Assembly: GCA_964016885.1 (NCBI GenBank)
Contig: OZ024742.1
Location: 243,474,001 to 243,538,000 of the forward strand
Direction of reading: 5' to 3'
DNA from: Eledone cirrhosa
Taxonomy: Eukaryota
DNA: 64,000 nt
The notes below the pieces were generated by a model. The model made no database searches. It saw only the letters and a program-made list of their open reading frames with translations, and was not told the DNA's origin. Made by a program: the position numbers and the translations under genes. This document shows, piece after piece, positions 1-64,000 of the stretch. Numbering within the stretch: position 1 is the first letter of the stretch; every line of letters starts with the position of its first letter.

Positions 1-339
1 CAGAATACAATCAGGGGTCACTGTTTCTCCTGAAGGTCAATAGTTCTCTTCTAACTCGAGCAGGAGCACCTTTCCATTGTCAATTTGCATTGATCATCTG
101 CAAAACCACATTGTTCTCAGAACCACTACACCAGTCTTTCGATGCGTGCAGTTGGAACTACTGCCACCCATTGATTTGGAAGGATCGCAACTCATTTCTA
201 CAGCTGAGTAAACTGGAGCAACGTGAAATAAAGTGTCTTGTTCAAGGAGACAACACATCACCCGGTCCAAGTAATTATTTATACATAGTAATTATTATAT
301 TATTTATTATGTATATAAATAGGGAGATACAAAGCTAGG

Positions 340-1095
340 GTTTGTTTACAAACGGCTAGCGAATTTGAAAATTAGGCAGTAACATGTGCTTACGCCGTAT
401 TTGACTAAATATAATTAGTCTGTAAGTTGGGATTTTAAAAAACACTGAATGGAAAAAAGGATGAGTATTGACGTACATGGGACACGAACCCACATATTTA
501 GTTTGCCGGACCAATGTGTTACCATTACACCAACACACCACCCATGCTCCTTCCATTCTATATATAAATTAATGATTTTATTTATATATTATTTACAATT
601 TGTGTGTAGGCAGGTCTCTCTGGAAATATGGGTGGGGGCGCAGAGAGTATTACGTGGCTTAGATGGAAGTGACATGAGATCAGCCAGTTCCGAAAAGCAG
701 AGATCACTATCGTGGAAGTAGAATAGGTAGAGTGAAGAGACAAGGCAGTACGTCTGGATGTCAGAAGCTGGAGTGTGTTGGTGAGATTTCCGTACGTGTA
801 GTAACAACAACGTCCCAGATGTGAGGGGAGGGGAGAATCCCATTCAGAGGGTCTTATTTGAGCTTTGTAAACAAAGCAACTGTTTACTGTTAAGACTGGA
901 GTTTGTGTGGGAACAAATTGCTCCCTTCAAATGTCCAGGACTTTCATTTTGATCATTTCTGCCTTTTTCTATTGATGGTCTGGTGCACGATCCTTTTGCA
1001 ACCTGTGGTGTTGTAAAGTACGCAGTATTGTAATTTGTTGGTTGTGGATAGATTAGGGTACAGGTATAACTTTCATAAACTTTGATGGATCTCAT
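340..1095 (-). mobile_element. Highly decayed Penelope-like (RT/GIY-YIG) remnant
   Basis: Fragmentary peptides reminiscent of the PLE C-terminus; weak. Confidence 0.35.
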
Positions 1096-1102
1096 ATATT
1101 AA

Positions 1103-1447
1103 AAGGGTAAAGCCTCCCTTCGGTAACGGATGACCATGGGATTTGCACCTAGAAAGTTTCCCTCCGAGGCACAAGTCCGGCGGGCAAGGTTGTTTGTGGA
1201 AGACAGCAGTCTCCCATGCATTCGAACCTACCCTCTCCACACCACCAATCATGTCCAAAGGAAAGGCAATGGCCGATACAGCTTGACACCAGTGACGTCG
1301 CAACTCATTTCTACAGCTGAGTAAACTCGAGCAACATGAAATAAAGTGTCTTACTCAAGGACACAACGCATCACCCAGTCCGAGAATCGAACTCACAACC
1401 TTCTGATTGCAAGTCCAATGCTCTAACTACTAAGCCATGCACCCTCA
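1103..1447 (-). mobile_element. tRNA-derived SINE (second family)
   Basis: A/B boxes on the minus strand (TGGCTTAGTAG, GAGTTCGATTC); core shared with 186-270, 24040-24372 and 53998-54263. Confidence 0.75.
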
Positions 1448-1529
1448 TATATTACTTTAGTATCGTTGTTGTTTTTTGTTTTTGTTTATTATGAGTGTTC
1501 TTATAATGTTTAGACTCCAAAACTGTTCA

Positions 1530-2260
1530 GTCAGCTTGCTTGTCACAGCACGAGGCTGGGTGGTGACAGTTGACCTGGAAAGGTGGTTGAAAACTCCATT
1601 AGATATCACTCAGTTCATGTTGAGACCAGACATCATGTTGGTTTCCAAGGTGACAAGACAGCTCATTCTAGTGAAGTTAACCGTGGCACGTGGGTGGAAG
1701 AGAGCCAAGTACCAGGAGTTGATGGAGAACTGCCACAGGAATAGATGGAGTGCCGAGAGCATGCCAGTTGGGGGTTGGCAGCTGAGGGTTTACAGTTCAA
1801 TCCATTAGCAAAACCTACAGAACTCTAAGCATTGCAAGACAAACTATCAAAAGCAACATGGCAGAAGTAGAGAGGGCATCTATTTTGTTGAAGAAAAGTA
1901 AGCGGTGGGGTCAGTAGTATGTATGCCACTTGAACACACACTGAGGCTGGGCCCACCTCAGTTAAATCACCTGAATGAGGATGTAGGTTGTAAGAACGAA
2001 AACATCCAGTGACTCCTGGATACAACACATAATTGTTTCTACTTTTGGCACAAGGCCAGCAATTACCCAGTGCATTACTGGTACTTTATTTTATCGACCC
2101 CATAGGGATGAAAAGCAAAGTTAACCTCGGCGGGATTTGAACTCAGAATGGCAAGGGCCGTAACTATGCGTCAAAGCATGGCGTCCGACCCTATACCGAT
2201 ACTGCCAATCCACCGCACAACACATAATGCCTCAGGTTTTGCATCTGTAGATGTGTAAAG
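1530..2260 (+). mobile_element. 3' end of a HERO/R2-type (restriction-like endonuclease) non-LTR element, interrupted by a SINE
   Basis: LRPDIMLVS...LILVKLTV...KRAKYQEL resembles the RLE PD-(D/E)xK motif. Confidence 0.7.
2034..2216 (-). mobile_element. tRNA-derived CORE-like SINE with 12-bp TSD ACAACACATAAT
   Basis: TSD at 2022-2033 and 2217-2228; close copy at 23798-23972. Confidence 0.8.
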
Positions 2261-2355
2261 AACTTGAACTACATTGTTTAATTCCGTTTCTATGCCTTCT
2301 ACGAACGCTGTAAAAATTGTAAGCATGTCAGCAATTCCTTGTATTGTCATGTGCC

Positions 2356-2361
<6 letters not shown>

Positions 2362-2411
<50 letters not shown>
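2362..2411. repeat. (GA)n microsatellite
   Basis: Directly visible. Confidence 0.97.
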
Positions 2412-2414
<3 letters not shown>

Positions 2415-3169
2415 TTTATTTTGTTGATTATGACGAGCTTTAGCAGATTTAAGATTTCATAAGTGCTAAGTGATATATTTGAAGACTTGCTACATCTCGG
2501 GGAACAGCTACATCTCGGGAACGGTGAAAATAGGTGATTGTAAGGTTGAAAGATGTTTTCATGTTTGTATTGCTGTTATTTTATAGAACAAAAAATCACT
2601 AAATCTCTGTGACTTCTGCAGAATTGCCACATTTAAATCTCGTAACCAAGATAAGTTTGGTGCTTTGCTGTTGTTTTTTCAGGTGGCATCAATACCTGTT
2701 CATTCCTTCAAGCTCATATCATATGAGCCAGCAAAGTAGCCTCAATGCCAATAGTGAGGAATCTCTCACAGGCAAAATTTTGCTGATATTCAAATTTGAA
2801 ACAGCTCGAAAAAATATGGAAAGCAAAACCTTAAAACCATAAGTAATTTAATATGTCACATACCTATGGATTTGTAAAATCTAAGATCCTTATTTTTCTC
2901 AGCATAAATCCAGCCCCTCAGACCTTACAAACGTGCAATTTGCCTCTGGTACTATAAAGGTTCCCCAATGCTGGAAATAGCAACCAAATTTCCAAAAATT
3001 AAATCTTACTATCTTAGAAAAGAAGGCAATGGATAATATAATCCTAGGTGTAATGTACCTAGAAATAATTATGGGATGGTCACAGCTAGAATACTTTTAA
3101 TCATAGCTCTGTTCTATTGAGATTGACCAGCTAAACAAGAGCAACAACAAAAATATCTCAGACCACTTT

Positions 3170-4350
3170 TTCCTGCTTCGTAGTTGAAACACCACCTTGT
3201 GTACCTTTTTAGGACCCATATTTCAACTGATAAATTCTTAACATACACTTTTTATTTTTTTCGTAATCTGAATTGAGATCATTGAATTCTATTTTAAAAG
3301 TTTTAAACTTTTACAAGAGTATCAACAGCAGGCATCATGCTCCCTCTCTGGGCAAAATTGTGTAAGAATTCAACATTTTCTGGCCTCTCATACCCGTTAA
3401 GGTGTGAGCATCAAAAGCATCATTGCAACCTGGCTGTTCATGAAGATTATGAACAGAAGTGACAACACACATCTTTGTAGAGTCTGACACCCATATTGAA
3501 TGGCTTCAACTTAGCACCATTTATCTGAACACAGGGCATTCATATAGGGATGCATGGCAACAAGAAGCTGTCTATCAATCCTATACTCCTGCAAAACTTT
3601 CCACAAATCCAATGGAATGTGGTTGTATGCCTTTTTGAGGTCCACAAAACAAGCATACACCTCTTGGCCTTACTCTCATGATTTCTCAAAGACCTAACAC
3701 AGAGTGAATATTTGACCGGTCCGGTTGTGCTACATATGGGGTGAAAACCATACTGTTTATCAGTTAACTTGGACTCAGCTAAAACTAAGCCAGGTTGGTT
3801 TAACAAAAAGATTCCTCTATAATTTGAGCAATCTCTGATCTTCCGTTTTGATGACCAGTTGGAAAAGTTCAAGTATCTCATGTGATGGAAGGCAGGAAGC
3901 AGATGTGGAAATAATTTCTTTATTCCGCCAGTTTCAACACTTGGTCATTAGAAGGGAGTTAGGAGCAAAAGCCAAATTTATGTTTGGGCCTACCCTTACC
4001 TATGGTCATGATTCTTCGGTAATGATCAAAAGAATATGACCGTGAATACAAACAGCTGAAATAGGGTTCTTCTGAAGGGTCTTCAAAGTAACATTACCAA
4101 TAGGTTGCGTAAGGTAGTTGCTCCATGCACTACTTCTCTGAATCAAGAGATCACAGTTCTATGGACATGTGATTAGAATGTCTACCAGACAGATTTTATT
4201 GGCAAAGGGATAGACCATGAGCAAGATGATTAGATAACATCTATGAGCTAGGTTGGTCTCGCTTGGGAATTCAGCCAGATCATTTAGAGATGGTTGCTTC
4301 TGATAGGACCCTCTGGAAGGAATGTCTGAAGACTCTTCCCCCCTGAACAG
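3170..4350. mobile_element. LINE of the 40625-41900 family with an internal inversion (minus ~3170-3850, plus ~3850-4350)
   Basis: DCSNYRGIFLL and YGFHP on the minus strand; KFKYL and LTYGHDS on the plus strand. Confidence 0.75.
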
Positions 4351-4534
4351 GAAAGGTGGTAGTACTAGTAGTAGTAGTAATCATTCCATCTATTAAAGGA
4401 AGGATAACAGATTAAAGAATTAAAGACTTACAAGACAGGTAACCTGGTTAAAATTATAAAAATTATGTTAACCAAGAAATCAAAAGACAACACAGTGTGA
4501 TCAAAGATCTTCCAACAATATTTTTACAATTACA

Positions 4535-4540
4535 TTTATT
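4535..4540 (-). terminator. Probable polyadenylation signal AATAAA of Sec16 (3'UTR ~6095 to ~4515)
   Basis: AATAAA on the minus strand, followed ~35-60 nt downstream by a GT/T-rich element (CTGTGTTGTCTTTTGATTTC); repeat-derived sequence begins beyond it. Confidence 0.6.
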
Positions 4541-5484
4541 GGAACTTTTTATACACAATTGATTGGGTTTCATTTTTATGAAGATTCTTTTATACATTAT
4601 TAGTAAAATGTTGTAGCAAGTGCATAACAATCAAGAGGAGAAATGTCTGACCTCAGACTATAATAGACATGACTACAACAGGAGGATGTGAATAAATATA
4701 TATTTATATGTATATATGTGTGTGTAGTGTTGAAAAGACAACTATATGATCTGTTTGACAAATTATATATTGAATTTTTCCAATATTGAGACACAGGTCT
4801 TGTTTCAGGTACAAAGTATAAAGGCTTTCTTGGTCAAGCTTTCAAAATAAAGAGGATTGTTGCAAAGAATCTTCCTGAATTTTTAAACTTCTGCTTTCAA
4901 CAGTGAAACAATTATCAATGAATATTGACTGTACATATATTAATAGTCTCTCTGTATGCATCAAGCTCATCCAGCTCAAGACACAATGGCTTAACAAAAC
5001 ACATTGTTCACAACACATCAGAATATGGCAAATATATATACGGTCATTTCCAGCTTTAGCTTTTCATTTCTGTTGCGTAGAACTTTCACTTAATTCCATG
5101 ACAAAACACTTCAAAATTTACAAATAATTTCAGCATGGAAGCCATATTTATTTTAAACCTAAGATCAAAAACAGTATCAGAGTTTTGAAAAAATTAATAT
5201 TAAACTTGTCAACTATTGTTACCTTTCCAGTACCAAATTTATAAAATTTACAGCCAAAATACACAAATATATTTATGTGCGTTTATCCCTCTATGTGTAT
5301 GTATGTATATGTGCATGCATGTGTGTGTGTGTGCACTCAGGATTACACCATTAAATACAACAATATCACATTCTGCAAGTGACACTCAATCTGTCAACTA
5401 CTTGCCAAGTTAAACACCGGTGAGCAGAATCCTTATTTTAATGCTCTCTCCATCATTTGCCACACAACAACATTTCTTGACTTT

Positions 5485-5537
5485 GATGTGTGTATGTGTG
5501 ACCATGTTGTGTGTGTATGTATGCATGCATGTTGTGT

Positions 5538-5629
<92 letters not shown>

Positions 5630-5878
5630 ATATATATATATAAAATTCAAATTAATATTCTCATATAATATGGTTTATATATGTATACACATGTATATGT
5701 GTGCCCAAATTTTTATAAACAGATGTTTTCAATTGTAGGAAATGATGGTAAGGGTCTAGGATGGATCAGAACCTATGTATGTGTATATTTGGCTTTTTTT
5801 ATTAATTAATATGAGGATTTCAGTGATTGAATCAAACAGTATACACTGAACTCTGTGTGAGTGTGTGTGTCTGTGTGT

Positions 5879-5927
<49 letters not shown>

Positions 5928-5995
5928 TGTGTGTGTATGTGTGTGTGTGTGTGTATGTGTGTGTGTGTGTGTGTGTGTATGTGTGTGTATGCATG
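5485..5995. repeat. Two (GT)n microsatellites (~5485-5630 and ~5855-5995) in the Sec16 3'UTR
   Basis: Directly visible; read as (CA)n in the mRNA. Confidence 0.97.
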
Positions 5996-6095
5996 CGCAA
6001 GGAATCTTCTATCCCTTCTATTGCCATTACTCTCATATGCCTTGAACAGACAGTTAATTATTTTGGTTTTTGCTGTAGTTATCTATTAGCCATCA

Positions 6096-6245
6096 TTATT
6101 TTGGATAAATCCGACGCTGTGACAACCGTGATCCAACACCAGTTGCTGCTGCAGGTTGAGACTGTTTCTGAAAAGATGCTGGGTTAAATAGCATTGGTCC
6201 ACCAGATGCTGTTGGGTTGGCAGATTCTGAAGAAACTGGTACAGT
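6096..6245 (-). CDS. SEC16: Sec16 terminal coding exon [49 protein letters not shown]
   Basis: TTCTTTTCTTTTAG| acceptor; 150 nt to TAA, immediately followed by TGA; PM.FNP and basic C-terminus typical of Sec16. Confidence 0.92.
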   Translation of the reverse strand, partial: TVPVSSESANPTASGGPMLFNPASFQKQSQPAAATGVGSRLSQRRIYPK

Positions 6246-6472
6246 CTAAAAGAAAAGAATGAAACAAATGAAGTTGCAAAGATATGTTTACAAACAGATA
6301 TATATATATATATAGCTATCTACCTGCTTAAATATATACATATAATGCATGTATTTGTGTGCATGCGCGTGCATGTGTGCATGCATGTGCATGTGTGCAT
6401 GTGCATGTGTGCATGCAATATTTTGTATGTATGTATATCATCAGCATTTAACATCTATTTTCCATGCTTGCT

Positions 6473-6540
<68 letters not shown>

Positions 6541-7741
6541 CCTCCAGGTCAGAGGAGTTTAAGACTGGCCAGACATGGGAACTCCGATTTGCTGATGATC
6601 TAGTCCTCTTAACCATATATATGGCAAAATTAAAGAAGAAATTCCAGATGTGGAAGCAAACTCTAGAATCAAAAAACCTAAAGACTAAAATTCAAGTAAA
6701 TAAAAAAGAAAAGAAGGCCCCAATTCCTTCAGAGAAATGGCCTTACTCAGTTTGAAGAAAGGGAGTAGATAGAAATTCCATCTTATGTACAAAATGTAAT
6801 CTATGAGTATATAAGAGATGTAGTAAGATCTTAGACGCACTAGCAAAAGTATGCAGGCTTTGTATGCAACAGATACAGAAGAGTAGTAAGCAGTAACTGC
6901 TCACATGAAATAAACTATCAAATGCTCAAAGTCAATGGAACCTATGGAGGGAGAAGACCAAGAAAAACTTAGGAATATGGGGCAATGGTTGAGTTCAGAT
7001 GTCTGAAGTCAAGTTGTCTGGTGATGTGCCATATATTGTGTAAGACTTACTTTCCCATTTAAGCAGGATGAAAAGAGCATGAAGAGGATGGCCAGTATGC
7101 TCCCAACCCCACCAACCCATCATCCCTACTGTCCATTTTAAACCCAAAGATGCAATGAACAATCCTCCCTATAATGTGGTAGTGCCAAATCATGATAAAA
7201 TGCTGTAAGGTGGTTAATGTGGTTAACACCCATAGAAACCATGCCAAAAAATAAATGCATGAGCAAGACAGTCACCTGACCAGTCTAGACAAAGTACCTG
7301 ACAATCTATCTAAGCTATGCAAGCATAGAAAACAGATGTTAATTGGTGATGACAATATATATGGGTGTGTAGTTGTCCTCCTTTCCTTGAGCCCAGATCC
7401 TGGTGAGATCATAGGAATGTTGTTGTGACATGGCATTTTAAACGTACCAGAGCTCATACTGTTGATGAGGGGTTGGGAGAGGGGGTGAGGGGTTGGGGGG
7501 AGACAAGATGAATTACTTCCAGTACTAAACTAGTATTTTATCAATTCTGAATGAAGGGCAAAATTAACCTCAGAAACAGAAAACTGGAACAAATACTGCA
7601 ATGCATTCTTTCTATCCAATGTTCTAACAACTCTGACAATTTGCCACCTTATGTATATATGTGTGTGTGTGTGTGTGCATGTGCCTGCATGTTTTTGTAT
7701 ATGCATGTATGTGTACATGTATGTATGCACACGTGTATGTG

Positions 7742-7798
<57 letters not shown>

Positions 7799-10700
7799 CA
7801 CAAAAATCACTTAGTTAAAAACAAATGCAGAAACTAATCAAACAGTGGTACAAATACAGCATCTAGAACTTTTAAAAAAATGAATAATCTAAGCAAGTGC
7901 CAAAGCAATAAAAAAATAAATAAATTAAAAAAACACATTAAAAAAAATCCAAGTGCCAATCAGTACATTATTATTCAGTGATTTTCATTATAAGAATATG
8001 GAGAAAAAATATAGGAATTCGAAAACATCATAACATATCTTCCCACTGATCTCATATTTACCCTAGATTAGAATTAACCTCTATTTCAACAAACGGCCTT
8101 TATTTCCCTTAATCACTGACCATTTTAACCCTAGTTTATTTTCTTTTTTGTGTATGTGTTGGTAAGGACATCTCTTGATCCAGCTTGTGAAATAGTTTTA
8201 TATTATCACTAATATCTAATATAGTAAATAGTGTGTGTGTATGAAAGAGAGAGAGAACTTTTTAAATAGTTTTATATTATCACCATACAGTAATAGCTAT
8301 TATAGTAAATAGTATGTGTTTTCTCTGTGATTCCAAAAGTTGATTGTGTTTGTTCTGAAAATGTACATGAATTCTGAAAGAAGGTATTTTACTTTGAGAT
8401 ACCCTAAGTAATGTTAATTCTCACTATGATGTTATTCTTACTATTGTTACTCCTCAGCTATGATCTATGTAGGAATAGTAGCTAATTTTAGCTACCAAAA
8501 GAAAAGAAAGTAATATACTACCTTGAGTTAAAACATAACCTAATCCCACACAAACACTCAACCAAAAGTAGTTATACTATCTTCCTCCATTTTACACACA
8601 CACAATTCTTAACTAAGAGGGGCTTTATTGCACCCTGGGGTAATAGGGGCTATTTTGCTCTTTCTTTATGCCTCACACACATCCCAAAATTAATTTAACA
8701 CCTGGCAATATATAACCATTGAAACAGTTTTTCTGAAAGAATTTATTTACAAGAAAATATCTACAAACATTGAAACGAATTGCTATTAAAGGAGCAGAAA
8801 TTCATCATTTCTAGAACTATCTATGAACACTACTGCTTGGTCTGCAATTATCTCCAGGTGCAATATTTCTACATAAATAACCTTAAACAAGCAAACCTTT
8901 GCTTCCAATATAAAGTATCAACATTGTTTATATTCTGATGTACAGATGCAGAAATATGCCACATAATCAGAAAATATACAGACCAAAGCATAATGCATAT
9001 AGTGACATGAAAAATTATGTTGAAACTTGATGTTACTTATACTGTTCTAAAAGTTTGTCTAAAAAATACAGCTATGTAATTATAACTATGTTTAAATTTC
9101 TATATTTTTGTGTTATATAATATGATGTTCAAAGATTCCTGCAGTCTAAACTGTTTAAGTTAATGCTTGACAGCATAAAAATATATTTTCAGTAAACTGC
9201 TATATGGTTGTTCCACATGCAAAAACAACCAAATCTCATCTTTAAATTAATCTACCATCTTTATAGAAAGGAAGGACATCTTGGATAATGTATCCCAAGA
9301 TAAACTGTCTATTTATGATGAGATAGTCATAGCTAGAATGCAAGTCAGCTCAACAAGGATTGCTCAAGAGCTAAGCAACAAATAAACGACATCTACATAA
9401 ATGTTCAGCACACTCAGTATAGTAAACTAAATCTCCCTAAACAGACTGCAATGGGAATTACACTCTTCAAGTTCCTAAATCTTGAAAGAGCCTGCATCAC
9501 ATTAAAGATAGGATGATCAAGGCTGAAATTAATTTCGTTGTATTTCTCCATTCAACAAGTTTACTCAAAGTATAATCAACCAGGGTATGGCAATATTACA
9601 AACATATGACTCAACTATTTCAGAAAGCAGTGATTGAATAGCAAGAAAGCAGTTAAAATATCTTCATTTGGAACTTCATTTTAAGTACTTTGTTTCTAAC
9701 TTAACAGTACAACAAAGCCTTATCTTCAAACCAAAAGCAAATAAGAAATAACTACCTTTTCTTAAAATCATTATTTCATAAGGGAAATAATACAGAAGCC
9801 TGTGAAAAATTCAAGTGCATATGTGACATTTCATTGGCAAATATCTCTCTCTCTCTCTCATAAACACATAAATATATATGTGGCAATAAAGCTATTTGGA
9901 TTAGCTACAGCTCAATTGCAAAATCCTAAATCATGTGCAAGGTGATATTGTGATTTAACCAAGCATCTCTAAGAGTGTTCAAGTGTTCAGAATGTTTCAG
10001 TCATCTTAATTTTCAAAGCAGGATTAACAATGTTAGCATTTCTTTCAAGAGATTTGTTAAGTAAACCTTTAGGCCTAACAACTTTGACCTCTTTAACGCT
10101 TTTAGCTATAGTGGCATATTAGCACCCAATTCCATCAGTGCAAAAGTTTGTCATTAAAAATGAAAATAAGAAACCTTGTATTGGGAAAGTTGATCAGAAT
10201 GTGAAGATGAATTTTTATGCTGAATAACGCTTTCATAAATCTTCTGCTGTGTCACCCAAGGAACAAAAGAGGATTGGTAGGAAGTATCTTCCATCTATAG
10301 CCAGTGGAACATACACAACAGATTACTTAATTCTCTTCACAAGAAACACCAGCAAGTGATAAGGCTACTAAACAAATTCATTATGCTTTTATACAGAGTT
10401 TCTTTCACTATTTTAATTATAAACAATTACAAACTACACAAGTATTGGGTATTTTATGAGAAATCAAATTTAATGTACATTAACAGCAATGTTATTGTAA
10501 AGAACATGGCACCATTACAAAGATGTCTCTAAAAAGACATAATAACCAGCTTTTGCAAGATAGTTAAATCAATCACCTCTAGCATATTCTATCAATCCCA
10601 GATGTACAACAAGGTTGATACTAGTTATATTTGAACTAAGAATCAGATACTACTGAAGTTCACTTTACCTTTCTTTATTACTATTGCTGTTATTATTTCT

Positions 10701-13700
10701 TACAGTTGTCCTTCCTTTCTCTATCTGATTTCTCTTGTTTTTGTTTCTTAATTGTAAGGGGTATTAAATACCTCTCCTACTCTGTCATGGCTTACTAGTT
10801 CTATATAGACATTTAAACTGATTAAATAAATAAGTAATAAGATGATCCACCAGTAAACTTGAGATAATTATTTCCTCTTTAACCTTTCCATTACTATATT
10901 TCTAATGAAAGACGCTGCCTGTGATTTTCAAAAAAAAATTTTTAATAATCAAGAATTTGAAAGGATTTAGTAATATAACTTTTTCATTATTAAGCTAGTG
11001 TTCAGATCCTAACCTAAAGGTTCTTATATAAAAGTTAAAATAGAAGGTTCTCAGATAAATATAAACCCTTGTATCATAGAACTAGTGAAGGTTTTAGATA
11101 TCAAAATGGATGGTTTTAAACTCAATAATAATATTGGTTTCTTTATTAGACATGGAAAGGATGAAAATAGACTTTTAAATTAAATTTAGCATTTAACAGA
11201 ACTACCAATGGTTTAACAATAAAAACAACAAAAGACTACATCACATTTACAATACATTAAAACAATACATTAAATTTACAACATATTAAACATCAAACAA
11301 ATCATCACAGACTCTTCCCCACTGATAAGGGCTTCTTTGATCTACCCAGAAATGGAACCATATATATATTTATTCTATTTAATCATGCCAAACTGCCACT
11401 CTCATATACCTTTCATGAAATCTTTGTATATCTGAACCCTTTATTTTTTTTTAAATAACTAGAGAAATCCTTGGCAGTTGTGTTATAATTGCCATTCATT
11501 GAAATTTGTATACAGCTTACAGAGATTTCATCTTATAGGTTTCTCAAATATTTTAATGGGATGAGCTGAAGTCCTATCATGAAAAGCAACATGAAATGAA
11601 GTATCTTGCTCAAGAACACAATGTGCCCCCTGGTCTAGAAATCAAACCCATGACTTTATGGTTGTAAGTCCAGCACCATAACCACAAGGCCACAGGCTTA
11701 CACAATTGCAACCTATTAAAAGCACTGCAACTAATTCTAACTGCCAAAAAACAACAGCTGATGATCCTAAAAATGATTGAGTCAATGTAATGGTTAGTCT
11801 AATCCACATTAACAGCTCCTTGAACATACTTCAGAAAAATAATGAACAATAAAGAAAATAATGAAAAGTTTTACTTCATTCTTCCCCACATCTTCGATAC
11901 GTTCAGATAGCTGAATCATAATGACTGAAGAGTTTGTCATTAAGTACTAATACTGGGAAAATGATGCCAGGAAAAAAAAGAAACTGGCCTCGACACTTGA
12001 CCTGAAAAACCTAAATTTTCCTCAATGACTCTGCAGGTCAGAAAATATTAGTTTCAAAAACATATAGCCTTTAACCCTTTAATGTTCAAACCGGCCAGAA
12101 TTCTCTACTTCTTTCTGTTCAAACTGGCTGTAACTGGTCGTTCAAACTGATGTTAAGGTATTGTTCTCAAAATAAATACTTTCAAAATCTCATAGATTCG
12201 ATATTATGTGAGATATTATGTGAGGTAAAGCCTTTACCGTGAAAATAGAATAGTATATATAGAGTAATGTGAATGCTAAAGGGTTAAATACCAACCAATC
12301 CAGTTTGCTAATGTCACTGTAGCTGCTTCAATCTAAACAATAGCCTATGCACCCTAAGATACCATTTTCTCAAATTGTCTTGAACAACCATTGGTAGTGG
12401 ATAGATCTTCTGACTATGAGGGAAAGTATGGCTCTTGCAGCTAATGAAATAAGAGACACTCCAATCCAGTAAGACATCTCAAGGGTATGACATCATAGTC
12501 AAAATGTAGTACACTACTAAAGCATTGATTGCTACTTCCCCCTCCTCTGTTCATGAAGAACTTAATAATAATTAAACAGCATCAATTAATAGGGTTGTTG
12601 AGAAAGATCTTTGATAATAATAATCCTACATGATAAACAAGTAGTACAATAAATGTTATCACTTACAGAGGGAACGCATTCAAAAATAGAAACACACTTT
12701 TCCTTTAGATGAATATCTCTAAATATAATTTACAGTGTGTAATCTCAGTTTGTTCAGCTTGTTTGGAATACCAAAAATATTTTCACTAAATTGAATAAGT
12801 GTATGTGGAGGTTGGGGTGTTATATTTTGTTTTCAATACATGAGGGAATGTTTATAGCATTTTCATTTTAAGAAATGTAATATACATATAAAGAAATGTA
12901 TATTTCCTTACTTGATTTCTTTGCTTTTTTTTTCTGTAATCACTGCTTTCTTTAGAGTGAAAACAATCATTACCGATTAACATCTATTTCCCATGCTTGC
13001 CTAAGACAGGCTATCACATTATGAGGCCAGACAGGTCAGGTGATGTCTTGCATATACACTCCATTTTTAGCTTCGATGCTACGGCTGGATGCCCTTCCTA
13101 ACACCAACCACAGTGCAGTGTGTACTGGGTCTTTTTGTCATTGGCACCATCACTACCAACTTACAGTATGGATTGGGACTTTTGTTGTGGCACCAGCACA
13201 ACCCTCTTACCTTTAATAAGTTAGGAAAGAAGAATAATGGCAGTGACCTTGCAGATCCTTCTAGTCTGTTGAGATTGATGTAGCTGATAATCAGTTTTAA
13301 AATGACTGCGGTAAAAACATGGACAGGTGGAGTCTGATCCAAATGCTTGCAACTGTGTTGATTCTACTAGAGGCACTTAAAGGTGATATGTGTTGATTTG
13401 AAGCCAAGCAAAATGTTAAACTTTCCACCCTCCAACAGACTGAAGCAGCTCAACAATTATATGAGTGACAACATATAAGAAATATCCATTCTCTGGTATT
13501 TATATACTTCCTTTCAATACTAATTCCCAGAACTACGAAACTACCCCCACCTGAATACAAGTGTCACCCTTTGTTTCTTCTTTTACTACATACATGTGCC
13601 TCCTTGTTTACAAAATTGTATGAAGTGTGACAATGTGCTAGTCATATATGTACAGAAATGTCAATATAAATGTAAAGACATTTTGTTTTCTTTTACATGT

Positions 13701-16700
13701 TGATCTGTTGTTGTTGTTTTTTTAATGAAAATGTAGAGGATAGAGTAATTGTCAAAGTTAAAAACAATTGCACATAACTAAAAATTAACAGCAATGATAG
13801 ACACTAACGGTTTTTGATGAGTGGCTCTGTAAAGAAGTACTTAAGTACATTGTAGGCTTTCTCACATTTCACTTTGATTACTTCTTCCCCCACTTTCATT
13901 ACTGCATGACACAATCAGCAACTCACTTCTAGTAGTTGAACAGTAACTTAGATGCTAAAAACTTTTCAAAAGAAATAGTAGGGGAGGGGGCTATGAGTGG
14001 GATGATATTATGCTTGTGAAGATGTATGACTGTATGTGATGTACCAAACAGCATATATTTCAGTGCTTGTAAATATGTATAAAATTTACCAAGCAGCATT
14101 TATTTGATAACATTAAACCATGCTTGATACAATTCTGAAACTCTTAAACAATTTTCCAATGAACCCTTCAAAAAGGCATATGAACTATCATGAAGTTCTT
14201 CACAAAATCCTCATTGGTACTAAAAAGTAAAAGGACTACCAGTAAAAGGCTTTAAAAAATAATGACTGATTACAACCCAAACAAGAAAAACCTAATCCTT
14301 ACTTGTGAGATATTTCAATTAAAAGTTTCTAATGCTCGCTCTAACATGAATATACATTTATATATCAAACTATAATACTATACCTTATATACAGTTAATG
14401 TGGTGTGGTAAATAAATATATACATATATACCAGGTCCGAACACAATGGAACCAAACTCCCACTATCACCTCCTCCGTCTCTCCCATCTCTCACTATTCT
14501 AACCAAATGGTGGCCCATGTGCTGGTCGCCCACGCACTAGCCACCTCGCAGCCCCAGCAGACAGAATAGATAAGGTATTTCCCCGGAGGATGGTGAGACA
14601 TGAATTATATTTTGGTTTTACATGTAAAAAATGTTTACAACACAGTTATATCCATAAAAATCCAAAAATATATATATAATCTAACAAATGATGAAAATAT
14701 CCCAATAACAATAAAATTGAAAAGTGTGCATCACATTACAACTCCTCACAACACCCATGATATAAGCATGCTCATGTCTAAACACATGCAACTATCATAT
14801 TACTATGTGAATAGTCTATTATATATCCTATTTATTAAATAATTATGCAATTAAAAACTAAATCAACATAATCAAATCATAAAATCATTTTTTAATATTT
14901 CAGTTTATCAAACATTTAACAAAATAATTTTCATAAAAAAACTACACACAATGCATCAGTGTTAAGTTAGAGGTATTAGTACTTAGTAAGTGTTGTCATA
15001 TCAAAATCAGGGTTTCAAGGGAAACAGTGTCAGGAAGTTATTAGTATTATTAAGGAAGTTTTCAAAGAACAGAATCAGTCAAGTCATAAAGTGAATTTGT
15101 TTTAGTTTTTAGGATTGTTGAGAATGAAAATTACTTTAGATAGAATAAAGAATTGGTCTTATTCAACAGAAAAATAGTACTCAATTAAAATATACAATTA
15201 CATTTTTGATAAGGATATTCAAATTGGGCAGATTTTCAGATACTAAACATCAATAAAGATTATTGCTATAAACAGAAGGAAATAACCAATACTATAGGAC
15301 CAGTACAACAGTACCCCTACTCTAAGAGAAGGCTTAACTAGAAAAGCTGAACTATAATCTATATTAGGAAATAATATGTGATTTAGATATCCATAATATA
15401 TTTGTAAATTTTTAACATACAATGACAACATTAGATGAAGAGTTAACTCCTAAATAAAGAATAAATTTTAAAGTTCAATATGTTTAGTAACAAGTTAGCA
15501 TGATGTGAAGTATGAATGTTGGAGAAAACATACAAACATAAACCAATTTAGTGAAACAGATCAAAACTGTTAGAAAGCTTTCAAAATCGAAACAGTGACA
15601 CTAAAAATACAAGTTTCCAAACATATGAGAAAGCATTATTACTGGGTTTTTAAGTCAATCGCACTTTAATAGATTTACATGCCCGACAGTAAGAAATATA
15701 CTGCACATACATATAAAACCAAATGAAAACATTTACAAATTGCTCACCATTGCAAACGCTTTCAGAAGATATTTTAGATTTTTGCTCCTCTCTGCCATTT
15801 CTGAATGAATAATAACAGCAAAATAGATCAATAAGTACCAACCATAGAGTTCCGAGAGTGCTTTACACTATTAACCAGGATTTTACACAAGGAAAATTAA
15901 TTTTCACTATTTCAAAATTAAATTGAAACAATATTCAAAAACTAAATTTCTGAAAGTCTAAATGTTCCACTTCAGTTTTATAATTGAAATACTGTAGAAA
16001 TTTCTGGGCTGGTAATAATTGTTTAAGAGGGTGAATTGACAAAATCATGAAAGAACCAGATAGAATGTCTGATAGTATTTGTTCCAGTTGTCTACAAGCT
16101 GAGTTCAAATCCTACTAAAGTTAACTTTGCCTTTACTCTTCCAAGTACCAGTCAAGGACTGAACTCAATTTTTCGCTCTTGTTCTCTTTCACTCTCTTTC
16201 TTTCTCTTATAATCAGCTATATTGCACCATGAGATATGCTACTGGAACCACCAAAAATAATTCAATGCAATACAGCAGAGAAGAGAAATTAAAAATAATG
16301 GTTGTTTAAATCTAAAACCTAATCTCAGAACGAAACATTGTAAAAAATATATCAATATATTTCAATGGAGAGACAATCTGACATTTTATGCATCAGAATA
16401 AAACGAGATCCAGCACCTCAAATAATTATTAAATGTCCTGTGATTCCATAAATAGATTTGTTTATTTGATTTTTTACATGTATAAATTACAAATATTCAA
16501 TAAAAACTATGAAAATGACCTCGTTAAATTTTAATCTGCTTTAATAACAATTTCTTGATATAACCCAAAATAAATCTACATTAAGAATTTTTTTGAGTAG
16601 TTATTAGAAAATGGGCTGCTTGATTTATAAGAATAAAGCTGTTTCAAATTTAATTAATTATGAAAATGTTTAAGAAGAGATAAATAAGAGGAACACATAT

Positions 16701-19700
16701 TAAAATAAAGTACAGTACTATTTACTGGAAATTTGGAAATTGAAAATTAAAATGCACTAATAGCAGTGTTGATAATAATTAGTACTTGCTTGTTGCAGCA
16801 GTACTGTGTTGAATTAGAAGGATTAGATAATGACTGGAAAAGAAAAAAACTGTTAAAGCAAGATTAACAGTCAAGTGTAGAATGAGAGAGAACACATTAT
16901 TAGTGTCATAATGTTTTATAAATGTGCACATTTGATATATATATACACACACATATATATATATATATACACATATATACATATATATACATATATATAC
17001 ATATATATACATATATATAAAGATATATATACATATATATACATATATATAAAGATATATATACATATATATACACAATATATACATATATACACATATA
17101 TATACACAATATATACATACACATATATATATACATATATATACACATATATATATATATACATATATATATACATATATATACACATATATATATATAC
17201 ATATATATACACATATATATATATACATATATATACACATATATATATCTACATATATATATACACATATATATATATACATATATATATATACATATAT
17301 ATATATACATATATATATACACATATATATATACACATATATATATACACATATATATATACACATATATATATACACATATATATATACACATATATAT
17401 ATACACATATATATACATACATATATATATATATACACATATACATATATATATATATATACACATATATACACATATATATACACACATATATACACAT
17501 ATATATACATACATATATATATATATACACACATATATACATAGACACACATATATATATACACACATATATACATACACACATATATATATATACACAC
17601 ATATATATACATACATACACACACATATATATATACATATATAAACACACACAGACATACACAAATAATTAATACACATGGAATATCATACCCATTAAAA
17701 CAATAAAGACCATGCAACAGATTACAAGCTGCAGTTACAGATGGGGTAGAAAGCAGAACTACTGCTACAAAAGCTGAAGAATGATCAGCAACACTACAAA
17801 GCACAGAAAGATGACAAAGGTGTTGGTGTGAACAGATGGAATGAGAGGTCGGGAGAGGTTTACCTGTTGTTTGAGGGTCAACTGCTGCACTTCCTGAGAT
17901 AGAGAGCTCATAGAGCTGGATCTAGACAGCTGGAATGGGAATCAAGTGGGCAAAACATTCATGAAACCCAAGATGGACATTGCAGATCAAGAGTAGCTCA
18001 GAATCAACTCACTATCGAGGCAATGATTGCATGCATAGATCCAAACATACATGGACATTTAACCAAAAGATAAACAGTTTTTCTTTACATTTCAATATGC
18101 TGTCTTACAAAAAATATTAATTATGGCAAAGGCCTTTTCTAACAGCAAATATAACCTTTTAACATATATGAACAATTTTAAGCATAGAATTAAAACTGTC
18201 TAGTAATAATATAGTTTCAGAATGACAAAACAAAACAGTTTGTGTAAAATATATGACTATTCTTCTTTTTTGAACCCCTAACTCTTGAAAGAGTTGTATG
18301 GGAGCACCATATTGACATAAGGTGTTTCTTGGGCATTTTTTAAACCTGGCAGAACCCATCTCCTCGCCAGGTCTGAATACAGCAGATTTCTTCCAGACAA
18401 GGATAAAGAGTGTAAAAATGGAAGTGAGAAAGAGATAGAGAGGAAGAATCAACTAGACTAATACTTTTTTTTATCAACCTTAAATGGATGAAAGGCAAAG
18501 TTGACCTTGGCAGGATTTGAACTCAGACAGCAAAGAGCTGAAATGAATACTGCAATGCATTCTATCCAACATTCTAATGACTCTGCCAATTCACCACCTA
18601 TAAATGACTATTACTTTTCATAAAACACATCATCATAAGGTCACTGAACATCAATGATCTAAGTTTAGAGAGAAGTAACAGGCTTTAACTTCTGCTCAAA
18701 ATAGAATATAGCTAAGGAATCCAGAAAGAAAATTTTCTGTCAAAAATTACACTAAGTTTCTATATCAACTGTGTGTTAAAATATGATAGCAATTCATAAA
18801 AATATTCACTAACAATTTACAGGCCAATGATACATCCTTGAAAAGCAATCAATCTAAAATCTTCCGCATTTGTGCAGCTTGCAGATATAAACTTCTAGAT
18901 GCAAAAGTAACTGAAATTATGCTGTTTTTGTTTTTGTTTTTTGGGGGGGGATTTTTTGTTTAAGAAAGTGGGTGAACCAAAATGGCAAGGCAGGAGCTTG
19001 AACATAGATGGAAGAAAATATTTTATCTTACCTCTGATAACTCTTGTTGGCTAGCTGTTTCATTTTGAGTGTTGTTAGTGGAAGCATTTGTCTCATTAAA
19101 ATTACTTGTGCCTATTAAATACAAAGATCAAAATGAAATATAACTCTCAGTGGGTATTTTCACTGTTGAAAAGAAATGCCCAAAATACTAGTTGATCAAC
19201 AACTAAGATAAAACAACAAACTATTGCTGACTAATTTAACCCTTTAACATTTAAACCAGCCATATCTGGCCAGAATTCTCTCACCTCTTTGTGGTCAAAC
19301 TGGCTGTAACAAGTCATTCATACTGATGTTAAGGTATTGTTCTCAAAATAAATAACATCAAAATCTTGTAGATACGATATTATGTGAGATAATTGATTGA
19401 GATAAAGCCATTACCATGAAAATCCAATAGTATATATAGAGTAATGTAAATGCTAAAGGGTTAAACAGTAAAAGGGCAAAGACACCCTTCAGTCAAGTCC
19501 AGGCAAGGTTGTTTATGGAAGATAAGCAGTCACCCATGTATACCAGTCTCCCCTCTCCATGCCATCGATGTTGTCTAAGGAAAAAGCAAAGGCCGATACA
19601 GCTTGTTATCAGTGACGTTGCAACTGATAAAACTGGAGCGACATGAAATAAAGTGTATTGATTTCTTAATCACAAAGGCCTGTCAGACCAGAACAGTTTT

Positions 19701-22700
19701 CAGAACATTAAGCAGATAACAGATTTAAATTATATTATATAGGGTGTCGGGTTTTATTTGAACCTATATGAAGTGATACTCAAATAAACATTCAATTAAA
19801 ATTTACATGAATGAATGACAAAATAGTTAAAAAAGATAAACCAAGTGCATCAATGTTTCCAGCTGAAAATGGGCATCTCTTTCACTTTACAACTGAAAGG
19901 TTAGTTTCAAGGAAATCACTAGGATGTACAACATCCACTCTAGCAATTAATTTATAAATATAGAACCCAGTCTATATTGTTAGCATGCAAAAGCTTTTAA
20001 AAAAAATGTTTAAGCTTTTTTTTATTTTTTGGTAGTAGGAACAAATTAAATTCTTTTTTTGTTATTATGTAATAAATTTATTGGGGAATACTCAGTCAAC
20101 ATATACATTAAATAGAAAAATACAACCACTGTAAATGTGGATGGCGTTAGGCAGGGCATCCAGCCGTAGATACCAAGCCAGAAACAGTCCTATATGAGCG
20201 ATACATGGTCATCCGACCAAACTTGCTTTTAATGGGACAAACCTGTCTAACCCATGCTAGTGTGGACAATCGTCGTTAAACGATAATGATGAAATCCCAC
20301 TAGAAGTATGTTATGAAACCATTAAAGTAAATAGAGATAGAATGATATAGAATGATAGATGATATATTTCAGGAAAACAATTCACAACATAAGTACCTTT
20401 CAAAAAAGAAATCCCCTAACTTTTGCAACAGACATTCAGTATTTCCCTTGATCAATATGAACATTTGTATTTTGTTCATGTCATGCAAAAAACCTATATT
20501 TTATAAAACATAAGATTGTGATCTTAACTAATATACATAGGGAAACTTAGTATTTAATTATTTTCTAATGAGTGCAAGCATAGCTATATGCTTCAGAAGT
20601 TTGCTTCCCAACTACTTACTTGTACTTGTGTCAACATTCACCCAGGACGGGTTGAGCCGGCTTCTTCCCTTGTCCTGACGGCATCCTGAACCATGGCAGC
20701 CCACACACGACGGTCCCAGGCTAGGTCACTGGAGATAGCGAGCCAGTCACGGTTCCATCAGCGCAGGCCGACCACCTGCGGACCTGAGAGTTCGGAGAGG
20801 GCCTCCTTGATCGTCGTTGCCCAGGTCTTCAGCTCCCCGCCAACGCGCTTGCGCCAGTTAGAGAGTGGAGGTGGGAGGAGAACATCGCGGATCAGCTTAC
20901 TCTCAGGACGCTGGGCTGTGTGACCAAACCATCTCAAGCGCTGTTGCAGAAGCACTGAAGGGGTCGAAGATTCAGGCGAAGACGAGGACTGGTGGTAGGT
21001 ACCCAATCAACGCGTCGGCAGCAAAAAATGCGGCGGAGACAGTCATTGTCGAAGACCTCCAGCCCCCGTTGATCGACTACCCTCATAGGCCATGTTTCAC
21101 AGCCATAGAGGAGGATAGTGCGAACGACGGCCTGGTAGATTCGCGCTTTGGTCACCGAGGTGATCTCTCTTCTGTCCCACAGACACTGTTGGAGGCGCCC
21201 AAAGGCGGATCTGATAGCACCTATGCGACGCTTGACCTCGGCTGCGCTCTGTCCCATTGGGACCACTGTTGAGCCTAGGTAAACGAAGGACTTTCGACTT
21301 GGCGGCATTGATTCGTAGACCAACAGCGGCGGCTGCAGTGTGCACCTTTTCGAGAGCACCCTGTACATCTGTCCCATTAGAGCCCATCAGCACGATGTCA
21401 TCCACGTAAGCCAGGTCTATCACCACAACTCTTCTCCCGACCTCTACGCCCGGGTAATCCCGGAGTGCTGTGTTGAGAGTGTAGTCAATGGCATAGTTGA
21501 AGTTGAAGAGAGTTGACGATAGCGCACACCCCTGCTGGAAACCGGTCCCAACATCGAACGACTCCGTCTCCCCACCATAGACCCTCACTCAGGCACGAGT
21601 CGACCGGTAGTAGCCTTGTATGAGACGAAGCAGCTTCACTGGGATGCCGTCCGCCTGCATTATACACCACAGGGCTTCCCGATCTACCGAGTCGAAGGCA
21701 GCTGCAAAGTCGATGAAGCAGAGGATGGTAGGTTGCTGATGTGCCCACCGTTGCTCCAGGACACGCCAGAGATTGAAGATTTGATCAACGCACCCCCTCC
21801 CCGGATGGAAGCCGCCCTGAGAAGGACGGGTACGGGCATCACGGATGGCCTAAAACCTCTTCAGCAGAAGGATTGCGAAGGTTTTGGCAGCAACATCAAT
21901 TAAACTGATACCCCTGTAGTTGGAACACAGTTTCCTGTCGCCTTTTTTGAAGAAGGGTAGGAGAGTTGCCTCGCTCCAGTCACCAGGGAACCGCTCCGTC
22001 GCCCACACCGAGGAGAAGGCTCGATGGAGCCAAGCTGCGAAGACATCAGGCTCGGCCTTGTAGACCTCAGCTGGAACGCCATCTTCGCCCGGCGCCTTGT
22101 TGTTCCAGAGATGTGTCAGGACACTACGTACCTCCTCGACTGTTGGAGGGGCAGTGCTGCACCCGTATTCTTCTCCGGAAGGCTGCACGTAGGTTGGCGT
22201 GGGTGGTGGCGGGTGGTTGAGCAGCTCGGAGAAATGGTCCCGCCTTCAGACTAGCCGGTCATTAAGATTGGTAATGACCGCCCCGTTCCGATCACGGATC
22301 GTCTCTCTGATACCCGTACTGCTTCAGCTGGCCCGCTTCACCAGTTGTTAGAGCTTGCGCGAGTCACCACAAGCTGCTGCCCTCTCCGTCTGCTCCGCAA
22401 ACTCGTGCCAGTGTGCATTCCGATCGGCCCGAATAGCCCGAGATGTGCGACGTCGGAGATATCGGCAAAAGGGGCTCTGTCAAAAATCCAAGAGGTCTCT
22501 GTTCCGGCAACCGGCAGCTTCGGATCGTTTCTGTCCCTGCGTCTGTGGAGAATCTGCGGCAAACAGGACGTTTAATTATTTTCTAATGAGTGCAAGCATA
22601 GCTATATGCTTCAGAAGTTTGCTTCCCAACTACTTACTTGTACTTGTACTTCGTTCGGGATATATATGCGGGTTTTTTGGGGACCGCTTGTGAATTCACT

Positions 22701-25700
22701 ACTCCCATGACACTTCTATGAATCCTACAAATACGAACTATGAATATGAATTGCCTTCCTGCTACGAACACAATGCAAAACAACAACGCTTCCCAACTAT
22801 ATAGATTTGATCCCCATGCATGACACCTTGGGCTTGTGCCTTCTACTATGGCCTTGGATTGACAAATAATTTGAGTGGAATTTGTGAGATGGAAAAACTA
22901 TGAAAGCCCACTGCATAAATGTGTGTTTCTGACCTATATTGGTATATTGGGGAAGAATATAAAAATCAGTGAGAACATCCTCCCACCCCCAAAAAACAGC
23001 AACATTCCTTTGTCACTCTTGCTGTCAGAATGCAATGATTAGCAGATCAGAAACCTGTAATCAACGATGCTATTATTCCCCAATTATGATATGAGAAATA
23101 AAATGTTTAGTAGATACCATAAAATGAAAGGTAAATTCCAGGAAAGCACTATAAAAAAGTTAGGTTCTTGAAGAGTGACCGAGAGGAATAAGTAGACACA
23201 AAATTAAGGACCCAGCATTGATTGTCAGTTATAACCATAAAAACCCACACATTCTAAAACCCTTCTCTATAATTCTGGAACTTTGTATGTAATCAAAATA
23301 AATCAATTATTTCAAGTGTTGATCTGTTAGCATCATGAAAACTTTCTTATACAACTTCGTGCTTTGAAAAGTATTAAAATTTTGTTAATACATAAATTTT
23401 GCTATTTCAAAATGCTGGTATAATGTAAGTTCTAAAAACAATGCTCTGTTACTTACCAGGAGGAACAAAAATAGATTGTGTTGGAGCCGCAGTAGAGGTT
23501 GGAAGCAATATATTGAATAGATTCTCAGGTACGGCTTGAGATGTTGCAGTAGGATTCATTACATCAACATACTGGTTCCTGGCACCTAGTTTAAGGAGAA
23601 AAGGGAATAATTTAACACAGGACATTCCTTAGAAATACATTATTAATACATAGATTAATAAAAACAAAACATTTCCATTTGTAAACACCATGAATAACAA
23701 TCTATAATTATAATGATGTCAAAGAGATTATGGGTTTTAATATGCAATATAAAGTGGCTTCATAAAAGAAACAGAAACATTCATCAATTATATGAGATTG
23801 AATTGACAGTATCGGTAGAGGGTCGGACATGCTTTCCAGCATAGTTACGTCCTCTTACGATCTGAGTTCATATCCTGCCGAGGTTAACTTTGCCTTTCAT
23901 CCTTACGGGGTCGATAAAATAAAGTACCAGTAATGTACTGGGTAATTGCTGGCCTTGTGCCAAATGTAGAAACAATTATATGAGAGGTTGAAATAGTACA
24001 ACTATGAGAAGGCTGAGTGAGAATTATTTTCAATATTGCAGACACATGGATTAGTGGTTAGAACATTGGCCTTGCAATCGAAAGGTTGTGAGTTCAATTC
24101 TCAAACCGGGTGATGTGTTGTTTCCTTGAGCAAGACACTTTATTTCACATTGCTCCAGTTTACTCAGCTGTAGAAATGAGATGATAGGGACTGGGGTCCA
24201 TATCATTCCACTGCAAAGTGGTCGTGGAGGTGCCACGGCAAAACACCACCCAGCACTCACTGTAAATGAGGTTGGTGTTAGGAAGAGCATCCAGCTGTAG
24301 AAATCAAGCCAGAATCAGTTCCCGTCCCACCCTTGCAAGCAGGGAAAAGCGGACGTAAAATGATGATGATGATTGCACTGTTGAATTCAAATCTTGTTAA
24401 GTTCAACTTGATCTTTAATTCCACCTTGAGTAAATAAAATAAGTACCAGTACAATATTAACATATCAACAAACTCTCTATTGTGGCAAATCAATAACACA
24501 TTTATGTATTATTTTATATCATGCATGATGTGAACAATAGTATAGGTTTCCAATAGGACAATCACTGATTTACTGCATCTTCAATGGCAAGAGTGACAAA
24601 GAAATGTTTTGTGCAACCCAGTGTGCCTGCACATATGTATGTATACACAAAATGTTGCCGACTATGGTCGCTTTACACACACACACAAGATTCAAAACAG
24701 TTTTTGTCTATCAAATTCGACAAACGAAGCATTGCTTAACTCAAAGACACTTTCCCCAAGATACTGCACTGTGAAATCAAATCCAGAAGCATGTGGTTGC
24801 AAAGTGAAATTCTGAATCACACAGCTATATCTGCACCTGTTCTTGTAGTATTCATTACTGTGAAATAGCATTAAAAGATTAAGAGAATGTGCTAAACAGA
24901 AGTGAACACATTGTAGGCAGATCATCTAAAACCAAAAAGGATTATATTTTGAGTTCTTAGCAATGTGAAACATTAAGCAAGAATATTTATTAGGTTAGAT
25001 TAAATACCTAACAGTTTAGATTAGACATGATGCTCTTTTCTATTTTTGATCCTATTGGTGATAAGATAGAAGAGGACATTTTAAGAATAAAGAATACATT
25101 TATAATACTGAATAATTTATAATCAACAAAGTAAGTAAAGTATGAGAGAGGAATTCCAAAATGTTCTACTTCAAAGTCAAACTACTCATACAGACAAAGT
25201 AGATTATTGAAGCTGTAGTGACCTACATTCCGAGGGCTCATGGATACATTCTCCGTACGTTATTTGGCTCAGTTCAGCCAATCGCTACCAGCGTAGGAGA
25301 GTGTATCTCGACTTCCGCCCAGAGGGGGGATTCCTGCGGCGATTCGAAACTCTCTCTCTCTCTTGCAGCTCGACACTATGAAAGTAAACATCTCTTGCTT
25401 TCGTTCCTTCAGGCATAGACAATATGTAGCAACAGATATCACTATGGGTCTGGCTAACGCCTCAGCCAGTTGACCGTACATTTAAACCTTTATAACCTTT
25501 TTAATGATAACATTAACTATCCTCTCAAGAGACATTATTCTAACCTTTGTAATCTGTAAATAAATTATATATAAACAATTATAAAGTCGTAAGATGCTAT
25601 TTTCCACAACATTGCTTTTAACATTTTCAATGGTGACTTCTGTGATACAATACACAAATACACACATTCTCAACACAAACATCTACTAAACAACCTCTTC

Positions 25701-28700
25701 TAAATTGATGACCCAGCCGTGGGAACTAAATGTTCCTTTAAAAAAAAAAAAAATAGAAGTAGTTTTTTTAAAAAGAACAACACGCAAGCTTTCTTGTATT
25801 GCATTGTATCAACACCATGTAAAACATTTCTTGTTGATAACAACACAACACGTGGTTTAACTTCCATGAACCCGCCTAAGACAACATTCTTTGAAAAGAA
25901 AAAAATTAGCTGTATTTTAAAAATTATAGCACGAAAACATTTTTCTTTCAATACGACTTCTTGCAATATCAACAGCAGCAGCAGCGACAACATTGGTTAA
26001 CCACTAACCATAAACAACGGAATAACTATGTGGCAGCTTTATAGCCTTACCGCCGCAAACCACCACACCTCATATTGTTTACTTCTATACTTCACCTATT
26101 CTATCGTCTGTCATTATAACCGCTACAACTTCTCACTGTCTTGCTGCAAACGGTGACTCGAGAATTAAAACAACAGCCTTCTCACCACATAATGGTGAAT
26201 TCGACGCTTGCATATCTTCACTGCTGTACAAAACTTCACGATTCATCGATGTTTCTAATGTCCGAAATGATTCAAACTCACAGCCTTTCTCACCACACTA
26301 TGGCGTCAGACGTGACTTGCATATTGGTGACTCTAAGCTCTTCAACGCTCGACTTCAATTCTACTGAAGATTTACTGTGACTTCGCTTCGATAGCAGCAA
26401 CAACAACAACAACTCTACTAGCTTCCTAGTAAGAGCAATAACATTCTTATCCCAAAGAAATTTCAACGAAAAGAAAAAGTGAACTTTTTGTTAAAAAAAC
26501 AATTATTTCTTTTTTTTTTACAGGCAATGTTTGAACATTTATTTCTTTTAAACTGTATAATATGAACATTCATTTTTTTCTCTATCATTGTATATATGAC
26601 TGCACGCACACATTTTCTTTGCTGTATTATATGCCTGCATATGCACACATATTTCTTTGTCACACACCAACATGTGGTTGTCTATAGTATATGATCTTCA
26701 AGCATTGTAATATTCTGCGAGATCCCTTTTCACCTGGTGGATGTACCAAAACATGCTGTCGACACATGCAGCTTAATTCCCCTGGACTCAAACAGGCACC
26801 GCGACACGAGAACGCTAATTGCAGCTGGATTCAAACAGCTTCACATCTTGTTGCAGACTCATCGTCCTATAGCATAACAACCTCAATCTTGTTACTTTAC
26901 CCGACTCACTGGGAAAACAACAAATGGAACTGGACCTGTCAGCATTTCCACCATTTCTCTTATGGATTCGCCAGAATTATGGAATTACCACTTCAACACT
27001 TCAACTACTTCCCACCTACAGATTCAACTTGCTTTTTTTCTTTTCAAAGCAACTAGCCATTTTTTCCTGGCTGCCTAGCACTTCCGGCAATTCATCTGGG
27101 AGGCCAACAATTTCTCGCCTACCCATCATCTTCTTGCCAGCTCTGCTACAACATTTACCATAACAGCTCCAGCTATACAGCTCTGGTATAACATTTACCA
27201 TAACAGCTCTGGTATAGCACTTACCATAACAGCTATACAGCTCTGGTAAAGCATGAACAGCACCATCATTGACAACAGCTACTGGTAAACTACCATAACA
27301 GCTTCATCCACAGCTCTGGTACAACACTTACCATAACAGCAAACATTTAATGCAAGAACAGCAACTTTTCCCATGTCAGACGTTATCCGTTTTCTGTTAG
27401 ACCCCAGGTGGTCATGCATAAATAGCAAAACAACTAGCTTTTGACACAGCGGCTCAACACGGCCCTTAGTGCCTCATTTTTCTTCTTGTATGCATTCTTT
27501 TGTTCAATTTTTTCATTGATGTGCTCTCTTTCAGCATTTTTCCTGCTGATTCAATCTTATATATCGTCTTTCAGACTAAATAGGGGGTATTGTAGTGACC
27601 TACATTCCGAGGGCTCATGGATACATTCTCCGTACATTATTTGGCTCAGTTCAGCCAATCGCTACCAGCATAGGAGAGTGTATCTCGAGTTCCGCCCAGA
27701 GGGGGGATTCCTGCGGCGATTCGAAACTCTCTCTTGCAGCTCAACACTGTGAAGGTAAATATCTCTTGCTTTCGTTCCTTCAGGCATAGACAATATGTAG
27801 CCACAGATATCACTACGGGTCTGGCTAACGCCTCAGCCAGTTGACCGTACATTTAAACCTTTATAACCTTTTTAATGATAACATTAACTATCCTCTCAAG
27901 AGACATTCTTCTAACCTTTGTAATCTGTAAATAAATTATATATAAATTATAAAGTCGTAAGATGCTATTTTCCACAACATTGCTTTTAACATCTTCAATG
28001 GTGACTTCTGTGATACAATACTCAAATACACACATTCTCAACACAAACATCTAAATAACTATCTTCTAAAAAGCCATCAATATTGATGGTTTATGATACA
28101 AACATATTGGTACACCATATATCAGAGAATATATTAATGAAGATATTAAAGAGAATTGTATTGTAGTATACTGAATTGAGCATACATTAACCCTTTAATA
28201 ACCAAGGATGACCATTAAATTGTTCATATTCAAATCATAAACAGTGAAAAAACCTTAAAATGCTAGATGGAATGCTTCGCAGTATTTGTTCCTGCTCTCT
28301 AAGTCATTTTTGCCTACCATCCTTTCAAGGTAAATAAAAATAAAAAAAGTCCCAGTGTAGTACTGAGCTCAATTCTTCCTCTATATCACTTTTTCATTTC
28401 CTCTTTATCTCTCTCTATCTCTCCTCTGGAAGAAATCAGCTGTGTTCTGACCTGGAGAGGGGATGTTTAAAGTTTAAAGTGCCCATGACACACTGTGTGT
28501 CATAATGGCACCCCAATGACTCCATCAAGAGTTACAAGACCATACATTCATTTAAATCATGAGGCAAACTAGAATATCTGGTGAAATTTTATAACATGCT
28601 ATTTTGGAAACAATTCAAAACCTGCCTGGTTCAAACATGCTATACATTGCTCCTCTATGTCAACAGTTAGAAAGGTGTACTGTGGAGAATTTACTGAAAG

Positions 28701-31700
28701 AAAAAGGACAAGAGGATGACCGACAAATATGCTATACATTGCTCCTCTCCATCAATAGTTAAAAAGGTGTACTGCAGGGAATTTACTGGAAAAAGGAGAG
28801 GATGACCAACAAAATGTTAAGTAGACAACCTCTGAGAGGATATTGGTTTCCCACTTCTTATATGTGAATGCCTCCCTAAAGATCATACTTCCTGAAACCA
28901 TTCAGATTCATAAAAATTAAGGGATTCACAGTAGTCCTATACTTTTAGTGCAATGTAATATGTTTAAATTCCAATCAAAATTTCATAACATCCCAAGTCA
29001 TAGCATAAGGTTTTAGTTGATCAATACCAGCATAATATACTAATATCTGATGCTAAAATATTTTAAAAGAAACTCCAGTTTTGATTAGATTGAAAATTAT
29101 AATTGAAACACTTTTGTAATCTATGCATTAGAAATATAGTCACAAAATCATCATAATTTTACATCGACTTTCCATGCTGGCATTAGTTGGATAGGTTGTC
29201 ATCACCCAAGTAAGCCGTTATTCTTGGTTACTGCCCTCCAAAACATGTTCCATATTTGTCATAGCTTTTACAACTGGTTGTCCTTAACACAACCACACCA
29301 CTGAGTGTATTTTATTGTGTGACAAACATTAGAGAGGTTGCCTTGTCCTCTACAAGATGATAAAATCCTCTCTACTCTATACTGTGTCTGTTCTTTCAAG
29401 ATTAACAAGACAGAAAGGGTGAATAGAAGAGAGACTCTTGAATAAGCAGACAATACATGGATATGAGTCAGGCAGGAGAAACTAAGTCATATGAGTAATG
29501 GGATAGTTGAGAAGGAAGTAATAGAAGATAGACAGTGTTAGCTATATGGTGATTGTTGGTAAGGAAATCGAATAGAAAAACAGTGTGAGCAGCAATAAAT
29601 ATCAGTGATAAGAAGAGAAAACACGTGATGGATTGTAATAGGTGAGAGTGGTATATGTCAATGAAGAGTACTGAATATAAACAGATCTAATGCTGTCCCT
29701 CGTTACACAAGACAGGAAAGGGAGTGAGTAAGAGATAAGAAGGCAATGAAGATGTCAGTATATGGAGACTTAACAAGAATATAATTCTAACTGAATATTT
29801 AAAACAGTTCATTTTGTGAGCTACAATAAAGCAGTAACTAAAATTAACAATTTTGGTAACCTGCAATTAGAATACCCAAAATAGATTGTGTATCAGTTTG
29901 ATCATGATTCTAGTTAAATTATGATTCTAGATATTAGTTTAGCTATATGAATTGTTTTTAAAAACATTATGTAAATCTAAATGTTTAATTTAACACCACT
30001 AAGATTTATAGAATTTAGTGAGAATGGAAATGGGTTAATTGTGAAAGCAATGGAGGCATGTGGAATCACATTCACATAAACATCTGTTTCTTTTATAATT
30101 TGCATGGAGAAAAAATTAGTTGCTTCTAATCATAAAAAGGACAATAAAAAGGCAGGAAGAATACATACAAAAAGTTATGGGTTTTGGGGGGTTGTTTTCT
30201 TTTAAGAGAAATACTTATAGTTTTATAAGCCTTTTACTCCCAGATATTATAAGTAAGTAGCAGAGAAAGAAATTATTAAAGTTCACAATAAAAGGAGTAT
30301 GAAATATTAATTATAATACAACTGCTTCAACAAGATAACTAGGGTAGCAGCAATCATCACAGGTTAAAATTATTGCTGCAATAAAAATAATGTTTAACTG
30401 TATACAAAGAAAAAAGAATGTGCGATTATAGCATTGTAAGAAGAATAAAACAAGGTGCACAGCAATATGCAATAGTAATGCAATTTGCTAACATTAATAT
30501 CCCAATTAGTCAACCCCTTTTTCTAGTGAACAGCAGTTACTATATTAATAAGTCATCTGGCAACCACATGATATACAACTAGTAAATAATTAAATGAATA
30601 AAGAGAAACTTAATGTCAAAAATTAATAACAGAAAAAGAGCAATAATAATATTGTTCTGTGGTAATTACAATTGAAAATATACAAGCTTGCCAAACTTCC
30701 TTTTTTCACAATTTTTTTTCAGGATTACAAAGCATGCAATTTGCATTCCAGACAAAACATAGCTACAATAACAACTAGTTTACTGGGAGTGATTAGCAAC
30801 TACAGTCACATAACATTGAGAAAGAGACACACAACACAGAAAGCAGCAACGACAATGTATGAAGCTTTATTTGACCTAAATTAAAACATATATTAAGACT
30901 TTTGTAAATGCAATGATAGAAGGAAAATTCATGTGTAGTAATATTATATCAAATGTAACAGTACTTGCTTATCAAAGATAATGTTAGATAATACAAAAGT
31001 AAAAATCCTGTCTGATAATGACACTTTATCATAGTTTCTACAAATTGTGAAATATCAGAAGTTGATAACCTAGATGAAATGCAGTTTGGATTTGTGCCAG
31101 GTAAAAGTACCACGGATGCTCTCTTCTTTGTGAAGCAACTGCAGGAGAAGTATCTAGCTAAAAGTAAACCCCTCTAATTAGCTTTTGTTGACCTGGAGAC
31201 AACCTTTGATAGAGTACCCCGTGCCATTATCTGGTGGACTCTTAGAAAACTACGAGTAGATGAGTGGCTTGTAAAGGCAGTACAAGCCATGTATAGAGGA
31301 ACAGTCTGCAATGTCAGAATTAACAATGACTATAGCGAAGAATTTAGTGTGCAGGTCAGGGTTCATCAGGGCCCTCTCCTGTTTATTATCATCCTACAGG
31401 CTAAAAGAGAAGAGTTTAAGACTGGCTGCCCATGGGAACTTCTGTATGCAGATGATCTAACCCTTATAGGTGAATCTGTGGCAGAATTAAAGAAGAAATT
31501 AAAAACCTGGCAGTATGGCCTAGAATCAAAGGGTTTTAAATTTAACTTGTCAAAGACCAAAGTTCTAGTATGTGGAAAGGAAAACAGGGCCCAGATTCCC
31601 TCAGAGAAATAGTCTTACTTAGTGTGCAGAAAAGGAGTAGGTATAAATTCCACCCTATGTCCCAAATGTGAGCTATGGGTACACAAAATTTGTAGTGGGA

Positions 31701-34700
31701 TTATAGACAGGCTATCTAAGAATGAAGGCTTTATATGCAGCCAATGCACAAGTGCAGTAAGTAGCAAGAGCCCACACGATACAAACTCCTTCAAATGCCC
31801 AGAGGGCTCTGTAGAAAGAGTCAACAGTTTCTGTTACCTGTGTGACCAAATTAGCAGAGGAGGAGGGTGTTTCGCAAGTATAGTAGCCAAAGTAAGGGCA
31901 GCTTGTATGATGCATGTATACAAACAGCAATGTTGCATGTATTGAGATCTGGGCACTATGAGCAGAGAACCTAGGGAGATTGGAAAGAAATGAAGCCTGC
32001 ATTCTCCAATTGATGTGTAATAGTAATATACATAAATGGCAAAGCATAAATAACCTGAGAGAGAAAATGGGCATAAGTGGGATCAGATGCAGTGTGCAAG
32101 AGAGGATATTGCGTTGGTATGACCATGTGATGAGTATGAAGGATGACACCTGTATAAAAAGGTTCAGGGTGATCAAAGTTGATGGAAGCTATGGAGTGGT
32201 AGACCTCGGATGAGGTAATAAAAGCTCACCTTGCACAATTGCACCTCTCAAAGGCAATGACACAGGATCTAGTTCTTTGGCATTAGGCAGTAATACAAAA
32301 GTTCCACCTTCCCATGCACACGGTTGAAGCATACATCTAGTATGCACCACTAAACCCCTATCCTCCCTCCCACTTCCACGCCATAATGCTCCACCCATAT
32401 CCTAATCACCCCACCCTTCTTGCACACTTTTACACACCCTGCCCCAGTCCCCAGCCTACACTGAAGTGGTCATGTAGGTGTCACAACAACAAACATCCAG
32501 CATACACTGTAAATGTGGTTGGTTTTAGGAAGGGCATCCAGCTGCAGAAACCATGCCAGAAATAGTTCTGTATGAGCAAGTCACAGTCACCTGACCTGAC
32601 TTGCTTCAAATGAGACAGCCCATTTAACCAATGCTAGTGTCAAAAATGGACATATGATGATGATGACAAAAAGTAACAATGAATACAAGTATTTTAAGGC
32701 CATTTTCCCTGCCATGACAGGTTTCATATTTATCATGGGGCATTCTTTTTGAATCGATATCACAACCCTTATGGTAACCTCTTACATGCAGGGACATAGT
32801 GTACCTATGCTCTACGAGATACACAGAGAATAAAAGTAACAATATCAATTCACTGCTCATCTAGGCAGCATTTAGCTTGTGGTCAATCATTAGATCACAC
32901 TGTTCAGATATTGAGAGTGTTAAAAACAAAAAGAGCTATATGGAATCTGTACTTAAAGTTTAAATTACTAAATGACAGGGTCAGTGAACTAAATGAGCAA
33001 TAGAATGTAGGAAGCTATTATCTTTAGTGAACAGTGTGAGAAGATTATCAATTCCATGGAGAAACCTGATAAAACATTGTTAGTGGAAAAGTACTTACCA
33101 CGAGTTCGGGGTAGAGCAAACTTATTCCCAGTTGGTGGTGGAGGACCTGCACAGGGAATAGAGGCTGGAAAGAAAGAAAGATTGAATGAATAAGTGAAAA
33201 GAAAAAGAAAAAGAAAAAGAAAAAGAAAAAGAAGAAAAAAAATAAAAAGAAAGAAAAAGACAGAAAGAAAAAGACAAAGACAGAGACAGAAAGAAAGAAA
33301 GACAGACAGACAGAAAGAAAAAGAAAGAAAGACAGGCAGAAAGAAAAAGAAAGAAAGAATTAATGACAAAAAGAAATAATTAATGAATAAATGAGTGAAT
33401 GGAAAGAAAGATTGAAAATTTTAAAAAAATGAAAAGTGGGTGGGTGGGTGCATGACTATATATGTGTATATAAGTGGGCTGGTAGGTGGGTAGATAGTTG
33501 AGTAGGTAGGTGGATAAACTGGTAGATAAGTGGGCAGGTAGGTGGAGAACAGGTAGTTGAGCAAGTAAGTAGGTAGGTAGGTATTATAGATGGGTGGTTA
33601 AACAGGTAGGTAGATGGGTTAGTAGCTAGGATAGTAGGTGGGTGAGTAGCTAGGAGAGTAGGTAGGTAGGTGGTTAGCTAGGAGAGTAGGTAGGTGGGTT
33701 AGTAGCTAGGAGAGTAGGTAGGTAGGTGGTTAGCTAGGAGAGTAGGTAGGTGGGTTAGTAGCTAGGAGAGTGGGTAGGTGGGTTAGTAGCTAGGAGAGTA
33801 GGTGGGTGGGTGAGTAGCTAGGATAGTAGGTAGGTAGGTGGGTTAGTAGCTAGGAGAGTAGGTAGGTGGGTTAGTAGCTAGGAGAGTAGGTAGGTGGGTT
33901 AGTAGCTAGGAGAGTAGGTGGGTGGGTTAGTAGCTAGGAGAGTAGGTAGGTGGGTTAGTAGCTAGGAGAGTAGGTAGGTGGGTTAGTAGCTAGGAGAGTA
34001 GGTGGGTGGGTGAGTAGCTAGGAGAATAGGTGGGTTAGTAGCTAGGAGAGTAGGTGGGTGGGTGAGTAGCTAGGATAGTAGGTAGGTGGGTTAGTAGCTA
34101 GGAGAGTAGGTAGGTGGGTTAGTAGCTAGGAGAGTAGGGGGGTGGGTGAGTAGCTAGGATAGTAGGTAGGTAGGTGGTTAGCTAGGAGAGTAGGTAGGTG
34201 GGTTAGTAGCTAGGAGAGTAGGTAGGTGGGTTAGTAGCTAGGAGAGTAGGTGGGTGGGTGAGTAGCTAGGATAGTAGGTAGGTAGGTGGTTAGCTAGGAG
34301 AGTAGGTAGGTGGGTTAGTAGCTAGGAGAGTAGGTAGGTGGGTTAGTAGCTAGGAGAGTAGGTAGGTGGGTTAGTAGCTAGGAGAGTAGGTAGGTGGGTT
34401 AGTAGCTAGGAGAGTAGGTAGGTGGGTTAGTAGCTAGGAGAGTAGGTGGGTGGGTTAGTAGCTAGGCGAGTAGGTGGGTGGGTTAGTAGCTAGGAGAGTA
34501 GGTAGGTGGGTTAGTAGCTAGGAGAGTAGGTAGGTGGGTTAGTAGCTAGGAGAGTAGGTAGGTGGGTTAGTAGCTAGGAGAGTAGGTGGGTGGTTGAGTA
34601 GCTAGGATAGTAGGTAGGTAGGTGGTTAGCTAGGAGAGTAGGTAGGTGGGTTAGTAGCTAGGAGAGTAGGTAGGTAGGTGGGTTAGTAGCTAGGAGAGTA

Positions 34701-37700
34701 GGTGGGTGGGTGAGTAGCTAGGATAGTAGGTAGGTAGGTGGGTTAGTAGCTAGGAGAGTAGGTAGGTGGGTTAGTAGCTAGGAGAGTAGGTAGGTGGGTT
34801 AGTAGCTAGGAGAGTAGGTAGGTGGGTTAGTAGCTAGGAGAGTAGGTGGGTGGGTTAGTAGCTAGGAGAGTAGGTAGGTGGGTTAGTAGCTAGGAGAGTA
34901 TGTGGGTGGGTTAGTAGCTAGGAGAGTAGGTAGGTGGGTTAGTAGCTAGGAGAGTAGGTGGGTGGGTTAGTAGCTAGGAGAGTAGGTGGGTGGGTTAGTA
35001 GCTAGGAGAGTAGGTAGGTGGGTTAGTAGCTAGGAGAGTAGGTGGGTGGGTTAGTAGCTAGGAGAGTAGGTAAGTGGGTTAGTAGCTAGGAGAGTAGGTA
35101 GGTGGGTTAGTAGCTAGGAGAGTAGGTGGGTGGGTTAGTAGCTAGGAGAGTAGGTGGGTGGGTTAGTAGCTAGGAGAGTAGGTAGGTGGGTTAGTAGCTA
35201 GGAGAGTAGGTGGGTGGGTTAGTAGCTAGGAGAGTAGGTGGGTGAGAAGCTAGGAGAGTAGGTGGGTGGGTTAGTAGCTAGGAGAGTAGGTGGGTGGGTT
35301 AGTAGCTAGGAGAGTAGGTGGGTGGGTTAGTAGCTAGGAGAGTAGGTAGATGGGTTAGTAGCTAGGAGAGTAGGTGGGTGGGTTAGTAGCTAGGAGAGTA
35401 GGTAGGTGGGTTAGTAGCTAGGAGAGTAGGTGGATGGGTTAGTAGCTAGGATAGTAGGTGGGTAAGTAGCTAGGAGAGTAGGTAGGTAGGTGGTTAGCTA
35501 GGAGAGTAGGTAGGTGGGTTAGTAGCTAGGAGAGTAGGTAGGTGGGTTAGTAGCTAGGAGAGTAGGTGGGTGGGTTAGTAGCTAGGAGAGTAGGTAGGTG
35601 TATGAGTAGCTAGGATAGTAGGTAGGTGGGTTAGTAGCTAGGAGAGTAGGTGGGTGGGTTAGTAGCTAGGAGAGTAGGTGGGTGGGTGAGTAGCTAGGAT
35701 AGTAGGTGGGTGGGTTAGTAGCTAGGAGAGTAGGTGGGTGGGTTAGTAGCTAGGAGAGTAGGTAGGTGGGTTAGTAGCTAGGAGAGTAGGTAGGTGGGTT
35801 AGTAGCTAGGAGAGTAGGTGGGTGGGTTAGTAGCTAGGAGAGTAGGTGGGTGGGTTAGTAGCTAGGAGAGTAGGTAGGTGGGTTAGTAGCTAGGAGAGTA
35901 GGTAGGTGGGTTAGTAGCTAGGAGAGTAGGTAGGTGGGTTAGTAGCTAGGAGAGTAGGTGGGTGGGTTAGTAGCTAGGAGAGTAGGTGGGTGGGTTAGTA
36001 GCTAGGAGAGTAGGTAGGTGGGTTAGTAGCTAGGAGAGTAGGTGGGTGGGTTAGTAGCTAGGAGAGTAGGTAAGTGGGTTAGTAGCTAGGAGAGTAGGTA
36101 GGTGGGTTAGTAGCTAGGAGAGTAGGTGGGTGGGTTAGTAGCTAGGAGAGTAGGTGGGTGGGTTAGTAGCTAGGAGAGTAGGTAGGTGGGTTAGTAGCTA
36201 GGAGAGTAGGTGGGTGGGTTAGTAGCTAGGAGAGTAGGTGGGTGAGAAGCTAGGAGAGTAGGTGGGTGGGTTAGTAGCTAGGAGAGTAGGTGGGTGGGTT
36301 AGTAGCTAGGAGAGTAGGTAGGTGGGTTAGTAGCTAGGAGAGTAGGTGGGTGGGTTAGTAGCTAGGAGAGTAGGTAGGTGGGTTAGTAGCTGGGAGAGTA
36401 GGTGGATGGGTTAGTAGCTAGGATAGTAGGTGGGTGAGTAGCTAGGAGAGTAGGTAGGTAGGTGGTTAGCTAGGAGAGTAGGTAGGTGGGTTAGTAGCTA
36501 GGAGAGTAGGTGGGTGGGTTAGTAGCTAGGAGAGTAGGTAGGTGGGTGAGTAGCTAGGAGAGTAGGTGGGTGGGTTAGTAGCTAGGTGAGTAGGTGGGTG
36601 GGTTAGTAGCTAGGCGAGTAGGTAGGTGGGTTAGTAGCTAGGAGAGTAGGTGGGTGGGTTAGTAGCTAGGAGAGTAGGTAGGTGGGTTAGTAGCTAGGAG
36701 AGTAGGTGGGTGGGTTAGTAGCTAGGAGAGTAGGTGGGTGGGTTAGTAGCTAGGAGAGTAGGTGGGTGGGTTAGTAGCTAGGAGAGTAGGTAGGTGGGTT
36801 AATAGCTAGGAGAGTAGGTAGGTGGGTTAATAGCTAGGAGAGTAGGTAGGTGGGTTAGTAGCTAGGAGAGAAGGTGGGTGGGTTAGTAGCTAGGAGAGAA
36901 GGTGGGTGGGTTAGTAGCTAGGAGAGTAGGTGGGTGGGTTAGTAGCTAGGAGAGTAGGTGGGTGGGTTAGCAGCTAGGAGAGTAGGTGGGTGGGTTAGTA
37001 GCTAGGAGAGTAGGTAGGTGGGTTAGTAGCTAGGAGAGTAGGTAGGTGGGTTAGTAGCTAGGAGAGTAGGTGGGTGGGTTAGTAGCTAGGAGAGTAGGTA
37101 GGTGGGTTAGTAGCTAGGAGAGTAGGTGGGTGGGTTAGTAGCTAGGAGAGTAGGTGGGTGGGTTAGTAGCTAGGAGAGTAGGTGGGTGGGTTAGTAGCTA
37201 GGAGAGTAGGTAGGTGGGTTAGTAGCTAGGAGAGTAGGTGGGTGGGTTAGTAGCTAGGAGTAGGTGGGTGGGTTAGTAGCTAGGCGAGTAGGTAGGTGGG
37301 TTAGTAGCTAGGAGAGTAGGTGGGTGGGTTAGTAGCTAGGAGAGTAGGTGGGTGGGTTAGTAGCTAGGAGAGTAGGTAAGTGGGTTAGTAGCTAGGAGAG
37401 TAGGTAGGTGGGTTAGTAGCTAGGAGAGTAGGTGGGTGGGTTAGTAGCTAGGAGAGTAGGTGGGTGGGTGAGTAGCTAGGAGAGTTGTGGGTGGGTTAGT
37501 AGCTAGGAGAGTAGGTAGGTGAGTAGTTAGGAGAGTAGGTGGGTGGGTGAGTAGCTAGGAGAGTAGGTGGGTGGGTGAGTAGTTAGGAGAGTAGGTAGGT
37601 GAGTAGTTAGGAGAGTAGGTGGGTGGGTGAGTAGCTATGAGAGTAGGTAGGTGGGTGGGTGAGAAGCTAGGAGAGTTGGTAGGTGGGTGGGTGAGTAGCT

Positions 37701-40700
37701 AGGAGAGTAGGTGGGTGGGTGAGTAGCTAGGAGAGTAGGTAGGTGGGTGAGAAGCTAGGAGAGTAGGTGGGTGAGAAGCTAGGAGAGTAGGTAGGTGGGT
37801 GGGTGAGAAGCTAGGAGAGTTGGTAGGTGGGTGGGTGAGTAGCTAGGAGAGTAGGTGGGTGGGTGAGAAACTAGGAGAGTAGGTAGGTGGGTGAGAAGCT
37901 AGGAGAGTTGGTAGGTGGGTGGGTTAGTAGCTAGGAGAGTAGGTGGGTGGGTGAGTAGCTCGGAGAGTAGGTAGGTGGGTGAGAAGCTAGTAGAGTAGGT
38001 GGGTGAGTAGTTAGGAGAGTAGGTGGGTGGGTGAGAAGCTAGGAGAGTAGGTGGGTGGGTGAGAAGCTAGGAGAGTAGGTGGGTGGGTGAGAAGCTAGGA
38101 GAGTAGGTGGGTGGGTGAGTAGCTAGGAGTAGGTAGGTGGGTGGGTTAGTAGCTAGGAGAGTAGGTAGGTGGGTGGGTTAGTAGCTAGGAGAGTAGGTGG
38201 GTGGGTGAGTAGCTAGGAGAGTAGGTAGGTGGGTGGGTGAGTAGCTAGGAGAGTAGGTAGGTGGGTGGGTTAGTAGCTAGGACAGTAGGTAGGTGGGTGG
38301 GTGAGAAGCTAGGAGAGTAGGTGGGTGGGTGAGTAGCTAGGAGAGTAGGTAGGTGGGTGGGTTAGTAGCTAGGAGAGTAGGTAGGTGGGTGGGTTAGTAG
38401 CTAGGAGAGTAGGTGGGTGGGTGAGTAGCTAGGAGAGTAGGTAGGTGGGTGGGTTAGTAGCTAGGACAGTAGGTAGGTGGGTGGGTTAGTAGCTAGGAGA
38501 GTAGGTAGGTGGGTGAGAAGCTAGGAAAGTAGGTAGGTGGGTGAGTAGCTAGGAGAGTAGGTAGGTGGGTGAGTAGCTAGGAGAGTAGGTAGGTGGGTGA
38601 GTAGCTAGGAGAGTAGGTGGGTGGGTTAGTAGCTAGGAGAGTAGGTGGGTGGGTTAGTAGCTAGGAGAGTAGGTGGGTGGGTTAGTAGCTAGGAGAGTAG
38701 GTGGGTGGGTTAGTAGCTAGGAGAGAAGGTGGGTGGGTGAGAAGCTAGGAGAGTAGGTGGGTGGGTTAGTAGCTAGGAGAGTAGGTGGGTGAGAAGCTAG
38801 GAGAGTAGGTGGGTGGGTTAGTAGCTAGGAGAGTAGGTGGGTGGGTGAGAAGCTAGGAGAGTAGGTGGGTGGGTTAGTAGCTAGGAGAGTAGGTGGGTGG
38901 GTGAGTAGCTAAGAGAGTAGGTGGGTGGGTTAGTAGCTAGGAGAGTAGCTGGGTGGGTTAGTAGCTAGGAGAGTAGGTGGGTGAGAAGCTAGGAGAGTAG
39001 GTGGGTGGGTTAGTAGCTAGGAGAGTAGGTGGGTGGGTGAGAAGCTAGGAGAGTAGGTGGGTGGGTTAGTAGCTAGGAGAGTAGGTAGGTGAGAAGCTAG
39101 GAGAGTAGGTGGGTGGGTTAGTAGCTAGGAGTAGGTGGGTGGGTGAGAAGCTAGGAGAGTAGGTGGGTGGGTGAGTAGCTAGGAGAGTAGGTGGGTGAGA
39201 AGCTAGGAGAGTAGGTAGGTGGGTGAGAAGCTAGGAGAGTAGGTGAGAAGCTAGGAGAGTAGGTGGGTGAGAAGCTAGGAGAGTAGGTAGGTGGATGAGT
39301 AGCTAGAAAAGTAGGTAGGTGGGTGAGTAGCTAGGAGAGTAGGTAGGTGGGTGAGTAGCTATGAGAGTAGGTGGGTGGGTGAGTAGCTAGGAGAGTAGGT
39401 AGGTGGGTGAGTAGCTAGGAGTAGGTGGGTGAGTAGCTAGGAGTAGGTGGGTGAGTAGCTAGGAGTAGGTGGGTGAGTAGGGATAGGTAGGTAGACAAAG
39501 ATTATGTGAATGTAGAGAATTACAGTACTGAAGCTTAGGAATAAAGTATTATAATTCCAATCAATCAAATAGTATCCAATCCAAATGATACTTTTCTTCT
39601 TTTTAATAACTTAAATTGATACTTTTACATCTGAAGACTGAAATTTATCTTGGTTTTAAGAGCGATAAGCAACTGAGAAAACAAGACTTCTCGCTAGATA
39701 AGATGTCAATCCACCACAATATAAACCCACAACTTCCACTGGTACCCGTTTTCAGCTGAGTGAACAGAAGCATCATGAAATGAAGTATCTTGTTCAAAGA
39801 CACAATGTATAACTCAGTCTGGGAATCAAACCCAACATGTTATGAACATGAACACTATGCCCTAACCTTTCTTTTTAATAAGGAAATAAAATGGTATATG
39901 TAAATTAAAATGTCTCTACATTCAGCTTACAACTATAATACTTTAACTATAAAATCTAGCTAGAGAAAATACAACTGTCAAATATTGAGCCTAAAATGAT
40001 GTTTAAACAGCAACATTGATTATGTTACATATTCTGTTACATATGCTATAAGTTACATAGTCTATAAGTTATTTATTCTACTACATACTCTATATGTTAC
40101 ATAGTCTATAAGTTACATATACTGCATTGAGAATGAGAGAAAGCTACTAGAATTGTTGCAGTTTAATCTTGGGTCAGTCAATAACCTACTTGTCTTCTAT
40201 TCAGATATCACAATATCCAATATACCACCACCACCACCACCCCACGCTTAATGTAAGCAAAATAGAGGCAAATTCGGTTCCCATTACTAGCAAGTCGCAT
40301 GGCTACATAGAAGTTCCTTTCTTGGTTCATGGACACCAAATGTAGGAACATGGATTTGAATAAGGACAACTAAAGAACAGTCATGAGATGTAGTTGTTAC
40401 CTTCAAGACATCCTGGAGGAAGTTATTGAAGAGTAACTTCTCCAGGGCCAGAGCATCAATAAATATAGGCTAAGCCCAAATTTAAAGGGAAAATACCCTT
40501 AAAATGCTTGTTCCATTTATTTTCTGAATGGAATATGAATCTTAGAGCATATCATTTTGCATAATGAATGCAGTTTTAAACAATGTTAAAATTTATTTCA
40601 AGGAAATCTACAATTTTAAAGTGTCTGCTTCACCCACTTATTCCAGTGGATCCTGTCAGAAACAACCATCTCCAATTGATTTGGCTGGGTCCCCAAGCAA

Positions 40701-43350
40701 GAACAGCCAAGCTCATGGATGTTATCCAACCATTTTGCTTGGGGTCTACTCCTGGGTCTCCTGGTGGTTGGTTTTGCCTGTAAAATCTGTCCAGCAATTC
40801 TTTTCTGAGATATTCTAACCACATGCCCATAATATCGGACCTGTGATTTCTCAATTCAGAGTAGCAGCTCTACTCTGATCTCCAAGCTACGCACTCTATT
40901 GAGTAACATTACACCAAAGAACCTTCGAAGGATCCCCATTTCGGCCACTTGTATTCACGATCATATTATTTTGGTCATTACCCAAAATTCAGGACCATAG
41001 ATAAAGGTTGGCAGGGATAGTGAGTTTGGTTTTTTAAACCTACCTCCCTTCTTCTGATTACCAAATGCTGATGTTGGCACATTACTGCACCCACTCCTGC
41101 AATTCATGCACTTAATTCAGGCTCCTGTGTTCCACCACTCGTGAACACAGCCACAAGATACTTGAACTTCTCCACTTGCATTAGTGAAACTCCATTCACA
41201 TGTAGAGTCCACTGCTCAGGCTTCTTTGAGAGGACAAGTGTCTCAGTTTTCACAGCCATGCAGCACTCAACATCAAACCTATCAAGTACATGTCAGAGAT
41301 CCCCTTCTAACAAGTTAAGTAATACCATGTCATATGCAAATTCCAGCTGACTGATCCTACGCCTGCTAATTGTGATACCCCTTCTAACCTAGCTGTGCAT
41401 GTCAATCCTGTTCATATAAATAATGAACAGGAGAGGTGACAGTACACACCCTTGGTGGAGTCCAACTCCCCATATTGAATGGTTTCAATTTAGCACCATT
41501 TATCCGAAAACAAATACTTGGACATTCGTATAAAGACATCAGGGCAACAAGAATCTGACCATCGATCCCATACACCTGCAGAACCTTCAACAGGTCCTGT
41601 GGAACACAGTCTTATGCCTTTTAAGGGTTTACAAAGCAAGAATACACCTCTTGGCAGTACTCCCATGATTTCTCAAAGACCTGCTGCAGTGTGAATATTT
41701 GGTCAGCTGTGGTGCCTCCGGGAACGAAAACTACACTGTTCATCAGCTAGCTTGGACTCAACAATCTCCCTAAACTCTTTGCCAGACACTTAGCAGAGAT
41801 TTTACTGGGTAGGCTTAACAAGGATATCTCTCTATAATTGGAACAATCTCTCTTGTCATCCTTTTTGAAAAATGGGATTATCTCTTTAAGTGTGATTTTG
41901 TTAATGGAGACCGTTGGTGACAAATTCATTACATTATCACTTCCATTTGTCTCTATTGCTCATATATTTTCTTTTGTTTTCTATGTCCCTTATTATCATT
42001 ATTTTATTGTTCTGAGTTCAAATCCTGTTGAAGTCACCTTAGGCTTTCCATCCTTCTGGAGTCAATAAGATAAAGTCAAGTACTGGGTTGATTTAACTGA
42101 CTAACACCTTTCACAAAGTTTCTGACCTTGTGCCTATGTTAAAAAATATCTTTATTTTACTATTATGAGGGGAGTAAATGTCTGGAATGGAAGAACACTG
42201 GATAGACTGATTTCTGGTATTCAGTTAGAACATCCCTTTCAGTTCTAAGTTCAAATCTTGTCAGGGTTGATTTTGCTTTTCATACTTCATGGATTTAAGA
42301 TACCAGTAAATTACTAGCATTAATTTGATTGACTGCATTCATTCCAAAAGTGTATGACCTTGAGACTTCAGCTAGAAATTATTGGATTGGCAGAATCGTC
42401 AGAGCATTGAACAAGATACTGTGTGGTATTTGTTCAGCACTTTACATTTTAACTTGAAGTACGGCCAAGGTCAACTTTGCCTTACCTAAGATCAATAACA
42501 AAGTACCAGTCAAATATTGTTGTTGATTTAATCAGCTAACCGTCTAAAACTTTTGGACTAGCACAAATGTTAGAAATCGTTATTAAATCCTGCCGAGGTT
42601 AGCTTTGCTTTTCATCCTAACAGAGTCGATAAAATACAGTACCAGTAACATACTGGGATTAATTTAATCGACTTTCCCCTCTCCCAAAATTGCTGGTCTT
42701 GTGCTTAATTCAGAAATTATTTTTATTATTAGTTATTCAGTTTATTCAGTAAATGATTCACCTTTGAAAAAATAACTACTAAAATGAGGATAAGCTTTCA
42801 ATCTCTTGTTTCAGGGAGGCAACTTTGTGAAATATATTCCAAGGGAAACAATTTCATTTATATATATACCGCATTTCCCGGCGCCAAAGACGCTTTGTCT
42901 TCAAGGACGCACCCTAATTTTGACAACCAAAAATTTGAAAAAAAATAATAAACAACCTTCGGCCTCCAGGACGCATGGGTGATTTAAAAAAAAAAAGTAA
43001 CATCTTCAACGCTGGGAAATACAGTATATATATACATGAAATATGTATATGATGCAACACTGATTCTTTGTTCCCTTATATATTAATACTATATATCATC
43101 ATCATCATCATCATCAACGTTTAACGTCCGTGTTCCACGCTTGCATGGGTTTGGACGGGGGTTTTCCCACTTGAGGCAAGAGTGATTATCTTGCTCGCAT
43201 AGGACTGTCTGGCGGGTTTTCTACAGCTGGATGCCCTTCCTAACACCAACCACATTTACAGTGTGGGGCTGGGAGGTTTTTACTGTGTTGCCTACACGGC
43301 CACATTACAGCGTGGACTGTCTGGCAGGTTTTCTACAGCTGGATGCCCTT

Positions 43351-43383
<33 letters not shown>

Positions 43384-45465
43384 GCGCGCACGCACGCACA
43401 CGCACACACACAGTGTTGTGCATAATTCAACGACCACCCCAATAATTTTATTAGGTTGTGTTTATTAGATAAAAGTACAATTATTAGATAAAAATAGTAT
43501 ATTATTACAAACATACAACACAAATCATTTACAAATTGACTATTCCAAATTGACTATTCCAAATTAGTACTTTGTTTGATGACCTTTAGCAGCTATTACT
43601 GAAGCAATTCTGCAAGGCATTGATCCCACCAAGGAGGCACAATATTCAGGAGTAATTTGTTGTGTCCATACAGTAAGAATTTTTTTTTGTAAATCAGTAA
43701 TTGAGCTGGGATTTAGCTTAGCAACTTTGTCTTTCATCAATTTCAACAGTTTTCAATTGGATTTAAGTCAGGACTTGAACCTGGCCAAGGTGCCAGCACT
43801 TCAATATCAGATTCTTGAAAACATTGGTTAATGGTTTTTGCCCTATGGCAAGGAGAACCATCTTGTTGATATATCTTGCAACCATGCCTCTCCAATGGGA
43901 TGTTTTCTCACATGATTTCCAAATACATGTTTGTATTTACAGTCTTTCCTGCTGGAATTATGGTCGGTGCAGCTCATCCATTTATGCTTATTGATCCCCA
44001 GACCATCAATGATTGTGAATTTTTAACTGTTGATTTGACATAACGAGAATTATAACACTGTCCAGGTGGTCTTCTTAGATGGTGAGCAAATAAGGGGCAA
44101 ATTGTCTAATTAATGTTTCATCACTAAACATTACCTCACCCTATTGAGCAGCAGTCCAGTGACAATAAGTGCTACAGAACAACAGACGGTCCTTGATGCT
44201 TTATTTGAAAGTTGAGGCTTGGCAGCTGGCTTAAAAGTCTTTAACACAGTGTCATCGGATGGTAAAGATATGTTTATGTCCTGAGGAAGTTGAGCTTGGA
44301 TATATGAACTGGAAGCAGTTGGATTTGACACTGCAAGTCAGCGTATCGTGATCTGTTTGAACACTTATCTTCCATGCCGCTTGTTTGGGTTAAGAGTGCC
44401 TGTTGTTGCACTACAGGCAAGTATTTTTTGAACACCAGCCTTAGATAGACCCAATCATACAGATATTTCGTGCTGGGAAGCCTTGCTCATGAAGGAGGAG
44501 GATATTTGCACATTTATCACTGTGGGCTGGTAGCTTTTTGTTGTGTCACTAACATGACCACTTTACAGTGTAGGCTTGGCGCTTTTTGTCATGACACCTA
44601 CACAACTACTTTACAGTGTGGACAGGGCACTTTTTGTCATGCCACCAAAATGGAGATATGCATGAGGAATGGGGAGGTAGATCTAGGGCATGGGTGAGGT
44701 GTAGGGTGTAAGGACTTTGGTGAGGTCTTATGAAGGCAGGTTTTCTGTATTACTGCATAACGCCAGAGAGGGACTTTGTGTTTGCAACTGTCACTGTCTC
44801 ATCTTCTGGTAAGAATAAAATCTATCTGGCTGGTGTGTTTACCTGATCTATAAGTGATTAAGTGGTCATTAGCATTGCAGAAACTAGATATAAGAGGAAT
44901 CAGAAGTAGTGTGCAGGAGAGGAGACGGGTATCGATGATGATCAGTGGGTAAAGAAGTGCTAAATAATACCAGTAGAAGGAAGCTGCAGTAGAAGAAGGC
45001 CAAGGAAGACCTGGATTGAAGTGGTGAGAGCTAATCTTATATTGTTAAAGCTCACAGAGAAAATAACAAAGGAATGCGACAAGTGTAGAGATGCTGGACT
45101 GAGAAGGACCTATCCAAACCATGCATTCATGGAACAACAGACGTAAAATGGTGATATGTATATAGACACAATTAGTGTTGACATTTTAGTCTTATAAATT
45201 CAATGGATGATACAAGCTAACAACTATTTCAGCATGTCAATATTGTAGTGAATATGTCAGGAAGATAATCTTACGTTTTAGTTCTATATCCTTAGGTGGT
45301 GGAGCAGCTTCAGTCTCTGGCTCTTCCTCCTCTCCTGTATTGATCCATTTCTTTCTGTCGGCATCCCACACAATCTGATAAAGAAACAAGTGTTATAAAC
45401 AATGATAAAATATATATAAATATATAGGTGGACTATCAAAACAATAAAAGCTTAACTGTAGGAGA

Positions 45466-45531
<66 letters not shown>

Positions 45532-48500
45532 CACCATCATTTAACGTCCATCTTCCATGATTACATAGGTAGGACCCTTTGTGAGAGATCAGGTCAGGGG
45601 ACCGTGATTCGCTCACATACAACTGATTTTGGCTTGGTTTCTACAGCTGGATGCCCTTCCTAACACCAACCACATTGACAGTTATCTCTTCGTTAGCCTC
45701 AGAGAAATTATTAATCAATATATTGGCTACCAGATATAATTTGGCAACCAGTTATTATTTCTGATTGAAATAAAGAAACAATTCCAGCAGTGGTATAAAA
45801 AGAAACATGGTGAGATACCAGAGGTTCCAGATTTTAGCAATCAAACAGAGGTGATATAGGGTTTTAGAGGACTCTTCAGTTCATCTGAACATGACAACCT
45901 CTCTTGTATTGGTGCCATGATAAAATGCGCCCAGAACACCCTATAAAGTAGTAGTGCTGGTGCAACAACAAAAAAAGATACCCAGTAAACTGTAAGATGG
46001 CTGGCATTAGGAAGGGCATCCAGCTGTAGAAATGTATAAGCAAGATGAGATCACTTTCACCTGTTTAGCCACAGACTGTGACAATCTGTCTAAGCCATGC
46101 CAGTGTGTAAAGTTGATATTAAAATGATGATGGTGATGATTATGATGATGAAATTAAAGTGTGCCATGATAATATACAGTAATAAGAATATGGTGTTTTA
46201 CAACCAAAGGTTTATAGATGAAGAAACATGCAATTTATTTTAGATTAATAGCTAAAACAACCAAACAAATTATCTTTTTATTTATAATGATGACTTCTTT
46301 AATTAAATTTAATCATTGATAAAAAGTATATACTAAATAATAAGTAGATAATACTATAGCAGAGTTGGCATTAAAAAGGGCATCCAGCTGTAGAAGCCAA
46401 GCCAAAATACTGATTAGTATGAACATGACTTGATCTCTGAACTTGACTTGTCTCAGAACAGGACAACCTGTCTAACCCAAGCAATGTCAATCTGAACTAA
46501 AAGTAAATCTTTATATTTCATCAGTCATCAAAAATAGAAATTTGTAACCAATGGCAGCAAACTTTTCAAACAGAATCCATAAAGACAGGATTCAATTAGT
46601 AACGGAGGTTGCTGAATTGAAAACAACTAGTTTAATAAGGGACTCAATAAATATTGGAAGAAATTTAAATATTTATCTATCTCATGGAAAGAGATATTTC
46701 AAATGAGTTGGCTTTTACTGGCTTCTTCTATAAGCCAGAAAAAACTGTAATATAATTTAACCATTTGAATACAAAACTGACTGAAACTGCCCTTGGTTCT
46801 AAGATACAAAACTTTATATTTATCTAAAAACCTTCCATCATAATTTTCTCTAAGAACATTTTTAAAGTTATGTTCTAAATACTAAATTGATAATGAGAAA
46901 ATTATTTTCCATGATTTTAAAATCATAAGCAGTGTCTTTCATTAGAAATATAGTAATAAAAGGATAGGATTATAAGATTTTTAAAAATCTCAATGCAACT
47001 TACAGCAGGATTTTTATCTTCAGGAAGTATCATTTCATTCTTCTTCTGCCTTCCAAGTTGACTGAATATATTCAAACTATTCCACCAGCCCTTGTTCTCT
47101 TCCTGAAGTAGTAATGAAATTCCAAGTTATCATTGTTAATAGTTAGTATTAGTTAGTATTGTTATAAGTGGAGATCACATGTTTCAATCCTTACTCTGAA
47201 AGAAGTATACTCCTAATGATGATTGTTTTGTGACAATTAGAACACCATTTCAATACTAGGGCAGGAAATATGTTTACTTAGTAAAGTCAAAATATATCTA
47301 TTAGTAACTTGATAGATAATTTTAAAATTTGTTTGGATTTTTCTTTAGGGGTCAACAAGGATTAAAGAAAACTCTTTCAATATATTTAGTAGATTTATGA
47401 CAATATAAACTGAATAGCTATTATATAACTACTTATATATAACTACTTATATATAACTACTATTATACAACATAATTAATAACTTATAACAACAATATCC
47501 TTATTTGTGCAAGTATCCCAAAACTACAATGCCATTCACTCTAAATTTCAAAAGCTTCCATTTGTCATCTGCATCTTATACCAAAATGGACTTTCTTCAT
47601 TTCATATTATGGCAGAGGTACAGTAACTATATTCTTTTACTCTTTTATTGGTTTCAGTCATTAGATTTCGACCATGCTGGGGTACTGCATAGAATGGATT
47701 TGGTCACAGAACGGATTTGGTCAATCATATCGACAGTATTTTTTCCATTCTCCTCTTATTGAACCACTAAGTTATGGAACATAAACAAACAATAAACATA
47801 AATACAAACACAGAGATACATACACATATATAGGTACACAATAAACTTCTATGCAGTTTCCATCTATGAAATTTCACTGACAAGGCATTGGTCAACCCAA
47901 GGCTATAGTAAAAGACAATTGCCCAAAGTTCTACACAGTAGGACAGAACCTGAAACCATGTGATTATGAAGTAAACTCCTGAACCACACAGCCCTGCATG
48001 CACCTATTACAATGCTGAATATAAATTTTGCCAAAAAAATTCTTTTGAACTTTTATGCAAAATACATAACTGCCAAATAATGATTAAAAAGCGCATGCAA
48101 CTACCAAGAACCTGTTCTAAGAATTCATGCAAATGAATGATTTTTTTATAATAATCAGAGTTAATATGGTGAAATATAAAATAGTCTAAAACCTATGTAA
48201 ATAAATTAGTATTCCATATGAAAACCTAAGAGAACAGGATTAGTATTTTTTATTTTAACTTACTGGTTTGGGTTTGGTGATATTTGTTTTCTTTGGTGAT
48301 GCGAGTTTGACACTATTGGCACTGCTATTGCTAACATTGCTGCTTTCTGATGTTGTGCGCTGGCGATTATTATGGTAGCGTGTTGGTGCAACGATAGGCT
48401 ACAAAAAAAAGAAAAAATACTCATAATAAATTCACTCTTTCCTTAATATTTTGAATGACAACAACCATAACAACAGTTTCAAATTTATTGGTGAGATGGC

Positions 48501-51500
48501 TATTAGAAATTAAGATTTGTATTACTGACATAAGCAGAACAGTTCCAGTATAAAACCAAAAGAGGACAGCAAATTCAATTCAGGAAAAACTTACAGCAAA
48601 GAACTTACCTTTCTTGCTATTCTAAGTTCATTCTAATAAAAATAGAGTACAACTAAAAACTACATGGCTGTTTCATTTTATTAACATTGGGGGGTAACTC
48701 TGGCATGATCTTAACTTAAAGAGTGAGGTACCAAACAAGATAAAGTGAAACAGTTCAGTTTTTATTGCTACAAGCAAAAATAATACTATTTTCTGTAAAC
48801 ATCTGTAAATATATATTATACATAGCATCTCATCCAAACAACATCCTGCCCTTAAAATAATTCTTTACACTTGCTAGTCTATCCATTGATAGATTTAATT
48901 TCATAAATCATAAAACTGAATGTTATTTATCCACATTAGCAGAGTAATATATAATCCATGTTGTACCTTTACTTTAGTACAATCCATGTCTACTATTTAT
49001 AGTCAATTGCATCTTATTAATAAAGGCATAACACTATTTCCACTAAAAGCCCAAGTATATTTTTTCTGGCATTCTATCAGCTAACTGAACACTCTATAAA
49101 AAAAAAATGCCTTTTGATAAAAACTATAATTAACAAACTATTTCATAACTTACATCACTGTAAACTTAAATAATATATTGGGATAATAAAATTAAATTAA
49201 ACATCCAGAATAGTGAGTTGATAAGTTTTACATTTGTTATTCGAATTATAGGTTTGCTCAAATATAGCTCACCAGAACTATCCAACAGCTAGGTCTTTTT
49301 CAAGTAAGCAAATGAATAGCTCAAGGTTATTCTTACAAACATCAATAAATTTCTATTAGTGCTGAGTTAAATCAAGCCATAGAAACTCAAGATATTTCTT
49401 TTATTAACATTAACAATTTATCTTCCCTTTTTCTTTAATAAGAGTTATCCCCAATCTTTAAAAAATGAGATAAGCTATCAAATGATAATTATCAGTATAG
49501 AGAAAGGAAAAGCCGGTTGCTTTAAATATATGTATTATTGTGTGATATACTTCAGAAAAACAGATTCTTCAAACTGACTAATTTTATCCAATAGTTCTAT
49601 TGCTGGTGAAAAAAAACAGCATCCAGCTATGAAAAACCAGCTAAAAAACAAGAACACAAACACAGACATGTGCAACTGTTGTCAGCATGGAAGGCATAAA
49701 ATACCAGTTTATTTTTCAGTTGATTCTTTATTGTTATTTAATTTAATATTATTACTATTTATCCACTTTGTTGTCAACTGTTCATGCCCATCTCTACTGT
49801 AGATTCAAACACATTTAAAAATCAATTGAATCGATTGACAAGATCTGACCTCATTCACTTACCAAGTGGAGTGGAACTCGTCAAATCAGACCAGTGAAAC
49901 AATGTTTTCATTGGTCTTTCCATTGCTGATACTATCTACCTGTTGCAACTCCTGGCAGAAAGAGCAATGTGAAATAAAGTGTCTTGCTCAAAGACATAAC
50001 ACATCACTCGGTCTGGGAATCAAACTCTCAACCTCACAATTGCAAATTCAACTCTCTAACCACTAAGCCACGTGTCTTCTGCATGGCAAAATATGAAAAA
50101 TGCACCGACATCATGAACAGCCATTCTCTTCATGGCAAAATATGGAGTATGGTTCATAACTTGAAAATAGTGTAGTATATATTTTTATATATTTAGGTGT
50201 CATTAACTGTTGTTGCTGTTGTTGTTTTTATGTTTGAAATACTTTTACTGAAAGGTTAATTTCATACCAGGAATCTGGTTTTTATACCCCATAATGGAGC
50301 CATTATTTTCACCATTTTAAATATCATCACTTTCATTGTCATTACCAACATTTTATATCGATTTTCTATGCTTACATTGATTAGATAGGTTGTCATGTTC
50401 TGAGGTTAGAAGGTCAAATGACATTCTGTTCTGGCAAGGGTTCTATGGATGAATACCCTTCCGAATGTCAACCACTTAGCATGTGCCAGATACATTTTAT
50501 TGACACCACCACTATCACTACCACCAGACAGGGTGTGCTGGGAGCTTTTTTAACATGACATCAGCACTACCACTTTACAGATTGAGCTGGGTGCATTTTA
50601 TCATGACACCAGCACTACCACTTAAGAGTGTGGGATGAGTGCATTTTATAGTGGCACCAGCACTATATTTAATGCTAATAATATAAAACATCAAGTTCTA
50701 AAGATTAAGCAGTAAACTCTGAGAGAACCAAATATGTAATGTCGTTTCAATTTCCATGTGAAGCTTTTTTGGTTCATTTATGCAACTAATGCATTTGTAA
50801 GAAAAGCCTGATCAAACAAATTTCTTTTATCCTCTTGATAAAACTGGTCATCCATTGATGGATATTTCTAATCCCAAAATAGCAAACAACTGACTACCAT
50901 ACCAGTGCTTAAGATAAAGAAATATATTTTATACATTAGAACATAAATTTACAGCAATAAAAAAAAATTATAAGATTAAATGTCTAATTTTCTGTGATGA
51001 TTTGGTAATAAGATTATATAATTTCTCAGTCTATTAACCTCAACATTAGAGATGAAACATTTTTAATATTTACATTTACATAAATATAATCTTAATAATA
51101 ATGAGAAGTCTTGTGCCGTTTGAAAATTTAAGATTTACAACTACTGTAAGATCTGCTTTTCTTTATGTAAGATCTCTTCAAGACACCACTTTAATTTCTT
51201 AATAAATAAAATAAATGGTTCAACTATAATGTGCAAGAAAAAAGACTGCTCTGGTACAATGCATACAAGTAATGATAGTTGGATGAAGAAAGGTGAAGCA
51301 ATCCATGTAGAAAGAGCTTAAAGAAGTGATGAATGGTAATCTCAGGATGCTGAACCTCAAAAGATGAAACATGACTCAAAACTGTCCATTCCATGTGAGC
51401 ATGGAAAAATGGATGTAAAATGAGGGCAATGTAAAGAATATAGTTATTTTATTGATGAAACCACTTCAAATTCTTGATTCTTTTCACAAATTAATTGACA

Positions 51501-52554
51501 GTCATTGTATTCTTGTTAAAAATATGGATGCAGAAGGATTAAATTGATTTGTAAATGTAATCATTGTTTTACATCTACTTTTCCATGCTGTCTTCAATAA
51601 TATCTCAACTGAATAACGACCAGTAGTTTGAGTTATGGGTTCAAAATTGTTATTCAATTCATAGTTCAATTTCTCCTTTCACTGACAACATTGTACCAGC
51701 ATCCTAGAATCCACTTTATTCATATCAAAATGCTCTATAAGCCATAGACATGCAATGTCTATGGCTTAGTGCCTTCAGACTCTGCATAAATTTTACCATT
51801 AAACCATTTTCAACCGAATTCAAGCAATATTTTATTCCTGAATAAATGAAATTTCTAAAATAATCGCATTGATATTTAGTTATTTATAACAATAGAAACA
51901 AGCTTTATGACAATTTCATTTATAAAAATAACTCGATTCAGAAAGGTCATCTACTTTAAGCATAGTTAAATATAACCACAAGTGTACTTTCAATGTCAGT
52001 TTGTTTCTTTTCTAAATTCTATACAAATATCCATGACTGATTCCGAATCTAGATTGAAATGGTGAGATCTTCTGATAGAGGTATCTTTCCTTTTCAACTT
52101 CTATTCCAGCTCTCACTTTAATATATGTATTCAAAGAATTACAAAGTGCCATTTTCATTGATACCATAATCAAATCATTTGTGTCTGTTGTATCAGATAG
52201 GTTGGAAAACTTCCTTCTTGCAAGCTAAATAGAAGTTAGTGTTATTAAAAAGAGAATAACCAAATATTGCAAAGCATGCCATTCGACTCTTTAACAATTC
52301 CACTGCCCTTAGACTGGTATTTTATTTATTAACCTTAAAAGGGCGAAAGGTTAAAGTTGATCTCAACTTTGTTTTACGTCCTTTCGGGGTCGATAAATAA
52401 AGTATCAGTCTAGGGGAAGTGAATTGATGGAATTATTACATCTAACAAAATGTTTTGTAATATTCGTTTTAACTCTTTGCATCCTGAAATCTGCATTTGG
52501 CAGGTGTGGTCAGATAGTTATTGAGGTTTCATCATGTAGTGGTTTGAAAACCAG

Positions 52555-52602
<48 letters not shown>

Positions 52603-55600
52603 CAAATGTACTATATCCATCTAATATTACACATATGAAATCATTTATTAGTAATATGGTCATTTTATCTTTTATAAAGTAATAAAAACCATGAAAAACA
52701 CAAACAAGATTTCTGAAGAATTTGCTATTTATTTACAACTTGATATACTTTTCTAAAATAAAAGTTTTCCATAACAATTTAGAATATACATAAATGAGTT
52801 GTATAACAGAAGCAAAACTGTTCTTCAGCTAGCATAATATAATCACGAATTCTGAGAAATTACAAGTGTATTCTTAAATGTCACAAACAAATTATTCGCA
52901 AAATACAACAAAGCAACAAAACCTTTGAATATAATAAAACATTATAATGTATCTGCAAGCTTAGAGACAAGTTAAAAATTAAAAATAAGTTGTTAAAAAT
53001 TAACCAGATATTAATAATTATTGGAAAATAGCCCAATATGATATTTTAATGAATTTTTCTTTTTTAAATGTAAATACTGAGATGCCACCAATTGCTAATA
53101 CTGTTGCATTTGAGGAGTGGAATAGTTCATTTTCGTAAATACTACAACTGGTTGCTCACCTTGTGTGTACTGCTTCCAAAATAATCAAATCCGCCTCTTT
53201 CAGAATTAGTTGCTTCTGCTGTCAAAGTAGATGCTTGGTCTCCTGGTACCCCTTCTTCAGAATGTGAAATAGTCCCTTGAGTCATATTTTGAGCTTCAGA
53301 TGCTGGAGATAAAGGCTGTTGCCAAGATTGTGTCCCAGGTAAGGCCGAGACCTGCTGCTGCTGACCACCAAATGCTTGATTATCGTGTGTAGTAGTATTT
53401 CCAGGCCCAAGATGAGTATCAGGTCCAACTGTCTCTATAAAAATATTAGAAACAAATAAGAAATCATAAAGAATCTTCCTTATATATGAAACAGTTCTAT
53501 ATGAGCAAGACACAGTCATCTGACCCCACTTGCCTCAAATGGGACAACCCATCTAACCCATGCTAGCATGGAAAGTGGACGTTAAATGATGATGATATTT
53601 GCTAAAAGAGCAACAACAACAAAAACATTACTTTACTTTTTTCTGACTGTTTTTCATCTATTATCCATACTAGCAAGTGTAAGGTAGCATTTGAAAGAAA
53701 ATAATGGTTGTGAGGTTAAGATATTTGATTGCTGAAGACAGTAATGAATGCAAACGCAACTCCGATTGCTTTAGTCTGTTTGACATTACTTTCATTGTTA
53801 CTTCACAGGTAGTTCGTATCAGGAAGGGAAATCAACAATAATAACTTCAAAAGTATGTGAATGTCCAAATTTAAAAATTCATCCAATTCAAACTAGAATA
53901 GAAAAATGACTGGAAAATATTTTCTAATGGGTAATGATTCTTTTCTTACTTAAAATGTAAAAAAGAATAATCTTTAGAATGCAGTTTTCACTCTCTATGT
54001 GATGTGTTGTTTTCTTGAGCAAGACACTTTATTTCACATTGCTCCAGTTTACTCAGCTGTAGAAATGAAATGATAGGACTGGGGTCCCTATCATTCCACT
54101 GCAAAGTGGTCATGGAGGTGCCATGGCAAAAAAGCACCCAGCACTCACTGTCAATGAGGTTGGTGTTAGGAAGGGCATCCAGGAGGTGTAGAAATCAAGC
54201 CAGAATCAGTTCCCATCCCACCCTTGCAAGCAGGGAAAAGCAGATGTAAAATGATGATGATGACGATATATATCAAAATTTTATATTACAAGTGTCTTTT
54301 ACTATAGCCTCAAGTTTGTCAATGGCTTGTTAGTGAAATTTGGTTCACTGAAATTATGTGAAAGCCTATAGCATGAGCATATATATCTCATACATCAGTT
54401 TATGTCCATTTTCCATTATATATATATATATATATATACACAAGTGGAAGCTTAGTAAAATCGACCTACAATAGGAATGAGTTAGCAAAGCCTTAGAGTA
54501 ATAACATACGTTTAAATAGCTTGACAAATTGAACATTGCGGTAGGCAAAACCTAACCACACAATACCAAAGTAACGAAAAAACTAACAGGTTAAAAAGAT
54601 ACACCTGGACAAATCAAACGATATACGTTTAAAGTGTTTCTATGAATCTGAAATCAGTTATCCAACTTACGTAACAGGCACGCTTGTGGTATTCCATGAT
54701 CGAATATATATAGTTACTGAGGCAGAGCTGTCAACTCTCATCCCCTGAGAGGTTGTATTTACTGCAACAATGTGCAAAACTTATCAATAGGAAAACTGAC
54801 CTAATGTTTGGCTGCTACCAGAGAAGTGCACAGTTAGGCAACTTCAAACTACTGAACCCAGATATCCCATAAAAATCACCTTAGTTCCACCCAATTCATA
54901 TGTAGGTGTGAGGTAGACAGTTCAATCCAACATACACACCTTAAAAATACCAACATTAAACCCACAAAATACCACAACTCAACATTCAGCCCACTAGCAA
55001 CAGCTGAAGACCTACAAGTCTCAATGTCATCACCAGGATGCCAATGAGATCACTGGTTTGCACTGAAATTAATGCTGAAACATGAACTTCCTTATGCCGT
55101 TGCTTACTTATCAGCAATCCTACGTGGCCTAAACCAACCTATGGAGGATCTTAGCAGCATGACCCCAAACTCCATTCTTCATTTTGTTTTGCTTTTCTCC
55201 AATCCACTTGATGATTTAGATGTGTTTTCATCTTGAAACCACTATTAATGGGGAATTAAACTGTTAGCATAAATACTATATATCATTACCATTTAATGTA
55301 TATTTTCCATGCTTGCATGGATTAGATGAGTTGTCACATTCTAAGGCCAAGCTGATCAAGAGAAAAATGTCTTGGTTCATACATTCCTGTTTTGGCTTGG
55401 TTTTCTATGGCTTGATGCCCTTCCTAATGCCAACCACTTTACAGGATGTACTCAGAAAATTTTATCAAGATTCCAGCACTACCACCTTACATGGTGGACT
55501 GAAGATATGAGAGAGAGAGAGATTGGAATGAGAATCCAAGCATTTGTAAAGATTTTGAGAGTTATAATGTATTGTTCACATGTAGAGGGGATATAATACA

Positions 55601-58600
55601 AGATTGTTTCATTTCTTTCACATGTTTAGTGATTGTGTCTTTTGTGTTGTTAAATGAAATATTTTTGAGATCTCTGTTCATTTGGGATGTTTTAGTTTAT
55701 AGTGAGGTATCAAAGTTTCATGTAGACAATGCCTGTATATAGTAGTTTAAAGAGGAGTGAAAAGACTAGGCTTCCATTTCAAAGCCAGAAAATACTCCAG
55801 CTTTGTTCACTTGCTACAAAGATCAAGAAAGGTTCATGGTGTAATACAGATCATATATCTGGCGGGATGCTACTGCCTCACACCTAAACACACGCATACA
55901 CACCAACATCATGAACCACATCCAAAAGAAAGCCACTTAACTATCTGACAAATATTTACTCACCAATAGGCAATGAATACTCTCTTATAAGATGTGCTGT
56001 TTCTTCTCTTTCCTTCTACCATTACAACAACAGTCTTTGTTTCCCTGAACCCATCTTGTGCTAAGCAATTTTTCTAATCTCCCACCCCACTCATCATCTG
56101 GAATTCCTTCCTACCCAACCATGATTCCAGCAAATTTTGACCAGCAGTTTTTCAAACTGAATATTAAGTAAATCTGTATTAACAACCTGAAAGACCCCAC
56201 AAAGGTTACTGCCACTGCCTCACCTGCTTTGACTCATCATTATTGCTTTTACAACTTTTTCCATGCTTGCATGAGTTATAATGAGTTCTAATTTAGGTCA
56301 ACAATTTCAGAGGAGGCGAAAGTCAATTAAATCAACGCCAGTGAGTTACTGGTGCTTTATTTTATCGACCCAGTAAGGAGGAAAGGCAAAGCTAATCTTG
56401 GTGGGATTTGAACTCCGAACATAAAGGGCCATAACTATGCCACAAAGCATGTCTGATGCTCTACTGATACTGCCAATCCACCGCCCTGAGACTTCTTTAG
56501 GCAGGTTTTCTAAGGCTGGGTGCCATTCTTAATGCCAACCCATAGCTTCTCTTTTTAAGTATGGTTTATACTGCAATGCAAGACGTATTGTTGATAGGAA
56601 ACAATGTCACTGTTCACTTATTATAAAAAGTGTCGATATGACTTATCATTTAGCAGTCATTTTCCCTGCTAAAAAGGCTTGGACAGGTCATCAGAGACAA
56701 ATCAGTATTCAAGCAAAACTACTGACCTCTCTGATGGGGCTAGGGCCCTTCATCTCATACATTACCACACTATCAATAGCACCAATGGACCAGAAAAATA
56801 ATAATTGCTATCATCATCATCATTCTTCTTCGACTACTGTCAAGATGATGGATCTCACCCTCATGCCCCAGAATTCCCTGTCCCCCATATAGTGTGGTTC
56901 CCTGAGGAACAGGAACCTTGGTGTAGTCAGTTGCGAAATCCATCATCTTTTCAAATAGCTAATAATGTGTGTGGGCGCCACTACTACACACATGTGAAAG
57001 AATTTGACAGCCAAGTCTTGAAGAAGGTGCTTTCTCCTCCGTGTGGTGGGTTACCCGGCGCCAGATACCAACCTGGCATTTATACCCTCGCCCTAATTGT
57101 TCGTGTTGCAAGCACTAGAGTAGTCGCTAACCAACGCTACGGACCCACTCTATCTGTCTGGAGATACGTTGTACTCGCTTACCAGCATACTAGTAGCAGG
57201 AAGTTGACTTTTCCGGCACTGCAGCGCCTTTCGGCGGGCCGTGCTGGTTTTGGATGGCCATTGACTCCAAGAGCTCTTAAGAGCTCCCAGGAGTTCCTTT
57301 GCCCTTTGACAGGTTTTGTTTTTAGTCCTGCAGGATGTCCAAAGTCACCCTCCTCACCAAGAAATCTTGGTGGAGTTGCCAGTTTAGTCGCCAACGACCC
57401 AACCATGAGACAGGTTGTACTGGGATACATGTTACCAGTAGCACCAACTGGTGACCTGACATATATACTAGCACAATATATACATTCAAGAGATAAATGA
57501 AAATATATTACCTTGTGGGGCATGGATTCCAGACTCATTCTGGTGATAATTTGAATTCTGTGATGCATCAGTTTCTTCTTGATAGTTATATATAGATTCT
57601 TGTTGTTGTTGCTGTTGTTGGTGCTGCTGTTGCTGCTGCTGCTGCTGCTGTAGTGGTGGTTGTTGTGTATAATTGTAGGAATATTCTACAAACAAGAATA
57701 AAATATCATCACATGAATAAATATTTTAAGATTCCCTGCTAAGCCCATTGCAAGCCCCATGACACATCATGGGATCTTTTTTTAAGAAACCCACTACCCA
57801 AGATCGATAATTTTGCTAATTCGCACATTTGCATAAAAGTAACTTATCTAAATGTCATTTAACTTATATTATAATTACTAACCATCCACCTATCAAATGG
57901 AAATTATATTCCTTATTTCTCAGCTAGAGTAAGATGAATAAAATGCTTAAGGCTAAACTGCAATATTTAACCTTAACTTAATAGTTAATATACTAAACTA
58001 CTACTTCAATACATTCACAATGAAGTTTTATTCTTCTTTAATCATTACAATATATATGATGAAAAGAAATTACAGAATATAATCTTTCCCCTCAATACAC
58101 TTTGTAAAGTGTCTGGTGTTAGGAGAGGTATCCAGCAGTAGATACCATGCCAAAAAGATGTGAGGGGATATTTCAGTTACATCAAGGACATGAGACTCAG
58201 TCTAGAGCTGGCACCACAATCAAGTGCACCCAGTAGACTCTATAAAGTGGTTGGTGTTATCAAGGGCATCAGGCTGTAGAAATCATACCAAAACTGGAAT
58301 ATGTCAGCAAATGGCTCCACGCCCATCTAGGAAGACAGTAGCTCTGTTTAAGTGCTGACTTATCTGTAATGACCCATCCAACCTATGCCAGCACAGAAAA
58401 ATGAACATGTGATGAGTTGTGATATCCCAAATTGCAGATTTGTCCAAGCCACACCAGTCTGGTAAAAACAGACATTCATATGCTAAAAATGATGATGATG
58501 ATGATAAGCATAGAAAAATAGATGTATGATGATGATGATTGTTTAATATGACACTAAGGACTTGTAATTTTAATGGCACAAAAACAAAAGTATTTACCTG

Positions 58601-61600
58601 CATTTCCATTAAAATGCTGATCATTTAGCATTTGTTGTTGTTGTTGTTGTTGTTGCTGTTGCTGTTGTTGTTGCTGTTGCTGTTGCTGTTGTTGTTGCAC
58701 TTGTTGCTGTGCATTAACTGGATTGTTAAAATAATTATTATTAGATAAATGCTGTTCATGAAAAGGTTGTTGTTGTTGTTGTTGGTGTTGGTGTTGTTGT
58801 TGGTGTTGTTGTTGGTGTTGTTGTTGGTGTTGTTGTTGGTGTTGTTGTTGGTGTTGTTGTTGGTGTTGTTGTTGTTGGTGCTGCTGCTCTCCACTGTAAC
58901 CAACCTCAGCAGCAACATTAGACACTCCCCATTGTGAATCTTGAAGATAACTTCCCATTGTTCCTTGTGAATATCCAGACATCAACGAATCTTGCATATT
59001 ATTTAGATAATTTGCCACTTCCCCACTTTCACTGCTAGTTGCAGTTGTTTGAGGTCCTAACGGTGTAGCAGAACCAGATAGTGGTTGTATCACACCTTCC
59101 TATAAAGAAAAAAAAAAGTTGAAACAAATTTATTTTCCTCTTCAATATTTCAAGTGAAAAATATATAATTTTTGCCAGAATTTTCAAAAGACATTTAAAT
59201 AATTTAAATTATATACTTCTTGATAGAATGAGAGGAAGAGAACAGCAAATTTATGAATTAACTAAGATTTTGAAGTAAATGATGTTCTATATTATAAGCA
59301 CCCAATTGAGACAAGAGCAACTAGGACATTGAGCTTGTTTTTATTATTTTATCTCAATTTCATAATTATAACTAATATCATTAACAAATTTACCTTTAGT
59401 GAAAAATATACAAGATTTACAAAGTATATTTGTTATGTTAACAGAAAATACACACAAGTGTTTAAGAAATATATATATTATCTATTACAGAAAATCTAAA
59501 ATATATAGTTCCTTTACTGATTCTAGTTGACTGGATCTAGAATACTGAAGGACTGCAAAAATTAATAACAAAAACTTCTACTTACTTCAAAGTTTTTACA
59601 GACATTTCCCAACTGTTGTAGCCAAACTGGATCAGACATATCTCCTTGTTGTAAATGTTGTGGATCATAACACTTCAGGCGGTTGGAGATCTACAATTAA
59701 GCAAATAATGAATTCATAATTCTAGATTAGGTTTTCTAAATTAAAAATTCAGTTTACTCCCAGTATTTGCAGTCCCAGTGTTCATGGTCCCAGTTATTCA
59801 CGGAATTTTCCTTAGAACCTAACTAATAATTGTTCATGGAAACCACTGCATTTTCGCGAAATGTAAATATCTTTGGATTTTTTTATGGCTTTTTTGTGGC
59901 AATATAAATATTTTTTAATGCTAAATTATTAATAACAATATAGCATATTTGCCGGCCAATTGGATACCCCTTCACATAAAACACTCCTTTTTTTATTATA
60001 TTTTACATTTTATTTTGATGTCTATAGGCATTTTTATGGACCACGTCCAAATTTGCGGTTTTTCACTCTTTGCGGGTGCTCTAGGAACGTAACCTCTGCG
60101 AATACCGGGGGACAACCGTATTACTTTACAGAATATGCTCAGACACTTATTTTCTTTTTTTAATTTTGATCCATGCCTCATTGATGAAACTTTTGTTGCA
60201 ATTTAAGAAAAAGTTTTGTATCGATGACAAAACTCTGGAAAAAGATAAGAGAAAAGAAATAACTAAAAATGCAGTTATGCCAAATTCTTTGATCCTTCAA
60301 AAACTTTTACAAGGTCTGTACATTTACTGACTGCATGCTCCTATTAAACAATACTTCAAAGACATTTTGTACACAATCTATTTAGTGCAGAAAGCAGAAT
60401 ATATAAAAGTTCTCTAAGCTTCTTTCAGCCAGTGATTCTACAACTAGTACTGAAGAACTCCAGAAACAGAGTAGCAGATAAATTCAAACATATAAGGTAA
60501 TGCAAGAAATGTTTAAGAAGTTGCCCATACATCATGTTCCAAATCTGAAGATTCAAAATAATTAGCAACTAATTTCCCATTACAGCTGGAATGGTGAGGC
60601 TGGACTAAGGGAACAGTATCAGAATCTTCCACAAACTTCCTGTTCCAAGTCAATAAACTCCTGATCAAAGAAGTGATCTGCACCAATACCTTCTCTAGTG
60701 GAGACTTGGTGAAATCATCATCAGACTAAGGCTTCACTGCCCAACAGGCTGAATATCACAAGCTAACAAAGTACCAGATACTGTTTGATAACTTTCATGT
60801 TAAACCTATATCAGTGAAAACATCTAACACCCTGGACATTCCCTTTCCCCCACTTCTCTCCAGCTGCTTTCCTACCCACTTCGTTCAGGATGGAGATGGC
60901 TATCCAAAAATGAGCCCCAAAAGATCAATTAGCTCTTTCACTGTACCTCCCTTGCCATCCTCTGAGGTAACACAGTTTCAATTTTGTCTGACTGGACCAT
61001 GAAACATTTGTAGGACATGCTGTGATTGCCTTTGTTTATTAAAGTAATTTGAAATTATCACCAAAGTTCAAATTCTAAGCAGTTTCATCATTTAGCTGAC
61101 ATTCCCATCTTCTTTTCTCGTATATTATCATAGTATATTCAGCACTACATATTATATTCAGTACTACATCATCCACAAATATTCCTTGATTTTAAAGACA
61201 ACTCAAAATTTATTTTCAAGTTCAAATAACAGAACTGTACAAACTAAAGAAAATTCTATTTTATATATAGCATGGCCTAGTTGTTAGTGTGTTAGCCTCA
61301 CAATCATAAATAAAGTCATATGTTAAATTCCCAAACCAGGACACATATTGTGTTCTTGAGCAAGACATTTCATTTTACATTGCTCCAGTCGACTCAGCTG
61401 AAAAAATGAGTGCTAGCAATAGCAGACTTGTACTCTCAGTCACTTAACACCCAAGAAACTAAGATAAGTTTCAGACTTTATCCAACTTAGGGAAACATGG
61501 AAAAGTGGATGTAAAAATGGCAACTAACATAACAGAATAAACTGATAAAGTTAATGATAGAGAAACTTACCTCATTTAGCACCTTAACCACAGTTAACTG

Positions 61601-61657
61601 ATAGCAGACTGGGTTACTTATCACAGATAATGATATCACTTCACAATAATGCAATGC
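6096..61657 (-). CDS. SEC16: Sec16 (SEC16A-like) COPII scaffold, 3' portion of a multi-exon gene; 5' exons lie beyond the window
   Basis: 13 exons join in frame with GT-AG boundaries. Sec16 motifs appear in order: [78 protein letters not shown]. Confidence 0.93.
6540..6970 (+). mobile_element. Older fragment of the same LINE family as 31050-32215
   Basis: [19 protein letters not shown]...PSEKWP. Confidence 0.75.
7655..7797. repeat. (GT)n microsatellite
   Basis: Directly visible; (TA)n tracts also occur at 6476-6536, 45467-45530 and 52556-52600. Confidence 0.95.
9900..10560 (-). mobile_element. Possible decayed hAT transposase remnant
   Basis: FCTDG-like and LFCS-like traces with many stops; weak. 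Confidence 0.25.
10879..11120. mobile_element. Decayed TTAA-type MITE; inverted relative at ~46757-46970
   Basis: Shared ATTACTATATTTCTAATGAAAGAC motif in opposite orientations. Confidence 0.5.
12075..12283. mobile_element. piggyBac-type MITE
   Basis: TTAA|CCCTTT...AAAGGG|TTAA; second copy at 19240-19460. Confidence 0.85.
14432..14536 (-). CDS. Candidate structured cassette exon [35 protein letters not shown]
   Basis: GC-rich island; CTAG| acceptor and CTG|GTATAT donor; 105 nt, open, phase 0-0; weak polypyrimidine tract. Confidence 0.4.
16933..17665. repeat. Compound (TA)n/(CA)n microsatellite, ~730 bp
   Basis: Directly visible. Confidence 0.98.
17864..17929 (-). CDS. SEC16: Sec16 cassette-type exon [22 protein letters not shown]
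   Basis: TTCCAG| acceptor and CAG|GTAAAC donor; 66 nt, phase 0-0; resembles vertebrate SEC16A LSRCSSMSSLSREV (from memory). Confidence 0.88.
19032..19111 (-). CDS. SEC16: Sec16 exon (G)[26 protein letters not shown]
   Basis: AATAG| acceptor and GAG|GTAAGA donor; 80 nt, phase 1-0, which restores the frame. Confidence 0.85.
19240..19460. mobile_element. piggyBac-type MITE, second copy
   Basis: TTAA TSD and CCCTTTA(A/G)CATT TIRs. Confidence 0.85.
20615..22570 (-). mobile_element. 5'-truncated RTE-clade LINE (RT domain and C-terminus), GC-rich, frameshifted
   Basis: Motifs [59 protein letters not shown]; (ACAAGT)n tail; flanking duplication. Confidence 0.93.
22633..22787 (-). mobile_element. 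Short retro-insert with (ACAAGT)n tail inside a decayed tRNA-derived SINE
   Basis: Flanked by GCTTCCCAACTA at 22621-22632 and 22788-22799; the SINE sequence resumes after 22799. Confidence 0.65.
23457..23585 (-). CDS. SEC16: Sec16 exon (G)[42 protein letters not shown]
   Basis: CTAG| acceptor and CTG|GTAAGT donor; 129 nt, phase 1-1; R..YVDV.NP and FVP motifs. Confidence 0.93.
23798..23972 (+). mobile_element. CORE-like SINE with 13-bp TSD CAATTATATGAGA
   Basis: TSD at 23785-23797 and 23973-23985; B-box-like GAGTTCATATCC. Confidence 0.8.
24040..24372 (+). mobile_element. Full-length tRNA-derived SINE with LINE-like tail and (GAT)n end
   Basis: A box TGGATTAGTGG and B box GAGTTCAATTC; near-identical 5'-truncated copy at 53998-54263. 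Confidence 0.8.
25214..28070 (+). mobile_element. Non-autonomous LTR retrotransposon (Gypsy-like); LTRs 25214-25704 and 27591-28070
   Basis: Two highly similar ~490/480-bp direct repeats starting TGTAG; AAGC TSD; tRNA-Trp-like PBS (TGATGACCCAGCCGTG); PPT AAATAGGGGG before the 3' LTR; no recognisable gag/pol. Confidence 0.9.
28638..28815. repeat. Local tandem duplication of ~90 bp
   Basis: ATGCTATACATTGCTCCTCT...GAGGATGACC(G/A)ACAAA occurs twice. Confidence 0.8.
31050..32215 (+). mobile_element. Degenerate LINE (RTE-like) RT fragment with a Cys-rich insert
   Basis: [63 protein letters not shown]; internal stops. Confidence 0.85.
33099..33164 (-). CDS. SEC16: Sec16 exon (P)[21 protein letters not shown]
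   Basis: Long CT tract with CCAG| acceptor; GTG|GTAAGT donor; 66 nt, phase 1-1. Confidence 0.85.
33167..33380. repeat. Purine-rich simple repeat (GAAAAA/GACA)n, an extended polypyrimidine tract on the transcribed strand
   Basis: Visible low-complexity tract directly upstream of the 33164 acceptor. Confidence 0.9.
33605..39480. repeat. ~5.9 kb minisatellite, 28-bp unit AGTAGCTAGGAGAGTAGGT(A/G)GGTGGGT(T/G), roughly 200 copies
   Basis: Directly visible tandem array with 24/28/32-bp unit variants; degenerate (GGTA/GGTG)n flank at 33437-33605. Confidence 0.99.
40625..41900 (-). mobile_element. Degenerate LINE RT and C-terminus fragment
   Basis: [44 protein letters not shown]. Confidence 0.85.
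42010..42725 (+). mobile_element. Cluster of four head-to-tail CORE-like SINE copies
   Basis: Repeated GTTCAAATC...CTTTGC(C/T)TTTCATCC...AAAGTACCAGT modules. Confidence 0.7.
42869..43024. mobile_element. Tc1/pogo-type MITE
   Basis: TA|CCGCATTTCCCGGCG...CGCTGGGAAATACAG|TA. Confidence 0.75.
43411..44490 (-). mobile_element. Tc1-like transposon remnant (3' TIR and decayed DDE transposase)
   Basis: TIR CAGTGTTGTGCATAATT; motifs [43 protein letters not shown]. Confidence 0.88.
45275..45374 (-). CDS. SEC16: Sec16 exon [33 protein letters not shown]
   Basis: ATCAG| acceptor and |GTAAG donor; 100 nt, phase 0-1; IVWD...KW.N...PPP motif. Confidence 0.94.
47004..47102 (-). CDS. SEC16: Sec16 exon [33 protein letters not shown]
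   Basis: TTCAG| acceptor and |GTAAG donor; 99 nt; conserved C-terminal GW...LPxDKN motif. Confidence 0.93.
47630..48005 (-). mobile_element. tRNA-derived SINE (third family; also 24660-24840 and ~22590-22920)
   Basis: Head GGCTGTGTGGTTCAGGAG...GGTTCTGTCC and body CTACTATAGCCTTGGG. Confidence 0.65.
48264..48398 (-). CDS. SEC16: Sec16 exon [20 protein letters not shown]...KPKP
   Basis: T-tract with GTAG| acceptor and |GTAAGT donor; 135 nt, phase 0-0; RxRTxSESS motif. Confidence 0.9.
48609..48632 (-). CDS. Candidate 24-nt microexon NELRIARK
   Basis: TTTTATTAG| acceptor and consensus AAG|GTAAGT donor; symmetric phase 0-0. Confidence 0.5.
52165..52224 (-). CDS. Candidate Sec16 cassette exon [20 protein letters not shown]
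   Basis: CACTAAC branch-like motif, TTTAG| acceptor, ATG|GTATCA donor; 60 nt, open, phase 0-0 in a phase-0 intron. Confidence 0.45.
53160..53434 (-). CDS. SEC16: Sec16 exon (E)TVGPDTHLG...[12 protein letters not shown]
   Basis: TTATAG| acceptor and AAG|GTGAGC donor; 275 nt, phase 1-0. Confidence 0.87.
53998..54263 (+). mobile_element. 5'-truncated copy of the SINE at 24040-24372
   Basis: Direct sequence match over ~260 bp. Confidence 0.8.
54450..55170 (-). mobile_element. Decayed Penelope-like remnant
   Basis: GIY-YIG-like C..CSKY trace near 54770; weak. Confidence 0.3.
56850..57460 (-). mobile_element. Probable 5' leader/UTR fragment of a non-LTR retroelement
   Basis: Sharp-edged GC-richer island starting GTCAGGTCACCAG, with several hairpins; family assignment from memory only. 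Confidence 0.45.
57512..57685 (-). CDS. SEC16: Sec16 exon (E)[14 protein letters not shown]...GIHAPQ
   Basis: TGTAG| acceptor and AAG|GTAAT donor; 174 nt, phase 1-1. Confidence 0.85.
58598..59099 (-). CDS. SEC16: Sec16 exon [15 protein letters not shown]...polyQ/(QQQH)n...HFNGNA
   Basis: T-rich tract with TATAG| acceptor; CAG|GTAAAT donor; 502 nt, phase 0-1; matches ORF 58554..59093. Confidence 0.88.
59586..59690 (-). CDS. SEC16: Sec16 exon [35 protein letters not shown]
   Basis: TAG| acceptor and |GTAAG donor; 105 nt, phase 0-0; RLK.YDP...WL motif. Confidence 0.92.
59750..60118. mobile_element. Tigger/pogo-type MITE
   Basis: Imperfect TIRs CAGTTTACTCCCAGTATTTGCAG and CTGCGAATACCGGGGGACAACCG|TA. 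Confidence 0.65.
61571..61657 (-). CDS. SEC16: Sec16 exon [29 protein letters not shown] (end of central conserved domain)
   Basis: TAG| acceptor and GAG|GTAAGT donor; 87 nt, phase 0-0; ALHYCE motif. Confidence 0.92.
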
Positions 61658-63242
61658 CTATAGAAAAATTTAAAATACAACACAATTACTGATAATACAA
61701 TATTTCTAATATGGTGCTTTCACTAATCACTGAGAATATTCTTATATATTTAGTTCAATAATATTAGTATCGGAGTTGTAGGAGTGCTGTTCATCAGGAT
61801 TAGCATTGTTTTAACGTCTGTTTTCCCGACTAGCAAGGATTGAACATATCTACATAGACCATGTCAGTACTGAAGCAGTGCTACTGACCTCCCAGTCAGG
61901 ACAAGGGTCTATTATCTCACTTATGTATGATCTTGCATTCTACCAAGTGCACAAGAGAGGTTGTCATATTTTTGACATAACTGAAGGGTCCTCCCAACCT
62001 TTTGTTTGGCAAGCTTTCTATGGCTGGATGCCTTTTCTTTCATCATTATAACATTTTAAACCTCATAGTGTTCATCTCTTTAGAATTGACGACAGAAAGA
62101 GAAAAAAAAATATGGAAAGAAAGTGACAGAGAAATAGAATCAATCCCAGTACCAGGCTTGTATTTTATTTATTGACTTCACTGGGATGAAAGACAAAGTT
62201 TGCCCTTCACAGCTTTTGAACTCAAGAATGTAAAGCGCAAGAATAAATATCACAAATCATTTTCTCTGAAATCCTAATGACTCTACCAATTCACCACAAT
62301 AGTATGCCATACATTGAAGAGTGAAATCCCACAACAGTCAACTTTGCCTTTCATCCTTTCAAAGTTGATAAAAAAAAGTACCAGTCTAATACTGAGATAG
62401 ACTCTTCCTCTATATCTCTTTCTCACTTCCCCTCTTTCACTTTTTATCCTTCTCTAGAAAGAAATCTGCTGCATTCAGACCAGTGTTTAGGGATGGGCTC
62501 TGCCAGGTTTTAAAATGCCCTAGAAATGCTGTATGTCAATACGGCACCCCTATGACTCCCTCAGGAGTTACAAAACTAGGATACAGTGTGTTAAATATTT
62601 AAATATAAGAAAAAAAAACATTAGTAATATTACATTTTATTCTAATTTAATTTCAGAGAGAAAAATAAATATTTTTGCATTTTCTTTAAATACTTATCAA
62701 ATTATTAAGATGGTGATGATGATGATTATGCCTGAGAGAAATTATGACAGAAGTCATGTGTGTGTGTGTGTGTGTGTGTATATATAATTTTTTTATGTCC
62801 ACTCTTTCACAATATATCATCATTTTATGCCCACTTAGTAAAGATACTATAAACATTTGAATACGCATGTTCTACAAAACGATTAAAATATTTTAAGAGT
62901 TAAATTCAATATTGCAAAATAAAGAATTTCAATTAATTAAAAATTAATTTTTTTTTTAAATACAAAAACTTTCCATTTACAATTAAAGTACCTTAAATTT
63001 TACTGAGACAAAATATTTGAAAAAGATTTCAACAAAAGACCAACCTCTTGAGATAATCCATACTCGGCAAGGCGACAGGCATATAATAATTTGTATGGCT
63101 AAAAAGAAAAGAAAATTACAAACAAATAATAGATTAACAACTAACAATTGTAAAATTTTACGTACAACTCTTCCTTGCATAGAAATAACATTAGGTTACA
63201 CATATATAATTTCTATATAACAATCTATGTCAAATAGAATTA

Positions 63243-63684
63243 CTGTATATACTCATATATAAGCCAAGAAATATGTGACAAAAAAAGAAATCAAGGGTAA
63301 AATGGGGTGAGGGGGAGCATATATTTGAAGAAATATTTTGCCAATTTTTACCAACTTCAAAATTCTACATAAATGAGGTGCTAAAATATTTTTTTCTTTC
63401 AACACGAAATTTGTATTTCTTATTGTTTCTTATGTTTTGAATGAATATGGCCTTCAAAAGAGTTGGACAATTGGTAAAATAATCATTATGTAATGGAGTT
63501 GTGAAACAAAAACTATACTTCAAATGACATTTAAAACATTTTAAATATCAAACTATTAAAACACTTTAAAACAGCACCATCTAAACTGTGTTGATTACCT
63601 ACTTTGGCTTATAAACGGGGTTTGGATTTTTGCCTATTTCTCAGGCATAAAATAAGGGGCCAGCTTATATTTGAGTATATACGA
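63243..63684. mobile_element. pogo-type MITE
   Basis: TIRs CTGTATATACTCATATATAAGC and GCTTATATTTGAGTATATACG. Confidence 0.65.
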
Positions 63685-64000
63685 TAGTTGCTTTTTAGGA
63701 TAGAAAAAGCATCTACAGTAGTACTAGAACCCATAACCATGAGTTGACATAATATAATAGGACTATATTTCTTTCAATATCATTGTTAAACATTGGTTTT
63801 CCCTGCTAAAAAGTGTTGGACATATCGTCACAGAGTAGCCAGTACTCAAGTGGTGCTTTGACCTCCACATGGGCCAGAGGCTCAACATACGCTCCCACAA
63901 TTTACCAAGTATATTTAATCATCACACCAACACTAGAGTTGACATAGCTGACGAGTCTTCCTGAGCCTTTGCTTGACAGATTGTCTATGGCAGGATGCTG

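Follow-up and report, generated by a model that had tools for sequence, protein, structure and literature searches.

A locus-private minisatellite in a Sec16 intron of Eledone cirrhosa whose unit probably reads as branch point, C-rich spacer and TAG by chance

The window, a stretch of 64,000 nt from the Eledone cirrhosa genome, contains exons of the Sec16 gene on the minus strand. An intron of 12,110 nt runs from a donor after position 45275 to an acceptor at 33164, and 48% of it is occupied by a minisatellite whose splice-signal words lie on the Sec16 sense strand. The initial annotation had placed the repeat in this intron, with the same donor, acceptor and strand, and this context is borne out. 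The Sec16 homologues used here were found by profile search. A genome search with PF12931 returned one match above the cut-off, located 7 kb beyond the end of the window; Pfam applied to six single exons gave one Sec16 match, which was below the cut-off, and single-exon homologue searches yielded either none or one 136-aa fragment, with nothing useful from the Atlas and solved structures. The features of the locus are as follows.

45275..45374, minus strand: upstream Sec16 exon, 100 nt, with the IVWD motif; the 12,110-nt intron starts at its donor
33606..39475, minus strand: minisatellite of 210 units, mostly 28 nt, with 134 TACTAAC and 204 YAG
37520..39481, minus strand: distal, more mixed part of the array, 71 units (TACTCAC 27, TTCTCAC 23, TACTAAC 20, other 1)
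33606..37519, minus strand: proximal, more uniform part, with TACTAAC in 114 of 139 units
33430..33605, minus strand: degenerate (CTAC/CCAC)n tract flanking the array, likely the parent microsatellite, with AGs at 33520, 33480 and 33457
33165..33456, minus strand: AG-free zone of 291 nt with a long U-rich (CTTT)n-type tract, preceding the true acceptor
33099..33164, minus strand: 66-nt phase 1-1 Sec16 exon with a strong acceptor, a GTAAGT donor and a conserved Asn-x-Phe motif (C-terminal region)
23457..23585, minus strand: next Sec16 exon, with the YVDV motif

As delimited by TRF, the minisatellite at 33606-39475 has a period of 28, 210.4 copies and 90% matches, in line with the earlier estimate of a ~5.9-kb array with about 200 units by length. 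On the minus strand, the unit is composed of seven tetramers: CTAC TAAC CCAC CYAC CTAC TCTC CTAG. The claim of ~200 branch point-pyrimidine-TAG modules was too generous: the count of TACTAAC...TAG units that had been proposed as a check finds YAG at the end of 204 units and TACTAAC in 134 of 210 only, the remainder including TACTCAC (39 units, rightly named as the main variant) and TTCTCAC (25 units). The distance from branch A to AG is 21 nt, as previously stated, in 118 of the 133 TACTAAC scored, and 25 nt in 10 of them. The unit that had been quoted as representative occurs in 47 copies and is outnumbered by the most frequent unit, which has the spacer CCACCCACC... (53 copies). Among 163 standard units, the branch A, the T lying two bases 5' of it and the first base of the AG are invariant, as are several other positions; the base that distinguishes TACTAAC from TACTCAC (122 A, 41 C) is among the two most variable in the unit. 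The share of TACTAAC rises toward the acceptor, from 28% in the distal 2 kb to 82% in the proximal part. Unit lengths in the distal part range from 20 to 32 nt, and a 14-unit block in the proximal part is duplicated 1000 nt apart (starts 36305 and 35305). The last TAG of the array lies 461 nt upstream of the true acceptor (~450 nt had been given), and the near absence of GT from the transcribed strand is confirmed, with three occurrences inside the array, none donor-like.

The composition of the array points to a microsatellite origin. Unit lengths are multiples of 4 in 203 of 210 cases, CTAC and CCAC are the commonest tetramers, and degenerate CTAC/CCAC tracts border the array. The quoted unit and (CTAC)7 agree at 21 of 28 positions (75%). 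As a point against this origin, simulated (CTAC)7 derivatives with seven changes contained the module in only 0.07% of trials. A dispersed satellite family was rejected, as 126 of 127 exact 17-mer matches in the genome lie within the array; the next-best matches to the unit are 73-79% identical, and the 16 next-best loci retrieved all consist of (CTAC)n-type sequence containing 0-2 TACTAAC. Since the unit is confined to this locus, the suggestion that the satellite be examined for genome-wide sense-strand bias lacks a family to which it could apply. Kinship with a 19-nt array on C2 was likewise rejected, that array having a short common core and a different unit, as compared without formal alignment.

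Locus-specific minisatellites (VNTRs) built on degenerate microsatellites are found at a single locus and display variant units, block duplications and less uniform ends. The array is alike in kind: a unit within 10-100 nt is repeated head to tail at one locus with interspersed variants, and turnover is indicated by the variant map, the 4-nt length steps and the duplicated 14-unit block. Its best reading is that of a locus-specific minisatellite of VNTR type, probably microsatellite-derived and tolerated, whose unit happens to read branch point, C-rich spacer and TAG. A literature search on minisatellites built on degenerate microsatellites found no dedicated paper.

The unit had been described as a complete consensus 3' splice site, a wording that overstates the resemblance. 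The branch word, its spacing and the YAG stand, and the distance from the branch word to the first YAG falls within 18-40 nt. The spacer, however, is U-poor. It contains 2-6 U (3-4 in 180 of 206 array units) versus 5-14 U, with a median of 11, among the 18 Sec16 acceptors taken as candidate true sites, and is thus unlike the U-rich polypyrimidine tracts of this gene, as far as a small training set of 18 sites defines them. A matrix built from these 18 acceptors, in which the branch point is ignored, gives a leave-one-out median of 6.9 bits and 9.9 bits for the true site at 33164, which is among the strongest in the gene; the array has a median of -2.5 bits and a maximum of 1.5 bits. Other YAGs in Sec16 score at or above the array median in 407 of 2083 cases, where three of four further Sec16 acceptors (8-12 U) that stand outside the matrix are counted among the decoys. 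Moreover, none of 207 array AGs yields a stop-free exon, so that splicing to any of them would introduce a premature stop, and the only donor-like site downstream of them is 33098. An array-like score of -2.7 is also obtained for a candidate Sec16 acceptor that has TACTAAC but just 5 U, and a candidate acceptor in another gene combines TACTAAC with an A-interrupted tract; because both have poor tracts, weakness of the tract may in this organism be compensated by a perfect branch point.

Other roles were considered for the array and rejected. It is not a recursive splice site (AG/GT ratchet), its AG being followed by CT and its three GT not being donor-like, nor an alternative last exon, given the lack of a poly(A) hexamer, and the longest open stretch is 59 codons, which speaks against coding potential. 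An RNA hairpin was dismissed on a folding prediction (centroid unpaired, z -1.66), by which the repeat RNA is predicted to be unstructured; canonical three-tier G-quadruplexes on the template strand gave 0 matches, with a mean G4Hunter of 0.95. A distant branch point is expected to have no AG between itself and the acceptor (PMC1431707). As three AGs separate the last TACTAAC from 33164, the array cannot serve the 66-nt exon in that way under AG scanning.

As a repeat, the array is beyond chance; as a match to splice signals, it is not clearly so. In a sampled 600 kb, 14 minisatellite arrays cover 61 kb, and about 40,000 (17,000-79,000) are estimated genome-wide. Because a random unit contains the strict module with a probability of 3.5e-5 per strand, about 2.8 arrays with this grammar (1.2-5.4) are expected among them, or ~0.7 once the array must also be intronic and in sense orientation, with half the genome assumed intronic. 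The caveat entered at the outset, that the spacer is C-rich and the match possibly coincidental, is the best-supported reading. Tandem TACTAAC triplets number 54,253 genome-wide (about 80 in the array) versus 6,164 reversed control triplets. Among the matches listed, unrelated arrays hold 643, 301, 192 and 135 TACTAAC, and one contains 36 clean TACT(A/G)AC modules. The Sec16 array has 132 strict modules, and the next of the 11 arrays scored has 12, or 36 with TACTGAC allowed. This comparison draws on the first 100 places of each module search, beyond which lie 24 to 541 more matches, and a larger clean array may exist elsewhere in the genome. For orientation, 18 TACTAAC loci gave 358 candidate exons, reduced by filtering to 55, of which 17 were sent to Pfam. 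The arrays near recognisable exons (Sec16 and three loci with Pfam-supported exons) were sense in three cases and antisense in one (p = 0.31).

TACTAAC is both the high-affinity site of SF1 and the core of the QKI motif (PMC3116199, PMC11483029), in agreement with what had been noted for this array. The genome contains an SF1 gene and a STAR/Quaking-type gene (STAR-dimer). It had been proposed that the nascent intron is a decoy for SF1, QKI or U2. As a decoy in trans it is implausible, because the 134 words are 0.05% of an estimated 265,000 genomic TACTAAC and lie on an intron rather than on a stable nuclear RNA. In cis, the array might be accidental but active, the 134 exposed UACUAAC binding SF1, the Quaking-type protein or U2 snRNP and, in proportion to the number of copies, slowing intron removal or leading to a degree of unproductive splicing. 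We think this alternative unlikely. Tandem UACUAAC is reported to bind SF1 and delay splicing in vitro (PMC3116199), a pair of ACUAAC words attracts QKI and keeps SF1 out (PMC11483029), poly(C)-binding proteins can activate C-rich tracts (PMC4797308), and tandem repeats in introns are able to change splicing in cis (PMC10078293). Both candidate binding proteins are encoded, the repeat RNA is predicted to be open, and the sense strand carries the 132 strict modules at distances of 0.46-6.3 kb before the acceptor. However, as the TACTAAC words are spaced 28 nt apart and a bipartite QKI site follows a 20-nt gap rule (PMC11483029), the array holds only one such site (gap of 20 nt or less, either order). 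The true acceptor is, as stated, a strong one, and eight TACTAAC failed to retain Slc8a1 mRNA in the nucleus, according to PMC3116199. Moreover, an intron of a Cys-loop receptor gene carries 135 sense TACTAAC with open-frame exons on both sides. A broader proposal is that the intron became a Gomafu-like sink by accident, its evenly spaced UACUAAC loading SF1/U2 or Quaking and acting as a copy-number rheostat of intron removal, and that cephalopod genomes, with arrays of this sort in the tens of thousands, generate such sense-biased sinks repeatedly. We regard this as distinctly improbable; if it were true, tunable sinks for splicing factors would arise within introns through the turnover of repeats.

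It had also been suggested that the array regulates the 66-nt exon. In its selected form, this proposal makes it a copy-number-tunable switch, an intron-detention device or a condensate seed controlling Sec16 output or skipping of that exon, and it appears very unlikely. The exon is symmetric, and its skipping would keep the frame; its AG exclusion zone spans 291 nt versus 14-67 nt at 17 other Sec16 acceptors, and human exons with long zones are more often alternative (PMC1431707). Exons 29 and 30 in the C-terminal region of human Sec16 are regulated (PMC4980449), and TACTAAC is enriched toward the acceptor. However, the N-x-F/Y motif encoded by the exon is present in 22 of 23 alignable homologues, from which it follows that the exon is probably constitutive and a copy-number switch of it unlikely. 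None of the four other snail Sec16 isoforms has an internal gap in this region relative to the longest, and the C-terminal exon that is alternative in those isoforms maps elsewhere, near 17,930. The AG-free zone is itself a (CTTT)n-type microsatellite, cut off from the array by three AGs. Furthermore, the optimal word is missing from one third of the units, and the unit is private to the locus, with plain microsatellite ancestry. Contigs of three runs from one sample cover intron sequence over 39500-48600, one of them extending 54 nt past this stretch toward the array; they have no bearing on splicing, and none of the joints shown in that sample's contigs is an exon-to-exon joint over the stretch.

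In amphioxus Adh3 and the globins BflGb6 and BflGb9, "mirages" are intronic splice-signal look-alikes near the true site (PMC3087553). Like the array, they are apparently tolerated and unstable by unequal exchange. They copy a real exon-intron boundary, however, which raises the question of whether the array arose by tandem duplication of a 3' splice site that Sec16 uses now or once used. Such amplification does appear to be present in this genome, where the last TACTAAC of a 67-copy array is 22 nt upstream of a candidate acceptor in a gene with NHL repeats. At Sec16 the idea is contradicted by the sequence and scarcely credible: the real acceptor is U-rich with a terminal CAG and bears no resemblance to the unit, a gap of 461 nt separates it from the end of the array, and the unit has no exon part and probably descends from (CTAC)n.

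The explanation that we favour, with fair assurance, is a single-locus minisatellite grown from decayed (CTAC)n, which spells splice words by chance and is spliced over. A 28-nt piece of the microsatellite would have been amplified head to tail, two changes converting TACCTAC into TACTAAC and one converting TAC into TAG, after which slippage in 4-nt steps and block duplication would have spread the unit variants. U2AF would bind the U-poor spacer weakly, exon definition would prefer the 66-nt exon to alternatives at least 527 nt long, and the spliceosome would skip the array and use the strong true acceptor. Rare mis-splicing would be removed by nonsense-mediated decay, and binding of SF1 or a Quaking-type protein to the nascent repeat may well occur but have no effect. 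If the array is ordinary in this sense, a repeat-rich 3-Gb genome readily spells splice-signal words by chance, and a conserved intron tolerates the decoy load. The locus also offers a natural test, setting about 130 perfect branch words, each with a weak tract, against a single strong acceptor; at issue is whether, in a mollusc, the spliceosome can be recruited by a perfect branch point that lacks a U-rich tract.

Literature searches on octopus or cephalopod intronic minisatellites and on branch-point decoy minisatellites found no account of the array or a like case, subscription papers being mostly outside their coverage. Related systems differ in several respects. Gomafu/MIAT/RNCR2 also carries many UACUAAC on one RNA (PMC3116199), and both RNAs could bind SF1 and QKI (PMC11483029). 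The words in Gomafu number 3-7, are conserved between chicken and human and belong to an exon of a stable noncoding RNA that stays in the nucleus and acts in trans (PMC3116199), whereas the array presents 134 tandem words on the transcribed strand in a transient intron of protein-coding Sec16. Human tandem repeats associated with splicing (CFTR (TG)n, the ABCA7 25-bp repeat, NARS2) are likewise intronic, near an exon and possibly active in cis via RNA-binding proteins; for them, an association between length and splicing was measured (PMC10078293). In RAI14 intron 10, where QKI and SF1 compete, repeated ACUAAC also precede an exon, but those words are the exon's own branch points (PMC11483029), whereas the array words are 0.46-6.3 kb away, past AGs and 28 nt apart. 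A pair of TACTAAC precedes the Sec16 exon at 47102, and this pair is a closer analogue of RAI14 than the array.

The 28-nt minisatellite on the minus strand of a Sec16 intron is, judging from its sequence, quite probably a tolerated array derived from a microsatellite, with a unit that mimics a 3' splice site. PF12931 (Sec16) matches the genome only once, 7 kb beyond the window end and on the minus strand, and full-length homologues from a profile search, some of which carry the name Sec16 from their sources, align exon by exon to the minus strand (including at 47105, 45374, 33147 and 23601). Five exons form an in-frame chain with AG and GTAAG borders.

Sec16 exons of the in-frame chain
48398-48264, minus strand, exon with AG/GTAAG borders
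47102-47004, minus strand, exon of 99 nt, phase 0-0, homology-supported
45374-45275, minus strand, exon supported by homologue alignment
33164-33099, minus strand, exon of 66 nt, supported by homologue alignment
23585-23457, minus strand, exon supported by homologue alignment

Because this chain brackets the array, the array makes up 48% of a 12,110-nt Sec16 intron and lies on its sense strand. Decayed fragments, which we take from their translations to be of LINE-type reverse transcriptase, are present in Sec16 introns at 20690-22690, 31170-32220 and 40550-41960.

In the window, TRF places the array at 33606-39475 (period 28, 210.4 copies, 90% matches), and a minus-strand parse yields 210 units. 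The initial annotation described some 200 branch point-pyrimidine-TAG modules; the array is real, a YAG closes 204 of 210 units, and the distance from branch A to first AG is predominantly 21 nt (118 of 133 scored TACTAAC units; 25 nt in 10), but TACTAAC itself occurs in about two thirds of the units (134, with TACTCAC in 39 and TTCTCAC in 25). Its share is uneven, at 20 of 71 units in the distal 2 kb and 114 of 139 in the remainder. Nearly all TACTAAC words (132/134) form a strict module, defined by a first AG that is a YAG at 15-45 nt and a spacer of at least 70% pyrimidine. The reported near-absence of GT from the transcribed strand was borne out, with only 3 such dinucleotides inside the array. 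The template (plus) strand at 33606-39475 is G-rich (skew 0.86) and carries one telomere-like GGGTTAG per TACTAAC unit, with no three-tier G-quadruplex motif.

The unit consists of seven tetramers, CTAC TAAC CCAC CYAC CTAC TCTC CTAG; its length is a multiple of four in 203 of 210 cases, and the form first quoted is identical to (CTAC)7 at 21 of 28 positions. Decayed CTAC/CCAC tracts lie on both sides of the array, and a 14-unit block is repeated 1000 nt away within it. A genome search with a 140-nt array query returned the locus itself and then only 73-79% matches, of which 16 were fetched, all (CTAC)n-type tracts with 0-2 TACTAAC. Moreover, 126 of 127 exact 17-mer matches fall inside this array, so that a dispersed family is rejected. 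The array is thus built like a single-locus minisatellite that probably derives from a microsatellite, and would have grown by slippage and block duplication. A mirage, that is, a minisatellite copying a real exon-intron boundary as in amphioxus, is hardly credible: the unit, with its tetramer make-up and CTAC/CCAC flanks, is not a copy of the real acceptor, and by the tests that define a mirage the array is not one.

The claim that each unit is a complete 3' splice site holds for the YAG and the branch spacing but fails for the pyrimidine tract. The 17 nt before an array YAG contain 2-6 U, mostly 3-4, versus 5-14 (median 11) in 18 candidate Sec16 acceptors, about five of which are supported by open frames and lack clear homology; four further Sec16 acceptors have 8-12 U. 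In a matrix built from those 18, which is small and ignores the branch point, array AGs have a median of -2.5 bits (maximum 1.5), against a leave-one-out median of 6.9 for the 18 sites and a score of 9.9 for the 33164 acceptor. Elsewhere in the gene, 407 of 2083 YAGs equal or exceed the array median, among them 35 of the 181 within this intron. Accidental activity of the array in cis is unlikely, but its probability is not negligible. A candidate acceptor that has TACTAAC but just 5 U reaches only -2.7, which suggests that a weak tract may be compensated by a perfect branch word. In mammals, C-rich tracts can be activated by poly(C)-binding proteins (PMC4797308). An array AG, if used, would be joined to its nearest donor at 33098 in an exon of at least 527 nt. 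Since no exon from array AGs is stop-free (0/207; median 11 codons to stop) and none contains a poly(A) hexamer, such use would be unproductive. Some 20.7 kb beyond the end of the window (fetched piece L013, minus strand), a candidate Sec16 exon has a single TACTAAC and only 5 U in its tract; its CAG runs directly into GTATGA, so that the acceptor can also be read as a donor.

A selected regulator of the 66-nt exon, as first proposed, is very improbable. The exon is symmetric and its skipping keeps the frame. But it encodes an N-x-F/Y motif; of 38 long homologues examined, 23 allowed the region to be located, and 22 of these have the motif. When the four other snail isoforms are compared with the longest, none is internally gapped at this place. 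What varies among the snail Sec16 isoforms is a C-terminal exon of 20 residues, and the segment matches a short exon at about 17,930 (minus). In humans, the regulated Sec16 exons are 29 and 30 (PMC4980449). The AG-free zone upstream of the 66-nt exon (33165-33456, minus) spans 291 nt, versus 14-67 for 17 other Sec16 acceptors, and is a long, U-rich (CTTT)n-type tract; in humans, long zones of this kind are associated with a distant branch point and with more frequent alternative splicing (PMC1431707). It may possibly hold a distant branch point, at the TTAAT of 33383 or 33363, or be a mere microsatellite. The array cannot be that branch point, because three AGs intervene.

Other TACTAAC arrays occur on contigs of the same genome (C numbers; L numbers are fetched pieces with local coordinates).

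TACTAAC arrays elsewhere in the genome
C2:353.4 Mb (353.41-353.43), unrelated array, 643 TACTAAC
C1:4.06 Mb (4.059-4.073), unrelated array, 301 TACTAAC
C4:370.1 Mb, unrelated array, 192 TACTAAC within 10 kb
C1:76.21 Mb (L043 1561-8908), plus strand, unrelated array of 7.3 kb, 135 TACTAAC
C15:38.355 Mb (L039 8997 to L040 772), minus strand, 40 x 46-nt array with TACT(G/A)AC, pyrimidine-rich spacer and CAG
C11:50.752-50.755 Mb (L046 3016-6161), minus strand, 67 x 47-nt array of an NHL-repeat gene

The C15 array, unrelated to that of Sec16, contains 36 strict TACT(A/G)AC modules; in a 24-nt C2 array of more than 30 kb, 287 of 310 TACTAAC (one 10-kb piece) have their first YAG at 15-45 nt, with an A-rich spacer. 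Pfam-supported exons lie near 3 of 18 TACTAAC loci examined, and none was found in the fetched flanks of four large arrays that are likewise unrelated and each hold hundreds of TACTAAC (C2:118.998-119.036, C2:353.41-353.43, C1:4.059-4.073 and C2:27.36-27.39 Mb). A Cys-loop ligand-gated ion channel gene has 135 sense TACTAAC in an intron (C1:76.21 Mb). The NHL-repeat gene, presumably a peptide-amidating lyase, has 66 in sense, ending at an apparent real branch point 22 nt before a candidate acceptor; here a real branch point appears to have been tandemly amplified. The C15 array is antisense to SH3 exons 13-29 kb off, whose gene may or may not extend across it. Including Sec16, the tally over just four loci is 3 sense versus 1 antisense (p = 0.31).

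Chance expectation was estimated from 60 evenly spaced 10-kb pieces (L051-L110), in which 14 minisatellite arrays cover 61 kb. Long arrays make up about 10% of the sampled DNA, and 5 of 60 samples are array end to end. Eight arrays start within a sample, giving about 40,000 genome-wide (17,000-79,000). With a strict-module probability of 3.5e-5 per strand, as calculated for circularised random stretches of the genome of that length, 2.8 strict-module arrays (1.2-5.4) are expected, or about 0.7 if an intronic, sense position is required and half of the genome is assumed to be intronic. Against pure chance, the Sec16 array tops 11 scored arrays in strict modules (132 versus 12 for the next), and simulated (CTAC)7 derivatives yield a module in 0.07% of trials. 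Tandem TACTAAC triplets number 54,253 in the genome, about 80 of them in the Sec16 array, nine times the 6,164 of the reversed control, which also speaks against pure chance; the single word, however, shows no enrichment in the random sample (53 vs 82), and the excess possibly stems from TAC/AAC-rich repeats.

The genome contains an SF1 gene and a STAR-dimer gene, and the array RNA is predicted to be open, which makes binding by SF1/STAR-type proteins plausible. In the lncRNA Gomafu, tandem UACUAAC is bound by SF1, and in vitro it slows splicing (PMC3116199). The words of Gomafu, however, are conserved and sit in an exon of a stable, nuclear RNA, whereas those of Sec16 are intronic, and by the defining tests the array is not a Gomafu-type RNA; if it acts at all, the array would resemble a cis version. 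The proposed decoy function in trans is implausible, because the genome has an estimated 265,000 TACTAAC, of which the array supplies 0.05%, and because the array lies in an intron. Literature searches turned up no description of this array or of a comparable case. With its words spaced 28 nt apart, the array offers a single bipartite QKI site whose gap is within 20 nt. At 47148-47158 (minus), about 45-55 nt upstream of exon 47102-47004, TACTAAC occurs twice at a distance of 10 nt; this pair resembles the QKI-repressed dual ACUAAC branch point of RAI14 and makes a stronger candidate for Quaking than the array does.
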